Part shown: positions 1-52,808 of the stretch, piece after piece
How positions within the stretch are numbered: the first letter of the stretch is position 1
How the letters are laid out: each line of letters starts with the position of its first letter
NCBI GenBank assembly: GCA_964568755.1
Contig: CAZMRX010000001.1
Location: 1 to 52,808 of the forward strand
Reading direction: 5' to 3'
Source of the DNA: an uncultured Acidobacteriota bacterium
GTDB taxonomy: Bacteria > Acidobacteriota > Vicinamibacteria > Fen-336
Length of the DNA: 52,808 bases
The notes under the pieces: model-generated
Databases searched by the model: none
Told to the model about the DNA's origin: nothing
Seen by the model: the letters and a program-made list of their open reading frames with translations, nothing else
Made by a program: the position numbers and the translations under genes

Positions 1-4
1 GACG

Positions 5-1282
5 GTGGTCGAGAAGATCCTGTCCCGGGCCAACGGGCGCGACGCGCTGCGGCCTGGCGACGTGGTAGAGCCGGCCGTGGACCTGGCGCTGTCGCACGAG
101 AACGCCGCGCTCGTGATCAACCAGTGGAACGAGGTCTACGCGGGCACCGGCCTCGAGCCGAGGCTGTGGGACCCGGCGAAGATCGCGATCGTGCTCGACC
201 ACCGCGTCCCTGCCGAGTCGCCCAAGACCGCGAGCAACCAGAAGAAGGTGCGCGAGTTCGTGGCGAAGCACGGCATCAGCCGCTTCCACGACATCCGCGG
301 CGACGAGGGCGGGATCTGCCACCAGATCCTCCCGGAGAACGGCTACGTGCGGCCCGGCTCGATCGTCGTCGGCACCGACTCCCACACCACCAGCCACGGC
401 GCGCTCAACGCCTTCGCCTTCGGCATCGGCGCGACCGAGATGGCCTCGGTCTGGGCGCTCGGCCGGGCTCTGAACGTCGAGGTGCCGCGGACGATCAAGG
501 TCGTGGTCGAGGGCCGCTTCCCGAAAGGCGTCGGCCCCAAGGACCTGATCCTCCACCTGGTGGGCCTGCTCACCGCCCAAGGCGCGAACTTCCGCGTGAT
601 CGAGTTCCACGGCGGGACGATCCGCGCCATGTCCACCTCCGGCCGGCTGGTGCTGTGCAACATGAGCGTGGAGGCCGGCGCCACATCGGGAGTCGTTCCC
701 GGCGACGAGGAGACCGTCCGCTACCTGCGGCGCACGGCGGGCGTGCGGGAGCTCTTCGTGCTGGTCAAGCCCGACAAGGACGCCGTCTACGAGCGCGAGA
801 TCCGCCTCGACGCCTCCTCGCTCGCGCCCCAGGTCGCCTGTCCGCACACCGTTGACAACGTCAAGCCGGTGGACGCGGTGCTCGGCACGCGGGTGCACCA
901 GATCGTGATCGGCTCGTGCACCAACGGGCGCCTCGACGACATCGAGGCGGCCGCCCGGATCCTGCGCGGCCGCAAGCTGGCGAGGGGCACGCGCATGCTG
1001 GTCTTCCCGGCGTCGGCTCGCATCTTCCAGCAGGCGCTCGACAAGGGCTACGTGCTCGACCTGATGAAGGCGGGGGCCGTGGTGATGAACTCGGGCTGCG
1101 GCCCGTGCCTCGGCGTTCACGAGGGCGCGCTCGGGGACGGCGAGGTGGCGCTCTCGACGACCAACCGCAACTTCAAGGGACGCATGGGCAACCCGAACGC
1201 GGAGGTCTACCTCTGCTCGCCCGAGGTGGCGGCGGCCTCGGCTCTCACCGGGGTCATCAGCGACCCCAGGAAGGTGGCGTGA
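5..1282 (+). CDS. leuC: 3-isopropylmalate dehydratase / homoaconitase-type large subunit (aconitase family, type 2)
   Basis: 425-aa ORF from GTG at 5 with N-terminus MVEKILSRA. Carries aconitase-family Fe-S and substrate motifs GTDSHT, IGSCTNGR and GCGPCLG. Its TGA stop overlaps the GTG of the small-subunit gene (GTGA). Confidence 0.85.
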   Translation: MVEKILSRANGRDALRPGDVVEPAVDLALSHENAALVINQWNEVYAGTGLEPRLWDPAKIAIVLDHRVPAESPKTASNQKKVREFVAKHGISRFHDIRGDEGGICHQILPENGYVRPGSIVVGTDSHTTSHGALNAFAFGIGATEMASVWALGRALNVEVPRTIKVVVEGRFPKGVGPKDLILHLVGLLTAQGANFRVIEFHGGTIRAMSTSGRLVLCNMSVEAGATSGVVPGDEETVRYLRRTAGVRELFVLVKPDKDAVYEREIRLDASSLAPQVACPHTVDNVKPVDAVLGTRVHQIVIGSCTNGRLDDIEAAARILRGRKLARGTRMLVFPASARIFQQALDKGYVLDLMKAGAVVMNSGCGPCLGVHEGALGDGEVALSTTNRNFKGRMGNPNAEVYLCSPEVAAASALTGVISDPRKVA

Positions 1283-1785
1283 TCGTGGCGAAGGTGATTG
1301 CGACTCTCGGCGACGACGTCTCGACGGACGTCATCTACCCCGGGCGCTACATGGCGACCGTGCTGCCCGGCGAGACCCCGCAGCACGCCTTCGCGGACGA
1401 CGTCGAGCTCAACCGCCGCCTCAGGTCGAAGGAGGTCCCGCCCGGCAGCGTGATCGTGGCCGGCGAGAACTTCGGCTGCGGCTCCTCGCGCGAGCAGGCC
1501 TGCTCCTGCCTCAAGGGCTACGAGCTCACCGTCGTGGCCCAGGGCTTCGCGCGCATCTTCCTGCAGAACGCCGTCAACCTCGGGCTCAACGTCGTGACGG
1601 CGCCGGACGTCTCTGCCTCCGAGGGCGACGAGCTGGAGATCACGGCCGCCGCGGTCGTCAACCGGACGACCGGCGAGTCGTTCAGCGTCGTTCCCCTGCC
1701 GAAGGCGCGCCAGGCCATCATCGAGGCCGGCGGCCTGATCGCCTACACCCGACAGCGCGTGCTCGAGACGACCGGCAAGGGCTGA
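1279..1785 (+). CDS. leuD: 3-isopropylmalate dehydratase small subunit
   Basis: In-frame GTG at 1279 overlaps the leuC stop. Product VIVAKVIATLGDDVSTDVIYPGRYM...GENFGCGSSREQA is a typical short LeuD/HacB swivel domain. Confidence 0.8.
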   Translation: MIVAKVIATLGDDVSTDVIYPGRYMATVLPGETPQHAFADDVELNRRLRSKEVPPGSVIVAGENFGCGSSREQACSCLKGYELTVVAQGFARIFLQNAVNLGLNVVTAPDVSASEGDELEITAAAVVNRTTGESFSVVPLPKARQAIIEAGGLIAYTRQRVLETTGKG

Positions 1786-1795
1786 TGGCGGCGCC

Positions 1796-3661
1796 ATGCT
1801 GGCCACCGTGAAGAGCCCTCGGCAGCGGGCCGACAGCTTCCTGCGTGACGCCGTCCAGTTTCGCCTCGGGGCGCTCGTCACCGAGGCCTCGCACCCCCGC
1901 TCGGCTGCGCTCGGCGAAACCGCCCGCCGGGACGCGGCGGCCGGCCTCGGCGTGCTCTTCGACGTGGACCGCGACGTCGTCCTGACCTACGACCGCTGGT
2001 CCCGCAGCGGCCAGCCCGAGCAGCTGCGCGATCGCCTCGTCGAGGCCCTCGAGGGCGGAGGCCGGGTGTTCTTCACGGGCTGCGGCGCCACCGGACGGCT
2101 GAGCATCCAGCTCGCCTCGACCTGGCGCGCGTTCTGGTTGGAGAGACGGCAACGCGGCCTTCTGGCCCCGGACCCCGACGCCTGGGAGGAGCGGGCCGTC
2201 AGCGTCATGGCGGGCGGCGACTACGCGCTCGTCAAGTCGGTGGAAGGCTTCGAGGACTTCGCTCCTTTCGGTCGCAAGCAGATCCGGGACCTCGGCGTCT
2301 CGAAAGGCGACGTGGTGTTCGCGATCACCGAGGGCGGCGAGACCTCTTTCGTGATCGGCACCGCCTGGCAGGGGCTCGAGGCGGGCGCGCGGGTGGTGTT
2401 CGTCTACAACAACCCCGACGAGTTGCTGCGGGCCCACGTCACGCGCAGCCGCGAGGTCCTCGACGAGCCCCGGATCCTCAAGGTCAACCTGACCACCGGG
2501 CCGATGGCGATCACCGGCTCGACGCGCATGCAGGCCACCAGCATCGAGCTGCTGGCGATGCTCACCGTCGTCGAGATGGCGCTGCGCGAGATCCTCGACC
2601 GCCGCGGAGCGAGCGAGCCCGGCGTCGGCCCCTCGGCGGAGGTGCCCGAGGCGATCCGGAACGGCCTGCGCGCGGTCCACGCCGAGCTCGCGGGCGAGCG
2701 CCTGCGCGAGGCTCTGGCACGCCTCGTCGTCGCCGAGGAAGAGGTCTACCGCAGAGGGCAAAGGACCTCCTACTTCGCCGACACGCTCGCGGTCGACGTG
2801 CTCACGGACACCACCGAGCGGAGCCCGACTTTCTGCACGCCCGCCTTCCGCAAGTGGGACGACGCGGAGGCTTCCGAGTCGTGGGCGTTCCTGTTCACCC
2901 CGGCGCCGACGAGCGAGCAGGCCTGGACGCGGCTGCTGCGGCGCGAGCCACAGGCGATCGAGTGGACCGAGAGCCAGCTGCGCGCGCTGCTCGACGAGGA
3001 GTCCACGGAGCGGCAGGCCGCGATCCTGCACGAGATCCGCAGGAGCGAGCTGCTGCGGTTCCGGATCGGCCTCGACGGCCTCCGCGACCGGCCGGCTCGC
3101 GCCGGCGACGGCGTCACGGCGGTGGCGGCGGAGGCGGACCTGCCGTTGCTCGAGGCGGGCGGAGCCTTCGCCCGCCAGCTCGCGTCGGCGCGCGCGGCGG
3201 GCGCGAGCGTGGCCGTGATCGGCGTTGGCCGGCGCCCGTTCAGCGAGCGGCTCGGCGCCCTCGCCGCCGCCACGGCGAGCCAGGGGTTGACGGTGTGCCT
3301 CGAGGTGCCCGAGACGCGCTTCCTGACCGACCCGCTGACGCGCATCGGGGTGAAGCTGCTGCTGAACGCGCTCTCGACCTGCACGATGGCCAGGCTCGGC
3401 CGCGTGCTCGGCAACCGGATGATCTGGGTCGTCCCCAGCAACCTGAAGCTCATCGACCGCTCGACCCGCTACATCCGCGACCTCGCCTCGGTTTCTTACG
3501 AGGACGCGTGCCGGGCGCTGTTCGAGGTGATCGAGTACGTGGAGCCCCGGCGGCGCGCGGGCAAGGCGTACCCGGCGCCCGTGGGCGTCGCCACCATGCG
3601 CCTGCGCCACGGGCTGAGCCTCGAGGCGGCGGAGGCGAGGCTGGTCCGCGAGCTGGCCTGA
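1796..3661 (+). CDS. Tandem-SIS protein of the MurQ / glucokinase-regulatory-protein (GCKR) superfamily
   Basis: 621-aa ORF. The N-terminal half has MurQ-like motifs (LVTEASHP, FFTGCGATGRLS, GSTRMQATSIELL). The C-terminal half has a second MurQ-like block (RIGVKLLLNALSTCTMARLGRVLGNRMIWVVPSNLKLIDRSTRYI). It is about twice the length of MurQ, like eukaryotic GCKR. Confidence 0.6.
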   Translation: MLATVKSPRQRADSFLRDAVQFRLGALVTEASHPRSAALGETARRDAAAGLGVLFDVDRDVVLTYDRWSRSGQPEQLRDRLVEALEGGGRVFFTGCGATGRLSIQLASTWRAFWLERRQRGLLAPDPDAWEERAVSVMAGGDYALVKSVEGFEDFAPFGRKQIRDLGVSKGDVVFAITEGGETSFVIGTAWQGLEAGARVVFVYNNPDELLRAHVTRSREVLDEPRILKVNLTTGPMAITGSTRMQATSIELLAMLTVVEMALREILDRRGASEPGVGPSAEVPEAIRNGLRAVHAELAGERLREALARLVVAEEEVYRRGQRTSYFADTLAVDVLTDTTERSPTFCTPAFRKWDDAEASESWAFLFTPAPTSEQAWTRLLRREPQAIEWTESQLRALLDEESTERQAAILHEIRRSELLRFRIGLDGLRDRPARAGDGVTAVAAEADLPLLEAGGAFARQLASARAAGASVAVIGVGRRPFSERLGALAAATASQGLTVCLEVPETRFLTDPLTRIGVKLLLNALSTCTMARLGRVLGNRMIWVVPSNLKLIDRSTRYIRDLASVSYEDACRALFEVIEYVEPRRRAGKAYPAPVGVATMRLRHGLSLEAAEARLVRELA

Positions 3662-3774
3662 TTCACTTCCCCGCCGTACCAGTCCGCACGCCGCCAGGCA
3701 TGCCCACGCAGGCGCGCCTCGACGCTCGCGCGCAGGCATCCTGCCGAGACTGCGATGGCGCAGGTGGCCTAGGG

Positions 3775-3780
3775 TAGACT
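3775..3780 (+). promoter_or_regulatory. -10-like hexamer TAGACT upstream of the symporter gene
   Basis: TAGACTCGG lies 38 nt before the ATG at 3818. GAGG sits 6 nt before that ATG. The same 9-mer TAGACTCGG recurs at 36618. No clear -35 element. Confidence 0.3.
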
Positions 3781-3817
3781 CGGGCGCCGGTCGAGGGGAA
3801 TCCAAGCGAGGTCGCGG

Positions 3818-5185
3818 ATGCTCGAAACGCTGGGGGCGTGGCACGGCGTCGTGAACGGCTGGGTCTGGGGCCCGGTCACCATGGCGCTGCTGATGGGGAC
3901 CGGCGTCTACCTGACGCTGCTCACCCGCGGCGTGCAGTTCCGCTGGCTGGCCAAGGCGCTGCGGGAAGTGCTGGGACAGGTCTTCTCGAAGTCGCGCGCC
4001 GAGGGCACGGTGTCGCCGTTCCAGGCGGTGGCGACCGCGCTCGCCTCGACCGTCGGCGTCGGCAACATCGCGGGCGTCTCGACGGCGATCACGATCGGCG
4101 GGCCGGGCGCGCTGTTCTGGCTGATGGTCTCGGGGCTGCTCGGGATGGCCACCAAGTTCGCCGAGGTCGTGCTCGCGCTCACCTATCGCGAGAAGGACGC
4201 GGACGGCACCTGGCGCGGCGGCGCCATGTACATCCTGAAGAACGGGCTCGGAAAGCCCTGGCTCGGGACGCTGTTTGCCCTGCTCACGGCGCTCGCGGCC
4301 TTCGGCATCGGCAACATGGTCCAGGCCAACAGCGTCGCCGAGTCGATGAAGGCGAGCTTCGGCGTCTCGCCGGTCGTGAGCGGCGTCGTGATCGTCGCGC
4401 TCACCGCGGTCGTGATCCTGGGCGGCATCACGCGCATCGCCGAGGTCACGCAGTTCCTGGTGCCCTTCATGTGCATCTCCTACCTGATCGGCGCTGCCGT
4501 GATCCTGACGACGCACGTGGGCGACCTGCCGGCCGTGTTCGAGACCGTCCTGACCTCGGCCTTCACCGGCCACGCGGCGGTCGGCGGCTTCGCCGGGGCG
4601 GGCGTGATGCAGGCCATGCGCTTCGGGATCGCCCGCGGCCTGTTCAGCAACGAGGCCGGCCTCGGCTCGGCGCCGATGGTCCACGCGACGGCGCGCACCG
4701 ACCACCCGGTGCGCCAGGGTCTCTACGGCATCTTCGAGGTGTTCGTGGACACGATCCTGGTCTGCGCCTCGACCGGCCTGGTGGTGCTGGTCACCGGCGA
4801 GTGGTCCAAGGGCGCCACGGGCGCGGCGCTCGCGGCGAAGGCCTTCGAGACGGGGCTGCCCGGCGTGTGGGGCGACGTGGTGGTGACGACCGGCATCCTC
4901 ACTTTCGCGTTCTCCACCCTGCTCGGCTGGTCCTTCTATGGCGAGACCGCGACCGCGTACCTCTTCGGGACGAAGTCGATCCTGCCCTACCGCCTGCTGT
5001 GGCTCGTCGCCGCGTACCTCGGCGCCACCGGCTCGCTGCACGTCGTGTGGGACGTCGCCGACACGCTCAACGGCCTGATGGCCCTGCCGAACCTGGTCGC
5101 GCTCCTGGTCCTGAGCCCGGTGGTCGCGCGCTCGCTTCGCGAGTTCGCGGAGCGGGAGGCCGCGGCGGCGGGACGCTCGCGGTAG
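3818..5185 (+). CDS. Alanine/glycine:cation symporter (AGCS family)
   Basis: 455-aa polytopic ORF with the AGCS hallmark SPFQAVATALASTVGVGNIAGVSTAI near the N-terminus. It also has FSNEAGLGSAP and about 11 hydrophobic segments. Confidence 0.85.
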   Translation: MLETLGAWHGVVNGWVWGPVTMALLMGTGVYLTLLTRGVQFRWLAKALREVLGQVFSKSRAEGTVSPFQAVATALASTVGVGNIAGVSTAITIGGPGALFWLMVSGLLGMATKFAEVVLALTYREKDADGTWRGGAMYILKNGLGKPWLGTLFALLTALAAFGIGNMVQANSVAESMKASFGVSPVVSGVVIVALTAVVILGGITRIAEVTQFLVPFMCISYLIGAAVILTTHVGDLPAVFETVLTSAFTGHAAVGGFAGAGVMQAMRFGIARGLFSNEAGLGSAPMVHATARTDHPVRQGLYGIFEVFVDTILVCASTGLVVLVTGEWSKGATGAALAAKAFETGLPGVWGDVVVTTGILTFAFSTLLGWSFYGETATAYLFGTKSILPYRLLWLVAAYLGATGSLHVVWDVADTLNGLMALPNLVALLVLSPVVARSLREFAEREAAAAGRSR

Positions 5186-5204
5186 CGTCTCTGGAGCGGG
5201 ACGC

Positions 5205-6338
5205 GTGAAGGTCGCGGTGGTGGGGGCGGGCCCGGCGGGGTCGCTGCTCTCCTACCATCTCGCCCGCGACGGCGCGGCTGTCACCGCATTCGACGCCTCG
5301 CACCCGCGCGAGAAGCCCTGCGGCGGCGGCGTCACGGGCAAGGCGCTGGCGCTGCTGCCGCCTTCTCCGCCCGACGATCCGCTGCCGGCTCGCTTCGTGG
5401 ACGCCTGCCGTTTCGAGTCGGGGCTGGGCGAGGCCGTAGAGGTGCCGCTCGCACGAGCCGTGGCGGTGGCCTCGCGCCGCGAGCTGGACGCGTGGCTGCT
5501 GCGTCGGGCGACCGAGGCCGGAGCGCTCCACGCGGCCGAGCGGGTGGTGGAGGTCGACGCGTCCGGACGCGTCCGCACCAGCGCGGGTCGCGACGAGCGC
5601 TTCGACCTGATCGTCGGGGCCGACGGCGCCGGGAGCCTCGTGCGCCGCACCTTCCTGGAGCCGACGCCGACCGCCCGCCTGCACATGGCCGTCGGCTGGT
5701 TCGCCCGAGGCGCGGCGCCGATGCTGGTCCGCTTCGCGCCGGACCTCCGAGGCTATCTCTGGCTGTTTCCCCGTCCCGACCACGTGGGCGTCGGAATCGC
5801 CGCGCCCCTGGCCCTCGTTCCCACGCGCCAGCTTCTCGGCCGGCTCGAGGCGGAGGTGGCGCGCCACTTCCCCGCCCTCGTCGACGACGACGCGGGCCGC
5901 TACGCCCACACCATCCCTTCGCCCTCCGCCGACCCGCGGTCGATCCTGGAGATCGCGGGGAAGGGCTTCGCCCTGGTCGGCGACGCCGCCGCGCTCGTCG
6001 ACCCGATCACGGGCGAAGGCATCTACTACGCGCTCCGGTCCGCGCGCGTGCTCGCCGACACGCTGCGGGCGGAGGGCGCCCCGGCTCGCTATCCCGAGCG
6101 GGCGCTCGAGGACTTCGGCCGCGAGCTGCTGAAGGCAGCCGCCTTGAGCGACCGCTTCTACGCGCCGGGCTTCTCGCGCCGCATGGTCGCGTACGCGGGG
6201 CAAAGCCGGGCGATCCGTAACGTCCTCGGCGACCTGGTGCTCGGCGATCAGGGATACGTCGGGCTGAAGCGGCGCCTGCTGCGGGCCGGCCCCCGCTTCC
6301 TGCTCGAGGCCGGTCTCCACCGCCTCACTTCGGCTTGA
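5205..6338 (+). CDS. Geranylgeranyl-reductase-family FAD-dependent oxidoreductase
   Basis: 377 aa. N-terminal Rossmann motif VVGAGPAGS followed by EKPCGGGV and later GDAAALVDPITGEGI, the typical pattern of geranylgeranyl reductase / FixC-like flavoproteins. Confidence 0.7.
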   Translation: MKVAVVGAGPAGSLLSYHLARDGAAVTAFDASHPREKPCGGGVTGKALALLPPSPPDDPLPARFVDACRFESGLGEAVEVPLARAVAVASRRELDAWLLRRATEAGALHAAERVVEVDASGRVRTSAGRDERFDLIVGADGAGSLVRRTFLEPTPTARLHMAVGWFARGAAPMLVRFAPDLRGYLWLFPRPDHVGVGIAAPLALVPTRQLLGRLEAEVARHFPALVDDDAGRYAHTIPSPSADPRSILEIAGKGFALVGDAAALVDPITGEGIYYALRSARVLADTLRAEGAPARYPERALEDFGRELLKAAALSDRFYAPGFSRRMVAYAGQSRAIRNVLGDLVLGDQGYVGLKRRLLRAGPRFLLEAGLHRLTSA

Positions 6339-7353
6339 AGCCTGCGGGCAGCGCCACGTCCGCGGCCGTCGCGTCCGGCGTCACCCGCAGCAGCTCGTGC
6401 GCCGAGGTGAGCAGCATGGTGCGAGGGTCGGCCGGGTCGCCGGCGGCCTTCTTGAACATCTGCTTGGCCAGGAAGCCGGAGATGCCGGTGTCGGCCTTCT
6501 GGGCGTCCTTCTCGGCCGCGGCCACCTGCTCTGCGCTCTTGATCGCGGTCAGCGTGAGCGTCGTAGCGACCGTCGTTCCCTCCAGGTCCACCTTCTCGGT
6601 CTCGGCCTGCAGCTTCTGCATCGCCTGCATCGCGCCCGGGTACATCGCGGCGAGCGTCGCCATCTGTTGGGCCGAGGCCGTGCCCGACGCGGCGCCGTAG
6701 AGCTCGGCCATCTTCTGTGCGTAACGCCGGTTCCAGGCCGCGAGCTCGTCGAGCTCCGGAAGCCTGGGCACGAGCCAGATGTCGTTCCGGAACAGCAACC
6801 CGCCGGCTTGCTGCACCGAGCGGCCCTTCTCACGAACCGTAGCGCGGAGGATCACGAGGCGCGCCTCGTGCCCGGCGATCTCGCGCTTCTCGGCGGTCTT
6901 CGAGGCCTCGAAATCGACCTCGAACTCCTTCGCTGCGGCGTCCGTCGCCGCGCCTTGCTGGGCCGGCTGCTGCGACGGCTGCTGGCTCGCCTTCTGCTTC
7001 TCCTTCTCGGCCTTGGCGAGCGCCTCCTCGAAGCGCTGCTTCAGCTCCGCGAAGGTGGTGACGCTGTAGGTCTTCTTCTTGAAGTCGAGATCGTAGACCG
7101 CGCCTTCCGCGAGGTCCACGATCTGCCCCGTCTCGCCGCCCTTCACGAGCCGGCGTTCGCCAAGAACGGCGGTCGTGGTGACGATGCCTTCCTTGGCGGC
7201 CTTGCCGCCGCCGAACAGGCCCATGATCCCGCCGAGCGGCCCGCCGAGCTGGAAACGGGTCTTCTCCTCGGTCTTGACCCCGCCCTCCGCGAAGGACGAA
7301 CCCGTCGCTGCGAGCGCGACCGCCAATGCAAGACGCGCGAGACCTCTTTCCAT
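6325..7353 (-). CDS. Secreted hypothetical protein (signal peptide, Lys/Glu/Gln-rich central linker)
   Basis: ATG at 7353 is preceded by GGGAGGAAGCG (SD). N-terminus MERGLARLALAVALAATGSSFAEG is a signal peptide. I did not recognise a family. The upstream part of the 426-aa track ORF is Pro/Arg-rich junk. Confidence 0.5.
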   Translation of the reverse strand: MERGLARLALAVALAATGSSFAEGGVKTEEKTRFQLGGPLGGIMGLFGGGKAAKEGIVTTTAVLGERRLVKGGETGQIVDLAEGAVYDLDFKKKTYSVTTFAELKQRFEEALAKAEKEKQKASQQPSQQPAQQGAATDAAAKEFEVDFEASKTAEKREIAGHEARLVILRATVREKGRSVQQAGGLLFRNDIWLVPRLPELDELAAWNRRYAQKMAELYGAASGTASAQQMATLAAMYPGAMQAMQKLQAETEKVDLEGTTVATTLTLTAIKSAEQVAAAEKDAQKADTGISGFLAKQMFKKAAGDPADPRTMLLTSAHELLRVTPDATAADVALPAGFKPK

Positions 7354-7440
7354 CGCTTCCTCCCATGCCCGGTGGGGTGACAGCGCCGGCCCCCCTACTT
7401 TAGCGCCGGGCGACCGCGCGGCGTGTGCGGGCGCGCGCCG

Positions 7441-7446
7441 TAGAAT
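7441..7446 (+). promoter_or_regulatory. -10-like hexamer TAGAAT (TAGAATCAG), 5 nt before a GTG start
   Basis: AT-rich hexamer in a very GC-rich context. The 9-mer TAGAATCAG recurs at 15510-15518 (minus strand) and 33217-33225. GTG at 7452 sits where a transcription start is expected. Confidence 0.45.
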
Positions 7447-7451
7447 CAGCC

Positions 7452-8663
7452 GTGACTTCGGCGCGGCGTCCCCCCGGGACGTTCTGGTGGCTCCTGGCGC
7501 TGGCGGCGGGCTTCGCCGCGCTCGCGGTGGTCGGCTATCGGGCGCGGGATCCGGACTCGCGTCTCTATGCCGAGATCTCGGCTCGGATGGCGGAGGCTCC
7601 CCCACGCACCTGGATCGCGCCCGAGTTCCCGCCGGGCTGGTTCATGAGCGGCCACTTCCGCGAGCACCCGGCGGGGCTGTTCGTGCCCGCCGCGGCACTG
7701 GCGGCGCTCGGCTATCCGCCCGCACAGGCCGCCTACGCGATGAACGCCGTCTACCAGGTGCTGGGGATCGTGCTCCTGCAGCGGCTGGCCGCGACGCTCG
7801 TGCCGGGAGTGGAAGCCCGTGCGCTCGGCTGGCTGATCCAGCTGCTGCCGATCGCCTTCACCTTCCGGATCCGCGCGAACCACGAGGCGGCGCTGCTGCT
7901 GTGCCTGCTGGCCGCCCTCTACGGCACCGAGCGCGCGCGCCGCGAGCCGCGCTTCGTGCTGCTGACGGTGGCGGGACTCGTCGGCCTGCTGCTCGTGAAG
8001 GGCCTGCTGGCGGCATTCGGGCCCGTGCTCTGCGTACTGTGGCTCGTGGCGCGGCGGCTCGCGTCCGGCGAACGCCCGGCGTCGGATCGCGGGGCCTGGC
8101 TCGGGATCGCGGCCGGGGTCCTGGCCATGGCCGCGACAGCCGCCGTTTACGAGCTCCTGTATCGGCAGGCGGCGGGCGAGCCGTTCTGGTCCTTCTATGC
8201 GACCCGACAGCTCGGGGTCGCGGCCGAAAGCGACGCGGCCTCGGGCGTGGTTGGAGTGCTCTACGGCCTCGCCTGGTATCTCGGGCGCGCGATCTGGTTC
8301 CCCTTCCCCTGGAGCGTGATCCTGCTGGTGGCCGTGTGGCGAGCCTTCGCTCGAGGAGGGTTGCTTCGCGAGTCAGCCCCGTCCGACGCGGGCACGCGCG
8401 CGGGCGCGCTCTTCACGGCGGCCGTCGTCGCGCTCTACGTGGGGCTGTTCAGCCTCTCCGACCGCCGCGCCGACCGCTACATCTTCCCGGTCTACTACGC
8501 CGTGGGGACCGCGGGAGGAATCGCGGCGCTGCGGCTCGTGCCGTCGCTGCGCCGCCTCGGGGAGAGACTCGACCGGCCCTGGCTGCCGGCGGCCGTGTGG
8601 GCCGCGACGTTCGCGGCCCACCTCTTCGCCGGACGCCTCGGCCTGCCCACCGTCAAGCTGTAG
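7452..8663 (+). CDS. GT-C type membrane glycosyltransferase (ArnT / PMT, GT39/GT83-like)
   Basis: Polytopic membrane ORF with an N-terminal pattern typical of ArnT-like enzymes (first TM, then ...RARDPDSRLYAEISARMAE...) and about 10 hydrophobic segments. Start chosen at GTG 7452 because of the adjacent -10 box. The alternative GTG at 7425 is used by the ORF track. Confidence 0.5.
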   Translation: MTSARRPPGTFWWLLALAAGFAALAVVGYRARDPDSRLYAEISARMAEAPPRTWIAPEFPPGWFMSGHFREHPAGLFVPAAALAALGYPPAQAAYAMNAVYQVLGIVLLQRLAATLVPGVEARALGWLIQLLPIAFTFRIRANHEAALLLCLLAALYGTERARREPRFVLLTVAGLVGLLLVKGLLAAFGPVLCVLWLVARRLASGERPASDRGAWLGIAAGVLAMAATAAVYELLYRQAAGEPFWSFYATRQLGVAAESDAASGVVGVLYGLAWYLGRAIWFPFPWSVILLVAVWRAFARGGLLRESAPSDAGTRAGALFTAAVVALYVGLFSLSDRRADRYIFPVYYAVGTAGGIAALRLVPSLRRLGERLDRPWLPAAVWAATFAAHLFAGRLGLPTVKL

Positions 8664-8665
8664 TC

Positions 8666-8715
8666 AGCGGCGTTTCGCGCAAGATCCGTGGTCGTTGTCG
8701 AAGCGGAACGCCGCT
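8666..8715. terminator. Possible bidirectional hairpin between convergent genes
   Basis: AGCGGCGTT (8666-8674) pairs with AACGCCGCT (8707-8715), giving a 9-bp stem with a long loop, followed by TTCT. It lies in the 75-bp gap between the glycosyltransferase and the Omp85-fusion gene ends. Confidence 0.3.
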
Positions 8716-8738
8716 TTCTGGAAGGCTTGCCCCTCGGC

Positions 8739-11700
8739 TCAGAACGCGTGGCCCAGGCCGAAGACGAAGCGGCCCTGCGGCTCGCCGGGCTGCCTGTCCA
8801 GGATCCAGGCATACTCGAGCCGCAGCGGTCCGAAGGGGAACATGTAGCGCAGCCCGACCCCGGCGCTGTGGCGCAGGTCCTTCAGGCTCCACTCCCCCGC
8901 CGTGATCCAGGTGTTGCCCGCATCCCAGAAGACGCCGCCCTTCAGGCTCTTGAAGATCGGGAAGCGCAGCTCCTGGTTGAAGACGGCGACGGCCTGGCCG
9001 CCCAGGGAAAGGCCGTCCGGCGACTGCGGGCCGACTGCGTTCTGCTCGAAGCCGCGCACGGTCGTCGGACCGCCGGCGCGAAAGCGGTTCTCGATCAGCA
9101 GCAGCGTGAAATCGCCGGGGACGACGCCCGCGCGGTAGCCCTGCGCCCAGACGAGCGGACCGAGCGGGACGTACGAGAAGAACTGGCCGTAGAGCCGCAC
9201 GTAGTCCACGTCGGAGCCGAGCCAGGTCCGGGCGAACTCGCTGGTCGCGGTCCAGAACACGCCGCGGCGCGGATCGGTCAGGCTGTCGCGCTCGTCGCCG
9301 ATCAGCGCCAGCGGGACGAAGCCGCGGTGCCCGAGCAGCAGCGGCTCGGCGCCCTCGGTCGGGAGGTAGTCGATCGTCTTGTAGGTGTAGCCCCACTGCA
9401 GCCGCAGCCGGTCGTGCCACCGGCGGCCGCGCCGGTCGCGCAGCAGCGCCCGCGACTGCAGCAAGGACACGCCTCGCACGCGTGTGTCCAGGCCTTCGAT
9501 GTCGATCAGGTCGTCGTCGTCGTCGAACACGACCAGCTGCGTGCGCACGCGCAGGCCCGCGAGCGTCGGCGCGTCGAGCGTGACGCCCCAGGTGGTCCGG
9601 CTCGTGGTGGCGAAGGCGTGGGCGCGCACGTTCACGCCCCAGCCGAAGGGGCTGTTGAGCTCGACGGCGGCCGCGGCCGCGATCTCGCCGCCTTGCGTCG
9701 TGGAAGCCGCCGCGTCCGCGCCGGACGAGCCGGACGAGCCCGCGGTCGTGTAGCGCAGCCCGTACTCCAGCTGCACGTCGGGCTTGTGGACGAGGCCGAC
9801 CACGACGTCGCGCAGCGCGTCGTTCCCGGGGCGGGGCTCCGAGCGCACGTCCACCGAGCGGAAGATGCCGGTGTCCGACAGCCGCTCGCGCGTCTCGGCG
9901 ATCGGCCCGGGCTTGAGATAGTCACCCTCGCGCAGCTGCAGCGAGCGGCGGACGACACCGTCCCGGGTGTTGCCCGTGTCCACCACGCTGATCGAGCCGA
10001 TGCGGGGTCGCGGGCCGGGATCGACCTGGAAGCGCACGCTCACGCTCGTGCCGCGGGCCTCGATCGTGCCGCTCGCCTGCGCCTCGACGAAGCCCTGGGC
10101 GCGGTACCACGCGCCGAGCGCGTCGCGGTCGGCCACGTAGGCGGCGAGGTCGAACGGCTGCCCCTCGCGAAGCTTCAGCGCCGGCGGCGAGGCGTCGAGC
10201 TCGGTCGTCTCCGCCGGCAGCTCGATCTTCGCGATCGTGGCGGCCGAGCGCTCGCGCACCGGGATCGTCACGCTGAGCGTACCGGTGGCCGGGTCGAACG
10301 CCGACTTCGGGGTCGTGACGCGCGCGCGCAGGTGGCCGATCCCCGCGTAGGCGAGCCGAACCGCGTTGCCGATGCGCGCGCTGCGCGGGTCGAGCGCCTC
10401 GAAGAACTCCAGGCTGCCCGGCCGCGGCAGCGCCGCGAGCAGCGCCGCGTCGGAGAGCGCGCTGTTGCCGTCGAAGTCGACCGCCACGCGCGTGCCCTTG
10501 GCGCCTCGCGCGACGCGCAGCCCGATGTCGACTCGGCCCTCGGCCGTCGTGGCCTGGGGAGTCACGCTCGCGCCGTAGTAGCCTTCGGCCTGCAGGCGGT
10601 GCAGCGCGACGCGCGCGACCTGCGCGGCGGCCGCTTCCGGCGACAGGTAGCCCGAGAACGCCTTCTGGGCCTCCTTCTTCGTCTTGCCGCCCGGGTCGTC
10701 GCCGCTCCAGGCGATCCGCACCAGCGGGCCCGCCTCGACGCGCAGCACCAGCTCCACGCCGCCCTTGGCGGGAAGCGACGTCGCGTCGACGCTGGCTGAG
10801 AGGTGGCCGGCGCGGGCGAGCCGCTCGCGCACCCGGTCCGCCGCCTGCTCGCGCTGCAGCACGCTGTAGCGCCTGCGCAGCTTGAGCTTCGTGGCGCCGC
10901 GCAGCTCCTGCTCCGCGACGGGCAGCTCGCCTTCGAAGCGCAGCGCCGCGAGCCGCTCGATCTCGCGCGCGCCGCGGGCGCGGCTCCGCCGGTTCCACAG
11001 GTCGAAGGAGACACGGTCGCTGCCCTCGATCGAGAAGCTGTTGTCGTCCTCGGTGATCCCGCGGACGCGGAAGCGGCCGCCGCCGGGGTTGAGCTCGACG
11101 ATCCAGCGCTGCTCGGTGCCATCGAGCGCCGTCGAGTAGAAGACCGACAGGTTCTGGTTGACGCGCGTGCCGATGTTGAAGCGCTGGGTCGGGTCGGTGT
11201 CATTCGTGAGCAGCGAGCGGTCCGGGGCCACGTCGATCAGGATCGTCTCGCCCACGCCCTTCTGCAGCATGCCGCCGACGGCCACCGCCAGCTGCTCCGC
11301 TACGACGGCGCCGCCCTGCGAGGCCGTGTCCGCCGCCGTGCGGCCCCAGAGCAGCAGCGTGACGAGGTCCGTCTCCGACAGGTCCGTGCGGTCGGAAGCG
11401 ATCGTGAGCTCGAGGTCGTCGAGCGCCCCACGCGCGCGGATGTCCAGGTTCGTCCCGCTCACCCGCGACTGCCCCTGGAAGTCGAGCTCGGGGGTGCGCG
11501 CCGGGTAGCCGTTGAGCTCGACGCGACCCTGGGCCACCCGCACCCGGCCGCGCCCGAGCACGAGCTCGCCGCCCTCGCGCAGCGCGAGCGTCCCCTCCGC
11601 GACCGGCTGGGCCAGCGTGCCGGAGGCGACGAACGCCCCTTCCACGTCCACGGTCATCGTCGCGTTGCGGATCCGCACCGGCTCGACCAGCCGCAAGTTC

Positions 11701-13187
11701 ACCCCGAGCGCGACCTGGTCGGCGAGCGATCCGCCGTCGAGCGCGCCGAGCTGCCAGTCGAGGCGGTCGAGCGACTGGCTCTTCGCGTCGAACTCCGCGG
11801 TGTAGTAGCCCTGGGCGAGTGCGACGTCGCCCGCCAGCCGGTAGCGGCCCTCCTCCCCCGTGAGCTTCAGGCTTCCCGTCGCACGGCCGCGGAAGCCGGG
11901 CGGGTGCTGGATCGGAACGCGCTCGGCCTCGAGCGTCACCTCGACCGTGCCGAGGAGCCCGCGCCCGAGGCGCGAGCCGCCCCGGGCCGTGATCCGCCCG
12001 TCGCCCGCGGCGCCGCTCGCGTCGAGGCTGACGCGGTCGCCCTCGAAGCGGAGTGAGCCCGCAATCTCGGTAGCCGCGAAGTTGAGCGTCTCGAGCGACA
12101 GGCGCGCGTGCTCCACCTGGACGCCGCCCGAGAGGCGCCACGCGTCCCCTTCGTAGCTCGCGCGCGCGTCGAGCGTAGCGGGGCCGGCGACGCTGGTCTC
12201 GGGAAGAAAGGGGCTGAGCGCCCGCAGGTCCACACGCCCCTCGAGGCTGGCCTCGCCGCGCGGCGCACCCTCGCCGACGCGACCCCCGACGCGAGCCGCG
12301 AGCGAGCCGAGCGAGCCCTGGAGCCGCACGGGCTCGAGCGTGAGCGTGCCGCGCTCGAGCGACCAGGCCACCGGGGCGGCGAGCGCGAGATCGCCCTCGA
12401 CCGAGCGCGTCTCGAGGCGCGTCAGGCGGCCGCCCGCCGAGAGCGCCGCGAGCGAGGGCGCGGCGGCCTGCAGCTCGCCCTCGAGCGACAGCAGGAGCGT
12501 GGGCGAGTCGGCCGCCTCGCGCTGCTCGCGGTCGAGGAGTCGCGCGAGGTCGACGTCCTGCATCTCGAACCGGAAGCGCGGCGACTCGCCTTTGCCGCCC
12601 GCGAACAGCGGCACGCCGCCGCTGGCGCTCAGCTTTCCGCCGAGCAGGTTGGCCTGCAGCCGCTCGACGCGCAGCTCGCGGCCCGCGAAGCTCGCGTCGA
12701 CGTCGAGGTCGTTCCAGCGGACACCCTCGTGGCGCCCGCGGATGTCCGCCAGCACCAGGTTGCCCGAGAGCGCCGGCGACTCGAGCGTGCCGCCGACCGC
12801 GAGCTGCAGCTCTCCCGTGCCTCCAAGGGTCCGGCCGGGCAGCGCGGGGTCGAGCGCCGCCATGTCGACGTGGCCCTCGAGCTGGAGGTCGAACGGGCTC
12901 GCCGCCGCGAGCGCGATCCGGCCGCTCGCCGCGAGCCAGGCCTTTCCGGCCTCGAGCCGGAACCCCTGGATCTCGAGCGCCGCGCGGTCGCCGTGCAGGG
13001 AGAACGGGGCCGTCCGCCACTCGAGTCGGCGCACGCGGCCCGAAGCCGCGAGGTCCGAGCTCGCGTAGCGCAGGCGCCCGGGCTCGCGCAACGGCAGCTC
13101 GACGACGACGGTCCCGCTCGCCTCGAGCGTCACGCGCCTCTCCGGCCCCGTCTGGGGCGCCGTCTCGGGCCCCAGCAGCGCCTGCAA
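8739..13187 (-). CDS. TamB-like C-terminal region (DUF490-type) fused to POTRA repeats and an Omp85/TamA/BamA-like beta-barrel
   Basis: 1482-aa ORF. Residues 1 to about 733 are TamB-like beta-rich repeats ending in a DUF490-like segment (...QRFNIGTRVNQNLSVFYSTALDGTEQRWIVELNPGGGRFRVRGITEDDNSFSIEGSDRVSFDLW). After the linker NRRSRARGARE come POTRA-like units (e.g. RIGSISVVDTGNTRDGVVRRSLQLREGDYL...IFRSVDV). The Omp85 barrel ends ...RAGGPTTVRGF...GVFWDAGNTW...GVGLRYMFPFGPLRLEYAW...FGLGHAF. The frame stays open upstream to 13208 and is in frame with the tamB-like ORF above. The only 'start' is a TTG with no SD. Confidence 0.75.
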   Translation of the reverse strand: MQALLGPETAPQTGPERRVTLEASGTVVVELPLREPGRLRYASSDLAASGRVRRLEWRTAPFSLHGDRAALEIQGFRLEAGKAWLAASGRIALAAASPFDLQLEGHVDMAALDPALPGRTLGGTGELQLAVGGTLESPALSGNLVLADIRGRHEGVRWNDLDVDASFAGRELRVERLQANLLGGKLSASGGVPLFAGGKGESPRFRFEMQDVDLARLLDREQREAADSPTLLLSLEGELQAAAPSLAALSAGGRLTRLETRSVEGDLALAAPVAWSLERGTLTLEPVRLQGSLGSLAARVGGRVGEGAPRGEASLEGRVDLRALSPFLPETSVAGPATLDARASYEGDAWRLSGGVQVEHARLSLETLNFAATEIAGSLRFEGDRVSLDASGAAGDGRITARGGSRLGRGLLGTVEVTLEAERVPIQHPPGFRGRATGSLKLTGEEGRYRLAGDVALAQGYYTAEFDAKSQSLDRLDWQLGALDGGSLADQVALGVNLRLVEPVRIRNATMTVDVEGAFVASGTLAQPVAEGTLALREGGELVLGRGRVRVAQGRVELNGYPARTPELDFQGQSRVSGTNLDIRARGALDDLELTIASDRTDLSETDLVTLLLWGRTAADTASQGGAVVAEQLAVAVGGMLQKGVGETILIDVAPDRSLLTNDTDPTQRFNIGTRVNQNLSVFYSTALDGTEQRWIVELNPGGGRFRVRGITEDDNSFSIEGSDRVSFDLWNRRSRARGAREIERLAALRFEGELPVAEQELRGATKLKLRRRYSVLQREQAADRVRERLARAGHLSASVDATSLPAKGGVELVLRVEAGPLVRIAWSGDDPGGKTKKEAQKAFSGYLSPEAAAAQVARVALHRLQAEGYYGASVTPQATTAEGRVDIGLRVARGAKGTRVAVDFDGNSALSDAALLAALPRPGSLEFFEALDPRSARIGNAVRLAYAGIGHLRARVTTPKSAFDPATGTLSVTIPVRERSAATIAKIELPAETTELDASPPALKLREGQPFDLAAYVADRDALGAWYRAQGFVEAQASGTIEARGTSVSVRFQVDPGPRPRIGSISVVDTGNTRDGVVRRSLQLREGDYLKPGPIAETRERLSDTGIFRSVDVRSEPRPGNDALRDVVVGLVHKPDVQLEYGLRYTTAGSSGSSGADAAASTTQGGEIAAAAAVELNSPFGWGVNVRAHAFATTSRTTWGVTLDAPTLAGLRVRTQLVVFDDDDDLIDIEGLDTRVRGVSLLQSRALLRDRRGRRWHDRLRLQWGYTYKTIDYLPTEGAEPLLLGHRGFVPLALIGDERDSLTDPRRGVFWTATSEFARTWLGSDVDYVRLYGQFFSYVPLGPLVWAQGYRAGVVPGDFTLLLIENRFRAGGPTTVRGFEQNAVGPQSPDGLSLGGQAVAVFNQELRFPIFKSLKGGVFWDAGNTWITAGEWSLKDLRHSAGVGLRYMFPFGPLRLEYAWILDRQPGEPQGRFVFGLGHAF

Positions 13188-13208
13188 CGGCAGCGCCCAG
13201 GCGTCGAT

Positions 13209-13211
13209 CTA
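13209..13211 (-). other. Single in-frame TAG separating the two halves of the TamB-like reading frame
   Basis: ORF ends 15506 and 13187 are congruent modulo 3. Translation reads ...EGDWPLRL*IDAWALPLQALLGPE..., with the same beta-repeat character on both sides. Confidence 0.9.
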
Positions 13212-15506
13212 GAGCCGGAGCGGCCAGTCGCCTTCGAGCGCGGCGCTGCCCTGCAGGAAAGGCGTCGGGCCGCTGCCGGTGAGCTTCAGCTGGCGTCCGT
13301 CGGAACGCCCGGTCACCGAGAGCGCCGGCAGCGGCGCGCCGTCGAAGGCCGCGTCGGCGAGCGTCAGCTGCAGGTCGCCCGCGGGCGAGGCCGTGGTGCC
13401 GGAGAGCGCCAGCCGGCCCGCGAGCGTCCCCGTCACTCGTCGGGTGGCCGCCGGCACGAGCGGCAGCCTCTCCCAGGCGAGGCCGCTCGCCTCGAGCATC
13501 CCCTCGAGCGCCCCCGAGCTCGGCTCGTAACGGCCGGTCCCGGTGATGCGCCCGCCGGCGAGGTCGGCCTGCAGCCGCTCCACCCGGACGTGGCTCCCCG
13601 CGCTCGTAGCTTCCAGCTCGAGAGCCACTTCGTCCTCGGCGCGTTCGGGGCCGGCCTCCGGGCGTCGCAGGCGCGCGGTCGCGCGCAGCGAGGCGCCGCC
13701 CACGGGCTCGTCGCGCGGCCCGCTGACTCGGATCGTGCCCGTGGCCGGGCCGGCCCCTTCGAGATCGAGGAGCGCCAGGGCCGGCTCCAGCTCGAGGGCG
13801 TCGATCTCGCCGGCGAGGTCCCACTCGCCGCCGGGAGCGAGCGGGACGCCCCCGGTGAGTGTCGCCTGTCCGCCGCCCGAGCGCAGGACGAGCGGAGCCA
13901 CCGAGAGGCGGCGCTCCTCGTAGCGCAGCTCGGCGTCGAGGCCGAGCGGACGGCCGCGCAGGGCGAGCTCCTGCCCGCGCACGCGCGCCTGCGCGCGCGG
14001 CTCCGACGCGCGACCCGAGACCTCGCCTTCGGCCAGCAGGCGGCCCGCGATCTCGGGCACGTGCGCGGGCTGACCGACGTCTGCCAGCAACTCCGGCAAC
14101 GCCTGAATCGGCAGGTCGGCGGTGAACCGGCCCACGACCTCCCCCGAGGCGGCAAGCTCGGCCTCGCCGCCCAGCCGGGCGCCGCGCGCCTCGACGCGCG
14201 CGTCCCGAAGCGTGAGTGAGAGGCCGCGCGTCCTCACGCTGGCGGATCCCGTCGGCTTGAGGCCGGCTCCCTCACCGGCCTCCAGCGTCAGCTGGCCCTC
14301 GCCGCGCGCCGCGCCGATGTCCCAGCCCGCGGTCGTCCAGTGCAGCGTGCCGCTCGCCCGCGCCGCGAGCGGCAGCTCGGCCCCCGACGCCGCTCGCGCG
14401 AGCGCCGCAGGATCGAGCCCGAGCGCGCGCACGCGCAGATCGGTGGTCACCGAGGCGATGAGCGCCAGCGGTCCCTCCGCCTCGAGCCGACCGCCGAAGC
14501 CGCGCGCCGTGAACGAATCCACGACCAGCCGCGCCCCATCGAAGCGGCCGCGGCCGGCCGCGATCCAGGGCCCGACTCCCGCGACCGTCAACGCGGGCGC
14601 CGAGGCGTCGAGCGTGCCGGTCAAGCGGTCGTCGTCGACCGCGATGGCCGCTGTCGCCTGCACGCGGCCGCGCAGGTCGCTCTCCGGCGAGAGTTGTCGA
14701 ACGAGCGCGTCGTCGACGTCGGCCCGGGCCTGTGCCGTAACGGTCATCGGCAGGATCCGCTGCAGGCGCCCGCCGAGCTCGACGCTCGAAGCGCCGGCGA
14801 CCACGCGGGCCTGCTCGACCGCGAGCGCGCCCCCGTCGAGCGAGATCACGGCAGAGGCGCTCGCCGGCGTGACGCGCAGCCCGCCTTCGGGCCAGCCGAG
14901 CCCGGCGTCGGCGATGCGGATTGTCGTGCGGCGGCTCGCGCCCGCCATCTCGAGATCGAAGCGTCCCAGCACGAGCCAGGGCGCGCCCTTCGCGTCGCGC
15001 AGCTCGAGCCGGCCCTCGATCAAACCGGCCCGCTCGAAGCGCTCCAGCACACGCCAGGGCTGGGCCGCCAGGCCGATGGCCGGCCGCCGTCCTGCCTCCG
15101 CCTCGCCGCTGCCGGTCACGACGAGGCTGGGCCGGACGAGCGACAGGTGCGGCCCCGACGCCGGGGACCAGTCGACCGCGACGCGTTGAACGTCGAGGCG
15201 GGTGCCGGGGAGGGTGACGCTCACGGCCGTCGCGGCGGCGCGGCCCTTCCACAGCGCGAGCTCGAGCTGGCCGAGCCGCAGCCTGCCCCCCACCGCGTTC
15301 GAGCCCCACGACTCGACGAAGGCGCGCAGCGCGCCGCGGCCGGGTGGCGTGTGCAGGAACGCGAGCCCGAGCAGCAGCGTCAGGAAGACGACGACCGCGA
15401 GCACGAGGCCCGCACGCAACGCCTGCCGCAGCCGGGAGCGCCGGCGCGGTGCCGGCGCCGAAGGCGCTACGGCTTCGGCCTCCCGGTCGCCGCCCGACTC
15501 GCTCAC
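13209..15506 (-). CDS. tamB: TamB-like translocation/assembly-module protein, N-terminal part (signal-anchor plus beta-rich repeats)
   Basis: 765-aa ORF from GTG 15506. A charged N-terminus is followed by a single TM (LRAGLVLAVVVFLTLLLGLAFL). Then comes the typical TamB N-domain (GRGALRAFVESWGS...GRLRLGQLELALW) and long repeats of the form 'L.L.G...G.L.L' (e.g. GRLELR..., GTLHWT...). It ends at a TAG that is in frame with the downstream ORF. Confidence 0.7.
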   Translation of the reverse strand: MSESGGDREAEAVAPSAPAPRRRSRLRQALRAGLVLAVVVFLTLLLGLAFLHTPPGRGALRAFVESWGSNAVGGRLRLGQLELALWKGRAAATAVSVTLPGTRLDVQRVAVDWSPASGPHLSLVRPSLVVTGSGEAEAGRRPAIGLAAQPWRVLERFERAGLIEGRLELRDAKGAPWLVLGRFDLEMAGASRRTTIRIADAGLGWPEGGLRVTPASASAVISLDGGALAVEQARVVAGASSVELGGRLQRILPMTVTAQARADVDDALVRQLSPESDLRGRVQATAAIAVDDDRLTGTLDASAPALTVAGVGPWIAAGRGRFDGARLVVDSFTARGFGGRLEAEGPLALIASVTTDLRVRALGLDPAALARAASGAELPLAARASGTLHWTTAGWDIGAARGEGQLTLEAGEGAGLKPTGSASVRTRGLSLTLRDARVEARGARLGGEAELAASGEVVGRFTADLPIQALPELLADVGQPAHVPEIAGRLLAEGEVSGRASEPRAQARVRGQELALRGRPLGLDAELRYEERRLSVAPLVLRSGGGQATLTGGVPLAPGGEWDLAGEIDALELEPALALLDLEGAGPATGTIRVSGPRDEPVGGASLRATARLRRPEAGPERAEDEVALELEATSAGSHVRVERLQADLAGGRITGTGRYEPSSGALEGMLEASGLAWERLPLVPAATRRVTGTLAGRLALSGTTASPAGDLQLTLADAAFDGAPLPALSVTGRSDGRQLKLTGSGPTPFLQGSAALEGDWPLRL

Positions 15507-15512
15507 CTCCTG

Positions 15513-15518
15513 ATTCTA
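15513..15518 (-). promoter_or_regulatory. -10-like hexamer TAGAAT (TAGAATCAG), 6 nt before the tamB-like GTG
   Basis: The minus strand reads CTTAGAATCAGGAGGTGAGC. The hexamer ends 6 nt before GTG 15506, which suggests a leaderless or near-leaderless mRNA. Same 9-mer as at 7441 and 33217. Confidence 0.45.
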
Positions 15519-15547
15519 AGCGAGCGGCACATCGGCTACCCTCGGGC

Positions 15548-16345
15548 ATGGCCGAGGTCGCGCTCGTGGGCGTGCCGTGGGACGAGCACTCGTCATTCCT
15601 CCGGGGCGCGGCAGGCGCCCCGGTTCTGATCCGGACGGCGATGCGCTCGCCTTCGTCGAATCTCTCGACCGAGTCCGGCTTGGACCTCGCCACGGACGCG
15701 CGCTTCCGGGACGCCGGCGACCTCGAGATCCCGGCCGGCGCCGCGGCCCTGTCGGCCATCGAGCGCGGCATCGCGACGCTCGCGGCAACGGGCGCGCGCT
15801 TGCTCGCGCTCGGCGGCGACCACGCGATCAGCTACCCGGTCGTGCGCGCGCAGGCGGCCCGCCACCCGGGCCTCACGCTGGTGCATTTCGACGCGCATCC
15901 CGATCTCTACGACGAGTTCGAGGGCGACCGGCTGTCGCACGCCTGCCCGTTCGCCCGGATCATGGAGGAGAAGCTCGCGAGCCGGCTGGTGCAGATCGGC
16001 ATCCGCACGCTCAACGCGCCGCAACGGACCCAGGTCGCGCGCTTCGGCGTCGAGGTCGTGGAGATGAAGGACTTCCGGCCCGACCTGGTCGTGGAGGCCG
16101 CCGGCCCCGTCTACGTCTCGGTCGACCTCGACGGCCTCGACCCGGCCTTCGCCCCCGGCGTCTCGCACCCGGAGCCGGGCGGGCTCTCGACGCGCGACGT
16201 GATCGGCGTGATCCAGCGCCTGCGCGGCCGCGTCGTCGGCGCGGACGTCGTGGAGCTCAATCCAACGCGCGACGCGGGAGGACTCACCGCCGCAGTGGCA
16301 GCCAAGCTCGCGAAGGAGCTGGCCGCGCGCATGCTCGACGACTAG
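15548..16345 (+). CDS. speB: Agmatinase / ureohydrolase (arginase family)
   Basis: 265 aa from ATG 15548. Mn-ligand motifs of the arginase fold are present: GGDHAISYP, HFDAHPDLY, SVDLDGLDPAFAPG and ELNP. Confidence 0.8.
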   Translation: MAEVALVGVPWDEHSSFLRGAAGAPVLIRTAMRSPSSNLSTESGLDLATDARFRDAGDLEIPAGAAALSAIERGIATLAATGARLLALGGDHAISYPVVRAQAARHPGLTLVHFDAHPDLYDEFEGDRLSHACPFARIMEEKLASRLVQIGIRTLNAPQRTQVARFGVEVVEMKDFRPDLVVEAAGPVYVSVDLDGLDPAFAPGVSHPEPGGLSTRDVIGVIQRLRGRVVGADVVELNPTRDAGGLTAAVAAKLAKELAARMLDD

Positions 16346-16396
16346 CGAGCGCCCGTTGCCGGGGGGCGCGCGCTGGCGTAGGCTACCCTCCCTCCG

Positions 16397-19300
16397 ATGA
16401 TCGGACAGACGGTCGGCCACTACGAGGTCGAAGAGCGCCTCGGCGGCGGCGGCATGGGCGTCGTCTACCGGGCGCGCGACCGCAAGCTCGGCCGCCAGGT
16501 GGCGCTCAAGTTCCTGTCCTCGCACCTGGTGGCGAGCGAGCGCGCCAAGCAGCGCTTCATGGCCGAGGCGCGCGCCGCCTCTGCGCTCGACCACCCGGCG
16601 ATCGCCACGATCCACGCGATCGAGGAGACGAAGGACGGCGAGCTCTACATCGTGATGGCCTACTACGAGGGCGAGACGATCGCCACGCGGCTCTCGCGGC
16701 GCGGTGCGATCCCGGTGGGCCAGGCGATCGAGCTCGCGCTGCAGGCGGCCGAGGGCCTGGCGCGCGCCCACGAGAGCGGCATCGTGCACCGCGACGTCAA
16801 GCCCGCCAACCTGATGCTCACGGCGGACGAGCGTCTGAAGGTGCTCGACTTCGGGCTCGCCAAGGTCGAGGACGTGCGCCTGACGGACGCCGGCACCACG
16901 CTCGGGACGCCGGCCTACATGTCCCCCGAGCAGGCGCGCGGCGCCCCGCTCGACCACCGCACCGACGTCTGGTCGCTCGGGGTCGTGCTCTACGAGATGC
17001 TGACCGGGCGCCTGCCGTTCACCGGCGAGCACCGCGAGCAGGTGCTCGAGGCCGTGCGCCATGCCGACCCCTTGCCCCCGAGCCGCCTTGCCAGCGTGCC
17101 GCCCGAGCTCGAGGCGGTCGTGCTGCGGGCGCTCAGCCGCGCTCCTGCCGCGCGCCAGCCGACGATGGCCGCGTTCCTGGGCGAGCTGCGCGCGGTGCGC
17201 GACTCGCGCATCGGAGCCTCCAGCGCGGACACGCTGGTGCGCCCGGCCTCCCCGACCGAGCGCGACGCGCCCACGGCGGCCCCGACGGATCGTTCGACGA
17301 TGCCGTCGGGAGAGCGTCGCTTCGTGAGCGTGCTCGCGTGCGACGTGGCCGACATCCTCTCGCTGTCCGAGGACACCGACCCCGAGGAGCTGCGCGAGGT
17401 GCTGGCGCGCTGCCACGAGACGGGCGCCGCCGTGGTGCGGCGGCTCGACGGGCACCTGGCGAAGGCCGACGAGGGCCGCCTGGTGGCCTACTTCGGCTAC
17501 CCGGTGGCGCACGAGGACGACGCGCAGCGCGCGGTGCGTGCCGCGATGGCGATCGTCGCCGAGCTGTCGCGGCCGGACTCGCCCCGCGGACCGGCATCCG
17601 CCCCGCTGCTGCCCCGGGCCGCCGTCCACACCGGCCTGATGGTCGCGGGCGACGCACGCTCGTCGGGCGCCGGCCTGGTGGGCAACGCCCCGGCGATCGC
17701 CGCGCGCCTCGTCGAGCGGGCGCAGCCCGGCTCGGTGCTCGTGAGCTCCGACACCCGCCCGCTGGTCGAGCGGCTGTTCGAGCTGGAGGAGGCGGGCGAG
17801 CTGGCGCTGCCCGGGCTCAGCCGGCCGGTGACGCTCGCGCGCGTGCTGTGCGAGAGCAGCGCGGAGTCGAGCGGGATCTCGCGGGCCGCGCTCACGCCGT
17901 TCGTGGGCCGCGAGGAGGACCTGGCGCTGGTGCTGGCGCGCTTCGAGCTCGCGCGCGAAGGACACGGCCAGGCGGTGCTGGTCTCCGGCGAGCCCGGGAT
18001 CGGCAAGTCGCGGCTGCTTTTCGAGCTCGGCGAGCGCCTGCGCGACGCGCCCCACTTCCTGCTCGAGTGCCGATCCTCGCCCTACCACACCAACCACGCG
18101 CTCCACCCCGTGATCGAGATGCTGTCCCGGCTCGCCCGGCTCGAGGACGCGCACACGCCTGACGAGAAGCGCGAGCGCCTGACGCGCGCGCTCGAGCCCG
18201 TGGGGGCCAGCCCCGAGACGGTGGCGCTCCTGACCGACGCGCTGTCGCTCCCGCCGGACGAGGCGCGCTCGCCGCTCGAGCTCACGCCGCAGAAGCGCAA
18301 GCAGAAGACGCTCGAGGCGATGCTGCAGCTGGTGCTGGCGGCGTCGGCGCGCAAGCCCGTGCTGCTGGTGGTGGAGGACCTGCACTGGCTGGATCCCTCG
18401 AGCGACGAGGTGCTGGAAGCGGTGGTGCGCCAGGCGACCGGCGCCGCGGTGCTCGTGATCGCCACCGCGCGGCCGGGCGCGAGCCCCAGCTGGGCGAGCG
18501 AGGAGCACGTGACCCGCCTCGCGCTGCGCCGGCTCTCGCGGCTGCAGACCGAGCGGCTGGTCGAGCGCGTCGCCGGCAAGGGCGGGCTGCCCGCCGCGAT
18601 CGTGGAGCAGGTGCTGAGCCGCACCGACGGCGTCCCGCTGTTCGCCGAGGAGCTGACGCGCGCGATCTGCGATGCCGCGGCGGTCCAGGATTCCGGCCAG
18701 CGGCCCACGGCCGAGGCGCTCGCCACGTTCGTGCCCGCGACGCTGCAGGAGTCGCTGGCCGCACGCCTCGACCGGCTCGGCCCCGCGAAAGGCACGGCCC
18801 AGCTGGCCGCCGTGCTCGGGCGCGAGTTCCCGCTGCGCTGGCTCGAGGCCGTCACGCCGCTGTCGGCCGACGCGCTGCGCGGCGAGCTCGAGAAGCTGGT
18901 CGACTCGGGTCTGCTCCAGCCGCGCGGACCCGCGCCGGCGTCCACCTACCTGTTCAAGCACGGTCTGGTGCAGGAAGCGGCCTACGCGTCGCTGCTCAAG
19001 ACGACGCGCCAGCAGTACCACGAGCGGGTGGCGCGCGCGCTCGAGGAGCGCTTCCCGGAGACGGCGAAAGCGCAGCCGCACCTCCTGGCGCACCACCTCA
19101 CGGAGGCCGGCCAAGCCCCCGCCGCGATCGTGTGGTGGTCGCGCGCCGCGGATCGGGCGGGCGACCGCTTCGCGAGCCGCGAGGCCGTGGCCAACCTGCG
19201 GCGGGCGCTCGACCTGCTGCCGACGCTGCCCGAGGGTCGTGAGCGCGACGGATACGAGCTGGGCCTCCAGATGGGCGTGTGTGCTCTGCTCCCGAGCGTG

Positions 19301-20482
19301 AGCGGCTACACCTCGGCCGAGACCGAGCAGGCCTACCTGCGGGCGCAGGAGCTGTGCGACCGCGCGGGCCGCGTGGCCGAGAACTTCTTCGTCCACCATG
19401 GGCTCTGGGCTTTCCACCTGGTGTGCGGCCGGCTCGAGGTCGCGCACGAGCGGGCGCGGGCGCTCCTCGATGCGGGGCTCGAGCGAGGCGACACGCTCTC
19501 GGTCCTCGACGGTCACTACGCGCTCGGCTGCACGCTCGCCGACATCGGAGAGACCGAGGCCTCGCTCCACCACCTCGAGCGGGGAACCGCCGTGGACGAA
19601 GCCGATCCCGGCCGGGCCCCGAGCTACCACGCCGGGATGGAGCTGGGCATCACGACACCGGCGTTCGCGGTGATGCCGCTGTGGCTGCTCGGCCGCCCCG
19701 ACGCCGCCCTCGAGCGCGCCCGGCGCACCGCCGAGAAGGCGCGGGCGCTCGGCCACCCGCTGAGCCTCGCTTTCGCGCTCTACTACGTCACCTGGGCCCA
19801 CGTGCACCGGGGCGAGGCGGCGCGGGCCGCGGAGAGCGCGAGAGAGATCCTGAGGCTGTCCGAGGAGCACGGGCTGTTCTTCGGGCCGCTCGGCGGGGCG
19901 ATGCTGGGCTGGGCGCTCGACCAGGAGGCCTCGCTGGTCGCCGCGTGGCGCGCACCGCGACCGATGGAGGCCGAGGCGTCCCCGGCCAGCGACGAGGACT
20001 TCGAGCGCGTCGCGATGAGCCTGCGCCTCTACCAGGGCTCGGGCGCGGTGCTGAACGTCCCGTTCATGCTCTGGCTGGTGGCGCTCGGCCACGCGCGGCG
20101 CCGCCGTTTCGCCGAGGCCCGTGCGGCGGTGGACGAGGCGCTCAGGGTGGTGGCCGAGACGAAGGAGACCTGGTGGCAGGCCGAGCTGCTGCGGCTCTCC
20201 GGCGAGCTGGCGCTCGCGCTCGCGGCCGGCAGCGAAGCCGGACAGGCCGCGGCGCGCGACGAGGCCGAAGCCGCGTTCGCGCGCGCCGGCGAGATCGCCG
20301 CGAGCCAGAAGGCGCTCGCGCTCGAGCTGCGCGCGGCGGCGAGCCTGGCGCGGCTGCGGAAGGACCGGGGCCGGGCGAAAGACGGCAACGCCGCCCTGGC
20401 CGCGGTGCTCGCGCGCTTCGCCGAAGGCCACGCCACCGGCGACCTCGTCGCCGCGCGCGCGCTGCTCGCCGAGCTCCAGTAG
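16397..20482 (+). CDS. Multidomain sensor: Ser/Thr protein kinase, class III cyclase-homology domain, AAA/STAND ATPase and TPR-like helical repeats
   Basis: 1361 aa. Kinase motifs: LGGGGMGVVY, VALKFL, HRDVKPANLM, DFGLAK, MSPEQ. Cyclase-like block around aa 307-483: RRFVSVLACDVADILS...GRLVAYFGYP...AVHTGLMVAGD. P-loop LVSGEPGIGKSRLL with LLVVEDLHWLD. The C-terminal roughly 450 aa are helical repeats. Confidence 0.85.
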   Translation: MIGQTVGHYEVEERLGGGGMGVVYRARDRKLGRQVALKFLSSHLVASERAKQRFMAEARAASALDHPAIATIHAIEETKDGELYIVMAYYEGETIATRLSRRGAIPVGQAIELALQAAEGLARAHESGIVHRDVKPANLMLTADERLKVLDFGLAKVEDVRLTDAGTTLGTPAYMSPEQARGAPLDHRTDVWSLGVVLYEMLTGRLPFTGEHREQVLEAVRHADPLPPSRLASVPPELEAVVLRALSRAPAARQPTMAAFLGELRAVRDSRIGASSADTLVRPASPTERDAPTAAPTDRSTMPSGERRFVSVLACDVADILSLSEDTDPEELREVLARCHETGAAVVRRLDGHLAKADEGRLVAYFGYPVAHEDDAQRAVRAAMAIVAELSRPDSPRGPASAPLLPRAAVHTGLMVAGDARSSGAGLVGNAPAIAARLVERAQPGSVLVSSDTRPLVERLFELEEAGELALPGLSRPVTLARVLCESSAESSGISRAALTPFVGREEDLALVLARFELAREGHGQAVLVSGEPGIGKSRLLFELGERLRDAPHFLLECRSSPYHTNHALHPVIEMLSRLARLEDAHTPDEKRERLTRALEPVGASPETVALLTDALSLPPDEARSPLELTPQKRKQKTLEAMLQLVLAASARKPVLLVVEDLHWLDPSSDEVLEAVVRQATGAAVLVIATARPGASPSWASEEHVTRLALRRLSRLQTERLVERVAGKGGLPAAIVEQVLSRTDGVPLFAEELTRAICDAAAVQDSGQRPTAEALATFVPATLQESLAARLDRLGPAKGTAQLAAVLGREFPLRWLEAVTPLSADALRGELEKLVDSGLLQPRGPAPASTYLFKHGLVQEAAYASLLKTTRQQYHERVARALEERFPETAKAQPHLLAHHLTEAGQAPAAIVWWSRAADRAGDRFASREAVANLRRALDLLPTLPEGRERDGYELGLQMGVCALLPSVSGYTSAETEQAYLRAQELCDRAGRVAENFFVHHGLWAFHLVCGRLEVAHERARALLDAGLERGDTLSVLDGHYALGCTLADIGETEASLHHLERGTAVDEADPGRAPSYHAGMELGITTPAFAVMPLWLLGRPDAALERARRTAEKARALGHPLSLAFALYYVTWAHVHRGEAARAAESAREILRLSEEHGLFFGPLGGAMLGWALDQEASLVAAWRAPRPMEAEASPASDEDFERVAMSLRLYQGSGAVLNVPFMLWLVALGHARRRRFAEARAAVDEALRVVAETKETWWQAELLRLSGELALALAAGSEAGQAAARDEAEAAFARAGEIAASQKALALELRAAASLARLRKDRGRAKDGNAALAAVLARFAEGHATGDLVAARALLAELQ

Positions 20483-20511
20483 CCTCGGGGCCGACTCGCC
20501 CGGCTTCCAGC

Positions 20512-22839
20512 ATGCCCACGCTTCGCGGCTTCATCCTTCACCCGACCTACCGGGTCGAGGCGGGCGCGCCGGTCCTTCACCTGTACGGGCGGCTCGAGGA
20601 CGCGCGGCCGTTCCTGGTGCGCGAACGCCGGCTGGTGCCGCGCTTCTACGTCGAGTCGCAGGACTCGGAGCGGGCCAGAACCAAGGGCGCGGTACGGCAG
20701 GCGCCCACCGACCAGGTCACGCTCGCGGGGCGACCCGTCGCGCGGGTCGAGGTGGCCGAGCCCGGGGACGTCCCCGCGCTGCGCGAGCGGCTGGCGCGGG
20801 CGGGGGTCGCGACGTACGAGGCGGACGTGCGCTTCGCGATGCGGCACCTGATCGACCGCGGCATCCGCGGGTCCGTCGAGATCCGGGGCGAGGGCCGCGA
20901 GACGCCCGGCACGGGCGTCGTCTTCGAGGATCCCGAGCTCGTGCCCGCCGACTGGACGCCGCGGCTGCGCGTGCTCTCGATCGACATCGAGACCGATCCC
21001 CTGGCGCGCCGCCTGCTCGCGATCGGCCTTCACGGCTGCTCGGCCTCGGAGGTGCTGCTGCTGACCGCCGAGGGCCGCCCGTGTCCGGACGGCGCCCGCC
21101 CTTTCGCCACCCAGCGCGACCTGCTCCAAGGCTTCTGCGCGCGCGTGCGCGAGCTCGACCCCGACGTGCTGACCGGCTGGAACGTCGTCGACTTCGACCT
21201 GGCCGTGCTCGACCGCGTCGCGCGAGCCGAGCGCGTCCCGCTCGCGCTCGGCCGCGGGCCGGAGCCGCTGCGGCTGCGACCGATGGCCGGCACGCGCGGC
21301 GCGCTGCAGGCGAGCCTGCCCGATCGCGTGGTGCTCGACGGCATCCGCCTGCTGCGCGGCGCCTTCGTGCGGATGGACGACTACGGCCTCGACGCCGTCG
21401 CGCGCGCGGTGCTGGGCGAGGGCAAGACGCTCGCCGGCCACGGGCGCGCGGAGGAGATCCTGCGCCTGTTCGAGGAGGACCGCGAGCGGCTGGTGCTCTA
21501 CAACCGCACCGACGCACGCCTCGCGCTCGAGATCCTCGAGCGGCTGCGGCTCGTGGAGCTCGCGGTCGAGCGAAGCCGGCTCACCGGCCTGCCGCTCGAC
21601 CGGGTCGCTTCGTCGATCGCGGCCTTCGACTTCCTGTACCTCTCGGCTCTCGGAAGGCGCCACGTGGTCGCCCCGAGCGTGCGCGCGTCGGGCGAGACGG
21701 TGGAGCCGCAGACCGGCGGCCACGTGCTCGAGCCGCTCCCCGGCCTCTACACGAACGTCGTCGTGCTCGACTTCAAGAGCCTCTATCCGAGCCTGATCCG
21801 CACCTTCGAGATCGACCCCCTCAACCTGATCCGACCCGAGGCCGGACAGGCGGGAGACGAGGCGATCGTGGCCCCGAGCGGAGCCGCCTTCGCACGCCGC
21901 AAGGGCCTGCTGAGCGAGATCCTCGACGAGCTGATGCCGCGGCGCGAGGAGGCGCGCCGCGCGGGCGACACCGTCAAGAGCCACGCGATCAAGATCCTGA
22001 TGAACTCCTTCTATGGCGTGCTCGGGACGCCGGCCTGCCGCTTCTACGACCCGCGCCTCGCCAACGCGATCACCGGGTTCGGGCGCGAGCTGCTGCTCTG
22101 GTGCCAGGCGCGAATCGAGAAGGGCGGCCGGCGCGTGCTCTACGGCGACACCGACAGCCTGTTCGTGGAGACGGGCGCCGCGGACGCCGCCGCGGCCCGA
22201 GGCGTCGGCGAGTCGCTCGCGGCCGAGCTCAACCGCGATCTCGAACGGCACATCCAGGCGCGCTGGCGCGTGACCAGCCGGCTCGAGCTCGCCTTCGACC
22301 GGCTGTATCTGCGCCTGTGCCTGCCGGCCATGCGCGGCGGCACCGCGGGGGCGCGCAAGCGCTACGCCGGCCTCGTCGACGCGGCGGCGGGCGCGCGCGT
22401 CGTCTTCACCGGCATGGAAGCGGTCCGCGGCGATTGGACCGAGCTCGCCAAGCAGGTGCAGCGCGAGCTGTACGCGCGGCTCTTCGGCGACCGGCCGGTC
22501 TTCGAGTACCTGCGTGGAGTGGTCGCCGAGCTGCGCAATGGCGCGCACGACGACCTTCTGGTGTACCGCAAGGCGCTGCGCAAGCCGCCCGAGGCCTACA
22601 CCGCGACGACGCCCCCGCACGTGGCGGCCGCGCGCAAGATGCCGGGGAAGACCCGCGGCCGGGTGGCCTACGTCGTCACCACCGACGGCCCCGAGCCCGC
22701 TGACGAGCGGCGCCACCCGATCGACTACGAGCACTACGTCGAGCGGCAGCTGCGCGCGGTCGCCGAGCCCGTCCTGCTGCTCCTCGGCCAGGACTGGGAC
22801 GACGTCTCGGGCTCGCGGAAGCAGCTCTCGCTGTTCTGA
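20512..22839 (+). CDS. polB: Family-B DNA polymerase (Pol II type)
   Basis: 775 aa from ATG 20512. Exo I motif LSIDIETD. Pol motifs A LDFKSLYPSLI, B KILMNSFYG and C YGDTDSLFV. Size and layout resemble E. coli Pol II. Confidence 0.85.
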   Translation: MPTLRGFILHPTYRVEAGAPVLHLYGRLEDARPFLVRERRLVPRFYVESQDSERARTKGAVRQAPTDQVTLAGRPVARVEVAEPGDVPALRERLARAGVATYEADVRFAMRHLIDRGIRGSVEIRGEGRETPGTGVVFEDPELVPADWTPRLRVLSIDIETDPLARRLLAIGLHGCSASEVLLLTAEGRPCPDGARPFATQRDLLQGFCARVRELDPDVLTGWNVVDFDLAVLDRVARAERVPLALGRGPEPLRLRPMAGTRGALQASLPDRVVLDGIRLLRGAFVRMDDYGLDAVARAVLGEGKTLAGHGRAEEILRLFEEDRERLVLYNRTDARLALEILERLRLVELAVERSRLTGLPLDRVASSIAAFDFLYLSALGRRHVVAPSVRASGETVEPQTGGHVLEPLPGLYTNVVVLDFKSLYPSLIRTFEIDPLNLIRPEAGQAGDEAIVAPSGAAFARRKGLLSEILDELMPRREEARRAGDTVKSHAIKILMNSFYGVLGTPACRFYDPRLANAITGFGRELLLWCQARIEKGGRRVLYGDTDSLFVETGAADAAAARGVGESLAAELNRDLERHIQARWRVTSRLELAFDRLYLRLCLPAMRGGTAGARKRYAGLVDAAAGARVVFTGMEAVRGDWTELAKQVQRELYARLFGDRPVFEYLRGVVAELRNGAHDDLLVYRKALRKPPEAYTATTPPHVAAARKMPGKTRGRVAYVVTTDGPEPADERRHPIDYEHYVERQLRAVAEPVLLLLGQDWDDVSGSRKQLSLF

Positions 22840-22847
22840 GCCCGGCC

Positions 22848-23819
22848 TCAGCGCGCGTTCGCGGGGAGGATCTGGAGCGCGCTGCGGCTGCCGCCGGGCG
22901 CGAAGTAGCCGGTGCGGTGGCGGACCTGCAGGCTGCCCTGCCGCGTCCTGACCGCGATCCGCCGGAAGCGGCCGTCGGCGCTCGGGTTGAGCGGCACGTA
23001 GCCGACGCCGTAGAGCGTGCGCAGCTCGGAAGCGATGCGGTCGTAAGCCCCGTCTAGCTCGACGAGCGAGCGCGGGAAGTAGGCGCGGCCGCCGGTCTCG
23101 CGCGCGAGCGCCGTCAGCACGTAGGTCGGCACGGTGGGCGCGGGATGCCCCGGCACCGGCGGCGTCAGCAGGCCGATCGTGTAGATCACCACGCCGGAGC
23201 GGCGCGCGAGGTCGATCAGCTGCTCGTCGTCGACCATCGAGGCGGTGTCCTCGCCGTCCGAGAGCACCACGATCGCGCGCCGCTGCATCGCGTCGGGGTC
23301 GTGGCGGCGCGCCTGGTCCTTGAGCGTGACGTAGAGCGCGTTGTAGAGAGCGGTGTCGCCCAGCGGCGAGACCGCGTCCACCGCGCGCTCGAGCGCCGCG
23401 ACGTCCCCCGTCGACTCCTGGAGCACGCGCAGGCTGCGGCTGAACTGGGCGACCTCGGCCTCGTCCCCCGGCCCGAGGGTTCGCAGCAGGCGCTGAGCCG
23501 CGCGCTTGGCGACGGGCAGGACCGTCCCCATCGAGCCCGAGGCGTCGAGCATCACGTGCAGACGGATCGGCCACTCCTCCTGCGCGAACAGGCTGATGGG
23601 CTGGGGAACGCCGTCCTCGAGCAGCGTGATGTCGTCGGGGTTGAGCCCTGCGACCTGGCGGCCGCCCGCGTCGGTGACCACGAGGTTCAGGCTCACCACC
23701 TCGACGCCGACGGCGAACGTCGGTACACGCGGCTGGCTCCCGGCCTGGAGCGTTCCGGCCGCGAGCGCCAGCAGCAGCGCTCCCCCGCCGGCTCGAAGCG
23801 TCCCTGACTGGTGCCCCAT
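22848..23819 (-). CDS. Secreted von Willebrand factor A (VWA) domain protein, acidobacterial VWFA-related type
   Basis: 323 aa with a signal peptide. N-terminal beta-sandwich-like region (FAVGVEVVSLNLVVTDAGGRQVAGLNPDDITLLEDGVPQ) followed by the MIDAS motif LDASGSM. This architecture is the one I associate with TIGR03436. Confidence 0.75.
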   Translation of the reverse strand: MGHQSGTLRAGGGALLLALAAGTLQAGSQPRVPTFAVGVEVVSLNLVVTDAGGRQVAGLNPDDITLLEDGVPQPISLFAQEEWPIRLHVMLDASGSMGTVLPVAKRAAQRLLRTLGPGDEAEVAQFSRSLRVLQESTGDVAALERAVDAVSPLGDTALYNALYVTLKDQARRHDPDAMQRRAIVVLSDGEDTASMVDDEQLIDLARRSGVVIYTIGLLTPPVPGHPAPTVPTYVLTALARETGGRAYFPRSLVELDGAYDRIASELRTLYGVGYVPLNPSADGRFRRIAVRTRQGSLQVRHRTGYFAPGGSRSALQILPANAR

Positions 23820-24007
23820 CGCGTCCCCCGGCTCGCGGAGGGTGCAAGACGCGTTCCGAGTGGCGAGCGGCGACCATCCGCAGCCGCGTCAATGCGTTGC
23901 CGGGTCGCCGTCACCTCGGACTCACGCGACGCGAAGGCGGGCGTCCGCTTTTCGGAATCCGGACGAGCGGGCCCGTCGCGAGTGTTTTCGGGACCGGCGC
24001 CAGGCGG

Positions 24008-24667
24008 TTACTTCGGCTGCGGCACGATCCGCAGGTAGGGCTTGGGCGCCTTCCAGCCCGCGGGGTACTTCTCCTTGGCCTCGGCGTCCGAGACCGCGGG
24101 GACGATGATCACGTCCTCGCCCTGCTTCCAGTTCACCGGCGTCGCCACCTTGTGCTTCGCCGTGAGCTGGCAGGAGTCCAGGATCCGCAGGACCTCGTCG
24201 AAGTTGCGCCCGGTGCTCATCGGGTACGTGAGCATGGCCTTGATCTTCTTGTCCGGCCCCACCACGAACACCGAACGGACCGTGGCGTTGTCGGCCGCGG
24301 TGCGGCCCTGCGAGGTGCTCCCGGCTTCTTCCGGCAGCATGTCGTAGGCCTTGGCGACCTTGAGCTCGGGGTCGCCGATCATCGGGTAGGTGACCTTGTG
24401 GCCCTGGGTCTCCTCGATGTCCTTCGACCAGCGCACGTGGTCGTCCACGGGGTCGACGCTCAGGCCGATGATCTTCGTGTTGCGCTTGTCGAACTCGCTC
24501 TTGAGCGAGGCCATGTAGCCGAGCTCGGTGGTGCAAACCGGCGTGAAGTCCTTCGGGTGCGAGAACAGGATCGCCCAGCCCTGGCCGATCCACTCGTGGA
24601 AGTCGACCGGCCCCTGGGTGGTGTCCGCCTTGAAGTTCGGAGCCTCACTGTTTATGCGCAAAGCCAT
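24008..24667 (-). CDS. 1-Cys peroxiredoxin (Prx6 subfamily)
   Basis: 219 aa. Contains MALRINSEAPNF...WAILFSHPKDFTPVCTTE, the canonical peroxidatic-Cys motif. Confidence 0.9.
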   Translation of the reverse strand: MALRINSEAPNFKADTTQGPVDFHEWIGQGWAILFSHPKDFTPVCTTELGYMASLKSEFDKRNTKIIGLSVDPVDDHVRWSKDIEETQGHKVTYPMIGDPELKVAKAYDMLPEEAGSTSQGRTAADNATVRSVFVVGPDKKIKAMLTYPMSTGRNFDEVLRILDSCQLTAKHKVATPVNWKQGEDVIIVPAVSDAEAKEKYPAGWKAPKPYLRIVPQPK

Positions 24668-24742
24668 GCAATCCTCCCCAACTGTTCTTTGCCACCGAAC
24701 ATACCACCCCGACGGCGGGACGGGCCAGCTCCCAACGAGAGC

Positions 24743-25906
24743 TCAGGCCAGCCTGCGAATGTCGGCGAGCGAGTCGGGGATCAGGAACGTGACCTCGCCG
24801 TTCCAGCTGCGGTGGATCAGGCCCTGGAACAGCAGCCGGCTGACGCTTTCGTCCACCCGGCCGGGCATGTCGTCGATCGCCCGGTGCGAGAAGCGCACGA
24901 TGCCGAGCAGGACCGCCTTCAGCAGGCGGTGCCCGAGCACCGGCGGGATCTTGACGCGCGCGCAGCCCTCGGCCCCGATCAGGTCTTGCATGTAGATCCG
25001 CGGCACCACGCCGAATCCGGCGAGGCGCCAGGCGCGCGGGATCATGTCCTGCAGCATCCGCAGGTTGGCCCACGCGAGCTCGACGCCCTTGGGGTTCGCT
25101 TCCGGGCCCACGTAGTGACGCCGCTTGAAGGCCGCGTAGAACTCGGCCGCCTCGGCGACGCTGGCCGGCACCCACTCGCCGCTCTCGGGCCGTCCCGCGG
25201 GGTGGATCCCGACCAGCTGGGAGTAGATCCGCCACAGGTAGTAGAGGTCCTCTTCCTCGTCGGGCCGCAGCCCCACGCCGAGGATGCGCATGCCGTCGAT
25301 CACCAGGTAGGAGAAGCCCATCACGGTCGCGAGCATGTCCTCGAGGTTGATGGGCGGCCCGTAGCGCGCGACGTCGAAGGGCGGCTTCATCTGCCGCAGC
25401 ACGAGCGCGCGGATCGCGGCGTGCATCAGCCGCATCTTCTGGGCGGTGGTGATCGCCTTGCCGCCCGGCTCGAAGCCGCGCGGCGACGACACGTTCACCA
25501 CCATCTGCAGCACGCCCAGCAGGCGCCGATACGGGTGGCGCTTGAGGTCCTCCGACAGGCTGAGGATCTCGCCGAAGGACGGCGCCGAGTACCCCTCCGG
25601 CAGCGACTTGGCGAGCAGCACCAACGCCGCCGGGAAGGCGTGCTTCATCCAGATGAACTCGCCGCGAGAGATGCGCGCGAGGTCCGTGCCGGGCGGCAGC
25701 GCCCGGGTGGTGGCGAAGAACTCGACGAGAGCTGCGGGCGCTCCCTCGGGCACGCGGTCGTCGTTGGAGGTGACGTGGCGGAACAGCGCCGCCGAGCCCG
25801 CGGCGCCGCCCTCCGTGAACAGGCGTTTCACGCAGGCGTCGGCCTCGTCGTCGACGTGGCGGCGGATCTCGTCGAGGAATGCGTCTTCCGACCAGCGCGT
25901 GGGCAT
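24743..25906 (-). CDS. MpaB / DUF2236-family oxygenase (rubber-oxygenase/Lcp superfamily)
   Basis: 387 aa, all-helical, with the DUF2236-like core ...KRHPYRRLLGVLQMVVNV...TAQKMRLMHAAIR.... Its start lies 3 nt after the stop of the upstream membrane-protein gene. Confidence 0.55.
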   Translation of the reverse strand: MPTRWSEDAFLDEIRRHVDDEADACVKRLFTEGGAAGSAALFRHVTSNDDRVPEGAPAALVEFFATTRALPPGTDLARISRGEFIWMKHAFPAALVLLAKSLPEGYSAPSFGEILSLSEDLKRHPYRRLLGVLQMVVNVSSPRGFEPGGKAITTAQKMRLMHAAIRALVLRQMKPPFDVARYGPPINLEDMLATVMGFSYLVIDGMRILGVGLRPDEEEDLYYLWRIYSQLVGIHPAGRPESGEWVPASVAEAAEFYAAFKRRHYVGPEANPKGVELAWANLRMLQDMIPRAWRLAGFGVVPRIYMQDLIGAEGCARVKIPPVLGHRLLKAVLLGIVRFSHRAIDDMPGRVDESVSRLLFQGLIHRSWNGEVTFLIPDSLADIRRLA

Positions 25907-25909
25907 GGC

Positions 25910-26572
25910 TCAGGCCGCCCCCGGGACCCGGCGCGTGTGGAACAGCCACACGTAGTAGACGTCGAGCACCAGCGTCACCGCGCACAGCGTCTGCAGGAAG
26001 TGGTTCTCGGGATACACGAGCACGCAGAAGCCGATCACCAGGCCGTTGCCGAGCAGCTTGCACCAGGCGACGAAGGGCGAGTAGGGCGTGCGGTCGCGCT
26101 CGCGGAAGAACTGCGGGATGTAGAGCGCCGACATCAGCAGCGTCGCCATGTAGCCGGAGACGAGGCCGGTCGAGGTGTCGTAGCCCTGGCGAACCATCAG
26201 GTAGATCGTCCCCGTGAAGGCCAGGATCGCGAGGACCACCGACACGCGGAAGTACTCGCGCAGCTTCGGCGTCTGGAGGTGCCGAACGCCGTAGCGCAGC
26301 AGGCCCCAGACGATGAACACGTCGAGCAGGAACCAGAGGCGGTAGCCCCAGACGAAGATCTCCCCGAGGTCGGTGCGGTAGACGATCCCCCACGTGAACT
26401 CCCAGGCGATGTTGACGCAGACGGCCGTGGCCGGGATCTCGACGAACTTGTTGCGCACGATCTCGCGCAGCACGCCCATGTAGGCGAGCGCCCACGCGAT
26501 CCCGCCGGCCGCGAAGAACAGCAGCTCCGGGGTCGAGTACTTCGCGGTGTTGATCAGCGGCTCGGGGCTCAT
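25910..26572 (-). CDS. 7-TM membrane protein, paralog B; candidate Pyr4/PaxB-type transmembrane terpene cyclase
   Basis: 220 aa from ATG 26572, which forms an ATGA overlap with paralog A. About 7 hydrophobic helices. Conserved NIAWEF in TM2 and LVLDVYY in the last TM. About 45% identical by eye to the adjacent gene. Confidence 0.55.
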   Translation of the reverse strand: MSPEPLINTAKYSTPELLFFAAGGIAWALAYMGVLREIVRNKFVEIPATAVCVNIAWEFTWGIVYRTDLGEIFVWGYRLWFLLDVFIVWGLLRYGVRHLQTPKLREYFRVSVVLAILAFTGTIYLMVRQGYDTSTGLVSGYMATLLMSALYIPQFFRERDRTPYSPFVAWCKLLGNGLVIGFCVLVYPENHFLQTLCAVTLVLDVYYVWLFHTRRVPGAA

Positions 26573-27270
26573 CGGGCCTCCTCGCGGGTCGCCGAGACGA
26601 GGTCGGCCGCGCGGCCGGAGCGAATCCAGTAGAAGAGGCCGATGTAGAGCAGGTCGAGCGCGAGCGTCAGCAGGCACAGCAGCAGCAGGTACGGGTTGTG
26701 CGACTGGACGACGAAGTTGAAGACCGTGAGCAGGGCGGTGCCGAGCATCTTGCTCCAGGCCACGACCAGCGAGAACTCGTAGAGGTGGCCGTGGCGCAGG
26801 ATGATCACCACGTACAGCGCCGACATCATCGTGTTCAGGATGTAGCCCGAGATGGCGCCGTAGCCGGTGTCGTAGCCCTCGCCCACGAAGTAGTAGATCC
26901 CCACGGCCCACGCTGCGATGCCGAAGACGCAGGCGGGGCGGAAGATGGCCCGCAGCTCCGGCAGCCCCATCTGCCGCTCACCGAAGCGGAAGAGCATGTA
27001 CACGATCGCGAGGTCGAAGAAGAACCAGGCCCGATAGCCCCAGGAGAAGAAGCGGCCGAGCTCGTTCGGGTAGAGGAAGCCCCACACGAACTCCCAGGCG
27101 ATGTTGGCGACCACCGCCCCGGCGGGGATCTCGAGGAACTGGTTGTGGAGCGCGTTCTTGACGATCGCCACGTAGGCCACGACCCAGCCGAAGCAGCCGA
27201 CCCCGAACAGGATCAGCAGCGGGACCGAGTACTGGCTGGTGTTGAACCACTCCGTCGTCGCAACGGGCAT
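26569..27270 (-). CDS. 7-TM membrane protein, paralog A; candidate Pyr4/PaxB-type transmembrane terpene cyclase
   Basis: 233 aa from ATG 27270. Same architecture as paralog B, with motifs NIAWEFVWG and LALDLLY. First gene of a three-gene minus-strand operon. Confidence 0.55.
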   Translation of the reverse strand: MPVATTEWFNTSQYSVPLLILFGVGCFGWVVAYVAIVKNALHNQFLEIPAGAVVANIAWEFVWGFLYPNELGRFFSWGYRAWFFFDLAIVYMLFRFGERQMGLPELRAIFRPACVFGIAAWAVGIYYFVGEGYDTGYGAISGYILNTMMSALYVVIILRHGHLYEFSLVVAWSKMLGTALLTVFNFVVQSHNPYLLLLCLLTLALDLLYIGLFYWIRSGRAADLVSATREEAR

Positions 27271-27494
27271 GCCGGCACCCCCAGGGAGCGGCCCCGCGGC
27301 CGCACGAGAACGAGCACAACGGACGGCGAGAACGTGTGACGCGACGGAAGTCGGCGCGGATGCTACCCGGACCGGGGCGTCACCCGCAAGCGACCAGCGA
27401 CCCATGGACAGGGTCGACGCGCGGTTTGCCGAACCCGCGGCCGGCGTTTCGCGTAATGGCTGGTGCAGGGGTCTGCTGCCCGGGAGGAGGAGCG

Positions 27495-27971
27495 GTGCCG
27501 AGGAAGCTGACGCGCGACACGCGAGGGGCGGTTTTGGCAGGCGTGGCGGCCGGATTCGGTCGGTACCTGGACGTCGACCCGGTGCTGGCGCGCCTGGGCT
27601 TCGTGCTGCTGGCCTTCGTAAACGGCCTGGGAGTGCTGATCTACCTGGCGGGCTGGGCGCTCATGCCGCGGGAAGACGCGGCGGCAGCCGAGGGCTCTTC
27701 CGGCTCCGCGTCCGCTGGGCCCGGATTCGAGGCGCTTCGCAGCGCCGGCAACGAGTTCGCGGCCGAGGTTCAAAAGGCCACCGCCGATCCCGCCTCCGCT
27801 CAGCTCGCGATCGGCTCGGTCCTGGTTCTCACGGGAGGCCTGCTGCTCGCCCACAACCTGGGCTGGCTGCACTGGCCGCACTGGATGCGCTTCGAGACGC
27901 TGTGGCCGCTGCTGCTCGTCGCGCTGGGCCTGGGCCTGGTGTTCAAGTCGAGGAAACCGGCTTCAGCCTGA
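27495..27971 (+). CDS. PspC-domain membrane protein
   Basis: GTG 27495 is preceded by GGGAGGAGGA. N-terminus VPRKLTRDTRGAVLAGVAAGFGRYLDVDPVLARLGFVLLAF...IYLAGWALMP is a textbook PspC domain. C-terminal TM segments are present. Confidence 0.75.
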   Translation: MPRKLTRDTRGAVLAGVAAGFGRYLDVDPVLARLGFVLLAFVNGLGVLIYLAGWALMPREDAAAAEGSSGSASAGPGFEALRSAGNEFAAEVQKATADPASAQLAIGSVLVLTGGLLLAHNLGWLHWPHWMRFETLWPLLLVALGLGLVFKSRKPASA

Positions 27972-27989
27972 CGTCGAGATTGGGGCCTC

Positions 27990-28916
27990 CTAGATCGCCT
28001 TCGCGATCAGCTCGGCGACGCGGTCGAAGCCGGAGCGCGTCGGGTGCAGCTCGTCGTTCCAGTCGGCCCGGTAGCCCGCGGGCATGGCCGACGACAGCGT
28101 GCCGCGCAGGTCCACGTAGCGGACGTGCCGCTGCCCCGCCGAGGCGAGGTCTTTGATGAGGCGCGCGAGCATGGCGTTGTGGCGGTCGATCAGCTCCCGC
28201 ACGACCTCGGCGTTCGTGGTGAGCGCGGCAACCCGGCGACCCTTCTCGGCAGGGACGTAGCCCTTGCGGCGGAATCCCGGCTCGAGCCACGGGCCGGGCA
28301 GGACCCAGCCGCCGCCGAGGTAGCCGCGCCCGTCCGGGATCGCATGGTCGTAGCCGTGCACCACCACCTTCACGCGCTCGCCGAAGTGCGCCTCGGAGAG
28401 CCGGGTCACGACACCGATCAGGCTCGCCATCGCCGTGCGCAGCCGCTCGTCGATGATCCCCTGCGCCACGGTGGCGTTGAGCCGGGGCAGCCCTGACCCG
28501 CTGTGGTTGAGCAGCAGCGGGAACTCGTCGCCGGCGATGTCGTTGCCGCCGCCCGAGAGCAGGATCGCCCGCGGCTTGCCCCCGCGAGCGTGGACCTTCT
28601 CGAACGCTCGCGTCAGCTTGTCGACCTGGGCCGCCTCGTGGGCCATGTCCTCCAGCGTGTCGCCCTTGTGCGCAACGGACTCGATCTCGAAGCCGCGCGC
28701 CTCCAGGCAGCCGAGCACGTCGTAGAACGGGTAGTCGAACCAGGAATCGCCCTCGGCGATCAGCAGGCCGAGGCGCTTCCTGGCCGCCGCCGCGGCACGC
28801 GCCGCCGCGCGCCGGCGCAGCACTTCGCCGGCGAGCGCCGCCCCCGTGTCGAAGGAACGCCGCGCGTCGACGCGCGAGCCCACTTGCTTCGTGCCAGCCG
28901 CGCCACGTCTCTTCAT
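27990..28916 (-). CDS. SGNH/GDSL-family hydrolase, no signal peptide
   Basis: 308 aa. Block I is AEGDSWFDYP, block III is LSGGGNDI and block V is NDELHPT. The N-terminus is Arg/Ala-rich, not signal-like. Confidence 0.7.
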   Translation of the reverse strand: MKRRGAAGTKQVGSRVDARRSFDTGAALAGEVLRRRAAARAAAAARKRLGLLIAEGDSWFDYPFYDVLGCLEARGFEIESVAHKGDTLEDMAHEAAQVDKLTRAFEKVHARGGKPRAILLSGGGNDIAGDEFPLLLNHSGSGLPRLNATVAQGIIDERLRTAMASLIGVVTRLSEAHFGERVKVVVHGYDHAIPDGRGYLGGGWVLPGPWLEPGFRRKGYVPAEKGRRVAALTTNAEVVRELIDRHNAMLARLIKDLASAGQRHVRYVDLRGTLSSAMPAGYRADWNDELHPTRSGFDRVAELIAKAI

Positions 28917-28947
28917 GGCCGCCTCCAGGGGAGCAAGCGCGCTCTTT

Positions 28948-29289
28948 CTAGCCTCGGCGGTTGGCGCTCGCCGAGGCGATCTCGGGCTGGTGCATCACCC
29001 GCTCGACGAAGCCCGCCGGGGCCTTCAGCACCAGGTAGCCGAGGTTCGGGAACACGTTGAAGTCGTAGTCGGAAGCGGCCACCCCCGCCTCCCCCGCGAC
29101 GCGCGCCAGCAGCTCGCGGGCGACGTCCTGCGCGGCCTCCGGCACGGCCGCGCGCGAGGAGCGCCGCGTGGGGGGCCGCAGCCGCAGCACGGCCTCGACG
29201 GCGCGGGGCCTGGAGGCGGAGGCCTGGTCGAGCTGCCGCCGCAGCTCCGGATCGACCTTCACCTTCGCGCGGCGCGTGGCTCCGCTCAC
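28948..29289 (-). CDS. Free-standing subtilase-propeptide (inhibitor I9)-like small protein
   Basis: 113 aa from GTG 29289, which forms a GTGA overlap with the S8 stop. The pattern VEAVLRLRP...DYDFNVFPNLGYLVLKAPAGFVERVMHQPEIASASAN parallels the N-terminal domain of the upstream S8 protein (RVIVILRA...AYRFFPQLGIMLGTVDHEGLLALRADPEVVQVVGA). Confidence 0.45.
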   Translation of the reverse strand: MSGATRRAKVKVDPELRRQLDQASASRPRAVEAVLRLRPPTRRSSRAAVPEAAQDVARELLARVAGEAGVAASDYDFNVFPNLGYLVLKAPAGFVERVMHQPEIASASANRRG

Positions 29290-30488
29290 AAGGCCTCGAG
29301 CGCTTTCACGCCGTTCGGGATGCCCTTGCCGCCCCGCTCGGCCGTCATCCCCCTGGGACGCGTGCAAGAGGCGAACAGCGCCGCTTCGAGCCGGCTCACG
29401 CTCGCCTTCGGCTTCGCTTCCAGCAGCAGCGCGGCGAGGCCTGCCACGTGCGGCGTGGCCATCGAGGTCCCGTCCATCGACTGATAGCCCCCGCCGGGCT
29501 TGGCCGACACGATCCCGACACCGGGCGCCACCAGGTCGGGGACGATCGGATCGGACTTGCGCTCGAAGCGCTGGCTGGAGGAGAAGTCGGCGACCCGGCC
29601 CTTCTCGTCGCAGGCGCCCACCGAGAGGGCCTCCGAGTAGTTCCCGGGCGACCGGCTGGATCCGGCGTACTCGTTGCCCACGGCGAAGACCGGCAGCACG
29701 CCCTTGCGGCGCAGGATGCGCGTGACGGCGAGGAAGTCCGGCCAGTAGCCGCGGAAGCCGAGCGACAGGCTCAGCACGCGAACGCCCTTGCCGAGCGCCC
29801 AGTCCATGCCGCCGAGGACGCGCGCGACCGCGTCGCCGCCTTCGATCACCGCCGCGCTCGCGAGCGTCGCCCCCGGGGCCATGCCGACATGACGGCCGCC
29901 CGCGGCGCGACCCACGATGGTGGCGGCCGTGTGGGTGCCGTGCTCGTCGCTGTCCTTCGGCTTCGGCGGCGGCGTGATTTCGCGGCCCATCAGGTCGAAC
30001 TCGGCAAAGTGCGCGATGGCGCCCTGGAGCGTCGGATGCTGGCCGTCGACGCCCGTGTCGAGCTGTCCGACCAGCACGCCCTTTCCGGTCAGGCCTCGCT
30101 CCCACAGCAGAGGCGCACCGAGCCGCTCGAGGCCCCAGGTGTGCGCGGACGAGAGCTTCGCCGCGCGCACGGCGCGCGGGCGGATCGGGCTGAGCGCCGG
30201 CGCCCCCACGACCTGCACCACCTCGGGATCGGCCCGCAGCGCCAGGAGCCCCTCGTGGTCGACCGTGCCGAGCATGATGCCGAGCTGCGGGAAGAAGCGA
30301 TAGGCCTCGCTCGGCTCGCCCAGGCTCGTGGCGAGGGCGAGCGACGAGCCGCCGCTGCGGAAGCGCGACCCCAGCCGCCGGCCCTCGCGCTTCGAGGCCG
30401 CGGCGCCCGTCCCGGTCGCCGCGCGCAGGATCACGATCACGCGCGCCTGTCCGCGCGACAGCAGCTCCTGGCTCAGGAAACGGCTCAT
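29286..30488 (-). CDS. S8 family serine peptidase (subtilase) with N-terminal I9-like propeptide, no signal peptide
   Basis: 400 aa. Catalytic triad motifs VGQLDTGVD, HGTHTAATIVG and GTSMATPHVAGLAALL. The N-terminus MSRFLSQELLSRGQ is not signal-like. Confidence 0.85.
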   Translation of the reverse strand: MSRFLSQELLSRGQARVIVILRAATGTGAAASKREGRRLGSRFRSGGSSLALATSLGEPSEAYRFFPQLGIMLGTVDHEGLLALRADPEVVQVVGAPALSPIRPRAVRAAKLSSAHTWGLERLGAPLLWERGLTGKGVLVGQLDTGVDGQHPTLQGAIAHFAEFDLMGREITPPPKPKDSDEHGTHTAATIVGRAAGGRHVGMAPGATLASAAVIEGGDAVARVLGGMDWALGKGVRVLSLSLGFRGYWPDFLAVTRILRRKGVLPVFAVGNEYAGSSRSPGNYSEALSVGACDEKGRVADFSSSQRFERKSDPIVPDLVAPGVGIVSAKPGGGYQSMDGTSMATPHVAGLAALLLEAKPKASVSRLEAALFASCTRPRGMTAERGGKGIPNGVKALEAL

Positions 30489-30528
30489 GGCCTCGATCCG
30501 AGGTACAGTCTAGCGCGCTCCGGCAGCC

Positions 30529-31707
30529 ATGAGCACTCCAGGGAGAAACACCAGCTGGCGCGGGCGACCCGCCGCGGCGGCGTACGCCAGCCACCTGCTG
30601 TTCGGCATCGTGATGGCGCTGCTCGGGGCGATCCTGCCGACCCTGGCCTCGCGGATCGGGCTCGACCTGGCGCGAGCCGGTGCGTTGTTCCTGGTGATGA
30701 ACGCTTTCCTGCTCGTGAGCAGCCTCGGCCTCGGGCCGTTCATGGACCGCTTCGGGATGAAGCCGCCGCTCGTGGCCGGGTCGCTGCTGGCAGGAGCGGG
30801 CCTCGCCATGGTCGCGCTCGCGCGCGACTACCAGGCCGTCGCCTGGGGCGCGGCCGTGCTCGGCCTCGGCGGGGGCGCGCTCAACACGGGAGGCAATACG
30901 CTGGTCGCCGACCTGCACCAGGCGCAGCAGGCGAGGAGCGCCGCGCTCAACCGGCTCGGCGTGTTCTTCGGGATCGGCGCGCTCCTGATCCCGCTCGCGA
31001 TCGGGCTGTTGCTTCAGGCGGCGGAGCTGGGCTCGATCCTGCTGGGCGGCGCCGGGCTGTGCGCGGCCGTGGCGCTTCACAACGCTCTCGTCTCGCTGCC
31101 GCCGCCGAAGCGGCAGCGGCACGTGCCGCTCGCCGACGTGGTTCGCCTCGCCCGCGAGCCGCTGGCGCTGGTCTTCGCGGCGCGGCTGTACCTGCAGTCC
31201 GGCAACGAGTTCGTGGCGGGCGGCTCCGTGTCCTCGTTCCTGGTGCGCGAGAGCGGGCTCTCCGTGCGGGAGGCGTCCTGGGCGCTCGCCGGGTACTGGG
31301 CCGCGCTGATGCTCGCGCGGAACGTGCTGAGCCGCGTCGCGCTGCGCGTCGACGGCCCCCGCCTGCTGGTGCTGTGCGCGCTCGCGTCGGCGGCCGGGAC
31401 GGCCCTCCTCGTCTCGAGCCGACACCCGGCGGTGGCGGTCGTCGCGGTGGCGTGGATGGGCGCCGGCCTCGCCGGCATCTTCCCGACCTCGCTCGGGATC
31501 GTGGGCGCGCGCCATCCGGCTCTCACGGGAACGGTGTTCGGCCTGCTGATCACGGCTGGGCTCACCGGCGGGATGCTGCTGCCGTGGCTCACCGGCCTGC
31601 TCGGCGAAGCACACGGGCTGCGGCCGGCGATGGCGCTCGTGGCGCTGCAGTGCCTCGCGATCGCCGCGCTCGCGGCGCGCGCGGGACGCCTGCGTCAATC
31701 CGGCTGA
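30529..31707 (+). CDS. MFS transporter
   Basis: 392 aa with 12 hydrophobic segments in a 6+6 arrangement and an MFS-like loop motif (GPFMDRFGMKP). Confidence 0.75.
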   Translation: MSTPGRNTSWRGRPAAAAYASHLLFGIVMALLGAILPTLASRIGLDLARAGALFLVMNAFLLVSSLGLGPFMDRFGMKPPLVAGSLLAGAGLAMVALARDYQAVAWGAAVLGLGGGALNTGGNTLVADLHQAQQARSAALNRLGVFFGIGALLIPLAIGLLLQAAELGSILLGGAGLCAAVALHNALVSLPPPKRQRHVPLADVVRLAREPLALVFAARLYLQSGNEFVAGGSVSSFLVRESGLSVREASWALAGYWAALMLARNVLSRVALRVDGPRLLVLCALASAAGTALLVSSRHPAVAVVAVAWMGAGLAGIFPTSLGIVGARHPALTGTVFGLLITAGLTGGMLLPWLTGLLGEAHGLRPAMALVALQCLAIAALAARAGRLRQSG

Positions 31708-33143
31708 GGCAGCGGCGGCGGGCCGTCGGGGATGTAGGGCCGGTACACGAAGCCGCGGGTCTTCTTCTCGAACTCCGCCCGGATCGCCGCGCGCGCCGCC
31801 TCGTCCTCGAACAGGTCCACCATCGTGGCGGCCAGCGTCTTCGCGGCCTGCAGCATGCCCTTGTGCCCGATCGACATGCCGCCCGCGGCCACCACCGGCC
31901 AGGCGTGCCAGGGCACGCCGCGCGGCGTCGTGGCCACGGAGACGTGCAGCGTCGGCGTCACCCAGCTGACGTCGCCGACGTCGGTCGACCCGCCCTCGCG
32001 CTCCTGGCCCTCGAGCGGCACGATCGCGGTGTCCATCCCGCGCGGCTCGACTCCCGAGGCGACCTGCAGTGCGCGCGCGAAGGCCTCCTCTTGTTCCGTG
32101 TACGCGATCGGGCCCAGCCAGCGAAGGTTGGCGTCGAGGAGCCGCGTGCCGGTCTCGTTGATCAGGATCTCGAGGTCTCCCGCCTGCACGGTGGCCTTGC
32201 CCTCGACCCCGGCCGCGAGCGCCGCGCCCTCGACGGCGCGCCGCAGCCGCTCGAGGACCGCGTCGAGCACCGCGCGGTCGAAATCGCGCGCCCAGATCCA
32301 GACGCGGCCGGTCTCGGGCACGACGTTCGGGACATCTCCGCCCGCGGTGATCGTGTAGTGCATGCGAGTGGTGGGCTGCACGTGCTCGCGCATCAGGTTC
32401 ACGGCGTGCGTGAACAGCTCGACCGCGTCGACGGCGCTGCGGCCGTTCCAGGGGTCCGACGCGGCGTGCGCCGCCTTGCCCTTGAACTCGACCACCAGGT
32501 CCACGATCGCCTGCCCACCCTGCATGTCGGCGCGCGTGCGGTCCGCCGGGTGCCACGCGAGCGCCACGTCCACGTCCTTGAAGACGCCGTCGCGCGCCAT
32601 GTACGCCTTGCCGCCGACGGCTTCCTCCGCGGGAGTGCCGTAGAAGCGCACGGTGCCCGAGAGCCGGCCGGAGGCGATCAGCTCCTTGACCGCGATCGCC
32701 GCGCCGAGGCTCGCGGGTCCGAACAGGTTGTGGCCGCAGCCGTGGCCCGCGGCCCCCGCCTGCAGCGGCGCCTTCTCGGGAAGGGCCTTCTGCGACAGGC
32801 CCGGCAGCGCGTCGTACTCGCCCAGCACCGCGATCACGGGACGGCCCTCGCCGTAGCTCGCGACGAACGCCGTCGGCATGCCCGCGAGGCCACGCTCGAC
32901 GCGGAAGCCTTGCTTCTCCGCGTAGTCCGCGAGCAGCGCCGCCGAGCGCGTCTCGCGCAGGGCGGTCTCCGCGAAGGCCCACACCTGGTCGGCCAGCGCG
33001 ACGAGCTCGGGCCTCTTGGCCTCGATCGACGCGGCAGCCGCCTGTTTCTTGCGCACGTCGGCCTTGGTGAGGGCGCGCTTGCCTTTCGGCGCCTCGGGCG
33101 CCGCGGCCGACGCGGCCACGAGCAGCGCTAGCATCAGGTTCAT
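31695..33143 (-). CDS. Secreted M20-family amidohydrolase (AbgB / M20D-like)
   Basis: 482 aa with a signal peptide (MNLMLALLVAASAAA). Motifs include IAVLGEYDALPG, GHGCGHNLFG and FYGTPAEE. GGGAG SD lies 6 nt before ATG 33143. Confidence 0.8.
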   Translation of the reverse strand: MNLMLALLVAASAAAPEAPKGKRALTKADVRKKQAAAASIEAKRPELVALADQVWAFAETALRETRSAALLADYAEKQGFRVERGLAGMPTAFVASYGEGRPVIAVLGEYDALPGLSQKALPEKAPLQAGAAGHGCGHNLFGPASLGAAIAVKELIASGRLSGTVRFYGTPAEEAVGGKAYMARDGVFKDVDVALAWHPADRTRADMQGGQAIVDLVVEFKGKAAHAASDPWNGRSAVDAVELFTHAVNLMREHVQPTTRMHYTITAGGDVPNVVPETGRVWIWARDFDRAVLDAVLERLRRAVEGAALAAGVEGKATVQAGDLEILINETGTRLLDANLRWLGPIAYTEQEEAFARALQVASGVEPRGMDTAIVPLEGQEREGGSTDVGDVSWVTPTLHVSVATTPRGVPWHAWPVVAAGGMSIGHKGMLQAAKTLAATMVDLFEDEAARAAIRAEFEKKTRGFVYRPYIPDGPPPLPQPD

Positions 33144-33166
33144 GATTCGCTCCCGGAAGGCCGGCC

Positions 33167-33172
33167 ATTCTA
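33167..33172 (-). promoter_or_regulatory. -10-like hexamer TAGAAT for the M20 gene
   Basis: The minus strand reads GGGTAGAATGGCCGGCCTTCCGGGAGCGAATCATG. The hexamer lies 23 nt upstream of the ATG and the SD falls in the predicted short leader. Confidence 0.45.
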
Positions 33173-33216
33173 CCCGAGGCCGGCACGGGCCAGTGCCCGC
33201 GAGGCGCGAGCACGGC

Positions 33217-33222
33217 TAGAAT
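33217..33222 (+). promoter_or_regulatory. -10-like hexamer TAGAAT (TAGAATCAG) for the divergent secreted-protein gene
   Basis: GGCTAGAATCAG lies 36 nt before GTG 33259. This is the third copy of the 9-mer TAGAATCAG in the window. Confidence 0.4.
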
Positions 33223-33258
33223 CAGAAGCGGGGCCGAAGTGCGAGCGAGGCCGCGAGC

Positions 33259-33927
33259 GTGAGCCGGAGAGCGCGTGTGCTGGCGGGGATCCTGGCCCTT
33301 GCCTTGCCCGGGGCGGCCGTGGCGCAGGACGGCGCGCGCGCGGGCCGGCGCGGCACGCCGATCCGGGACTCGATCGAGCGCGTCATCGAGCAGGTAGTGC
33401 TCGCCCACCTGGCGCCGTGCGAGGCGGCTTCGCGCTCGGGGGTGCCCTGCTTCCCGCTCGGGATCGAGCAGGAGGGACCGCGCTTCTCGGTGGCCGAGGC
33501 CCTGCGCCGCTACCGCGGCACGGGTTCGCCGGCGCCGGGCGTCCCCACCGTCTCCGAGATCCAGGGCCAGATGTCCGGAGCCATGCAGTCGGCCTCGGGC
33601 GGGGTGAGCACGGACCCCGTGTGCGGCGCGCGCAAGCTGTGGAAGAAGCTCCAGGGCAAGAACACGACCTACCACCTCTACAGGACGTGGGACGAGCGCG
33701 GCGAGCGGCCGCTGCTGACCGACCACCCCCTCGACCCCGACGACTACCGGAGCAACCCGCACTTCCACTTCGAGTACCTGGGCGAGTTCAGCGGCGAGTG
33801 CGCGGCCGTCGCCGCCTGGAACAAGGCGCTGCGCGACGCGGTGCTCCCGGATTCGGCGCCTCCGCAAGGCGAGCCCCCGCAAGGCGAGCCCCCGCAAGGC
33901 GAGCCCCCGGACGGCGAGCCGCGCTGA
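33259..33927 (+). CDS. Secreted hypothetical protein with C-terminal PPQGE repeats
   Basis: 222 aa with a signal peptide (RVLAGILALALPGAAVAQD), several Cys residues and the C-terminal tail APPQGEPPQGEPPQGEPPDGEPR. No family recognised. Confidence 0.5.
   Translation: MSRRARVLAGILALALPGAAVAQDGARAGRRGTPIRDSIERVIEQVVLAHLAPCEAASRSGVPCFPLGIEQEGPRFSVAEALRRYRGTGSPAPGVPTVSEIQGQMSGAMQSASGGVSTDPVCGARKLWKKLQGKNTTYHLYRTWDERGERPLLTDHPLDPDDYRSNPHFHFEYLGEFSGECAAVAAWNKALRDAVLPDSAPPQGEPPQGEPPQGEPPDGEPR
33862..33921 (+). repeat. 15-bp tandem repeat x4 (last copy degenerate) encoding (PPQGE)n
   Basis: CCGCAAGGCGAGCCC is repeated head to tail three times exactly, followed by CCGGACGGCGAGCCG. Confidence 0.9.
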
Positions 33928-34005
33928 GCGCCGGCCGGAGCGCTCCTGCGGCCGCGGGTTCTTGGTATGCTCGGGCCGATCTCGTTTGAGCTGAGGAGGC
34001 CTTCC

Positions 34006-34824
34006 ATGTCGCAGAGACAACTGGGGCGCCGTGGTTTCGTGAAGCTCGCGACCGGCCTCGCGCTCGCGAGTCCCGCGCTCGCGCGCGCCGCTGCCGAGCC
34101 GCAGCCGGCGTTTCCGAAGCGCCCTGAGACGAAGAAAGCCCTCTTCGTCTACGGCGGCTGGCCGGGCCACGAGCCCGCGAAGTGCCGCGACATCTTCGTG
34201 CCCTGGCTGCGCTCGAAGAGCTTCGAGGTGGTGGTCTCGGACACGCAGGCGCCCTACGCCGACGCCGCCCTGATGTCCACGATCGATCTCGTGGTGCAGA
34301 TCTGGACCATGGGCACGATCGAGAAGGAGCCGCTCAAGGGCCTGCTCGCCGCGGTGAAGAACGGCACCGGAATGGCGGGCTGGCACGGCGGCATGGGCGA
34401 CGCCTACCGGCAGGAGACCGAGTACCGATACATGGTCGGCGGCGACTGGGTCGCGCACCCGGGCAACATCATCGACTACGACGTGCAGATCACCGACCAC
34501 GAGGACCCGATCGTGGCGGGCCTGTCCGACTTCAAGGTCAAGAGCGAGCAGTACCTGATGCACGTCAACCCGAACAACAAGGTGCTGGCGACGACGACGT
34601 TCCACGGCGCGCACGACCCCTGGATCGACGGCTACACGATGCCGGTCGCGTGGAAGAAGGTCTACGGCAAGGGGCGGATCTTCTACACCTCGCTCGGCCA
34701 CACCGCGAACGTCTTCGACATCCCGGAGGCGCTCACGATCATGCAGCGCGGCATGCTGTGGGCCAGCGAGAGCCGCTACGAGCCCACCCCGAACCTGGTG
34801 AGCCCGGTGTACCCCAGGCGGTAG
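34006..34824 (+). CDS. ThuA-domain protein with twin-arginine (Tat) signal
   Basis: ATG 34006 is preceded by GAGGAGG. N-terminus MSQRQLGRRGFVKLATGLALASPALARA is Tat-like. The body (ALFVYGGWPGHEP...GWHGGMGDA...) is ThuA-like. Confidence 0.6.
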   Translation: MSQRQLGRRGFVKLATGLALASPALARAAAEPQPAFPKRPETKKALFVYGGWPGHEPAKCRDIFVPWLRSKSFEVVVSDTQAPYADAALMSTIDLVVQIWTMGTIEKEPLKGLLAAVKNGTGMAGWHGGMGDAYRQETEYRYMVGGDWVAHPGNIIDYDVQITDHEDPIVAGLSDFKVKSEQYLMHVNPNNKVLATTTFHGAHDPWIDGYTMPVAWKKVYGKGRIFYTSLGHTANVFDIPEALTIMQRGMLWASESRYEPTPNLVSPVYPRR

Positions 34825-34872
34825 TCCAGAGTCGCCACGGACGGCTCGACGCCAAGATTCAAGACCTGACCC

Positions 34873-36588
34873 CTAGTCCCGGTACGCCGCGCAGGCGGCC
34901 AGCCGCCGTTCGATCTCGGCGGTCTGCTGTCGGTACAGGGCTCCGCCGACTCCGCCGTAGCGGGACTGCAGCTCCTCGTCGGGGATGCCCTCCGGCAGGT
35001 CCGCCGCGGGCGGGAAGAAGTCGTCGACCTCGAATCCGCCCGCAAGCCGCTGCTGCACCCGAAGCGCGGACGCGTCGTCGCGCGTCGCGGCGTCGGCGAA
35101 GCTGGTGCCGGCACGGTCGGCCAGCAGGTCCGCGAACGAGAAACCGCTGCCGCCGTCGGCATCGAGCTCCTCCTTCAGCAGGCCGGCGGCGTCGCTGGGG
35201 GCCACGGCCGACAGGACGGTGAGCGCGCTGCTCACGGCAAAGTGCCGGGCCCAGTCGGCGCGTCCGCGCAGGCTGGCTTTAGCGGTGAGCTCGAGCGCCG
35301 CCGCCGAGCGCTCGTCGTCCAGGCGCTCGCCTACCGACCGGGCGAGTCGGGGGTGGCCGAGAACGATGCCCACCGCCAGGATCGCGGCACGGTTCTCCTC
35401 CGCGGCGGAGCCCGACGACGCGCTGCGCTCGCGCGCGCCGGCGAAGGCCGCCTCGAGCGCCCGCGCGAAGCGCACGTCCCCCTCGGGAGCCGTCGCCAGT
35501 GCCTGCAGCAGGCGGTCGACGTGGGCGTACACCGCCGCGCGGGTCGCCTCGCTCGCCTCCTCGCCCCACACGAGCCGCGCGACGAGGCCGGGCGGCATCT
35601 CCACGCGGCCGTACGTGAGCGTCGCCGCCTCGGGCGCAAAGGCCAGCGACTCGACCGCGGGCAGCACGCTGCGCAGGTCCCGGTCGCCCTGAAGGCCAGC
35701 GACCAGGAAAGGCGAAACGAGCTCGAGCAGCAACGACGGGAAGCGGATCCGGCCGACGCGCAGCTCGACGCCCGCCGCCGCCAGCCGACCCTTGTCGATG
35801 CCCGCGCGGGCCGCGGCCTCGATGTTCAGAAAGCGGCCGGTTCGGGGCACGGGCAGCGACAGCGCTGCGGCGATCCCCCCGTTCTTCAGGCGCACGCGGG
35901 TGCGCAGGTCGCGGCCGGTCGTGAGCGCGGCCCAGCCCGCGAGCCGGTCGAGCTCCGCCGCCGGAAGCCGCAGCGTCCGCGTCTCGCCGCGCGGCACCTT
36001 GCGCGGGTTCTTGCCCTGGAACAGCTCGACGATCCCCCGCTTCTCGGCCGAGGTGAGCGGCGCCGGCGGATCGAGCGCCGGCGCCGTCTCGAGCGAGAGC
36101 ACCGCGAGCCCGGCGGCGATCAGCAGCAGGACGAGGGCGTTCGCCAGCAGCGTCGGCAGGAACAGCAGCCGGGCGCGCCAGCCGCGCCGCCAGGCCAGGC
36201 CCGCCCACACTCCCACCAGGAGTCCGGCGCCGGGGACCAGCAGCTCGAACGGCCCGGGCGCCGACCCGGCGCGCGCCGCCAGCGCGAGCGCGGCGCTTGC
36301 CAGCGCCAGCACCAGCGCCGGCAGCGCGACCAGGCCGGCGCGGCGCAGCCGGCCTTCGTGGTCCGGCAGCACGAACACGGCGAAAAGCCCGAGCGGAGCG
36401 AAGCGCAGCGCCAGCGCCAGGGCCCGCAGCAGCACGCGGCCGGCCAGGAGCACGGCCCCCGCGAGCGAGCGCAGCTCGCCGAGCGCGGGAGCGCCGAAAG
36501 CGCGTGCCGAGGGCTCGAGCGCAGGCGTCGAGAGCAGCGCCGCCCAGCCGATCAGGCACGCGGCGGCGGCGAAGCGGGCGAGGAGCAA
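34873..36588 (-). CDS. Hypothetical membrane-anchored protein
   Basis: 571-aa ORF with a TTG start, so the start is uncertain. The N-terminal roughly 170 aa contain about 5 hydrophobic segments. The rest has normal, non-low-complexity composition. No family recognised. Confidence 0.45.
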   Translation of the reverse strand: MLLARFAAAACLIGWAALLSTPALEPSARAFGAPALGELRSLAGAVLLAGRVLLRALALALRFAPLGLFAVFVLPDHEGRLRRAGLVALPALVLALASAALALAARAGSAPGPFELLVPGAGLLVGVWAGLAWRRGWRARLLFLPTLLANALVLLLIAAGLAVLSLETAPALDPPAPLTSAEKRGIVELFQGKNPRKVPRGETRTLRLPAAELDRLAGWAALTTGRDLRTRVRLKNGGIAAALSLPVPRTGRFLNIEAAARAGIDKGRLAAAGVELRVGRIRFPSLLLELVSPFLVAGLQGDRDLRSVLPAVESLAFAPEAATLTYGRVEMPPGLVARLVWGEEASEATRAAVYAHVDRLLQALATAPEGDVRFARALEAAFAGARERSASSGSAAEENRAAILAVGIVLGHPRLARSVGERLDDERSAAALELTAKASLRGRADWARHFAVSSALTVLSAVAPSDAAGLLKEELDADGGSGFSFADLLADRAGTSFADAATRDDASALRVQQRLAGGFEVDDFFPPAADLPEGIPDEELQSRYGGVGGALYRQQTAEIERRLAACAAYRD

Positions 36589-36617
36589 CGCCCCATGCTA
36601 CCGCAGCCACTTGGGAT

Positions 36618-36623
36618 TAGACT
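36618..36623 (+). promoter_or_regulatory. -10-like hexamer TAGACT upstream of the small coiled-coil gene
   Basis: TTAGACTCGGA carries the same TAGACTCGG 9-mer as at 3775. GGAGG lies 9 nt before TTG 36645. Confidence 0.3.
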
Positions 36624-36644
36624 CGGAAGCGGAGGTCCCGCCCC

Positions 36645-36944
36645 TTGTCCGACGACGGCGCGCCGAAGACCGCGTACGAGCTGATCCTGGAACGGCTGAA
36701 GCAGAAGGACCGCGCGGACGGCGTCGCGGAGCGTGTGCTGAGCGAGGGCCAGAAGCAGAAGATCGCCGAGATCCGCAAGCTGTACGAGGCGAAGCTGGCG
36801 GAGCGCGAGATCCTGCACCAGTCGGAGCGGCGCAAGGCCGCCGACATGGACGCGCTCGAGCAGATCGAGCAGGAGTACCGGCGCGACCGCGAGCGCACCC
36901 TCAGCGAGCGCGACCGCAAGATCGACGAGGCGCGCGGCGACTAG
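36645..36944 (+). CDS. Small charged coiled-coil protein (hypothetical)
   Basis: 99 aa. TTG start with a good SD (GGAGG, 9-nt spacing). The sequence is Lys/Glu/Arg-rich with heptad character (ILERLKQKDRADG...KIAEIRKLYEAKLAEREIL...). Its stop shares the palindrome CTAG with the glgC stop. Confidence 0.5.
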   Translation: MSDDGAPKTAYELILERLKQKDRADGVAERVLSEGQKQKIAEIRKLYEAKLAEREILHQSERRKAADMDALEQIEQEYRRDRERTLSERDRKIDEARGD

Positions 36945-38194
36945 ATCGCGGCCCCGTCGGGGATGACGCCGCCCTTGGGCACGATCACGATCCCGTCGCG
37001 GATGTAGTAGCCCGGGCCGTCCTTCTCGCGCGCCCCCTCGCTGTTGAGGATGCGGACGCCCCGGCCGACGCGGGCGTTCTTGTCCACGATCGCGCGCTCG
37101 ATCACGCAGTCCTGCCCGATCCCCACGGGCGGCAGGCCCTTCGCCTGGGCGCGGTCGATCTCCTCCAGGCTCTCGTAGTAGTCGGCGCCCAGCACCAGGC
37201 TGTGGCGGATGCGCGTGCCCTGCCCGATGCGGCTGCGGATGCCGACGACCGAGCGCTCGATCTCGGCCCCCATCAGGATCCCGCCCTCCGAGACGAGCGC
37301 GCTCTTGAGCACGCAGCCTTCGATCTTGCTCGCGGGCAGGAAGCGCGGGTGGGTGTAGACCGGGCGCGCCACGTCGTAGAAGTCGAACGGCGGCATCGGG
37401 TCGCACAGCTGCAGGTTGGCTTCGTAGTAGGAGCCGATCGTCCCGACGTCCTCCCAGTAGCCGCGGAAGAAGTACGCCTGCACGCGCTGCTCGCCGATCG
37501 CCTTCGGAATCACGTGGCGCCCGAAGTCCACCAGCTCGCGGTCGGACGTGGCGCGATCGAGCGCCTCGCGCGAGAACATGTAGATGCCCATCGAGGCCAG
37601 GTAGCCCTTGCCGTAACCCGGGATGTCGGACTCGAGCTCCGGCAGGCGCTCCGGCTTCGGCTTCTCCTCGAAATGGACGATGCGGCCCTGGCGGTTGACC
37701 TTGAGGATCCCGAAGCCCGCCGTCTGCTCGGCCGTCACCGGCAGCACCGCGACCGTCGCGTCGGCGACGTGGCGCCGATGCGTGTCGAGCATCTTGCGGT
37801 AGTCCATCTGGTACAGCTGGTCGCCCGAGAGGATCAGCACCTCGCGGCTCCGGTGGCTGTCGAGGTGGCGCGTGCTCTGGCGCACGGCGTCGGCGGTGCC
37901 CTGGAACCACTCCGGGCTGTCCTCGGTCTGCTCGGCCGCGAGCACCGTGACGAAGGCCGAGCTGAACACGTCGAACTTGTACGTCATCGACAGGTGCTTG
38001 TTGAGGCTCTCCGAGTTGTACTGCGTCAGCACGAAGATGCGGCGCAGGTTCGAGTTGAGGCAGTTGCTGATCGGGATGTCGATCAGCCGGTACTTGCCGC
38101 CGATCGGCACGGCGGGCTTCGAGCGCTGGTGCGTGAGGGGAAACAGGCGCGTCCCGCGGCCGCCCCCGAGGATGACGGCGAGGCACTCGTTCAT
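36941..38194 (-). CDS. glgC: Glucose-1-phosphate adenylyltransferase
   Basis: 417 aa. Contains AVILGGGRGTRLFPLTHQRSKPAVPIGGKYRLIDIPISNC and a C-terminal left-handed beta-helix region. Confidence 0.9.
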   Translation of the reverse strand: MNECLAVILGGGRGTRLFPLTHQRSKPAVPIGGKYRLIDIPISNCLNSNLRRIFVLTQYNSESLNKHLSMTYKFDVFSSAFVTVLAAEQTEDSPEWFQGTADAVRQSTRHLDSHRSREVLILSGDQLYQMDYRKMLDTHRRHVADATVAVLPVTAEQTAGFGILKVNRQGRIVHFEEKPKPERLPELESDIPGYGKGYLASMGIYMFSREALDRATSDRELVDFGRHVIPKAIGEQRVQAYFFRGYWEDVGTIGSYYEANLQLCDPMPPFDFYDVARPVYTHPRFLPASKIEGCVLKSALVSEGGILMGAEIERSVVGIRSRIGQGTRIRHSLVLGADYYESLEEIDRAQAKGLPPVGIGQDCVIERAIVDKNARVGRGVRILNSEGAREKDGPGYYIRDGIVIVPKGGVIPDGAAI

Positions 38195-38266
38195 GCGACC
38201 GGCATTCTGTCACGCGATCGCGCGCGGCTGTCAAGGCACGGGCGGCTCTGCTAGTCTGGCCGTGGC

Positions 38267-39103
38267 ATGGACCAGGGGGCGGGCGCGCTCGCGGAGGCAC
38301 GGCCGGGAGTGCTGCGACGCGCCGCGGCGGGGGCCTGGCACGTGCCCGCCGGCTTCGTGTTCCTCTTGCGCCACCCCCGGCTCTGGCCGCTGGCGGCGCT
38401 GCCTGCGCTGGCCGCCCTGGCGTTCGCCACGTCGTTCGCGCTCGGGGGCCTGCTGCTCGCGCCGCGGGTGGAGGCGGCGGTCCTGCCCGAGCCCGGCCGC
38501 TACCCGGAGTGGATCGCGCTGCCCGCGAGCGTGCTGCTGTGGATCGCGACGGTGGGCGCCTCGGCGTTCCTCGGGCTCGGGATCGCCCTGGCCCTGGCCT
38601 CGCCGCTGCTCGAGCAGCTCTCGCGCCGCGTGGAGGCGCGAGCGCGCGGGCTCGTCCAGGACGCGTCGCCGGGGCTGGCGTTCGAGGTCGGCCAATCGCT
38701 GCGCGGGGCGGTCTACTTCCTGCTCGCGGCGCCCGTGCTGTTCGCGCTGGGCTTCATCCCGCTCGTCGGTCCGGCGCTCGCGGTGATGTGGGGCGCCCGC
38801 GCGGTGGCGCTGCAGATGACCGACCCCGCCCTCACGCGCCGCGGCATGAGCTTCGCCGACAAGCGGCGCTGGCACCGGGAGTGGCGCGTCGAGACCCAGG
38901 GCTTCGGCCTCGCCGGGATGCTCGGGCTGATCGTCCCGCTCGCCAACCTGCTGCTCGGCCCCGCGCTCGTCACCGGGGGCACGCTGCTGGTGCTCGAGCT
39001 CGAGGACGCGACCGGCCCCCGCTCGCGGGCGCTCCCGGCCGCAGAGCCAGGAGCCGCGACCCCGGAAGCGGGAGCCGCCGGAACGGACGCCGCTACAGGC
39101 TGA
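38267..39103 (+). CDS. EI24 / CysZ-family membrane protein
   Basis: 278 aa. The N-terminal motif G..H.PAGFVFLLRHPRLW, four or more TM segments and ASPLLEQLSRRVE resemble the CysZ/EI24 domain. Confidence 0.55.
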   Translation: MDQGAGALAEARPGVLRRAAAGAWHVPAGFVFLLRHPRLWPLAALPALAALAFATSFALGGLLLAPRVEAAVLPEPGRYPEWIALPASVLLWIATVGASAFLGLGIALALASPLLEQLSRRVEARARGLVQDASPGLAFEVGQSLRGAVYFLLAAPVLFALGFIPLVGPALAVMWGARAVALQMTDPALTRRGMSFADKRRWHREWRVETQGFGLAGMLGLIVPLANLLLGPALVTGGTLLVLELEDATGPRSRALPAAEPGAATPEAGAAGTDAATG

Positions 39104-40028
39104 CGCCGCGCGCCTCGCGCCGCTTGCGGCGCTCCTCGGGCTTGGCGAGCGTGACCTTGAGCTCGACCGGCCGGCCGTCGCGCTGGACCGTGATCGCGAC
39201 CTCGCTGCCCCCGTCGGCCTCCGACAAGGCGTCGCGCAGGTCGTCGCCGTCCGCGATCGCGTCGTCCTTCAGCTTCAGGATCACGTCGCCGGCCTTCATG
39301 CCCGCCCTCGCGGCAGGTCCGTCGGCGTCGACCGACGTCACGAGCACTCCCGACTTGCCGGAGAGCTTGAAGTAGCCCGCGAGCTGCTCGCCGAGCTCCA
39401 TGTACTCGACGCCCAGCTTGCGCGGTCCGCCGCTCAGCATCGTGAACGCGAAGTCGCGCCCGTCGTCGCCCCGGAAGCTCCACGCCATCGGGGCGCGGGG
39501 CGCCATCGGCGGCAGCGGCGGGTGAGGAGCCGCGGGCGGATGCGGCGCAGCCATCTCCCACTCCGGCATCTCGAAGGTGAAGTCGTGCGGCCCCTCGCCG
39601 CGCAGCACCCGCATTCCCGTGCCGCCCTCGGCGAGAGTCGCGGTCAGCTTCTGCGTGGCTCCGCCGCGCGCGACCTCGATGGCGACGGCGCGGCCCGCGG
39701 GCGTCTCGGCCACGAGGCGCGTGAGCTGGCTGGCGCTGCGCACCGCCTCGCCGTCGAAGCGGACGATGACGTCGCCTTCCTGGATGCCGGCCTTGGCGGC
39801 CGCGCTCTCCTTCGCCACCGAGCGGACGCTGGCGCCGCGGGGCTCGCCCGTGGTGTCGCCGATCGTGACGCCGAGGCGCCCGCCGCCCGTGTGGCGTACG
39901 ACGACACGCTTCTCGACCTTCGGGTCCTCGTCGTCCGTGCCGAAGGCGCGCACGTGCCCCGGCCCGAGACAGAGGGATGCGACGAGAGCCCCGGCCACGC
40001 CCGTGGCGAGGGCGATCCTACCGTTCAT
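39093..40028 (-). CDS. Secreted protein with two PDZ domains
   Basis: 311 aa with a signal peptide. It has two PDZ-like blocks (GASVRSVAKESAAAKAGIQEGDVIVRFDGEAVRS... and GVLVTSVDADGPAARAGMKAGDVILKLKDDAI...). AGGAGG SD is present. Confidence 0.75.
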   Translation of the reverse strand: MNGRIALATGVAGALVASLCLGPGHVRAFGTDDEDPKVEKRVVVRHTGGGRLGVTIGDTTGEPRGASVRSVAKESAAAKAGIQEGDVIVRFDGEAVRSASQLTRLVAETPAGRAVAIEVARGGATQKLTATLAEGGTGMRVLRGEGPHDFTFEMPEWEMAAPHPPAAPHPPLPPMAPRAPMAWSFRGDDGRDFAFTMLSGGPRKLGVEYMELGEQLAGYFKLSGKSGVLVTSVDADGPAARAGMKAGDVILKLKDDAIADGDDLRDALSEADGGSEVAITVQRDGRPVELKVTLAKPEERRKRREARGVSL

Positions 40029-40102
40029 GGAACCTCCTCTTATTGCCCCGTCCTCGACCCTTCAGACGCGGGCCCGGACGGGAAAGTCGGTTCCCGGGAG
40101 AC

Positions 40103-40462
40103 TCAGTGCTGGTGGCCGCCCGAGCCTTCGCCCTCGGCCGTCTGGAACGAGTGGCCGCAGCCGCAGGTGGACTTGGCGTTCGGATTCTTGATCGCGAACC
40201 CCCCGCCCATCAGGTCTTCCTTGTAGTCGACCTCGGCTCCCTCGAGGTGCCGGAGGCTCATCGGGTCCACGATCACCTTGACCCCTTCGGCCTCGATCAC
40301 CTGGTCGTCTTCCGCGACCTCGTCGAGCACCATCCCGTACTGGAAGCCGGAGCAACCGCCTCCCTGCACGTAGATGCGGAGCCCGCCCTGCGGAAGGCTC
40401 TCCTTCTCCTGCTCCAGGATCCCCTTCACCTTGGCGGCTGCCGTGGCGGTCAACGTGATCAT
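40103..40462 (-). CDS. erpA: Iron-sulfur cluster insertion protein (A-type carrier, ErpA/IscA/HesB family)
   Basis: 119 aa from ATG 40462. Contains [16 protein letters not shown]...[11 protein letters not shown]...STCGCGHSF plus a short Gly/His tail. Confidence 0.9.
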
Positions 40463-40487
40463 GCCCTTCGACTCCCTTGAATACCTC

Positions 40488-40516
40488 ATCGTAGTTCATC
40501 TGAACTGTTTTGTGAA
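40488..40516 (-). promoter_or_regulatory. Candidate erpA promoter (TTCACA-17-TACGAT) with a 14-bp palindrome in the spacer
   Basis: The minus strand reads TTCACA aaacAGTTCAgaTGAACT ACGAT. The -35 is at 40511-40516 and the -10 at 40488-40493. The perfect inverted repeat AGTTCA-N2-TGAACT spans 40493-40506. This is the only AT-rich patch of the region. Confidence 0.4.
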
Positions 40517-40520
40517 GTAT

Positions 40521-40557
40521 CACCCCGGGGGGCCAGGGGGGGCGGGATGCCCCCCCT
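40521..40557. repeat. G/C-run hairpin module, inverted copy of the 40711-40890 repeat head
   Basis: CACCCCGGGGGGCCAGGGGGGGCGGGATGCCCCCCCT. G7 (40536-42) can pair with C7 (40550-56). The reverse complement aligns with the head of the right-hand units (GGGGGGGC-CCGCCCCCCC-GGCCCCCC-GGGG). Confidence 0.75.
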
Positions 40558-40565
40558 CTAGCAAG

Positions 40566-40656
40566 TGTTCGTTGTCCTTTGTCCTTTGTCCTTTGTCCTT
40601 TGTCCTTTGTTCGTTGTCCGTTGTTCGTTGCCCGTTGTCCGTTGTTCGTTGCCCGT
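40566..40656. repeat. Array of 13 phased heptamers TGT(C/T)C(T/G)T
   Basis: Units in order: tgttcgt, (tgtcctt)x5, tgttcgt, then (tgtccgt tgttcgt tgcccgt)x2 as an exact 21-bp duplication. There is no phase break over 91 bp. The minus strand reads (AAGGACA)5 and ACGGACA x2. Confidence 0.95.
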
Positions 40657-40710
40657 TGACTCTCCAATCGCGGCTCTCGAAGGTGCACGAGGAGACCAGC
40701 TTTCTCTTAG

Positions 40711-40890
40711 CCGGGGGGGCGCCGCCCCCCCCGGACCCCCTGGGTTGTTGTCGTCGGTTGGCTTGTGCGCCCTCTTGGCAGGGGCGCCGCCCCCCGGACC
40801 CCCTGGGTTGTTGTCGTCGGATGGCCTGTTCGCCCTCTTGGCCGAGGGCGCCGCCCCCCCGGCCCCCCCTGGGGTTGTCGTGCCCCGAGG
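40711..40890 (+). repeat. Tandem repeat, about 63-65 bp unit, about 2.7 copies (G/C-run hairpin plus TG-rich tail)
   Basis: Unit: G-run CGCCG C-run GG(A/C)C5-7 T GGG(G) TTGTTGTCGTCGG(T/A)TGGC(T/C)TGT(G/T)CGCCCTCTTGGC. Units start near 40711, 40777 and 40845, and the third is truncated and diverged. Each head forms a 7-9 bp G:C hairpin. Confidence 0.85.
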
Positions 40891-40921
40891 CATAATGCCG
40901 TCGCCCCTCGGGAGCCTCTGG

Positions 40922-42109
40922 ATGACTTTCCCCCTCGATCTCACCCCTGAAGCCCTCGTGGAGCGCCTCGATCAATCCGGGTTGCGCGGGCGCGGCGGCG
41001 GCTGGTTTCCCGCGGCGCGAAAGTGGAAGGCCGTGCGCGCCGAGGGCGGCCGGCCGATGGTCATCGCGAACGGCGCCGAGGGCGAGCCGGGCTCGTTCAA
41101 GGACCGCTTCGTGATGCGGCGCCGGCCGGACGACGTCGTCCTTGGGCTGAGGCTCGCGGCTCGGGCCGTGGGTGCGAGCGACGCGGTCGTCTTCCTCAAG
41201 GCCTCGTTCGACGCGCCGGCGCGGGCGATCGAGAAGGCGCTCGCCGGCGCCGCGCTCGACGGCCTGCGCGTCGAGATCCGCCGTGGCGACGACGGCTACA
41301 TCACGGGCGAGGAGACGGCGCTCATCGAGTCGCTCGAGGGCCGCAAGCCCTGGCCGCGGCCGAAACCTCCGCTGCCGTTCGCCGTCGGCTTCGAGGGACG
41401 TCCGACGCTCGTCCAGAACGTCGAGACGCTCGCCCGGGTCGGCGACGCCATCGCCGAGCCCGCGGGTTTCCGCGCCGAGGAGTCCACGCTGCTCACGCTC
41501 TGGGGCGACGTGCGCAAGCCGGGCGTGCGCGAGGTGCGGCTCGGCACGCCGATCGGCGCGGTGATCGACGAGCACGCCGGGGGCGCGACGGACGAGATCG
41601 GGCTCGTGTTTCCCGCCGGGCCGGGCGCAGCTCCGCTGCTGCCGGAGCACCTCGACACCCCGCTCGATCCGGACGCGCTCCGCACGAAGGGCTCGGCGCT
41701 CGGGACCGGCGCCCTGCTGGTGGTCTCCGCCAGGGCTTGCCCGCTGGCCGCGGCGGTCTCGGTGGCGTCCTTCTACGAGCGTGAGAGCTGCGGGCAGTGC
41801 CCGCCGTGCGCCGTGGGCGCCGCGAGCCTCGCCCGCATCCTGCGTGGGCTGGAGTCGGGCGGCTCGCGTCCGAGAGACCTGCGCGACCTGCGCGACGTGG
41901 CCGGCTTCATGTCGGGCCACGGCTACTGCGCCCACTGCCGTGGCGCCGCTTCGCTCGCGACCGGGATGGTGAGCCGTCTCGCCGCGGCGGTCGAGGCGCA
42001 CGCCAACGGCGGCTGCCCGTGGCCCGGGCGGAGCCATCCCGACCCGTTCGGCCCCGGCTCGAGCGAGCGCGGCGCGCTCGAGCGTGCCGTGGAGGAGCAA
42101 CTCCGGTGA
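40922..42109 (+). CDS. NuoF-like NADH-binding FMN / 4Fe-4S flavoprotein (complex I 51-kDa subunit family), stand-alone
   Basis: ATG 40922 has GGGAG 7 nt upstream. An alternative ATG lies at 40895. Motifs: SGLRGRGGGWFPAARKW, NGAEGEPGSFKDR, YITGEETALIESLEG and the Fe-S motif ESCGQCPPCAVG...C. No nuoE or nuoG neighbours. Confidence 0.7.
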   Translation: MTFPLDLTPEALVERLDQSGLRGRGGGWFPAARKWKAVRAEGGRPMVIANGAEGEPGSFKDRFVMRRRPDDVVLGLRLAARAVGASDAVVFLKASFDAPARAIEKALAGAALDGLRVEIRRGDDGYITGEETALIESLEGRKPWPRPKPPLPFAVGFEGRPTLVQNVETLARVGDAIAEPAGFRAEESTLLTLWGDVRKPGVREVRLGTPIGAVIDEHAGGATDEIGLVFPAGPGAAPLLPEHLDTPLDPDALRTKGSALGTGALLVVSARACPLAAAVSVASFYERESCGQCPPCAVGAASLARILRGLESGGSRPRDLRDLRDVAGFMSGHGYCAHCRGAASLATGMVSRLAAAVEAHANGGCPWPGRSHPDPFGPGSSERGALERAVEEQLR

Positions 42110-42822
42110 GAAACGACCTCGCGATCCTGCTGCTGGCGACCCTCGCCTCGTACCCGATCGGCCTCGGGCTGCGCCAGCCGTGGCTGCTGCCGCTGCTCAA
42201 CGCGCTGCCGGCCTACATCGTGCTCGTGCACCGGCTGCGCAAGGGCGAGCGCGGCGGTGCGGTACGGGCGATGCTGTGGTGGGCGACGGCGCTCGCGCTC
42301 GTGGGCACGCTCGCGTTCGTGTGGTGGCCCGAGCCGCTCGGGCCGCTGGTCGTGAACGGCCCCGAGTACAAGGACGAGATGTTCCGCTGGATCCGCACCG
42401 GGCTCGGCCGCGAAGGCAGCCCGCGGCTGTTCCTCCCGCAGCACCTGCTGCACCTCGCGGCGTTCGTCGCGATCGGGCTCGTGAGCGTGAGCGCCGGCGC
42501 GATCCTGATGGGCGCCCTGCTGATGAACCAGATGTCGTTCTACGTCGCCGAGCTCGCCAAGGCGGGGATGCCGGCCTGGGGCGTGGCGCTCCTGGGCTGG
42601 TCGCCGTGGGCGATCGCGCGCGTCGCGGCCTTCGCGACGCTCGGCGTGCTGCTCGCGGAGCCGCTGTTCTTCCGCGTCTTCCCCGCCGCGCGCGGCCGGC
42701 TCAAGGTGACCGGCCGCGGCGCCTACGTGATGGCGGTGCTGAGCGGGATCCTCGCCGACTGGTTCCTGAAGGCGCTGCTCGCGCCGATCTGGGGCCGCTG
42801 GCTGCGCGCGCTCCTGCCCTGA
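42106..42822 (+). CDS. Hypothetical polytopic membrane protein, translationally coupled to the NuoF-like gene
   Basis: GTG 42106 overlaps the upstream TGA (GTGA). 238 aa with about 6 hydrophobic segments. No family recognised. Confidence 0.5.
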   Translation: MRNDLAILLLATLASYPIGLGLRQPWLLPLLNALPAYIVLVHRLRKGERGGAVRAMLWWATALALVGTLAFVWWPEPLGPLVVNGPEYKDEMFRWIRTGLGREGSPRLFLPQHLLHLAAFVAIGLVSVSAGAILMGALLMNQMSFYVAELAKAGMPAWGVALLGWSPWAIARVAAFATLGVLLAEPLFFRVFPAARGRLKVTGRGAYVMAVLSGILADWFLKALLAPIWGRWLRALLP

Positions 42823-42855
42823 GGCTCCCGCCCCGCGCTTGCGTCGCGGGCCGAC

Positions 42856-44193
42856 GTGCGGCAGATTGCGCCGATGCAGGATAGCCAGCCGGCCAGCCGA
42901 AGCGAGGCGCACGCGGAGCCGCAGCTGGTCCGCGCCATCGGTTTGCGGCAGCTCACCGCCAGCATCGTCAACGTGACGGTCGGCGCGGGCATCTTCGTGC
43001 TGCCCGCGGCGGTAGCCGCCGGGCTGGGAGCCGCGGCCCCTGCGGCCTACGTCGTGTGCGCCGTGGCGATGGCGCTGATCGTCACCTCGTTCGCGCTCGC
43101 CGGCAGCCGCGTCTCCGTCACGGGCGGGATCTACGCCTACGTCGAGGTCGCCTTCGGCCCCTTCGTCGGGGTGCTGGCGGGGATGGTGCAGTGGCTGGTG
43201 CTGTGGCTCACGGCCGCCGGCCTGGTGAGCGCCTTCGCCGACCAGGTGGGCCTCGTCGTCCCGGTCCTGGCGGCCGGAGCGCCGCGCCTCGCCGTGATCC
43301 TCGCCACGCTGTCGCTGCTCGCGTTCGTGAACGTGCGCGGGGTGAAGCCGGGCGCGCGGCTCGTGGAGGGGATCACCGTCGCCAAGCTGCTGCCGCTCGC
43401 GCTGCTGATCGGCGTGGGCGTGTTCGCGATCGAGCCCGCCAACCTCGCCTGGCCCGGCTGGCCCGGTGGCGAGGCGCTCGGCAGCACGGTGCTGCTGCTG
43501 ATCTTCGCCTTCGCCGGGATCGAGGTGGCGCTCGTGCCGAGCGGCGAGGTGCGCGAGCCCGAGCGCACGGTGCCGCGCGCCGTGGGCCTGGCGCTCGCCT
43601 TCACCACGCTGCTGTACATGGCGATCCAGGCCGTGGCGCAGGGCGTGCTCGGCAGCGAGCTGGCGCGGGAGGCGAGCGCCCCGCTGGCGGCCGCGGCCGG
43701 GAAGCTGCTTGGGGACTGGGGCCGGCTGCTCGTGCTGTTCGGCGGCATGGTCTCGATGTTCGGCTACCTGAGCGGCGACATGCTGGCCTCGCCGCGCTCG
43801 ATCTTCGCCTTCGGCCGCGACGCGCTGCTGCCGCGGCTGTTCGCCTCCGTCCACCCGCGCTTCCGCACGCCGCACGTCGCGATCGTCACGCACGCGTTGC
43901 TGGTGGCGGGGGTCGCCGCCACCAACACCTTCACGCATCTCGCGCTGCTCTCGAACGTGGGGGTGCTGACGCTCTACTTCCTGGGCTGCGCGGCCGCGCT
44001 GCGCTTCGTCTGGCGCCCCGCCGCGCCCGACGCCGCCGGGCTGCGCCTGCCGGGCGAGCGGGTCATCCCGATCGCGGCGATGGCGGTGATCCTCTGGATC
44101 CTGGCCCACGCCACGAACCGCGAGCTCGCGGTGCTCGGCGCGACGCTCCTCGCCGCCACGCTGCTCTACCTGCTGCGCCGCGCTCGCATGTGA
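42856..44193 (+). CDS. APC-superfamily amino acid permease
   Basis: 445 aa from GTG 42856, with an alternative ATG at 42874. Contains LRQLTASIVNVTVGAGIFVLPA and 12 TM segments. Confidence 0.8.
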   Translation: MRQIAPMQDSQPASRSEAHAEPQLVRAIGLRQLTASIVNVTVGAGIFVLPAAVAAGLGAAAPAAYVVCAVAMALIVTSFALAGSRVSVTGGIYAYVEVAFGPFVGVLAGMVQWLVLWLTAAGLVSAFADQVGLVVPVLAAGAPRLAVILATLSLLAFVNVRGVKPGARLVEGITVAKLLPLALLIGVGVFAIEPANLAWPGWPGGEALGSTVLLLIFAFAGIEVALVPSGEVREPERTVPRAVGLALAFTTLLYMAIQAVAQGVLGSELAREASAPLAAAAGKLLGDWGRLLVLFGGMVSMFGYLSGDMLASPRSIFAFGRDALLPRLFASVHPRFRTPHVAIVTHALLVAGVAATNTFTHLALLSNVGVLTLYFLGCAAALRFVWRPAAPDAAGLRLPGERVIPIAAMAVILWILAHATNRELAVLGATLLAATLLYLLRRARM

Positions 44194-45062
44194 AGGTCCA
44201 CCTCGTCGACGGCACCTACGAGCTGTTCCGTGCCTTCTACGGCGTCCCGCCCGCGCACGACGGCCAGGGCCGGCCGGTCGGCGCCCTGCGCGGCATCGTC
44301 TCCACGCTGGTCGCGCTCGTGCGCGAGCCCGGCGTCACGCACGTCGCGTGCGCCTTCGACCACGTGATCGAGTCGTTCCGCAACCAGCTCTTCGAGGGCT
44401 ACAAGACCGGCGACGGCATCGAGCCCGACCTGCTCGCCCAGTTCCACCCCGCCGAGGAGGCGGTGGCGGCGCTCGGCATCGTCGTCTGGCCGATGGTGGA
44501 GTTCGAGGCGGACGACGCCCTTGCGACCGCAGCGGCACGCTTCCGCGACGCCGCGGGCGTCGAGCAGGTGGTGATCTGCTCGCCGGACAAGGACCTGTCC
44601 CAGTGCGTCGTGGGCCAGAGGGTCATCTGCCGCGACCGCCGGCGCGCCGCCGACCGCGACGAGGCGGGCGTCGTGGCGCGCTTCGGCGTGCCTCCCGCTT
44701 CGATCCCCGACTGGCTGGCGCTCGTCGGAGACTCCGCCGACGGCATCCCCGGCATCCCCGGCTTCGGAGAGAAGGCGGCTGCGTCCGTGCTCGGCCGCTA
44801 CCTCACGATCGACGCGATCCCCGACGACGCTGGGAGCTGGTCGGTCGAGGTGCGCGGCAAGGAGCGCCTCGCGGCGTCGCTGCGCGAACGACGCACCGAC
44901 GCGGCGCTGTACCGTCGGCTCGCCACGCTGCGGACCGACGTCCCGCTCGCCGAGCGCATCGCGGACCTGGAGTGGCACGGGGCGCGGCGCGACGCGCTCG
45001 AGCCGCTGCTCGCCCGCATCGGCGCGCTCGAGCTCGCGGACCGCGTGCCTCGCTGGCTATGA
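44190..45062 (+). CDS. 5'-3' exonuclease / flap endonuclease (Pol I N-terminal-domain family)
   Basis: 290 aa. GTG 44190 overlaps the permease stop (ATGTGA). Contains VHLVDGTYELFRAFY, acidic clusters (EADD, SPDKD) and the H3TH motif GDSADGIPGIPGFGEKAA. Confidence 0.8.
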   Translation: MKVHLVDGTYELFRAFYGVPPAHDGQGRPVGALRGIVSTLVALVREPGVTHVACAFDHVIESFRNQLFEGYKTGDGIEPDLLAQFHPAEEAVAALGIVVWPMVEFEADDALATAAARFRDAAGVEQVVICSPDKDLSQCVVGQRVICRDRRRAADRDEAGVVARFGVPPASIPDWLALVGDSADGIPGIPGFGEKAAASVLGRYLTIDAIPDDAGSWSVEVRGKERLAASLRERRTDAALYRRLATLRTDVPLAERIADLEWHGARRDALEPLLARIGALELADRVPRWL

Positions 45063-46261
45063 TCCTTGGCATGCAGCCCTTCGCCGCGCACTGGACGCTG
45101 GATCCAGACGTCGTCTTCCTGAACCACGGCTCGTTCGGCGCCTGCCCGAAGCCGGTGCTCGCAGTCCAGGCGGAGATTCGCGCTCGGCTCGAGCGAGAGC
45201 CGGTCGACTTCATGGCCCGCGCGTGGGAGTCCCTGATGGACGAGGCGAGGGCCGTGCTCGGCCGATTCGTCGGGGCCGACCCCGACGCGCTCGCGCTCGT
45301 CGCCAACGCCACCATGGGCGTCAATACCGTCCTGCGCTCGCTCCACTTCGCGCCGGGCGACGAGATCCTGGTCGTCGACCAGGGCTACAACGCCTGCTCC
45401 AACGCCGCCCGCTACGTGGCCGAGCGGTCCGGGGCCAGCGTGGTCACAGCCCACGCGCCGTTCCCGTTGGCCGACCCGGCAGAGGTCACGCGCGCGATCC
45501 TCGACCGGGTGAGCGGGCGCACCAGGCTGGCCCTGGTGGACCACGTGACGAGCGCGACCGGCCTCGTGCTGCCGATCGAGGCGATCGTGCGCGGACTCGA
45601 GGCGCGCGGCGTCGACACGCTGGTGGACGGCGCTCACGCCCCGGGGATGGTTCCGCTCGCGCTCGACGCGCTCCGCGCCGCCTACTACACCGGCAACTGC
45701 CACAAGTGGATGTGCACGCCCAAGGGGTCGGCTTTCCTCTACGTCCGCCCGGACCGTCAGGACCGCATCCACCCGCTCGTGATCAGCCACGGGCGCAACG
45801 CGCCGCGAAAGGACCGCAGCCGCTTCCGGCTGGAGTTCGACTTCACTGGAACGCAGGACCCGAGCGCCTGGCTCGCGATCCCCGAGGCCATCCGCTTCAT
45901 GGGGTCGCTCCTGCCCGGGGGCTGGGACGAGCTTCGCAGCCGCAACCACGCCCTCGCGCTGCGCGGCCGGTCGCTGGTCTGCGAGGCCCTGGAGATCGGG
46001 GCCCCGGCCCCGGAGAGCATGATCGGCTCGCTCGCGACTGTGCCGCTGCCGCCGGCGCCCGGTGCGGCCGACGCCCCGCCGCTCAGCACCGACCCGATCC
46101 TGACCGCGCTCTGGGAGCGCCACCGGATCGAGGTGCTGGCGTCCGTCTGGCCGGCGTCGCCTGGGCGCATCCTGCGCGTGTCGGCGCAGATCTACAACGA
46201 CGAATCGCAGTACGCCGTGCTCGCCGACGCGCTCGTCGAGCTCCTGGCCGCGGGTGCGTGA
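45059..46261 (+). CDS. Class-V aminotransferase-fold PLP enzyme (isopenicillin-N-epimerase / cysteine-desulfurase-like)
   Basis: About 400 aa. ATG 45059 forms an ATGA overlap with the upstream gene; an alternative ATG lies at 45071. Contains FLNHGSFGACP, DGAHAPG and the PLP-lysine context YTGNCHKWMCTPKG. Confidence 0.7.
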   Translation: MILGMQPFAAHWTLDPDVVFLNHGSFGACPKPVLAVQAEIRARLEREPVDFMARAWESLMDEARAVLGRFVGADPDALALVANATMGVNTVLRSLHFAPGDEILVVDQGYNACSNAARYVAERSGASVVTAHAPFPLADPAEVTRAILDRVSGRTRLALVDHVTSATGLVLPIEAIVRGLEARGVDTLVDGAHAPGMVPLALDALRAAYYTGNCHKWMCTPKGSAFLYVRPDRQDRIHPLVISHGRNAPRKDRSRFRLEFDFTGTQDPSAWLAIPEAIRFMGSLLPGGWDELRSRNHALALRGRSLVCEALEIGAPAPESMIGSLATVPLPPAPGAADAPPLSTDPILTALWERHRIEVLASVWPASPGRILRVSAQIYNDESQYAVLADALVELLAAGA

Positions 46262-46377
46262 ATGCACGAGGCCTGGCGTATCCAGATCTCGGCCGTGGTG
46301 GCCGGGGCGAACCAGGCCAAGGCTTGCGTCGCGCTCGTCTTCGCGGGCCGGTGTAGGATGGGGCTCCAAGGAGCTTG

Positions 46378-46752
46378 ATGACCATGAAGCGTGCCGCCGG
46401 ACTTGCATTCGCCCTCGCCTTGTTCGCTCTCGTCGGAGTTCCCGCCAGCGCCTCTGAGAAAGCCGCGCTCGGGACCTGGGACGTCGTGGCCTCCACGCCC
46501 GACGGACCGATGCCTTCGGTGATGACCGTCACGAAGGGCGAGGCCAAGGGCCAGATCAAGGCCGAGATCGAGCTCGGCGGGATCAAGCGCACGGTCTCGG
46601 ACGAGGCGCTCGAGGGCGACGTGCTCAAGCTCAAGGTCGACTACGAAGGTGTGAGCTACGCCATTCAGGGCAAGATCACGGGCGACGCGCTCGAGGGCAC
46701 GTGGGAGGGCGGCGGCAACTCCGGGAGCCTGAAGGCGAAGCGCCGGCCGTAG
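46378..46752 (+). CDS. Small secreted hypothetical protein
   Basis: About 124 aa. AAGGAG at 46368-46373. Possible starts are TTG 46375, ATG 46378 and ATG 46384. It has a signal peptide (KRAAGLAFALALFALVGVPASA) and a beta-rich mature part. Confidence 0.5.
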   Translation: MTMKRAAGLAFALALFALVGVPASASEKAALGTWDVVASTPDGPMPSVMTVTKGEAKGQIKAEIELGGIKRTVSDEALEGDVLKLKVDYEGVSYAIQGKITGDALEGTWEGGGNSGSLKAKRRP

Positions 46753-46822
46753 CGGACCAGCGGCCGCCCCGCTTTCAGCACAACGCTGAGCTCGGCGGGC
46801 CGAGCTATCCTTCATCGCGGCG

Positions 46823-47965
46823 ATGGACTTCCTGGCGCCGGTCGATCCGGAGGAGGCACGGCTCCGGCCTACGTACGTCACCGTCAGCCTGTCGCGGCTC
46901 CGGACCAACCTCGCCGCCGTCAAGGCACACGTCGGCGGTGCGAAGGTGATGGCCGTCCTCAAGGCCAACGCCTACGGCCACGGCCTCGAGGCGGTGGCCC
47001 GCTGCCTCGCGCCCCAGGCCGACGCCTTCGGCGTGGCGCTGGTGGAAGAAGGCATCGCGCTGCGGGCGCTCGGGATCGAGAGCCCGATCCTGGTGATGGG
47101 CGGGATCTGGACGCGCCAGATCCCGCTCTTCCTCGAGCACCGCCTGACGTTCACGGTTCCTTCGCTCGCGCGGCTCGCCGACATCGAGCAGGCGGCCGCG
47201 GCCCACGGCCGCAAGGCGCGCGTCCACCTCAAGATCGACACCGGCATGGAGCGCATCGGCATCCACCATTACAGCGCCGCGCCGCTGCTCGAGGCGGCCG
47301 CGCGCTCACCGCACGTCGAGGTCGAGGGCATCTACTCGCACTTCGCCAATGCCGATGCCGAGGACCTCGCCTCGACGCGCCTGCAGCTCGAGCGATTCCT
47401 CGAAGTGCTGCGCTTCTACGAGCGCCGCTCGCTGCCGCCTCCGCAGCGGCACATCGCCAACTCCTCGGCGCTGCTGCGCCTGCCCGAGACGCACCTCGAC
47501 ATGGTGCGCCCGGGGATCCTGCTCTACGGCGTCTACCCGTTCCAGGCGGCCGCGCGCGCGATCGAGGTCCAGCCCGCGCTCACGTGGCGCTCGCGGGTCG
47601 TCTACTTCAAGGTCGTGGAGCCCGAGAGCCCCGTCTCGTACGGGTCCACCTGGAAGAGCGACCACCGCGTGCGCCTGGTCACGGTGCCGGTCGGCTACGG
47701 CGACGGCTACTTCCGCGCCCTCTCGAACCGCGCCTTCGTCGTTCTTCGCGGCCGGCGCCACCCGCAGGTGGGCCGCGTGTGCATGGACCAGATGATGGTC
47801 AACATCGAGTGGAACGAGGCCTGGAACGGGGACGACGTGGTGCTGATCGGCGAGCAGGACGGCGCCCGCGTGACGGTCGAGGAGCTGGCCGAGTGGGCCG
47901 GAACCGTGCCCTGGGAGATCCTGGCCGCGATCAGCGCGCGGGTGCCACGGATCTACGAACGCTAA
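46823..47965 (+). CDS. alr: Alanine racemase
   Basis: 380 aa. PLP-lysine motif VMAVLKANAYGHG and C-terminal VGYGDGY...GRVCMDQ. Confidence 0.9.
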   Translation: MDFLAPVDPEEARLRPTYVTVSLSRLRTNLAAVKAHVGGAKVMAVLKANAYGHGLEAVARCLAPQADAFGVALVEEGIALRALGIESPILVMGGIWTRQIPLFLEHRLTFTVPSLARLADIEQAAAAHGRKARVHLKIDTGMERIGIHHYSAAPLLEAAARSPHVEVEGIYSHFANADAEDLASTRLQLERFLEVLRFYERRSLPPPQRHIANSSALLRLPETHLDMVRPGILLYGVYPFQAAARAIEVQPALTWRSRVVYFKVVEPESPVSYGSTWKSDHRVRLVTVPVGYGDGYFRALSNRAFVVLRGRRHPQVGRVCMDQMMVNIEWNEAWNGDDVVLIGEQDGARVTVEELAEWAGTVPWEILAAISARVPRIYER

Positions 47966-47974
47966 GCCCGGGGG

Positions 47975-48003
47975 TCTGGGGGGCGGCTTCGGAGCCCCCC
48001 AGG
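47975..48003 (+). terminator. Strong G:C hairpin with C(UUCG)G tip immediately after alr; no U-tract
   Basis: TCTGGGGGGC...GCCCCCCAGG forms a stem of about 9 bp around GGC-TTCG-GA, 10 nt after the alr TAA. The missing T-run makes the terminator function uncertain. Confidence 0.35.
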
Positions 48004-48057
48004 TCCGTGGCTCGTCCGTCGCTCCCCAGCCTGAGCCGAAGGACCCCCGCGTTGGTC

Positions 48058-48086
48058 TTGACGGCGCGGGGGACGGTCCATATACT
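48058..48086 (+). promoter_or_regulatory. Sigma70-like promoter TTGACG-17 nt-TATACT
   Basis: The -35 is TTGACG (48058-48063), followed by a 17-nt spacer and the -10 TATACT (48081-48086). A near-consensus pair is unexpected in this GC-rich DNA. Caveat: the -35 also lies in the loop of a possible 8-bp hairpin (48044-51 / 48065-72). Confidence 0.5.
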
Positions 48087-48092
48087 CCGGCA

Positions 48093-48260
48093 TCATGCTT
48101 CGGTCGGTCCAGATCGCTGCTCGAAAGCGGGCCACTCGAAAGTGCACGAGTCGCTTAGGCGGCGGTGTGGCCCTGTGCCCCTAGCAGAACCAAGCACAGA
48201 GAATCGCAACCACCCGAACCCGCCGCAGCGGCCGCAGCCGCCGGCGGGTTTCGTGCTTTT
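48093..48260 (+). promoter_or_regulatory. Structured leader / possible cis-regulatory RNA upstream of asd-lysC-dapBAD (class unknown)
   Basis: About 125 nt with several local helices, then an intrinsic terminator, then SD and ATG of asd. Helices: 48116-23 / 48147-54 enclosing CACU[CGAA]AGUG; GUCGC[UUAG]GCGGC; and a duplicated CTCGAAAG 8-mer at 48120 and 48135. Classic attenuator or riboswitch layout. Confidence 0.4.
48218..48260 (+). terminator. Intrinsic terminator-like hairpin plus interrupted U-tract, 30 nt before the asd start codon
   Basis: ACCCGCCG..GCGG[CCGCAG]CCGC.CGGCGGGT forms a stem of about 12 G:C-rich bp, followed by TTTCGTGCTTTTC. Upstream GGCGGCGG (48159-66) can pair alternatively with the 5' arm CCGCCGC (48220-26). 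Confidence 0.55.
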
Positions 48261-48290
48261 CGGGGTCTTTGACGCGGGAACGGAGACGAG

Positions 48291-49343
48291 ATGGGCAAGC
48301 GGATCGAGGTCGGGGTGCTGGGCGCGACCGGGATGGTCGGCCAGCAGTTCATCCAGCAGCTGGCAGGGCATCCCTGGTTCGAGCTGACCTGGCTCGCGGC
48401 CAGCGAGCGTTCGGAGGGCAAGAGCTACGCCGACGCGGCCCCCTGGCGCCTCGAAACGCCGATGCCCGAGGGCATCGGCAGCCGAACCGTCGAGGCGTGT
48501 ACGCCGGGCAAGGGCCCGCGGCTCGTGTTCTCGGCGCTCGACGCCGGCGTCGCGGGCGAGCTCGAGCAGGCGTTCGCCGACGCCGGGCACGTGGTGCTGA
48601 GCAACGCGCGCAACCACCGCATGGACCCGGTGGTGCCGCTGCTGGTGCCGGAGGTGAACGCCGAGCACCTCGCCCTGCTGCGCGCGCAGGCGAAGCGACG
48701 CGGCGGCAAGCCGGGTGCGATCGTCACCAACCCCAACTGCTCGACAGTGGTGCTCTCGATGGCGCTCGCGCCGCTGCGGGCCTTCGGCCTGCGCTCCTGC
48801 CTGGTGAGCACGATGCAGGCCGTCTCCGGCGCGGGCTACCCGGGCGTGCCCTCGCTCGACATCCTCGGCAACGTGATCCCGTTCATCTCCGGCGAAGAGG
48901 AGAAGATCGAGACCGAGACGCGCAAGATCCTCGGCGCCCTCTCGGGCGAGACGGTCGAGCCCCATCCTGTGCGCGTGAGCGCGCACACCAACCGCGTGCC
49001 GGTGGTGGACGGTCACACCGAGACGGTCTCGGTCGCGCTCGACGACAAGCCGACCCAGGCGGCGCTGCGCGCGGCGATCGAGGGCTTCAGCGGGCTGCCG
49101 CAGCGGCACGGCCTGCCGTCGGCGCCGGAGCGGCCGCTCGTCTACCTCGAGCAGCCGAATCGTCCGCAGCCGCGCTTCGACGCCTCGCGCGGACGCGGCA
49201 TGACGGTGTCGGTCGGCCGGCTGCGTCCGTGCGGGGTGCTCGACTGGAAGTTCGTGGCGCTCGGCCACAACACGGTGCGCGGGGCGGCGGGCGCGTCGGT
49301 GCTCAACGCCGAGCTGATGCAGGCCGAGGGCCTGCTCGACTAG
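48291..49343 (+). CDS. asd: Aspartate-semialdehyde dehydrogenase
   Basis: 350 aa. Contains [12 protein letters not shown], the active-site motif NPNCST and the C-terminal [10 protein letters not shown]. Confidence 0.9.
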
Positions 49344-49353
49344 GAGGCTGGCC

Positions 49354-50742
49354 TTGATCGTCATGAAGTTCGGCGGCACCTCGGTCCAGGACCCCGAGGC
49401 CGTGTCGCGCGTGGTTCAGGTGGTCGCCGGCGAGACGCGGCCGCGGCTGGTCGTCGTTTCCGCGCTCGCGCGCGTGACGGACGCGCTGCTGGAGGTGGTC
49501 CGCCTCGCCGAGCGCGGCGATGCGACGGCGGCCCGCGACGCCGTCCGCGCGCTGCGCCTGCGCCACGAGCAGATGACGACGCTCGTGCGCCAGCCGGAGC
49601 GCCGCGCGGAGCTGCTCGCGGCGCTCGACGCCGTCTTCGCGGAGGTCGAGGCGGTGGCCACCGCGCTGGCCGTGGTGCGTGAGGTGTCGCCGCGCTCCTG
49701 CGACGCGCTCGTCGCCGCGGGCGAGCTCGCCAGCTCCCGCATCGTGGCCGCGGCGCTCGCCGAGGCGGGAGTCCCCTCGCGCTTCGTCGACGCTCGCGAG
49801 CTGCTGGTCACCGACGCGGCGCACGGCGCGGCGGCGCCCGATCGCGCCGCCACCGACGAGCGGCTGCGTGCGCGCGTGCGCCCGCTGCTGGAGCAAGGTG
49901 TCGTCGGGGTCACCGGCGGCTTCGTGGGCGCGACCGCCGCCGGGATCACCACCACGCTCGGGCGCGGCGGCTCCGACTACTCGGCCGCGCTCTTCGGCGC
50001 GGGTCTCGAGGCCGAGGAGATCCAGATCTGGACCGACGTGGACGGGATGCTGACCGCCGACCCGCGTCTCGTGCCGGTCCCGCGCGTGGTCTCGCGGCTC
50101 AGCTTCGCCGAGGCGTCGGAGCTCGCGTACTTCGGCGCCAAGGTGCTGCACCCGAGCACGATCCTGCCCGCGGTCGGCCTCGGCATCCCGGTGCGCATCC
50201 TGAACTCGCACCGGCCGCACGCCGAGGGCACGCTGATCACGGCGGCCGCGGCCGAGGGCGTGCCGGGGCCGGTGGCGATCGCCTGCCGCCGGGGGGTGAC
50301 GCGGATCGACATCGCCTCGACCCGGATGCTGATGGCCTACGGTTTCCTGCGCCGGGTGTTCGAGGTGTTCGAGCGTTTCGAGACGCCGGTCGACGTGGTC
50401 ACGACCTCCGAGGTGAGCGTGTCGGTGACGATCGACGACCGCCACGCGATCGAGGCCATCGCGGCGGCGCTGCGCGCCTTCGCCGACGTGACGTGCGAGT
50501 CGGGAATGGCGATCCTGAGCGCCGTCGGCGAAGGACTGCGCCGCGACGCGCGTCTCGCCGCGCAGGTGATCGGCGCGCTCGAGGGCCTGCCGCTCGCGAT
50601 GGTCTCGCAAGGAGGCTCGCGCACGAACGTGACGGTCGTGCTGCCCGAGACGGACGCCACCGGCGCGATGCAGCGGCTCCACCGGCGCTTCTTCGAGCCC
50701 GAGCCCGCCGGCGCCGAAGCCGCGGCGCTCGCCACCGCCTGA
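49354..50742 (+). CDS. lysC: Aspartate kinase
   Basis: 462 aa. TTG 49354 lies 6 nt after AGGAGG; an alternative ATG is at 49363. Contains MKFGGTSV, GRGGSDYSAA and FGAKVLHP, with C-terminal ACT-like repeats. Confidence 0.9.
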   Translation: MIVMKFGGTSVQDPEAVSRVVQVVAGETRPRLVVVSALARVTDALLEVVRLAERGDATAARDAVRALRLRHEQMTTLVRQPERRAELLAALDAVFAEVEAVATALAVVREVSPRSCDALVAAGELASSRIVAAALAEAGVPSRFVDARELLVTDAAHGAAAPDRAATDERLRARVRPLLEQGVVGVTGGFVGATAAGITTTLGRGGSDYSAALFGAGLEAEEIQIWTDVDGMLTADPRLVPVPRVVSRLSFAEASELAYFGAKVLHPSTILPAVGLGIPVRILNSHRPHAEGTLITAAAAEGVPGPVAIACRRGVTRIDIASTRMLMAYGFLRRVFEVFERFETPVDVVTTSEVSVSVTIDDRHAIEAIAAALRAFADVTCESGMAILSAVGEGLRRDARLAAQVIGALEGLPLAMVSQGGSRTNVTVVLPETDATGAMQRLHRRFFEPEPAGAEAAALATA

Positions 50743-50754
50743 GGTCGAAGAGCG

Positions 50755-51447
50755 ATGCGCCTGCTGGTCGTCGGCCACGGACGGATGGGACGGCTGGTCG
50801 AGGCGCTCGCCCCCTCCTACGGCTTCGAGCTGGCCGGAGTGCTCGACAGCGCCTCGAACCCCGGCGGCCAGGGCGCCGACGCCGAGCGCTGCAAGGGCGT
50901 GGCCGTGGCCGTCGACTTCTCGACCGCCGAGGCGACGCTCGCGACGACGCCGCGACTGGCCGCGCTCGGCATCTCGCTGGTCGTGGGCACCACGGGCTTT
51001 CAGGCCCGCGAGAGCGAGCTGCGCGCCGCCGTCGAGGCGGCCGGCGTCGGCGCGGTGGTCGCGGCCAACTTCTCGCTCGGCGCGAGCGTGCTCGAGGCGC
51101 TCGGCGAGAGCGCGGGCCGGCTGCTGGCGGGCGCCGAGGCGTTCGGCGCCTACGTGCACGAGGCGCACCACCAGGCGAAGAAGGACGCCCCGTCCGGCAC
51201 GGCGCTCGCGCTGCGGCGCGCCCTCGAGCGCTCCGGCTTCCCGCGCCCGATCGACATGTCGTCGACGCGCGCCGGCTTCATTCCCGGCACGCACACGATA
51301 GGATTCGACGGTCCGGCGGAGACGCTCGAGCTCGTGCACACGGTGCGCGACCGCGCCACGTTCGCGCACGGCGCGCTCGCCGCGGCGCGCTGGGTGGTGG
51401 GACGCAGGGGCTGGTTCACGATGCGGGACGTACTGGGACTCGCTTGA
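50755..51447 (+). CDS. dapB: 4-hydroxy-tetrahydrodipicolinate reductase
   Basis: 230 aa. Contains VVGHGRMGR and the signature EAHHQAKKDAPSGTA. Confidence 0.85.
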   Translation: MRLLVVGHGRMGRLVEALAPSYGFELAGVLDSASNPGGQGADAERCKGVAVAVDFSTAEATLATTPRLAALGISLVVGTTGFQARESELRAAVEAAGVGAVVAANFSLGASVLEALGESAGRLLAGAEAFGAYVHEAHHQAKKDAPSGTALALRRALERSGFPRPIDMSSTRAGFIPGTHTIGFDGPAETLELVHTVRDRATFAHGALAAARWVVGRRGWFTMRDVLGLA

Positions 51448-51463
51448 GGCTCTAGGAGGAGCG

Positions 51464-52366
51464 ATGCGAACTCCGTTCACGGGCTGCGGGACGGCGCTGG
51501 TGACACCGTTCACGACGTCGGGAGCGGTCGACGAAGCCGCGGTGCGGCGGCTGGCGAAGCGGCAGGTCGAGGCGGGCGTCCACTTCCTGGTGCCGTGCGG
51601 CACGACCGGCGAGGCGCCCACGCTGTCGGCCGCCGAGCGCTCGCGCGTGGTGGAGATCGTGGTGGACGAGGCGCGCGGGCGCGTGCCCGTGCTCGCGGGG
51701 GCTGGGGGCTACGACACGCGCGAGGTTGTGGAAGCGGCGCGCGCGATGCAGGCGGCCGGGGCGGACGGCCTGCTCTCGGTCACGCCGTATTACAGCAAGC
51801 CGACGCCGGAGGGGCTCTACCGCCACTACGAGGCGATCGCCGCGGCCACGCCGCTGCCGATCGTCGTCTACAACGTGCCGGGGCGCACGGGCTGCAACGT
51901 CGACCCCGCGACGCTCGCGCGGCTCGCGACGATCCCCAACGTCGCGGGCGTCAAGGAGGCCTCGGGCAACATGACGCAGATCTGCGAGGTGATGCGCGCG
52001 GTGCCGCCGGAGTTCCTGGTGCTGTGCGGCGACGACGCGCTCACGCTGCCGGCGATGGCGGTGGGCGCGCGCGGCGTCGTGTCGGTGGCCTCGAACGAGC
52101 TCCCGTCCGAGATGGCGCAGCTGGTGGAGGCGGCCGAGGCCAACGACTTCGGCTTCGCGCGCGAGATCCACACGCGGCTGCTGCCGCTGATGCTCGCGAA
52201 CTTCGCCGAGTCGAACCCGATCCCGGTGAAGGCGGCGATGGCCCAGATGGGCCTGCTCGAGGAGAGCTATCGGCTGCCGATGGTGCCGCCGCGAGCCGAG
52301 ACGCGCGAGAGGCTCGCGCGCGTGCTCGCGAGCGTGCGGCCCGCGCCCGCGGCGGTCCCTGCGTGA
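51464..52366 (+). CDS. dapA: 4-hydroxy-tetrahydrodipicolinate synthase
   Basis: 300 aa with an AGGAGGA SD. Contains TALVTPF, CGTTGEAPTLS, YNVPGRTG and the Schiff-base lysine context VAGVKEASGN. Confidence 0.9.
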   Translation: MRTPFTGCGTALVTPFTTSGAVDEAAVRRLAKRQVEAGVHFLVPCGTTGEAPTLSAAERSRVVEIVVDEARGRVPVLAGAGGYDTREVVEAARAMQAAGADGLLSVTPYYSKPTPEGLYRHYEAIAAATPLPIVVYNVPGRTGCNVDPATLARLATIPNVAGVKEASGNMTQICEVMRAVPPEFLVLCGDDALTLPAMAVGARGVVSVASNELPSEMAQLVEAAEANDFGFAREIHTRLLPLMLANFAESNPIPVKAAMAQMGLLEESYRLPMVPPRAETRERLARVLASVRPAPAAVPA

Positions 52367-52808
52367 GCGAGGCGCTCGCGCCGCTGCGCGCCCGCGTCGA
52401 GCAGCTGTTCGCGGCGGGCGCCTCGGCCAGCCGGGACGAGGCGCGCGCATGCTTCGCGGAGCTGCGGGCGGCGCTCGCCCGCGGCGAGGCGCGCGCGGCG
52501 GAGCCCGACCCATCCTCCCCCACCGGCTGGCGCGTCAACGCCTGGGTCAAGCAGGGGATCCTGCTGGGCTTCCGGCACGGCGACGTCGTGGACGCCTCGA
52601 TGGATCACGGCCGGCTCCCCTTCTTCGACAAGGACACCCTGCCGCTCAAGCGCCTCGACGCGGCGGCCGGCGTGCGGATCGTCCCCGGGGGCTCGGCGGT
52701 CCGGGACGGGGCGGTCCTCGGGCGGGGCGTCGTGTGCATGCCGCCGAGGTACGTCCACGTGGGCGCCTACGTCGGATTCGTCACCACGGGAACCATCGCC
52801 TGGATCAC
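52363..52808 (+). CDS. dapD: Tetrahydrodipicolinate N-succinyltransferase, 3'-truncated by the window end
   Basis: GTG 52363 overlaps the dapA TGA (GTGA). My own translation gives ...GWRVNAWVKQGILLGFR...GVRIVPGGSAVRDGAVL...MPPRYVHVGAYV, matching the DapD N-domain and the start of the hexapeptide region. This ORF is not in the supplied track because it is open-ended. Confidence 0.7.
   Translation, partial: MSEALAPLRARVEQLFAAGASASRDEARACFAELRAALARGEARAAEPDPSSPTGWRVNAWVKQGILLGFRHGDVVDASMDHGRLPFFDKDTLPLKRLDAAAGVRIVPGGSAVRDGAVLGRGVVCMPPRYVHVGAYVGFVTTGTIAWI

What the first reader, a model, noticed from the sequence alone, without database searches (positions are those of the whole stretch)
24743..27270. 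Operon of two paralogous 7-TM proteins (Pyr4/PaxB-like membrane terpene cyclase candidates) plus an MpaB/DUF2236-type oxygenase
Three minus-strand genes are tightly coupled: an ATGA overlap at 26569-26572 and a 3-nt gap at 25907-25909. The two membrane proteins (233 and 220 aa, about 45% identical by eye) share an N-terminal pattern W..AY......N.F.EIPA.AV..NIAWEF.WG and a last-helix L.LD..Y. These place a conserved Glu near residue 60 and an Asp about 15-25 residues from the C-terminus. From memory, that matches the placement of the catalytic acids in the fungal Pyr4/PaxB family of integral-membrane meroterpenoid cyclases and their rare bacterial relatives. The third gene resembles MpaB/latex-clearing-protein-type oxygenases, which act on isoprenoid chains. 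This pairing in a non-actinobacterial, GC-rich bacterium would point to an uncharacterised terpenoid or meroterpenoid tailoring module. A 1-Cys peroxiredoxin lies directly downstream.
Basis: inference. Interest (0 to 1): 0.6.

Follow-up and report, generated by a model that had tools for sequence, protein, structure and literature searches.

The report
Membrane terpene-cyclase pair with haem oxygenase
A soil-type acidobacterium carries two Pyr4-type membrane "terpene cyclase" genes joined to a rubber-oxygenase-like haem enzyme, and in many bacterial phyla this same set sits beside, or is fused to, signalling proteins rather than terpene-biosynthesis genes, which suggests an undescribed lipid-based signalling device.

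Summary
Three tightly coupled minus-strand genes encode two paralogous 7-TM proteins (233 and 220 aa, 44% identical) and a 387-aa oxygenase. Both 7-TM proteins pass Pfam's Pyr4-TMTC threshold (66 bits against 27). The third gene passes MPAB_Lcp_cat and folds like latex-clearing protein (TM 0.74-0.76), with its haem histidine and three arginines invariant.

The family assignments are therefore right. The "meroterpenoid tailoring module" reading is only partly right. No prenyltransferase, terpene synthase, PKS or P450 family recurs in 64 related loci from about ten phyla. Two things recur instead:
- An oxidase sits next to the cyclase in 59 of 64 loci. It is either the Lcp-like haem protein or a phytoene-desaturase/HpnE-like flavoprotein.
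- A signalling protein sits within 300 bp in 35 of 40 loci with full flanks. These are STAND kinase/cyclases, MASE7-like histidine kinases and PP2C phosphatases.

Fusions exist between the Pyr4-like domain and histidine kinase, GGDEF-EAL, adenylate cyclase and the oxygenase itself. In this window the orthologous STAND kinase lies 4.3 kb away.

The best reading is an isoprenoid-lipid oxidation and cyclisation unit that serves as input to signalling. This scan noted the same module earlier on other genomes. I found no paper describing it. The substrate and the activity are untested.

The parts
26569..27270 (-). Gene A: 233-aa 7-TM protein of the Pyr4-type transmembrane terpene cyclase family, the A-type paralogue
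   Evidence: PF25129 scores 66.4 bits against a cut-off of 27. The AF2 model has pLDDT 90.5 and seven long helices. E60, D86 and D206 are conserved family-wide, while E47 and D134 are specific to this clade.
25910..26572 (-). Gene B: 220-aa paralogue of A, translationally coupled to A by an ATGA overlap, the B-type paralogue
   Evidence: PF25129 scores 65.7 bits. It is 44% identical to A. B-type copies of Vicinamibacteria and Gemmatimonadota form one clade with SH-aLRT 95. All acidic residues are kept here, but E60 and D86 are lost in B copies of three Gemmatimonadaceae.
24743..25906 (-). Gene C: 387-aa MpaB/Lcp-type, globin-fold protein, probably a haem b oxygenase, starting 3 nt after the stop of B
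   Evidence: PF09995 scores 57.9 bits against a cut-off of 23. It matches LcpK30 chains 5O1L/5O1M at E 5e-13. The AF2 model matches 5O1L with TM 0.74-0.76 at E 2e-11. R128, R159, H162 and R166 are invariant in 46 of 46 homologues and align with Lcp R164, R195, H198 and R202.
24008..24667 (-). 1-Cys peroxiredoxin, 75 nt downstream of C with its own GGGGAGG Shine-Dalgarno. It is linked to the module only in the closest relatives.
   Evidence: It matches AhpC-TSA and 1-cysPrx_C. The same position is occupied in L016 and L017 only. The upstream sequence was read.
16397..20482 (+). STAND signalling protein of 1361 aa (Ser/Thr kinase, weak nucleotide-cyclase domain, AAA_16 and helical repeats). It is the likely signalling partner of the module and lies 4.3 kb from C on the opposite strand.
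   Evidence: The domains were found. It is 56-80% identical to the STAND genes that lie next to C on the opposite strand in L003, L018 and L019, and after the peroxiredoxin in L016.
27336..27971 (+). Divergent upstream gene of the PspC/LiaF-TM membrane-stress type. It is conserved at this position only in close relatives.
   Evidence: It matches PspC and LiaI-LiaF-like_TM1. Its ORF cluster is shared with L016 and is present in 4 loci.
20599..23819 (.). Genes lying between the module and the STAND gene: family-B DNA polymerase (+, to 22839) and a VWA-domain protein (22848-23819, -). They are not part of the conserved module.
   Evidence: Pfam matches came. Neither gene gave a match of at least 150 residues at E <= 1e-20 in any related locus.

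Best explanation
A, B and C form the enzymatic core of a conserved module that modifies a lipid and feeds a signalling pathway.

Shown:
- A and B are members of the Pyr4-type transmembrane terpene cyclase family.
- C is an Lcp/MpaB-type protein whose haem-binding His and active-site Arg are intact.
- The three genes are translationally coupled.
- The pairing of cyclase with oxidase recurs across about ten phyla, and so does their adjacency or fusion to signalling proteins.

Inferred:
- C sits in the cytoplasm at the membrane surface and uses O2 to oxidise or cleave a C=C bond of a membrane isoprenoid. Candidates made by this genome are carotenoids and squalene. A menaquinone or polyprenol side chain is equally possible.
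- A and B form an N-out/C-in 7-TM heteromer. The mid-membrane acids E60, D86 and D206 protonate and cyclise the oxidised chain, or at least bind it.
- Turnover or occupancy of the product is read by the STAND kinase/cyclase at 16397-20482. In other phyla it is read by MASE7-like histidine kinases, PP2C phosphatases, adenylate cyclases or GGDEF-EAL proteins.

The module would thus report oxygen, oxidative stress or the state of membrane lipids. It is not a natural-product gene cluster.
For: Family membership and catalytic residues:
- Catalytic-type residues are invariant, including in the fused forms.

Oxidase partner:
- An oxidase is adjacent in 59 of 64 in-clade loci, in co-directional, convergent and divergent arrangements.
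- Where C is absent, a 560-aa flavoprotein takes its place. Its best matches, all below the curated cut-offs, are zeta-carotene desaturase, HpnE and phytoene desaturase. Three families with known isoprenoid substrates therefore converge on this module.
- A Pyr4-TMTC::MPAB_Lcp_cat fusion exists (P0193).

Signalling partner:
- A signalling gene lies within 300 bp of the module in 35 of 40 loci with full flanks. The background is 10 such genes in 452 kb of distal flank.
- The gene junctions often overlap by 4 nt.
- The Pyr4-like domain is fused N-terminally to HisKA-HATPase, GGDEF-EAL, Guanylate_cyc and PAS-receiver.
- The window's STAND gene is the orthologue of those adjacent to the module in relatives.

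Possible substrates:
- The genome encodes crtY-crtI-crtB and hpnC-hpnD-hpnE-like genes.
- 42 of 50 genomes that carry the module have an SQS_PSY gene.
Against: - No activity, substrate or product is known for any member of this clade.
- In this window the STAND gene is not adjacent. Three genes lie between it and the module.
- The match of E60 and D206 to Pyr4 E63 and D218 rests on profile coordinates and family-wide conservation. I could not obtain the Pyr4 sequence to align it directly.
- Eight of 50 module genomes showed no squalene/phytoene synthase. They are MAGs of unknown completeness.
- Soluble STAND proteins have no obvious way to read a membrane lipid.
- The 7-TM fold also resembles SWEET, PQ-loop and KDEL-receptor proteins at TM about 0.55. 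A non-enzymatic receptor or carrier role is therefore not excluded.
Confidence: 0.5

Rival explanations
1. The three genes are a stand-alone tailoring module of terpenoid or meroterpenoid metabolism, for example carotenoid or quinone side-chain cleavage followed by cyclisation. It makes a structural lipid or pigment, and the signalling genes merely regulate its expression.
For: Characterised Pyr4-like enzymes are all biosynthetic cyclases (PMC13307353, PMC11109268). MpaB' and Lcp cleave prenyl chains (PMC6900556, PMC5522427). The genome has carotenoid and squalene genes.
Against: No prenyltransferase, terpene synthase, PKS, P450 or epoxidase family recurs near the module in 71 loci. Protein-level fusions to kinases, cyclases and GGDEF-EAL are hard to explain by transcriptional regulation alone. 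In Kakumu & Helfrich's survey, 843 of 1107 bacterial Pyr4-like sequences had no terpenoid genes nearby and were set aside. None of the 264 sequences they kept came from Acidobacteriota or Gemmatimonadota.
Confidence: 0.2
2. This model is a sensor complex with no lipid chemistry. C is a haem-based gas or redox sensor, like globin-coupled sensors. The 7-TM proteins are non-enzymatic membrane receptors or scaffolds that pass the signal to the STAND or histidine-kinase partners.
For: Lcp has a 3/3 globin fold resembling globin-coupled sensors (PMC5522427). The Pyr4-like domain occupies the N-terminal position typical of a sensor in histidine kinases, GGDEF-EAL proteins and adenylate cyclases. B-type copies in three Gemmatimonadaceae have lost E60 and D86. 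The fold resembles the KDEL receptor and SWEET. A peroxiredoxin lies next door.
Against: C can be replaced by a desaturase-like flavoprotein, which points to chemistry on a substrate. The Lcp active-site Arg (R128) and the family-wide acids of A and B are invariant, including in the fused forms.
Confidence: 0.2
3. This model is repair or detoxification of oxidised membrane isoprenoids. It would act together with the 1-Cys peroxiredoxin and the PspC/LiaF-like membrane-stress protein.
For: The peroxiredoxin and the PspC/LiaF-TM gene flank the module here and in the nearest relatives.
Against: Both neighbours are confined to a few closely related Vicinamibacteria loci, whereas the signalling neighbours are found across phyla.
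Confidence: 0.07
4. This model is an anti-phage defence system built around a STAND NTPase with membrane effectors.
For: STAND ATPases and kinases occur in defence systems. The window's kinase domain hits PADLOC PD-T4-6 models.
Against: A, B and C have no PADLOC match. The kinase hits cover only the generic Hanks kinase domain. Partner types such as histidine kinases, PP2C and GGDEF-EAL are ordinary signalling proteins.
Confidence: 0.03

Closest known systems
Pyr4-type transmembrane terpene cyclases (Pfam PF25129): fungal Pyr4, PaxB, AusL and AdrI; bacterial XiaE/XiaH, TylF, DmtA1, GroF and ZigF
   Same: These are also compact proteins of about 230 aa with seven TM helices. The profile match is well above threshold. 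The conserved Glu in TM2 and Asp in TM7 fit the Brønsted-acid mechanism described for the family (PMC6486709; PMC13307353).
   Different: This module has no prenyltransferase, epoxidase or terpene synthase neighbours. It is a tandem paralogue pair. It carries the extra clade-specific acids E47 and D134. It is conserved next to a haem or flavin oxidase and to signalling proteins, and is fused to signalling output domains in relatives. It comes from Acidobacteriota, a phylum absent from the published bacterial survey after filtering.
Latex clearing protein LcpK30 (PDB 5O1L/5O1M) and fungal MpaB/MpaB' (PF09995)
   Same: The whole-length fold matches at TM 0.74-0.76. The proximal haem His and Arg164, Arg195 and Arg202 equivalents are invariant.
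   Different: There is no signal peptide or Tat motif visible at the N-terminus (MPTRWSEDAF...), so the protein is probably intracellular, whereas Lcp is secreted. The distal Lys167 and Thr168 are replaced by Gly and Val, and Glu148 aligns to Phe. It is only 18-21% identical to Lcp. It is genetically coupled, and in P0193 fused, to a 7-TM protein.
Membrane-integrated sensor domains of bacterial signalling proteins (MASE domains, 7TMR-DISM, 5TMR-LYT)
   Same: In relatives the Pyr4-like domain occupies the same N-terminal position in front of HisKA-HATPase, GGDEF-EAL and adenylate cyclase domains. The separate partner kinases carry a weakly MASE7-like TM domain.
   Different: Those domains have no known catalytic chemistry. 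The Pyr4-like domain belongs to an enzyme family and keeps its catalytic-type acids. It is unrelated in sequence to the MASE7-like domain, with an hhalign probability of 0.5%.
The same module noted earlier in this scan on other genomes (e1-3988829 and e1-4886239)
   Same: The earlier notes describe a Pyr4-like gene or gene pair with an MpaB-like oxygenase beside cyclase-STAND regulators, and they reach the same reading of a module wired to signalling. I reached that reading, before I saw the notes.
   Different: In this window the three genes are co-directional and translationally coupled. The STAND gene is a kinase-cyclase-STAND lying 4.3 kb away, not adjacent. A 1-Cys peroxiredoxin follows the oxygenase.

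Membership tests
Pyr4-type transmembrane terpene cyclases (PF25129) | Profile match above Pfam's gathering score | tested here: met
   A scores 66.4 bits and B 65.7 bits against a cut-off of 27. They cover profile positions 22-225 and 19-221 of 227. A genome search gave the same result.
Pyr4-type transmembrane terpene cyclases (PF25129) | Compact integral membrane protein of about 220-245 aa with seven TM helices | tested here: met
   The AF2 model of A has pLDDT 90.5 and pTM 0.85. Its helices span 16-43, 50-66, 73-100, 110-129, 136-160, 168-188 and 193-217.
Pyr4-type transmembrane terpene cyclases (PF25129) | Conserved acidic residues in the membrane core, corresponding to Pyr4 E63 and D218 | tested here: inconclusive
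   E60 is kept in 81 of 84 in-clade sequences and D206 in 81 of 84. E60 is also kept in all six distant outgroup members and D206 in four of six. Their equivalence to E63 and D218 is inferred from profile coordinates only. The Pyr4 sequence itself could not be obtained for a direct alignment.
Pyr4-type transmembrane terpene cyclases (PF25129) | Location in a biosynthetic gene cluster with a prenyltransferase, polyprenyl synthase, epoxidase or P450 | tested here: not met
   No such family recurs in 71 loci with up to 10 kb of flank on each side. There is none within 10 kb in the window.
Pyr4-type transmembrane terpene cyclases (PF25129) | Protonation-initiated cyclisation of an (epoxy)prenyl chain | not testable with these tools
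   This needs heterologous expression and product analysis.
MpaB/Lcp oxygenases (PF09995, DUF2236) | Profile match above the gathering score, and an Lcp-like fold | tested here: met
   C scores 57.9 bits against a cut-off of 23. phmmer against LcpK30 gives E 5e-13. Foldseek against 5O1L gives TM 0.74-0.76 at E 2e-11, and there is no other significant match.
MpaB/Lcp oxygenases (PF09995, DUF2236) | Proximal haem ligand His198, together with Arg164, Arg195 and Arg202 | tested here: met
   H162, R128, R159 and R166 of C align to these residues. They are invariant in 46 of 46 module-linked homologues. The residue roles are taken from PMC5522427.
MpaB/Lcp oxygenases (PF09995, DUF2236) | Lcp-specific distal-site residues Lys167, Thr168 and Glu148 | tested here: not met
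   They align to Gly, Val and Phe in C. Lys167 is conserved in only 59% of Lcps. This argues against C being a rubber oxygenase proper, but not against membership of the wider family.
MpaB/Lcp oxygenases (PF09995, DUF2236) | Secretion, since Lcp is extracellular | tested here: not met
   The N-terminus MPTRWSEDAFLDEIRRHV has no hydrophobic or twin-arginine signal. This was read directly from the sequence. No predictor was run.
MpaB/Lcp oxygenases (PF09995, DUF2236) | Haem b binding and O2-dependent cleavage of C=C bonds | not testable with these tools
   This needs purified protein, UV-vis spectra and activity assays.
Signalling-coupled Pyr4-like/oxidase module (defined in this scan, not in the literature) | Oxidase gene directly adjacent to the Pyr4-like gene or genes | tested here: met
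   C starts 3 nt after B. An oxidase is adjacent in 59 of 64 loci overall.
Signalling-coupled Pyr4-like/oxidase module (defined in this scan, not in the literature) | Signalling protein within 300 bp of the module, or fused to it | tested here: not met
   In the window the nearest signalling gene, the STAND kinase at 16397-20482, is 4.3 kb from C. It is nevertheless the orthologue, at 56-80% identity, of the STAND genes adjacent to the module in L003, L016, L018 and L019.

The most novel reading that the evidence does not exclude
A terpene-cyclase fold serves as the input device of a widespread bacterial signalling system. A haem or flavin oxidase marks a membrane isoprenoid in response to oxygen or oxidative stress. 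The Pyr4-type 7-TM protein cyclises or binds the marked lipid. This event directly switches kinases, nucleotide cyclases, PP2C phosphatases and c-di-GMP enzymes. That would amount to a bacterial counterpart of apocarotenoid- or oxylipin-type lipid signalling, with an enzyme acting as the receptor.
Probability: 0.3. Interest if true: 0.85.

Novelty: new variant of a known kind. Interest (0 to 1): 0.62.

Why it matters
Pyr4-type cyclases are known only as makers of fungal and a few bacterial natural products. The one published survey of the bacterial members set aside about three quarters of them because they had no terpenoid genes nearby (PMC13307353). This locus belongs to that unexplained majority.

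It also suggests what those members are for. The cyclase, an isoprenoid-type oxidase and a signalling protein travel together across about ten phyla and are sometimes fused. If that is correct, bacteria have a lipid-derived sensing pathway that nobody has studied. The proteins are small and can be expressed, the mutants to make are clear (E60, D206 and H162), and the read-outs are clear too (new lipids, cAMP, phosphorylation).

It would also give a first physiological role to the very large DUF2236/MpaB family outside rubber degradation.

Tried and rejected
- **PDB sequence search with A:** no hit at E <= 10. No Pyr4-type structure has been solved.
- **Fold search with the A model:** only weak SWEET, KDEL-receptor and cystinosin resemblance (TM 0.53-0.57, best E 9e-3). 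This is a resemblance of 7-TM topology, not evidence for a transporter.
- **NCBIfam:** no family matched A or C. B gave only two far-sub-threshold hits (16 bits against a cut-off of 363, and 13 against 135).
- **Direct alignment to Pyr4:** not possible. The sequence could not be fetched by accession. The mechanistic paper (Angew 2023, doi 10.1002/anie.202306046) is not held. The alignment in the JACS supplement is an image.
- **PADLOC:** nothing for A, B or C. The defence reading was rejected.
- **hhalign of the partner kinases' TM domain against the Pyr4-like alignment:** probability 0.5%, so they are unrelated.
- **Empty-site test in the same-genus genome G059 and the same-family genome G278:** the flanking genes are scattered over different contigs at 71-76% identity. 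No clean insertion site was found.
- **Distribution in the phylum:** the family occurs in only 8 of 301 Acidobacteriota genomes searched, and was not found in G059 or G278.
- **SQS_PSY co-occurrence:** 42 of 50 module genomes have it. This neither proves nor excludes carotenoid or squalene substrates.
- **Promoter and terminator scan:** nothing above the shuffled expectation.
- **TonB-receptor fusions (P0140, P0261):** I treat these as probable gene-calling merges, not as biology.
Full report
**Observation**

The region 24743-27270 holds three minus-strand genes.
- A lies at 26569-27270 and encodes 233 aa.
- B lies at 25910-26572 and encodes 220 aa.
- C lies at 24743-25906 and encodes 387 aa.

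The stop of A overlaps the start of B as ATGA, and a GAGGAGG Shine-Dalgarno sits 5 nt upstream. C starts 3 nt after the stop of B. A and B are 44% identical over 213 ungapped residues, E 8e-62. The 233-aa start of A (MPVATTEW) is the one used by dozens of homologues. A 1-Cys peroxiredoxin follows C after 75 nt.

**Families**

A and B both match Pfam PF25129 (Pyr4-like transmembrane terpene cyclases) at 66.4 and 65.7 bits against a cut-off of 27, over almost the whole profile. An AlphaFold2 model of A, built on 23 homologues, is confident (pLDDT 90.5) and shows seven long helices.

No Pyr4-type structure exists in the PDB. The best fold matches are SWEET, KDEL-receptor and cystinosin 7-TM proteins, and they are weak (TM 0.53-0.57, E >= 9e-3).

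C matches PF09995 (MPAB_Lcp_cat) at 57.9 bits against a cut-off of 23. It also matches the rubber oxygenase LcpK30 (5O1L/5O1M) at E 5e-13. Its AlphaFold2 model (pLDDT 83.8) superposes on LcpK30 over its whole length with TM 0.74-0.76 at E 2e-11, and nothing else is significant.

In LcpK30 His198 is the proximal haem ligand and is 100% conserved. Arg164 is an essential active-site residue, and Arg195 and Arg202 stabilise the protein (PMC5522427). The residues of C that align with them are H162, R128, R159 and R166. All four are invariant in 46 of 46 module-linked homologues. The distal Lys167 and Thr168 and Glu148 of Lcp are not kept. C has no visible secretion signal. C is therefore a haem-type member of the wider MpaB/Lcp family, is probably intracellular, and is not a rubber oxygenase proper.

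**Conserved residues of A and B**

Across 84 in-clade sequences, the following are kept in at least 93%: W29, Y33, N56, W59, E60, D86, G97, D134, G138, S167 and D206. K/R174 is also conserved, as K in 64 and R in 17 of the 84.
- E60, D86 and D206 are also kept in six distant Pyr4-TMTC proteins used as an outgroup. D206 is Asn in two of the six.
- E47 and D134 are peculiar to this clade.

The literature names E63 and D218 as the active-site residues of Pyr4 (PMC6486709). It also names a conserved Glu as the Brønsted acid of the family (PMC13307353 SI). The profile coordinates of A (residues 23-217 on profile 22-225) and of B (residues 18-211 on profile 19-221) fit E60 = E63 and D206 = D218. I could not align Pyr4 itself, so this equivalence is an inference.

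The positive-inside rule and the C-terminal cytoplasmic fusion partners seen in relatives both give an N-out/C-in topology. That places E60 (TM2), D86 (TM3) and D206 (TM7) in the membrane core.

**Organism and distribution**

The closest proteins come from Vicinamibacteria MAGs of the Acidobacteriota. The family is rare in the phylum. It was found in 8 of 301 genomes searched, and not in the same-genus or same-family genomes searched.

A profile of the clade finds 1061 representatives at E <= 1e-3 and 626 at E <= 1e-10, among 1.84 billion proteins clustered at 50% identity.

**Genomic context, the main result**

I fetched 60 loci from species-representative genomes. I added loci from metagenome contigs and from the phylum search. 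The clade occurs in the following groups:
- Acidobacteriota (Vicinamibacteria and Thermoanaerobaculia)
- Gemmatimonadota
- Bacteroidota
- Ignavibacteriota
- Chlorobiota
- Fibrobacterota
- Spirochaetota
- One MAG labelled Hyphomicrobiales

A homologue of C lies next to the Pyr4-like gene or genes in most loci. The orientation varies from lineage to lineage:
- downstream and co-directional in Vicinamibacteria;
- convergent in Gemmatimonadota;
- divergent in Thermoanaerobaculia;
- upstream and co-directional in Bacteroidota.

In 13 Bacteroidota loci that lack C, a 560-aa flavoprotein of the amine-oxidase superfamily sits directly upstream instead. Its best NCBIfam matches, all far below cut-off, are zeta-carotene desaturase, HpnE and phytoene desaturase. 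Altogether 59 of 64 in-clade loci have one of the two oxidases adjacent.

An all-against-all clustering of every ORF of at least 90 aa in these loci found no other biosynthetic family recurring. There is no polyprenyl synthase, UbiA-type prenyltransferase, terpene synthase, PKS or P450 cluster.

The third recurrent element is a signalling protein:
- Guanylate_cyc-AAA_16-TPR proteins lie immediately upstream of A in Gemmatimonadota and several Acidobacteriota.
- Ser/Thr-kinase-(cyclase)-AAA_16 STAND proteins lie next to C in Vicinamibacteria.
- In Bacteroidota and allies the downstream gene often overlaps the Pyr4-like gene by 4 nt. It is a HisKA_2 or HisKA histidine kinase, a SpoIIE/PP2C phosphatase, an AAA_16-TPR protein, or a 1760-aa kinase-AAA_16-GAF-SpoIIE protein.

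The membrane-bound kinases and phosphatases share an N-terminal multi-TM domain that weakly resembles MASE7 (8 of 12 members, best E 2.8e-5). It is unrelated to the Pyr4-like fold.

Of 40 loci with at least 1.5 kb of flank on both sides, 35 have such a signalling gene within 300 bp of the module. In the 452 kb of flank lying more than 3 kb away there are only 10 such genes.

**Fusions**

Among the representatives, the Pyr4-like domain is fused at its C-terminus to several other domains:
- HisKA-HATPase_c (P0156, P0192)
- GGDEF-EAL (P0191)
- Guanylate_cyc (P0194, the same as the Chlorobiota locus L065)
- PAS plus receiver (P0223)
- MPAB_Lcp_cat itself (P0193)

All seven fused forms examined (those above plus P0188, whose extension matches no Pfam family) keep E47, E60, D86 and D206. 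The fusion to the oxygenase is Rosetta-stone evidence that A/B and C act together. The fusions to output domains put the 7-TM domain in the position of a sensory input domain. Two fusions to TonB-dependent receptors look like gene-calling merges.

**The window's own arrangement**

Here the signalling gene is not adjacent. The 1361-aa kinase/cyclase/AAA_16 protein at 16397-20482(+) lies 4.3 kb beyond C. The peroxiredoxin, a VWA protein and a family-B DNA polymerase lie in between.

This gene is 56-80% identical over its length to the STAND genes that lie next to C on the opposite strand in L003, L018 and L019. In L016 the STAND gene follows C and the peroxiredoxin. It is therefore the orthologous partner, separated by a local rearrangement.

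The peroxiredoxin and the divergent PspC/LiaF-TM gene at 27336-27971 are shared only with the closest relatives.

**The paralogue pair**

In a maximum-likelihood tree of 90 Pyr4-like sequences, the second (B-type) copies of Vicinamibacteria and Gemmatimonadota form one clade (SH-aLRT 95). The first (A-type) copies group separately, together with the single-copy Thermoanaerobaculia genes. The duplication is therefore old and has been kept in tandem.

In three Gemmatimonadaceae the B-type copy has lost E60 and D86 while the A-type copy keeps them. This pattern is expected of a heteromer with one catalytic subunit and one auxiliary subunit. In the window both copies keep every conserved acid.

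**Possible substrates**

The genome (90% complete) encodes a crtY-crtI-crtB-type cluster and a tandem pair of squalene/phytoene-synthase genes next to an amine-oxidase gene, an hpnC-hpnD-hpnE-like arrangement. No squalene-hopene cyclase was detected. Carotenoids and squalene are thus available in the cell.

Of 50 module-bearing genomes, 42 have an SQS_PSY gene and 8 MAGs show none. Carotenoid or squalene substrates are therefore neither confirmed nor excluded. Menaquinone or polyprenol chains remain candidates. That idea is an inference from MpaB' acting on a prenylated aromatic compound (PMC6900556).

**Interpretation**

Three enzyme families whose characterised members all act on isoprenoid chains converge on this module. 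The absence of any biosynthetic neighbours, the strong adjacency to signalling proteins across phyla, and the fusions to signalling domains all argue against a natural-product tailoring module.

My best explanation is an oxygen-dependent unit that oxidises and cyclises a membrane lipid, and whose state is read by signalling proteins (confidence 0.5). The rivals and my confidence in each are:
- a regulated but purely metabolic tailoring module (0.2);
- a non-enzymatic haem and 7-TM sensor complex (0.2);
- lipid repair or detoxification together with the peroxiredoxin (0.07);
- an anti-phage defence system (0.03; A, B and C have no PADLOC match).

**Novelty**

The only survey of bacterial Pyr4-like cyclases that I found collected 1107 sequences and kept the 264 that had terpenoid genes nearby (PMC13307353). 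Among those 264 there are no Acidobacteriota or Gemmatimonadota. Full-text searches for the family name, the Pfam accession and DUF2236 returned no paper linking these proteins to signalling.

Notes from this scan record the same module on two other genomes (e1-3988829 and e1-4886239). I saw them after I had reached the same reading. They are not independent evidence.

The families are known. The conserved three-part architecture and its signalling context appear to be undescribed, so I class this as a new variant of a known kind.

**Limits**

- All related loci come from MAGs.
- The equivalence of the catalytic residues to Pyr4 is indirect.
- Nothing is known about the substrate, the product or the direction of information flow.

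Noticed in passing
Genome contig C261 (locus L079, about 2454-5641) and the whole genome G000: There are tandem hpnC/hpnD-like squalene/phytoene-synthase genes next to an HpnE-like amine oxidase. No squalene-hopene cyclase (PF13243) was detected in the 90%-complete genome. The fate of squalene in this organism is therefore open.
   Followed up: partly
Loci L035, L038, L039, L042, L043, L056, L062 and L067 (genes just downstream of the Pyr4-like gene): Histidine kinases of two different types and PP2C phosphatases share one N-terminal multi-TM domain of about 200 aa. It matches MASE7 only weakly (best E 2.8e-5, below cut-off). It may be the cognate receiver domain for whatever the module makes.
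   Followed up: partly
Loci L023, L026 and L027 (Gemmatimonadaceae), second Pyr4-like gene: The B-type paralogue has lost the family-wide Glu (E60 to V, I or A) and D86, while the A-type copy next to it is intact. This looks like a probable pseudo-enzyme subunit.
   Followed up: partly
P0140 and P0261 (metagenome proteins of 899 and 921 aa): The Pyr4-like domain is called in one frame with a TonB-dependent receptor (Plug plus barrel). This is probably a gene-calling merge. In L006 a TonB receptor also sits next to the module, on the opposite strand.
   Followed up: no
window 24001-28000: G+C falls to 0.675-0.683 here, against 0.73-0.75 on both sides. The module is also missing from the same-genus genome searched. 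This fits an accessory, possibly transferred, segment. The lower G+C is partly explained by the hydrophobic membrane proteins.
   Followed up: partly
window 27336-27971 (+): The gene divergent from A encodes a PspC domain plus a LiaF-like TM region, of the membrane-stress type. Its arrangement facing the module is kept in the nearest relatives, for example L016.
   Followed up: partly

What the first reader, a model, noticed from the sequence alone, without database searches (positions are those of the whole stretch)
40566..40656. Phase-perfect array of 13 heptamers in an intergenic region; the minus strand displays seven A(N)GGA motifs
91 bp consist solely of TGTNCNT units. Five are identical TGTCCTT copies, followed by an exact 21-bp (3-unit) duplication. 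A 7-bp period cannot be coding and is very unusual for a GC-rich chromosome. Read on the minus strand, the same direction as erpA, it is (AAGGACA)5 followed by interspersed ACGAACA, ACGGACA and ACGGGCA units. That gives seven closely spaced A(N)GGA motifs, the core recognised by CsrA/RsmA-family RNA-binding proteins in sponge RNAs. Three alternatives are also possible. The 21-bp (two helical turns) super-period may suggest an iteron-like protein-binding array. The tract may be a slippage-prone repeat altering the spacing between divergent promoters. Or it may be a U/G-rich plus-strand RNA element in front of the NuoF-like gene.
Basis: seen in the sequence. Interest (0 to 1): 0.6.

Follow-up and report, generated by a model that had tools for sequence, protein, structure and literature searches.

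The report
Dispersed heptamer tract, not CsrA sponge
The 13-unit heptamer array is real, but it is one locally expanded copy of a genus-wide family of adenine-free repeat tracts that normally trail hairpins at gene ends in these soil Vicinamibacteria; here it sits inside a repeat insertion between two promoters and is not a CsrA-binding RNA.

Summary
The array (40566-40656; 13 in-phase heptamers, 0 expected by chance) is confirmed. It is not unique. G000 has 78 long A-free, T-rich intergenic tracts, and 55 of 282 intergenic tandem arrays have period 7/14/21, mostly with YCGT-core units.

At this locus the array is the spacer of a ~365-bp mosaic insertion. The order is a REP-like G-run/C-run hairpin, the heptamers, then a 90-nt dispersed module ending in the inverted hairpin, whose 3' part is repeated 2.6 times. 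The insertion lies between the conserved erpA promoter/operator and the conserved -10 box of the NuoF-like gene. Only a small subclade has it, and the tract differs in every lineage, so the phase-perfect run is recent.

CsrA was found in none of 41 genomes of the order, so the sponge reading fails.

As a class, these tracts follow U-tract-less hairpins just after stop codons, on the sense strand. They are structure-free, U>G, C>G and YC-rich. That fits the known "protective stem-loop plus downstream Rho-loading region" layout, but this is inferred, not tested. The C1 copy is an orphan: it is the only module in a divergent spacer.

It belongs to the known but unexplained class of intergenic heptameric repeats, which this scan has already noted in other Vicinamibacteria.

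The parts
40103..40462 (-). erpA-type A-type Fe-S carrier gene (context; left neighbour)
   Evidence: ORF. Pfam PF01521 at E 1.2e-21. Divergent pairing with the NuoF-like gene is conserved in 19 relatives.
40488..40516 (-). erpA promoter-like site (-35 TTCACA, 17-nt spacer, -10 TACGAT) enclosing the 14-bp palindrome AGTTCATCTGAACT (40493-40506). This is the left boundary of the insertion.
   Evidence: It is the only promoter-like site in 40000-41100. The block ...CATC(C/G)TAG(A/T)(C/T)CATCTG(G/A)ACT.TTTTGTGAAGT is conserved across the genus.
40522..40561 (+). Left hairpin (HP1): CCCCGGGGGG-CCA-GGGGGGG-CGGGATG-CCCCCCC-TCTAG. It belongs to a REP-like G-run/C-run hairpin family.
   Evidence: RNA MFE is -25.7 kcal/mol. 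The 19-mer core has 19 exact copies in G000, 13 in G003, 0-7 in other species of the genus and none in the reversed control. G000 has 204 intergenic G5+/C5+ hairpins.
40566..40656 (+). The heptamer array: 13 units, with no A on the plus strand. It includes (TGTCCTT)5 at 40573-40607 and an exact 21-bp duplication at 40615-40635 / 40636-40656.
   Evidence: It is structure-free as RNA: MFE -0.2 kcal/mol on the plus strand and -2.6 on the minus strand.
40658..40747 (+). A divergent copy of a ~90-nt dispersed module (consensus GRCTCTYCAAGGGGGATC-stem-GCCTGCGTTCYTGTTCT-G7-loop-C7-AGRCCCCCCGGGTTG).
   Evidence: nhmmer E 2.5e-11, one of 47 copies. Covariance model score 63.6 bits, E 1.4e-12. No Rfam family matches.
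40711..40745 (+). Right hairpin (HP2), an inverted counterpart of HP1: CCGGGGGGG-CGCCG-CCCCCCCCGG-ACCCCCTGGG.
   Evidence: Inverted repeat 40522-40554 / 40713-40745: 33 nt, 79% complementary, 158 nt apart.
40716..40881 (+). 63-bp tandem repeat, 2.6 copies. It re-duplicates HP2 and its GT-rich tail (GGGTTGTTGTCGTCGG...).
   Evidence: TRF score 249. Families D2 and D3. Absent from the G003 and L050 versions of the insertion.
40891..40896 (+). Conserved -10-like box (CATAAT; TATAAT in most relatives) of the NuoF-like gene. This is the right boundary of the insertion.
   Evidence: Conserved 25-35 nt before the start codon in most of the 19 relatives. That it acts as a promoter is inferred, not shown.
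40922..42109 (+). NuoF-like flavoprotein gene (context; right neighbour)
   Evidence: Pfam PF01512 (E 2.5e-39) and PF10589 (E 4.1e-18).

Best explanation
WHAT IT IS (shown). The array is one locally expanded member of a genus-specific class of adenine-free, structure-free tandem tracts built from YCGT-core heptamers (TGTCCGT, TGTTCGT and relatives).

At this locus it forms the variable spacer of a ~365-bp mosaic repeat, about 40521-40885. The order is a REP-like G-run/C-run hairpin, the heptamer tract, then a 90-nt dispersed module ending in the inverted hairpin, with the module's 3' part tandemly repeated 2.6 times. This mosaic is an insertion between the erpA promoter/operator and the -10 box of the NuoF-like gene. 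It is present only in a small subclade. The tract differs in every lineage that has it.

HOW IT AROSE (inferred). Replication slippage and local tandem duplication produced the (TGTCCTT)5 run, the 21-bp duplication and the 63-bp repeats.

WHAT THE CLASS DOES (inferred, not tested). Genome-wide, such tracts follow a stable hairpin that lacks a U-tract and starts about 9-20 nt after a stop codon, and they lie on the sense strand. They are U>G, C>G, YC-rich and unable to fold. This is the layout described for Rho-dependent 3' ends in E. coli, where a protective stem-loop is followed immediately downstream by the Rho-loading (rut) region. I therefore read hairpin plus tract as a 3'-end-formation cassette. 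The tract offers unstructured pyrimidine-rich RNA in a 72% GC genome, and the 7-nt period reflects slippage, not a binding register.

THIS COPY (inferred). It is an orphan cassette in a divergent spacer with no co-oriented gene upstream. Most likely it has no specific role in erpA or NuoF-like regulation, beyond pushing the two promoters apart and perhaps insulating the NuoF-like promoter from upstream transcription.
For: Insertion status. The erpA/NuoF-like divergent pair is conserved in 19 relatives. Only the erpA promoter block and the TATAAT box are conserved in the spacer, which is 99-219 bp in most relatives, 314 bp in G003 and 459 bp here. The mosaic occurs at this site only in G000, G003/L051, L050 and (hairpin only, interrupted by an IS) L052/L053, with a short remnant in G001.

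Turnover. The tract at this same site is a degenerate 13-nt-period sequence in G003 and about 12 different heptamers in L050. Neither has the (TGTCCTT)5 run, the 21-bp duplication or the 63-bp repeat.

Family. There are 78 intergenic A-free tracts of at least 60 nt. 55 of 282 intergenic tandem arrays have period 7, 14 or 21. (TGTYCKT)3 occurs in 8 of 17 genomes of the genus and in 0 of 24 outside it, with 0 hits for the reversed control.

Gene-end association. The upstream gene is co-oriented for 53 of 68 long tracts. In tandem gene pairs the tract is sense 29 times and antisense 7 times. Only 5 of 78 lie in divergent spacers, which hold 33% of intergenic bp. With a post-stop hairpin, 73 of 293 regions have a sense tract against 11 antisense. 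Without a hairpin the numbers are 102 and 123 of 1172 (odds ratio 3.5, p 1.5e-12). The tract lies after the hairpin in 66 cases and before it in 0. Other species of the genus show [stop codon][locus-specific hairpin][4-18 nt][(TGTCCGT)3-9]. Orthologous junctions keep the hairpin plus an A-poor tandem tract while both sequences change.

Rut-like properties. Long tracts are A 2%, C 35%, G 24%, T 39%. YC dinucleotides are at 0.29 against 0.17 in all intergenic DNA. MFE is -0.125 kcal/mol per nt against -0.376 for random intergenic windows. The array itself folds at -0.2 kcal/mol over 91 nt. Only 22 of 293 post-stop hairpins have a U-tract, yet T>A and C>G skews persist for at least 80 nt after hairpins and are absent without a hairpin. 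Rho is encoded. Literature: Rho-dependent 3' ends sit at U-less stem-loops with rut and a C>G bias just downstream (PMC6061677); rut sites are U- and YC-rich, G-poor and unstructured (PMC9499579).

Mosaic. 47-49 module copies in G000, 46 of 47 intergenic, co-oriented with the upstream gene 32 to 7. Exactly one lies in a divergent spacer, and that is this one. 15 of 47 have an opposite-polarity hairpin 55-167 nt upstream. Module copy number ranges from 1 to 72 among species of the genus.
Against: The C1 array itself has C about equal to G (25% vs 23%), so it is U-rich and not C-rich. It also has no co-oriented gene upstream, so the class-level function cannot apply here in the usual way.

E. 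coli Rho holds about 10 nt of RNA per protomer (bioRxiv 10.1101/2022.08.29.505764), so the 7-nt period is not explained by Rho geometry.

The recurrence of the same unit (TGTCCGT) at unrelated loci and in several species is not predicted by a purely compositional requirement. It hints at a sequence-specific binder, at spread by mobility, or at gene conversion.

Tracts were not preferentially found after hairpins that lack a U-tract (7 of 22 against 56 of 271, not significant).

The gene calls are my own crude GC3/codon-based calls. The genome is a 717-contig MAG, and contig ends are enriched in these repeats.
Confidence: 0.55

Rival explanations
1. Purely selfish or neutral DNA. The hairpins and the module are non-autonomous mobile repeats (REPIN/MITE/BIME-like) and the heptamer tract is a microsatellite that hitch-hikes and grows by slippage. 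On this view the tracts have no function. The bias toward gene ends and the sense strand only reflects where, and in which orientation, insertions are tolerated.
For: Copy numbers vary widely between species of one genus: the module from 1 to 72 and the HP1 core from 0 to 19. HP1 and HP2 form a 33-nt inverted repeat around the array. The erpA/NuoF-like spacer is filled in some lineages and empty in others. An IS sits inside the hairpin in L052/L053, and REPs are known IS targets (PMC1525189, seen by title only). Sequence turns over rapidly. Heptameric SSRs elsewhere have no known function, and polymerase slippage is the proposed cause (PMC4692102).
Against: No Y1/RAYT transposase was found, and no target-site duplication could be defined. 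In other species the tracts follow locus-specific hairpins that are not repeat copies, so they are not simply part of one mobile unit. Hairpin plus A-poor tract persists at orthologous junctions while the sequence changes. The strict order (hairpin first, then a sense-strand tract) and the extreme avoidance of structure go beyond what tolerance alone predicts.
Confidence: 0.28
2. The heptamers are sites for an unknown sequence-specific binder of RNA or single-stranded DNA that reads YCGU every 7 nt. This would resemble other proteins that read short motifs at fixed spacing on unstructured RNA.
For: The same unit, TGTCCGT, recurs at unrelated loci in at least 8 species of the genus and nowhere outside it. 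CGT, CCGT and TCGT are enriched 4- to 7-fold in tracts. The strict lack of structure would keep such sites accessible.
Against: No candidate protein is known. Units are diverse across tracts (CCGCCTCCTTCCTT, CCGTCCGTCTCGTC, GTTGTCT and others), and they change at orthologous sites. That argues for constraint on composition and not on sequence. Hfq and CsrA were not found.
Confidence: 0.08
3. The tract is the extended, degenerate U-rich tail of a non-canonical intrinsic (Rho-independent) terminator typical of very GC-rich bacteria.
For: A hairpin followed by T-rich sequence on the sense strand after stop codons. The template would give weak rU:dA-rich hybrids.
Against: The tract usually starts 4-18 nt after the stem. 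T is only 26% in the first 4 nt after hairpins. Tracts are 40-185 nt long, far beyond a U-tract. The terminator scan of the locus finds only 2 weak sites, with 1.4 expected by chance.
Confidence: 0.06
4. A CsrA/RsmA-type sponge RNA transcribed from the minus strand.
For: Seven A(N)GGA motifs on the minus strand.
Against: CsrA was found in 0 of 41 genomes of the order, with positive controls detected. The motifs lie in unstructured sequence and not in hairpin loops. No Rfam match. The array lies upstream of the erpA -35 element. The five AAGGACA units are unique to this genome.
Confidence: 0.01
5. A DNA-level regulatory array for the divergent promoters: either iteron-like protein-binding sites with a 21-bp super-period, or a contingency (phase-variable) repeat that tunes promoter spacing.
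For: It lies between two divergent promoters. Its length differs between lineages. There is an exact 21-bp duplication.
Against: The array lies outside both core promoters, starting 50 bp beyond the erpA -35 and ending 235 bp before the NuoF-like -10. The 21-bp repeat is a single local event that relatives do not share. No replication or initiator genes are nearby. The same tracts occur at about 80 other sites, mostly at gene ends. Most relatives lack any insertion here.
Confidence: 0.03

Closest known systems
Intergenic heptameric simple-sequence repeats of Xanthomonas (GGGAATC) and Nostoc PCC 7120 (GGGGAYT), Rehm et al. 2015 (PMC4692102)
   Same: The unit is 7 nt. There are up to hundreds of dispersed, mostly intergenic arrays. 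[quoted passage not shown] Length and sequence vary extensively between close relatives at the same gene junction. Function is unknown, and polymerase slippage has been proposed to explain the 7-nt preference.
   Different: Those units are G-rich, form G-quadruplexes and, in Xanthomonas, are often arranged as convergent inverted pairs. Here the units are A-free with isolated G's, so they cannot form G4 or hairpins. They are unpaired (3 of 234 have an opposite-polarity partner), and a separate hairpin precedes them.
Multicopy tandem 7-9-nt sites of Geobacter metallireducens (GTTGCTYN, TCTCCGTS, MTYCTGA), Aklujkar et al. 2009 (PMC2700814)
   Same: Short T-rich, A-poor units very like those here (GTTGTCC, TCTCCGT). 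They are multicopy and of unknown function.
   Different: Those have only 3-5 units, mostly as pairs on opposite strands, and were guessed to be binding sites for global regulators. Here the arrays are longer, single, and linked to gene ends.
REP / BIME / REPIN elements of Proteobacteria (PMC3116915, PMC3337134, PMC3733652, PMC2817692)
   Same: Families of short, highly repeated intergenic palindromes at gene 3' ends. They occur in both orientations and as inverted doublets around a spacer, in mosaics with linker motifs. Copy number varies strongly between relatives. They are used as IS targets and are linked to mRNA 3'-end protection and Rho-dependent termination.
   Different: No GTAG or CGTC tag is evident and no RAYT/Y1 transposase was found. 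The stems are G-run/C-run. The spacer is a variable heptamer array of 55-167 nt plus a 90-nt module.
Rho-dependent 3' ends: protective stem-loop without a U-tract, followed by the rut region (Dar & Sorek 2018, PMC6061677; rut features from H-SELEX, PMC9499579)
   Same: The same order of parts (stop codon, stable hairpin without a U-tract, then a C>G, U-rich, YC-rich, unstructured region at least 60 nt long). Rho is encoded in the genome.
   Different: Known rut sites are not tandem repeats and have no 7-nt period (Rho holds about 10 nt per protomer). Nothing has been tested here. The C1 copy has no upstream co-oriented gene.
   Same: A modular dispersed intergenic repeat whose middle part is a variable number of tandem units between two conserved end modules.
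   Different: The sequences are unrelated. The boxB unit is about 45 bp, not 7.
CsrB/RsmZ-type sponge RNAs
   Same: Repeated A(N)GGA motifs on one strand.
   Different: The lineage has no CsrA. The motifs are not in hairpin loops. There is no evidence for its own promoter or terminator. The motifs are specific to this one genome.

Membership tests
CsrA/RsmA sponge RNA | The cognate CsrA/RsmA protein is encoded by the organism | tested here: not met
   PF02599 has no match in G000 (90% complete) or in any of 41 genomes of the order, 16 of them high quality. E. coli, B. subtilis and Thermotoga controls were detected.
CsrA/RsmA sponge RNA | GGA motifs presented in hairpin loops of a structured sRNA | tested here: not met
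   The minus-strand RNA folds at only -2.6 kcal/mol over 91 nt (z -0.29), and its centroid structure is fully unpaired.
CsrA/RsmA sponge RNA | Match to a curated sponge RNA family | tested here: not met
   Rfam 15 at E<=10 gives nothing relevant in 39900-41300.
CsrA/RsmA sponge RNA | Transcribed as a discrete sRNA | not testable with these tools
Intergenic heptameric SSR class (Xanthomonas/Nostoc type) | Tandem 7-nt units over-represented in intergenic DNA and dispersed over the genome | tested here: met
   55 of 282 intergenic arrays have period 7, 14 or 21. For pure period 7 there are 11 intergenic against 5 genic arrays, although 91.5% of the genome is coding.
Intergenic heptameric SSR class (Xanthomonas/Nostoc type) | Located close to the stop codon of the upstream gene, on its coding strand | tested here: met
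   Met for the family. Not met for the C1 copy, which lies in a divergent spacer.
Intergenic heptameric SSR class (Xanthomonas/Nostoc type) | Length and sequence vary between close relatives at the same junction | tested here: met
Intergenic heptameric SSR class (Xanthomonas/Nostoc type) | G-rich, G4-forming unit, often in convergent inverted pairs | tested here: not met
   The units have no GG on the T-rich strand. Only 3 of 234 tracts have an opposite-polarity partner within 300 nt.
REP/BIME/REPIN | Short palindromes repeated many times in intergenic regions, in both orientations | tested here: met
   264 G5+..C5+ hairpins against 82 for the C..G control. 204 are intergenic. Loop families occur in both orientations.
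REP/BIME/REPIN | Inverted doublets around a spacer | tested here: met
   A 33-nt inverted repeat, 79% complementary, brackets the array. 15 of 47 modules have an upstream hairpin of opposite polarity.
REP/BIME/REPIN | Cognate RAYT (Y1 transposase) in the genome | tested here: not met
   PF01797 has no match in G000, with controls detected in 6 genomes. The MAG is 90% complete, so absence is not proven.
REP/BIME/REPIN | Conserved GTAG or CGTC tag at one end | tested here: inconclusive
   Many copies have CTAG or TCTAG next to the stem, but I did not establish a consistent tag.
Rho-dependent terminator region (rut) | Rho encoded in the genome | tested here: met
   PF07497 match above the cut-off in a 436-aa ORF on C31.
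Rho-dependent terminator region (rut) | At least 60 nt of unstructured, U/YC-rich, G-poor RNA with C>G | tested here: met
   Family: C 35% against G 24%, T 39%, YC 0.29 against 0.17, MFE -0.125 against -0.376 kcal/mol per nt. The C1 array itself is only partly compliant: C 25% is about equal to G 23%, T is 50%, and MFE is -0.2 kcal/mol.
Rho-dependent terminator region (rut) | Lies downstream of a transcribed gene and just after a stem-loop without a U-tract | tested here: not met
   Met for the family. The C1 copy has no co-oriented upstream gene.
Rho-dependent terminator region (rut) | Termination depends on Rho (bicyclomycin, in vitro assays) | not testable with these tools
   No expression or biochemical data are available, and the lineage is uncultured.
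Intrinsic terminator | GC-rich hairpin followed directly by a 7-8-nt U-tract | tested here: not met
   HP1 is followed by TCTAGCAAG. Genome-wide, T is 26% in the first 4 nt after hairpins, and only 22 of 293 hairpins have at least 5 T in the first 8 nt.
Iterons | Conserved 17-22-bp direct repeats next to a replication initiator gene or origin | tested here: not met
   The 21-bp unit is one local duplication that is absent in G003 and L050. The neighbours are housekeeping genes.
Contingency (phase-variable) SSR | Repeat inside a coding frame or between the -35 and -10 elements of a promoter | tested here: not met
   The array lies outside the predicted erpA promoter (40488-40516) and 235 bp upstream of the NuoF-like -10 box.

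The most novel reading that the evidence does not exclude
In this Vicinamibacteria genus, 3'-end formation is served by portable two-part cassettes: a protective stem-loop followed by a tandem-heptamer, adenine-free, structure-proof Rho-loading tract. These cassettes can be copied around the genome as part of REP-like mosaics. If so, this would give the long-unexplained class of bacterial intergenic heptameric repeats a concrete function, namely keeping RNA single-stranded for Rho (or another single-strand RNA binder) in a 72% GC genome. It would also show terminators spreading as mobile modules.
Probability: 0.2. Interest if true: 0.65.

Novelty: new member of a known kind. Interest (0 to 1): 0.3.

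Why it matters
As a single locus it matters little. It is an orphan copy of a dispersed repeat, and the attractive CsrA-sponge reading is excluded.

The class-level pattern is more useful. In this genus, adenine-free heptamer tracts that cannot fold follow hairpins at gene ends, strictly in that order and on the sense strand, while canonical U-tract terminators are rare. Intergenic heptameric repeats have been catalogued in Xanthomonas, cyanobacteria, Geobacter and, by this scan, other Acidobacteriota, and no function has been assigned to them. The layout found here yields a concrete hypothesis that is cheap to test (a Rho-loading or single-strand platform behind a protective stem-loop).

It is also a practical warning for annotation. 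These tracts have no stop codons in any of the six frames, so they create long spurious ORFs; one example is the 514-aa ORF starting at 40565. The associated G/C hairpins also fragment assemblies.

Tried and rejected

2. Rfam. Nothing was found for the locus or for 12 better-conserved copies, only chance GC-hairpin hits far below gathering scores.

3. CsrA, Hfq and the Y1/RAYT transposase were not found.

4. The earlier-scan idea that heptamer arrays are arms of IVS-like elements carrying a PF05635 gene. G000 has two PF05635 genes (C191, C413), but neither has heptamer arrays or G-run hairpins within 500 nt, and tracts here are not in inverted pairs. The idea is not supported for this genome.

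5. A search for the same strain in metagenomes gave only other species. The closest contig (85.6% identity) breaks inside an IS that interrupts the hairpin, so no strain-level copy-number comparison was possible.

6. Literature searches for the heptamer dimer found nothing relevant.

7. RNAalifold on MAFFT alignments of the module recovers only the terminal G/C hairpin. The internal stem's compensatory changes were read by eye and were not tested statistically.

8. Test for mutual exclusion of U-tracts and long tracts: not significant.

9. Replication-strand explanation. Tract polarity shows no relation to local GC skew (20 against 30), but skew is a weak proxy in this MAG.

10. Rho geometry. 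About 10 nt per protomer in E. coli, so it does not explain the 7-nt period.

11. No target-site duplication could be defined, because the empty-site spacers of relatives are not alignable.
Full report
OBSERVATION. The array is real. TRF reports 40566-40658 with period 7, 13.3 copies and score 109. The units are TGTTCGT, (TGTCCTT)5, TGTTCGT, TGTCCGT, TGTTCGT, TGCCCGT, TGTCCGT, TGTTCGT, TGCCCGT. The last six units form an exact 21-bp duplication. A three-unit pattern matches 11 times in the window, against 0.00 expected in 100 shuffles. Two units are TGCCCGT and not TGTNCNT. The plus strand contains no A. The minus strand does carry seven A(N)GGA motifs.

LOCAL ANATOMY. The array lies in the 459-bp spacer between an A-type Fe-S carrier gene (erpA-like, PF01521, minus strand, ATG at 40462) and a NuoF-like gene (PF01512 + PF10589, plus strand, ATG at 40922). 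From left to right the spacer holds the following parts.
- The erpA promoter-like site (-35 TTCACA, -10 TACGAT, 40516-40488), enclosing a 14-bp palindrome.
- A very stable G-run/C-run hairpin, CCCCGGGGGG-CCA-G7-CGGGATG-C7, at 40522-40561 (-25.7 kcal/mol).
- The heptamer array, which is essentially structure-free as RNA on either strand (-0.2 and -2.6 kcal/mol over 91 nt).
- A ~90-nt module at 40658-40747. It ends in a second G/C hairpin that is an inverted copy of the first (33-nt inverted repeat, 79% complementary).
- A 63-bp tandem repeat, 2.6 copies, that re-duplicates that second hairpin and its GT-rich tail.
- A CATAAT box at 40891-40896.

THE LOCUS IN RELATIVES. The divergent erpA/NuoF-like pair is conserved in 19 relatives across the order. 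In their spacers only two blocks are conserved: the erpA promoter/operator block and a TATAAT box 25-35 nt before the NuoF-like start codon. Everything between them is variable, and most spacers are 99-219 bp. The hairpin-tract-module mosaic is therefore an insertion between two promoters.

It is present in G000 and in its closest relative G003 (erpA 100% and NuoF-like 84% identical; also metagenome contig L051). It is also present in a further lineage, L050. In L052/L053 an IS interrupts the first hairpin right after ...GGGGGGCTAG. G001 keeps a short remnant. In a named sampling of species representatives (class Vicinamibacteria, all MAGs), only the G003 record has it.

The tract differs in each lineage. 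G003 has a degenerate sequence of about 58 nt (TTGTTCG TTGCCG ...). L050 has about 12 heptamers of a different mix. Only G000 has (TGTCCTT)5, the 21-bp duplication and the 63-bp repeats. The phase-perfect appearance is thus a recent, local expansion. Slippage or tandem duplication is the obvious cause, but that is inferred.

GENOME-WIDE FAMILY. The genome is a 5.9-Mb MAG of 717 contigs with 71.6% GC.

Tracts. TGTYCGT-type words cluster at 29 loci. With crude gene calls of my own (5,218 genes, 91.5% coding), there are 78 intergenic tracts of at least 60 nt that are A-free and T-rich on one strand, against 29 genic ones. Genome-wide TRF gives 282 intergenic arrays, of which 55 have period 7, 14 or 21, and most of those are A-free with a YCGT core. 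Long tracts are strongly placed:
- The upstream neighbour is co-oriented for 53 of 68.
- In tandem gene pairs the tract is sense 29 times and antisense 7 times.
- Only 5 of 78 lie in divergent spacers, although those hold 33% of intergenic bp.

Hairpins. G5+..C5+ hairpins number 264, against 82 for the C..G control. 204 are intergenic, most start 9-20 nt after a stop codon, and only 12 lie in divergent spacers. They fall into a few loop families that occur in both orientations.

Module. The module has 47 (nhmmer) to 49 (covariance model) copies. 46 of 47 are intergenic, and they are co-oriented with the upstream gene 32 to 7. T-rich tracts flank 26 of 47 on the same strand, and never on the opposite strand. 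Exactly one copy lies in a divergent spacer, and that is the copy studied here. Fifteen modules have an opposite-polarity hairpin 55-167 nt upstream with a tract in between, so the C1 arrangement is a recurring mosaic.

Hairpin-tract order. With a post-stop hairpin, 73 of 293 downstream regions carry a sense tract against 11 antisense. Without a hairpin the counts are 102 and 123 of 1,172 (odds ratio 3.5, p 1.5e-12). The tract follows the hairpin in 66 cases and precedes it in 0, although the space before the hairpin was limited to 45 nt or less by my definition.

Polarity. Tract polarity follows gene direction in every GC-skew class and shows no relation to skew itself, which is a weak proxy in this MAG.

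DISTRIBUTION IN THE GENUS. (TGTYCKT)3 occurs in 8 of 17 genomes of the genus and in 0 of 24 outside it, with 0 hits for the reversed control. The module is in 16 of 16 genomes of the genus, with 1 to 72 copies, and almost nowhere else. The HP1 core has 19, 13 or 0-7 copies depending on the species.

In other species the same (TGTCCGT)3-9 tract sits 4-18 nt after locus-specific perfect hairpins that directly follow stop codons. The tract is therefore not merely part of one mobile unit. At orthologous junctions (for example downstream of the groEL-like gene), G000 and its relatives both keep a hairpin plus an A-poor tandem tract, but with different hairpin sequences and different repeat units. 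Position and composition persist while the sequence turns over.

- CsrA sponge: excluded. CsrA is in 0 of 41 genomes, with controls positive. The motifs are unstructured. There is no Rfam hit. The AAGGACA units are specific to this one genome.
- Iterons: not supported. The 21-bp unit is a single local duplication.
- Slippage-prone spacer between divergent promoters: correct as a description. However, the array lies outside both core promoters, and most relatives manage without any insertion.
- Plus-strand U/G-rich RNA: the polarity is right for the family, but the array lies 235 bp upstream of the conserved -10 box.

MECHANISM. Long tracts are A 2%, C 35%, G 24%, T 39%. YC dinucleotides are at 0.29, against 0.17 in all intergenic DNA. 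GG and GYG are about three-fold depleted. MFE is -0.125 kcal/mol per nt, against -0.376 for random intergenic windows and -0.41 for coding windows. An A-free sequence with isolated G's cannot form helices of three or more base pairs; this follows directly from the pairing rules.

Canonical U-tracts are rare: 22 of 293 post-stop hairpins have one. Yet T>A (21% vs 11%) and C>G (36% vs 30%) skews extend for at least 80 nt after hairpins, and they are absent where there is no hairpin. Rho is encoded.

In E. coli, Rho-dependent transcripts end at stable stem-loops that lack a U-tract, with the rut region and a C>G bias immediately downstream (PMC6061677). The hairpin-tract pair matches that layout.

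I therefore rank "protective stem-loop plus Rho-loading tract" as the best functional model for the class, at roughly one chance in three. It remains untested. Three points count against it:
- The 7-nt period does not fit Rho's ~10 nt per protomer (bioRxiv 10.1101/2022.08.29.505764).
- The recurrence of one unit, TGTCCGT, across loci and species is not explained by a compositional requirement.
- The C1 array has C about equal to G.

The main rival is neutral or selfish repeat DNA, whose placement would reflect tolerance and not function.

For the C1 copy, which has no co-oriented upstream gene, the simplest reading is an orphan or hitch-hiking cassette. It spaces the two promoters and may insulate the NuoF-like promoter. 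Three G/C hairpins in a row precede that promoter. The two terminator-like matches there are no more than chance predicts.

RELATION TO WHAT IS KNOWN. Intergenic heptameric SSRs are a described but unexplained class. Xanthomonas GGGAATC and Nostoc GGGGAYT repeats are dispersed, lie close after stop codons on the coding strand, and vary between close relatives (PMC4692102). Geobacter metallireducens has multicopy GTTGCTYN, TCTCCGTS and MTYCTGA sites (PMC2700814). Earlier notes of this scan report heptamer arrays in other Vicinamibacteria/Acidobacteriota genomes; those notes gave me these two references.

This genus differs in three ways. The units are A-free and cannot form G4 structures. The arrays are unpaired (3 of 234 have an opposite-polarity partner). 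A separate hairpin precedes them. An earlier idea linking such arrays to IVS-type elements with a PF05635 gene finds no support here.

The hairpins and the mosaic resemble REP/BIME/REPIN elements, but no RAYT was found. I file the finding as a new member of a known kind.

LIMITS. The gene calls are my own. The genome is a fragmented MAG whose contig ends are enriched in these repeats (G/C hairpins in 1.9% of contig ends against 0.5% of random windows), so copy numbers are lower bounds. Relatives are not independent samples.

Noticed in passing
window 40493-40506 (within 40488-40516): A perfect 14-bp palindrome, AGTTCA-TC-TGAACT, fills the spacer of the erpA promoter-like site. The block is conserved across the genus as TAGACCATCTGGACTA-type sequence. 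It is probably the operator of a repressor of the Fe-S carrier gene.
   Followed up: partly
window 40716-40881: A 63-bp tandem repeat (2.6 copies, TRF score 249) re-duplicates the right-hand G/C hairpin and its GT-rich tail. As a result, three strong hairpins precede the NuoF-like promoter. It is absent from the G003 and L050 versions of the insertion. The local repeat periods are 7, 21 and 63, all multiples of 7; this may be coincidence.
   Followed up: partly
G000 genome-wide, e.g. C105:7905-8100, C161:2700-2985, C165:7350-7630, C25:5900-6134 (loci L023, L024, L031, L032): A ~90-nt dispersed module has 47-49 copies in G000 and 1-72 in other species of the genus, with no Rfam match. It has an internal hairpin whose stem varies between copies while staying paired (judged by eye), with a G-rich GGGG/GGGA loop. 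It ends in a G7/C7 hairpin. In several loci its 5' 50-nt half is tandemly reiterated 2-4 times.
   Followed up: partly
L052 and L053 (metagenome contigs Ga0210377_10004573, Ga0184615_10024943): In a related species a foreign element of at least 2 kb (IS-like; the contig ends inside it) is inserted into the left hairpin at this same locus, directly after ...CCCCGGGGGGCTAG. The hairpin family seems to serve as an IS target, as REPs do.
   Followed up: no
G000 C75:13906-14090; C38:5639-5751; C115:3482-3654; C548 downstream of the first gene; C41:11664-11737: Other long A-poor tandem arrays use quite different units: a 20-nt unit CCGTCCCTTCCCTCTTGCGC, (CCGCCTCCTTCCTT)8, (CCGTCCGTCTCGTC)12.5, (CGCATCCCGTCAA)n and (TGTTGTC)10.6. 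The shared property is composition and strand asymmetry, not sequence.
   Followed up: partly
L033 = G016:C28:153072-153134: A perfect (TGTCCGT)9 array in another species of the genus lies 18 nt after a 13-bp perfect hairpin that directly follows a stop codon. Several such loci are followed by a second shared motif, AGCCCCGAnGAAGGCCG.
   Followed up: no
window 40565-42109 (+) and 40520-42100 (-): Because the tracts lack A on one strand and T on the other, they contain no stop codon in any of the six frames. They therefore extend or create long spurious ORFs, for example a 514-aa ORF starting with GTG at 40565 that runs into the NuoF-like gene. This is an annotation hazard.
   Followed up: no
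G000 C191:609-896 and C413:2025-2309 (L087, L088): Two paralogous PF05635 (23S rRNA IVS-protein / four-helix-bundle) genes sit in similar small gene cassettes. No heptamer arrays or G-run hairpins lie within 500 nt. One of the rare opposite-polarity tract pairs (C191:1733-1929) lies about 850 nt away.
   Followed up: partly
G000 contig ends, e.g. C114, C541, C561, C452, C450; N-gaps in C165, C93, C89, C226: Contig ends and scaffold gaps are enriched in G/C hairpins (1.9% against 0.5%) and in G6+/C6+ runs (7.3% against 4.0%). Very long homopolymer G or C runs flank several gaps. These repeats fragment the assembly.
   Followed up: partly

Follow-up and report, generated by a model that had tools for sequence, protein, structure and literature searches.

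The closest described systems are the transcription attenuators of the Proteobacteria, such as trpL, hisL, leuL, pheL, ilvL and thrL of E. coli and Salmonella. These possess a short ORF with codons for the product of the pathway, overlapping 1:2, 2:3 and 3:4 pairings, and an intrinsic terminator immediately 5′ of the first biosynthetic gene. Their ORFs are preceded by a Shine-Dalgarno (SD) sequence. The closest classical case to the element described here is thrL (Rfam Thr_leader, RF00506), through which aspartokinase I-homoserine dehydrogenase is controlled. In the studied bacteria, lysine biosynthesis is under the control of the lysine riboswitch (L-box or LYS element, RF00168) or of protein regulators. 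In Lactobacillales, a conserved structured RNA, the asd RNA motif (RF01732), is located 5′ of asd; it is not known to have a leader ORF or terminator switch. No described attenuator that senses Lys codons was found in our literature search. Leaderless leader peptides have been described in Deinococcus deserti (PMC4007540) and polycysteine leaderless sORFs in mycobacteria (bioRxiv 10.1101/834739).

We analyzed a stretch of 52,808 nucleotides (hereafter, the window) from an uncultured bacterium of the class Vicinamibacteria. It belongs to the Acidobacteriota, an abundant and little-studied phylum of soil and sludge. The region between alr and asd probably contains a ribosome-mediated leader-peptide transcription attenuator, which most likely senses lysine through the charging of Lys-tRNA. 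As in the Proteobacteria, a short ORF with pathway codons, three overlapping pairings and an intrinsic terminator are found just before the first biosynthetic gene, and certain clades carry a thrL-like TIIITVTT stretch. However, the leader resembles no Rfam leader in sequence or by covariance model, and its ORF is predicted to be leaderless or nearly so. Furthermore, the proposed signal here is Lys, with one to four sense codons that are each set in a near-invariant CGA-AAG-CGN, and the host is an acidobacterium. With the lysine riboswitch, the element shares the regulatory position and presumably the signal and the OFF logic, whereas it has no five-way junction, a core of only ~8 nt and a conserved, putatively translated frame. 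Like the asd RNA motif, it is a conserved structured RNA 5′ of asd, but it does not match that model. In the leaders of D. deserti and mycobacteria, as predicted for this one, the start codon lies at, or a few bases from, the transcription start, and the codons match the downstream genes. Those leaders belong to other phyla and have no sequence relation to this one, lysine specificity is not reported in the available parts of the two papers, and here a Rho-independent switch between terminator and antiterminator, supported by covariation, can be seen.

The features of the locus are as follows (window coordinates, strand, description and basis).

47970–48004: G/C-rich hairpin with a CUUCGG tip (fold)
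48058–48063, + strand: −35 hexamer TTGACG (promoter scan; kept in relatives L001 and L002)
48081–48086, + strand: −10 hexamer TATACT (promoter scan)
48095–48184, + strand: leader ORF, 29 codons plus TAG (frame conservation in relatives; no SD; ATG 8 nt 3′ of the −10 box)
48101–48124, + strand: region 1, the 5′ strand of helix 1:2, core AUCGCUG at 48113–48119 (duplex search, −26.8 kcal/mol in the window; covariation of helices 1 and 2)
48122–48127, + strand: first CGA-AAG (Arg10-Lys11) pair, the proposed main stall site (AAG invariant in alignment A2)
48137–48142, + strand: second CGA-AAG (Arg15-Lys16) pair (present in most relatives; the number of Lys codons is 1, 3 or 4 in certain clades)
48149–48171, + strand: region 2, core GGCGGCGG at 48158–48165, partner of region 1 or region 3 (duplex search, antiterminator counts)
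48173–48199, + strand: hairpin P3 (CUGUGC...GCACAG), with the leader stop UAG (48182–48184) in its loop (folds)
48210–48232, + strand: region 3, comprising the terminator 5′ arm (CCCGCCGCAGCGGC, 48219–48232) and the upstream CCACC (alternative partner of region 2 in the antiterminator)
48237–48260, + strand: region 4, comprising the terminator 3′ arm (GCCGCCGGCGGG, 48237–48248) and the U-rich tract UUUCGUGCUUUU (48249–48260) (fold)
48282–48293, + strand: SD GGAG (48282–48285) and asd ATG (48291) (sequence, ORF list)
48291–52366, + strand: operon under the proposed control, asd, lysC, dapB and dapA (Pfam, NCBIfam; same gene order 3′ of the leader in relatives)
48291–49343, + strand: asd (Pfam, NCBIfam)
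49354–50742, + strand: lysC (best match, lysine-sensitive aspartokinase 3)
50755–51447, + strand: dapB (Pfam, NCBIfam)
51464–52366, + strand: dapA (Pfam, NCBIfam)

A preliminary description of the alr-asd gap had listed five elements, namely a hairpin after alr, a promoter, a stretch with several hairpins and a duplicated motif, a terminator, and the SD and ATG of asd shortly after it. All five were found at the positions given there. The near-consensus promoter TTGACG-17-TATACT (48058–48086) was the sole sigma-70-like site in 47800–48450, and none arose in 50 shuffles. In 48 of the 58 relatives, a TATACT-like box was located 5–13 nt (mode, 9) 5′ of the leader start codon. The promoter scan detected no second promoter between the terminator and asd, and the SD is the sole content of this 30-nt gap. 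The identities of alr, asd, lysC, dapB and dapA were backed by both Pfam and NCBIfam. Of the operon described earlier as asd-lysC-dapB-dapA-dapD, the first four genes are thus retained, but the partial sixth ORF, taken as dapD, had no family match in Pfam or NCBIfam.

The UUCG hairpin after alr is present, but it does not belong to the regulatory locus in which it had been placed. At least 10 near-identical copies occur elsewhere in the genome, and the hairpin is missing in the closest relatives, where the alr stop codon abuts the −35 box. It is a dispersed repeat that is unrelated to the attenuator.

The whole window yielded no Rfam family at the gathering score. When 47900–48350 was searched at E ≤ 10, no Lysine or 6S match was detected among the 4227 models of Rfam 15. 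The only matches, Moco-II (E 1.5) and v-snoRNA-1 (E 2.8), were on the minus strand, at chance level and far below the gathering score. None of the leaders and cis-regulators in Rfam (Thr_leader, His_leader, T-box, the asd motif and others) matched. The Rfam comparison suggested in the preliminary description therefore returned no known family, and its statement that the region is not an L-box was borne out. Its idea of a 6S-like small RNA was not: the real 6S RNA of this genome (RF00013) is on another contig (C32:18572–18748, 97.3 bits), and the first of the supposed 6S resemblances sits in a window-specific insertion upstream of the promoter. The proposed lysine-specific attenuator and its sequence family are uncatalogued in the searched catalogues, and the mechanism is a classic one.

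The 29-codon leader ORF (48095–48184) had been missed. CTCGAAAG is found at both 48120 and 48135, a distance of 15 nt, and the two copies are the in-frame CGA-AAG (Arg-Lys) pairs of this ORF. The duplication noticed earlier is thus real, but not the GNRA-like loops read into it, as neither copy forms a stable C-GAAA-G hairpin.

Conservation of the ORF was counted in 58 distinct leader copies. A frame of 21–34 codons containing the conserved AAG is retained in all 58. The frame test covered the 48 relatives in which a −10 box could be recognised. In the AAG frame, an ORF of 15–45 codons beginning 5–13 nt past this box was present in 48 of 48; for the two remaining frames, the counts were 1 and 2 of 48. 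The start codon is ATG in 46 copies, GTG in six and TTG in six, and the stop codons interchange at the same place (TAG 27, TGA 25, TAA 6). In the main clade, values of 27, 30, 33, 36, 39, 48 and 60 were recorded for the spacing between K1 and region 2. Counted by independent events, however, indels of 3n length (6–7) are not clearly in excess over the others (4), and this test is no more than suggestive. The peptide of the window and five related or analogous peptides had no significant NCBIfam match.

Lys is the most enriched residue of the leader peptides (8.2% versus 1.5% in the five neighbouring genes, 5.6-fold), and Arg is enriched 2.2-fold. Each of the 58 peptides possesses at least one Lys, and the first AAG is invariant. 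A point against the attenuator is that the Lys codons number only one to four, usually two, and are outnumbered by Arg codons. Insertions bring additional Lys codons (L035, L029, L050). Certain clades have gained Thr or Thr/Ile runs (L018, L028, L014, L025, L054), which fit an operon of the aspartate family. The Arg codon 5′ of Lys is CGA in 89 of 95 cases, whereas CGA makes up 6 of the 148 Arg codons of the neighbouring genes. This near-invariant CGA before AAG is a constraint at the level of the nucleotide or codon pair, beyond "hungry codon" logic. The Arg codon after Lys varies (CGG 61, CGC 15, CGT 9, CGA 8), and these synonymous codons suggest some selection at the amino-acid level. The K-R dipeptide is present in 58 of 58 peptides.

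These patterns bear on two other explanations. One is protein-mediated attenuation, in which an RNA-binding regulator would read the repeated CGAAAG(CG) with TRAP- or PyrR-like logic. The motif is indeed short and repeated, is conserved at the nucleotide level including the wobble position, and is situated in the loop that helices 1 and 2 close. Its copy number, however, ranges from 1 to 4, every AAG copy is in one frame with a proper start and stop, and the element has no linked gene for a candidate regulator. We consider such a regulator very improbable. The other explanation is an arrest peptide of the TnaC or SpeFL kind, in which an R-K-R...R-K-R chain together with free lysine in the tunnel would stall the ribosome and set the choice between terminator and antiterminator. 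SpeFL senses ornithine, a related basic amino acid, and the Arg held after Lys through synonymous codons and the universal K-R dipeptide would both suit this mechanism. Nevertheless, clades differ in the length of the peptide, in the distance between RKR and the stop codon and in the C-terminal sequence, many of the conserved peptide positions overlap RNA helices (regions 1 and 2 and P3), and the Arg, Met and Cys leaders of the same genome follow plain codon logic. An arrest peptide is thus unlikely.

The leader can form three mutually exclusive helices, namely 1:2, the antiterminator 2:3 and the terminator 3:4. Pairings 1:2 and 2:3 overlap by 22 nt in region 2 of the window, and by 12–22 nt overall. 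Region 1 is located within ~15 nt upstream of the first Lys codon, where it would be covered by a ribosome that pauses with the Lys11 codon in its A site. The terminator hairpin, CCCGCCGCAGCGGC-CGCA-GCCGCCGGCGGG followed by UUUCGUGCUUUU (48219–48260), has a folding energy of −24.0 kcal/mol. A hairpin with a U-run, mostly U7–9, was found in 27 of the 27 curated relatives on which this count rests. Thus, the G:C-rich terminator with a U-tract was recognised correctly in the preliminary description, although a strict consensus scan did not call it in the window because the U-run is interrupted.

The leader is conserved in relatives and its helices covary in the covariance-model alignment. In this alignment, the OFF structure was 65% paired, compared with 38–44% in slid controls, and its covariation score was 0.21, with 0.11 as the highest value among the controls; none of 500 shuffles reached it. 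The antiterminator 2:3 was left out of the model used to fit the alignment. It was 83% paired, compared with 31–54% in slid controls, and again 0 of 500 shuffles reached this value. Helix 4, cited for P3, had compensatory changes at 10 of 10 pairs. For the helix and antiterminator counts, the covariance-model alignment superseded a plain MAFFT alignment, on which the pair counts are weak. On the latter, RNAalifold gave almost no consensus (6 pairs), since mutually exclusive helices cancel each other and the alignment is not structure-aware.

The duplex energies of 1:2 and 2:3 in the window were unremarkable compared with shuffles (z −1.2 and −0.9) because the sequence is very GC-rich. In folds of truncated transcripts, the antiterminator was often thermodynamically favoured even without a ribosome, and thermodynamic "ribosome mask" folding did not separate the states. 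Therefore, the OFF state, and with it the decision, must rest on folding kinetics.

A promoter followed by a ~165-nt transcript up to a terminator also resembles an sRNA gene. The element might then be an independent small gene (a basic micro-protein, a trans-acting sRNA or the 6S-like RNA) with its own terminator, and asd would be transcribed separately. In Sinorhizobium, RNAs derived from attenuators and leader peptides can act in trans (PMC6614838, PMC7298713), which lends this explanation some support. However, a conserved antiterminator that overlaps the terminator would be useless in a stand-alone gene, and the gap before asd holds an SD and no promoter. No 6S match occurs here, and the linkage to asd extends across 39 genera (immediately 5′ of asd in 25 of 29 new loci, with asd-(lysC)-dapB-dapA downstream). 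An independent gene is accordingly highly improbable.

What follows is our inference for the lysine attenuator, namely where transcription starts, that the ORF is translated, that the ribosome stalls, which way the operon responds and what the rare CGA does. Judged from the sequence, the leader ORF is most likely leaderless or nearly so, with the predicted start a few bases after TATACT. Transcription would start at or just before AUG 48095, so that the mRNA would have little or nothing ahead of the ORF that is translated. With ample lysine, the ribosome would pass both CGA-AAG pairs and reach the UAG in the P3 loop. Behind the passing ribosome, or without a ribosome, region 1 would pair with region 2. 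This pairing would leave region 3 free for region 4, the terminator would form, and RNA polymerase would stop at ~48250–48260, before asd (OFF). When Lys-tRNA is scarce, the ribosome would pause with AAG in the A site and cover region 1. Region 2 would then pair with region 3 (the antiterminator), the terminator could not form, and asd-lysC-dapB-dapA would be transcribed.

It speaks against the attenuator that 12 of the 58 copies begin with GTG or TTG, both of them weak start codons on leaderless mRNAs. One low-depth, strandless metatranscriptome contig spans 48051–48430; it begins upstream of the predicted start and may be DNA carry-over.

The rare CGA may be a brake that renders the decoding of the next Lys codon more sensitive. 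Whether the CGA-AAG-CGN (R-K-R) unit goes beyond a hungry codon and is a dedicated stall module is more doubtful, and we propose it only tentatively. In a first version, the rare CGA may be read by an inosine tRNA with an I:A wobble in the P site. This would slow the next Lys codon, so that one or two Lys codons would be enough to sense Lys-tRNA. In a second and bolder version, the basic nascent chain may sense free lysine in the ribosome, in the style of an arrest peptide.

The element was found 5′ of asd in 93 of the 301 sampled genomes of the class, in 39 of 129 genera, and apart from a few the carriers have one copy each. The only stretch conserved throughout the family is ~8 nt (CGAAAGCG); divergent clades possess a single copy of the conserved motif in quite different surroundings. 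The lysine riboswitch (RF00168) has no copy in the genome or genus of the window. It was detected in 14 of the 301 genomes, all from one genus of the same order as the window, and none of the 14 carries this leader. In that sister genus, it is directly upstream of asd-lysC in 11 of 12 loci. The search (gathering score, 30 bits) does recover genuine copies, both from control genomes and from another genus. Most likely, the leader does the job of the lysine riboswitch of the sister genus at the same site before asd-lysC.

Since the L-box occupies this position in the sister genus, a compact new riboswitch for lysine or another metabolite must be considered. The CGAAAG region would bind the ligand, stabilise 1:2 and favour the terminator, and the ORF would be incidental. 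A P1 around a small conserved core, followed by an antiterminator and a terminator, suits an OFF riboswitch equally, and CGAAAG is kept at the nucleotide level, wobble A included. However, the ~8 conserved nucleotides, in a single copy in divergent clades, are too little for a binding pocket. Furthermore, a riboswitch leaves unexplained the start in one frame at a fixed distance from the −10 box, the interchange of stop codons, the insertions that add Lys, and the Thr/Ile runs. We thus regard a riboswitch as improbable. The preliminary description, which had proposed a metabolite- or tRNA-sensing leader, was right about a regulatory leader whose terminator is conditional; given the putatively translated leader ORF, the sensor is most likely not an aptamer.

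Further candidate attenuators of similar design, each with codons suited to its pathway, were found in the same genome and support the lysine attenuator. A first genome scan, which required a strict −10 match and a plain T-run as terminator, missed even the element of the window, whereas a scan anchored on −35 and −10 boxes was successful. An Arg-rich leader is located 5′ of argC; its RVRR...RR is kept in relatives, and it has no conserved Lys. A Met/Cys leader, MCMCMDMC, is located 5′ of metY (O-acetylhomoserine sulfhydrylase). Leaders with Cys codons are found 5′ of cysK/M and cysH, a point of resemblance to the polycysteine sORFs of mycobacteria.

If the lysine attenuator is true, ribosome-sensed lysine attenuation would fill the lysine gap in the classical list (trp, his, leu, phe, thr and ilv), and leaderless attenuators would be extended to the Acidobacteriota. 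It would also provide a clean natural case in which a riboswitch and a leader peptide are swapped at one operon within one class. The fixed CGA-AAG pair offers the testable idea that very few sense codons can make a sensitive switch. As for genome annotation, such mini-ORFs in these organisms should be called leaders, and the regions should not be left blank. If the stall module is also true, then together with the Arg, Met and Cys leaders it would point to a modular system of leaderless attenuators in Vicinamibacteria, in which the sensing codons are swapped per operon and the attenuator and the L-box have replaced one another at asd.

The gap between alr and asd measures 325 bp by direct reading of the sequence. 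The preliminary description had placed a riboswitch or attenuator leader, or else a 6S-like small RNA, at 47966-48290, and the five elements on which it relied (a hairpin, a promoter, a duplicated motif, a terminator, and the Shine-Dalgarno sequence and ATG of asd) were all found.

Features of the alr-asd locus
46823-47965: alr, alanine racemase by Pfam and NCBIfam
47970-48004: G/C hairpin after alr, from folding
48058-48086: promoter TTGACG-17-TATACT, the sole promoter-like site of the region (0 in shuffles)
48095-48184: leader frame, encoding 29 residues
48120 and 48135: two copies of CTCGAAAG, from the sequence
48219-48260: terminator, a G:C hairpin of -24 kcal/mol followed by UUUCGUGCUUUU, from folding
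30 nt past the terminator: GGAG and the asd ATG, from the sequence
48291-49343: asd, aspartate-semialdehyde dehydrogenase by Pfam and NCBIfam
after asd: aspartokinase gene, best model 'lysine-sensitive aspartokinase 3' (Pfam and NCBIfam)
same operon: genes for DapB and DapA, by Pfam and NCBIfam

The partial ORF after dapA (52449-52808) had been named dapD; its first 120 residues match no Pfam or NCBIfam family. A second TTGACG, directly past the terminator (48268-48273), has no -10-like hexamer at 16-18 nt spacing and is probably not a promoter. The hairpin at 47970-48004 (GGGGTCTGGGGGGCGGCTTCGGAGCCCCCCAGGTC) lies inside an insertion (47966-48056) and belongs to a palindromic repeat dispersed through the genome. 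Ten or more copies with 94-97% identity over 33-39 nt occur on other contigs of the same genome (C391, C374, C287, C510, C216, C54, C310, C533, C88 and others), its G-run arm is common to many further genomic sites, and it is missing at the corresponding site of the closest relatives. The hairpin resembles REP-type elements and may also serve to terminate alr transcription.

A conserved mini-ORF at 48095-48184 had been overlooked. The two copies of CTCGAAAG, previously read as a duplicated structural motif, are real, but since this conserved frame contains CGA-AAG, they are Arg-Lys codon pairs, both in frame. For comparison, loci of Asd relatives were retrieved with flanking DNA, nearly all of them from Vicinamibacteria (Acidobacteriota) MAGs. 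In the two closest relatives, the region is kept from the -35 box onward, and the alr end abuts the promoter. In more distant loci, the TATACT box is followed about 9 nt on by a start codon, a frame of 21-34 codons with CGA-AAG once or twice, a stop codon and a hairpin with U7-9. A covariance model built on 26 leaders detected the element 5' of asd in 39/80 fetched loci and, class-wide, in 93 of 301 sampled genomes (39/129 genera); genomes that carry it rarely have more than one copy. Of 29 newly fetched loci, 25 have asd directly 3' of the leader, and the gene order that follows in relatives is asd-(lysC)-dapB-dapA.

Among 58 distinct leaders, the start codon is ATG (46), GTG (6) or TTG (6), and the stop codon, at an equivalent position throughout, is TAG (27), TGA (25) or TAA (6). 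A -10 box can be recognised in 48 leaders; in all 48 the conserved-AAG frame has an ORF of 15-45 codons that begins 5-13 nt past this box, compared with 1/48 and 2/48 for the other two frames. The distance from the first Lys codon to the downstream helix is 27, 30, 33, 36, 39, 48 or 60 nt in the main clade. In divergent clades the spacing is non-3n, yet the frame stays open with a different C-terminus, as expected if the amino-acid sequence of the leader peptide does not matter in itself. The peptides match none of the curated NCBIfam models.

Lys is the most enriched leader residue (8.2% against 1.5% in five neighbouring genes, 5.6-fold). No peptide lacks Lys (median two, maximum four); the first AAG is invariant, and insertions bring extra Lys codons in three loci (L035, L029 and L050). 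Some clades add Thr runs (MTKRTTKTTRKRTGTTR) and others thrL-like Thr/Ile runs (TIIITVTTRKR), which fit the operon because its first genes encode common aspartate-pathway enzymes. In a Luteitalea-like clade (loci L014, L025 and L054; about 2805-2975, 5' of asd), a Thr/Ile run (TIIITVTTRKRE...) occurs with a single RKR, and the operon is still asd-lysC-dapB-dapA; this sequence suggests a multivalent sensor that responds to Thr and Ile as well as Lys. Lys is followed by Arg in 93/130 cases, with varying synonymous codons. The Arg codon ahead of Lys is CGA in 89/95 cases, against 6/148 Arg codons among neighbouring genes. This preference has no simple explanation; a CGA ahead of AAG may slow decoding like a brake. 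In yeast, a codon is decoded poorly when the preceding one forms an I:A wobble pair in the P site.

Full-length folds of most leaders contain helix 1:2, P2, the hairpin P3 and the terminator. Helix 1:2 joins the 5' portion of the ORF to a segment about 30 nt past the first Lys codon, P2 is a short extension bracketing the Lys codons, and the P3 loop contains the leader stop codon. Region 2 can pair instead with the terminator's 5' arm. This 2:3 pairing is a perfect 9-bp CCGUGUCGG:CCGACACGG in locus L051 and GGCGGCGG...:CCACC...CCGCCGC in the window, and 12-22 nt of region 2 are common to both pairings. In an alignment-free duplex test against dinucleotide shuffles, helix 1:2 reached p<=0.05 in 13/27 leaders and helix 2:3 in 16/27. 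The preliminary description had proposed aligning equivalent asd upstream regions for covariation; in a model-based alignment of 58 distinct sequences the leader is conserved and its helices covary. The terminating fold pairs at 65% compared with 38-44% in controls with shifted partners; it scores 0.21 for covariation, against no more than 0.11 for the controls, and compensatory changes occur at 25/34 pairs. The antiterminator, which was not included in the model used for fitting the alignment, pairs at 83% compared with 31-54% in slid controls. The window's own duplex energies are not distinguishable from shuffles because its sequence is very GC-rich; therefore, the support for the switch in the window is comparative.

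These comparisons establish the ORF, its codons, the helices, the terminator and the linkage to asd; the transcription start site, translation, stall and response described next are inferred. A ribosome would load at the AUG in a leaderless or near-leaderless manner. With ample Lys-tRNA, it would proceed to the stop codon (UAG) within the loop of P3, regions 1 and 2 would pair behind it, regions 3 and 4 would make the terminator, and transcription would stop at about 48250-48260. With scarce Lys-tRNA, it would pause with AAG 48125-48127 in the A site, and its footprint (about 48110-48137) would mask region 1 (core 48113-48119). Regions 2 and 3 would then pair, no terminator would form, and asd-lysC-dapB-dapA would be expressed. 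Folding of truncated transcripts with a masked footprint did not separate these states, the antiterminator often being more stable regardless; the choice has to be kinetic, like that of classical attenuators. The window is present in many activated-sludge and biofilm metagenomes and a few metatranscriptomes. One metatranscriptome contig of low depth, from a near strain (48051-48430), joins the leader to the 5' part of asd; it settles nothing, because it starts 5' of the position where transcription is predicted to begin and may derive from carried-over DNA.

No Rfam 15 family reached the gathering score anywhere in the window, and at E<=10 the alr-asd region gave only two minus-strand matches at chance level. 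Thus, the Rfam search that had been suggested revealed no known family there, and 6S was absent from the matches. The true 6S RNA of this genome is on another contig (G000:C32:18572-18748, minus strand; locus L150; RF00013, 97.3 bits), which refutes the 6S-like alternative. A stand-alone small gene or sRNA of any kind is given very little credence, as is a protein recognising the CGAAAG repeats; a compact riboswitch binding a metabolite and an arrest peptide sensing lysine are slightly less improbable, though both are unlikely. The chief evidence against these rivals is that the start and stop signals are specific to one frame, that very little of the RNA core is conserved, that the peptides differ at their C-termini, that antiterminator and terminator overlap, and that there is no second promoter.

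Besides the codons, two arguments point to lysine for the proposed leader-peptide attenuator. The first is a riboswitch swap. Neither the window's genome nor its genus has the lysine riboswitch RF00168, which scores above cut-off in 14/301 sampled genomes; all 14 are of one genus of the same order, and none has the leader-ORF element. Twelve fetched loci of genus g27 in family f3 (L138-L149) carry canonical RF00168 (61-85 bits), directly 5' of asd-lysC in 11; a contig end cuts the twelfth locus. In the sampled genomes the riboswitch never occurs together with the leader, and both head the asd operon; thus, they are alternative devices at the same operon head, a replacement of riboswitch and leader peptide at one operon. 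The second is that other places in the same genome also combine a promoter, a mini-ORF and a terminator, with mini-ORF codons that match the next gene.

Analogous units in the same genome
G000:C79:11317-11504, plus strand (L082 1463-1650): argC leader, TTGACA-16-TATCAT, near-leaderless ORF MLKMSAVRAAVRVRRGPCALRAESLDQA, terminator
G000:C550, minus strand (L083 about 660-470): O-acetylhomoserine sulfhydrylase leader, TTGACA-17-TAACTT, ORF MSIRAAAVISRQSTAMCMCMDMCIARVRVGGHGG, terminator
G000:C12:5317-5480, plus strand: Cys-codon unit with promoter, mini-ORF and terminator
G000:C63:12547-12760, plus strand: Cys-codon unit with promoter, mini-ORF and terminator

The gene directly behind MLKMSAVRAAVRVRRGPCALRAESLDQA is argC (TIGR01850, 320 bits), and another 24 genomes of the family keep the motif AVR..RVRRGP..RR; the leader is a candidate arginine attenuator. 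In relatives it has no conserved Lys, in useful contrast to the asd leader. MSIRAAAVISRQSTAMCMCMDMCIARVRVGGHGG precedes O-acetylhomoserine sulfhydrylase (TIGR01326) and is a candidate methionine/cysteine attenuator. MRPCACRFRCPEWGPVRAGAG precedes a cysteine synthase gene (cysKM family, E 3e-86) and MHARLMCCCSQARVTPGARVRALLDT the phosphoadenylyl-sulfate reductase CysH gene; both units resemble mycobacterial polycysteine leaderless sORFs.

A full-text literature search found no paper containing 'lysine leader peptide', 'lysine attenuator' or equivalent wording, and nothing on attenuators in Vicinamibacteria. Leaderless leader peptides are described in Deinococcus deserti (PMC4007540) and in mycobacteria (bioRxiv 10.1101/834739). 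We rate the asd leader, as predicted from sequence, as a classical attenuation mechanism with a new amino-acid specificity (lysine), in leaderless form and in a sequence family that is not catalogued. This analysis contributes the swap between riboswitch and leader, along with the genome's further leaders whose Arg, Met and Cys codons fit their operons.
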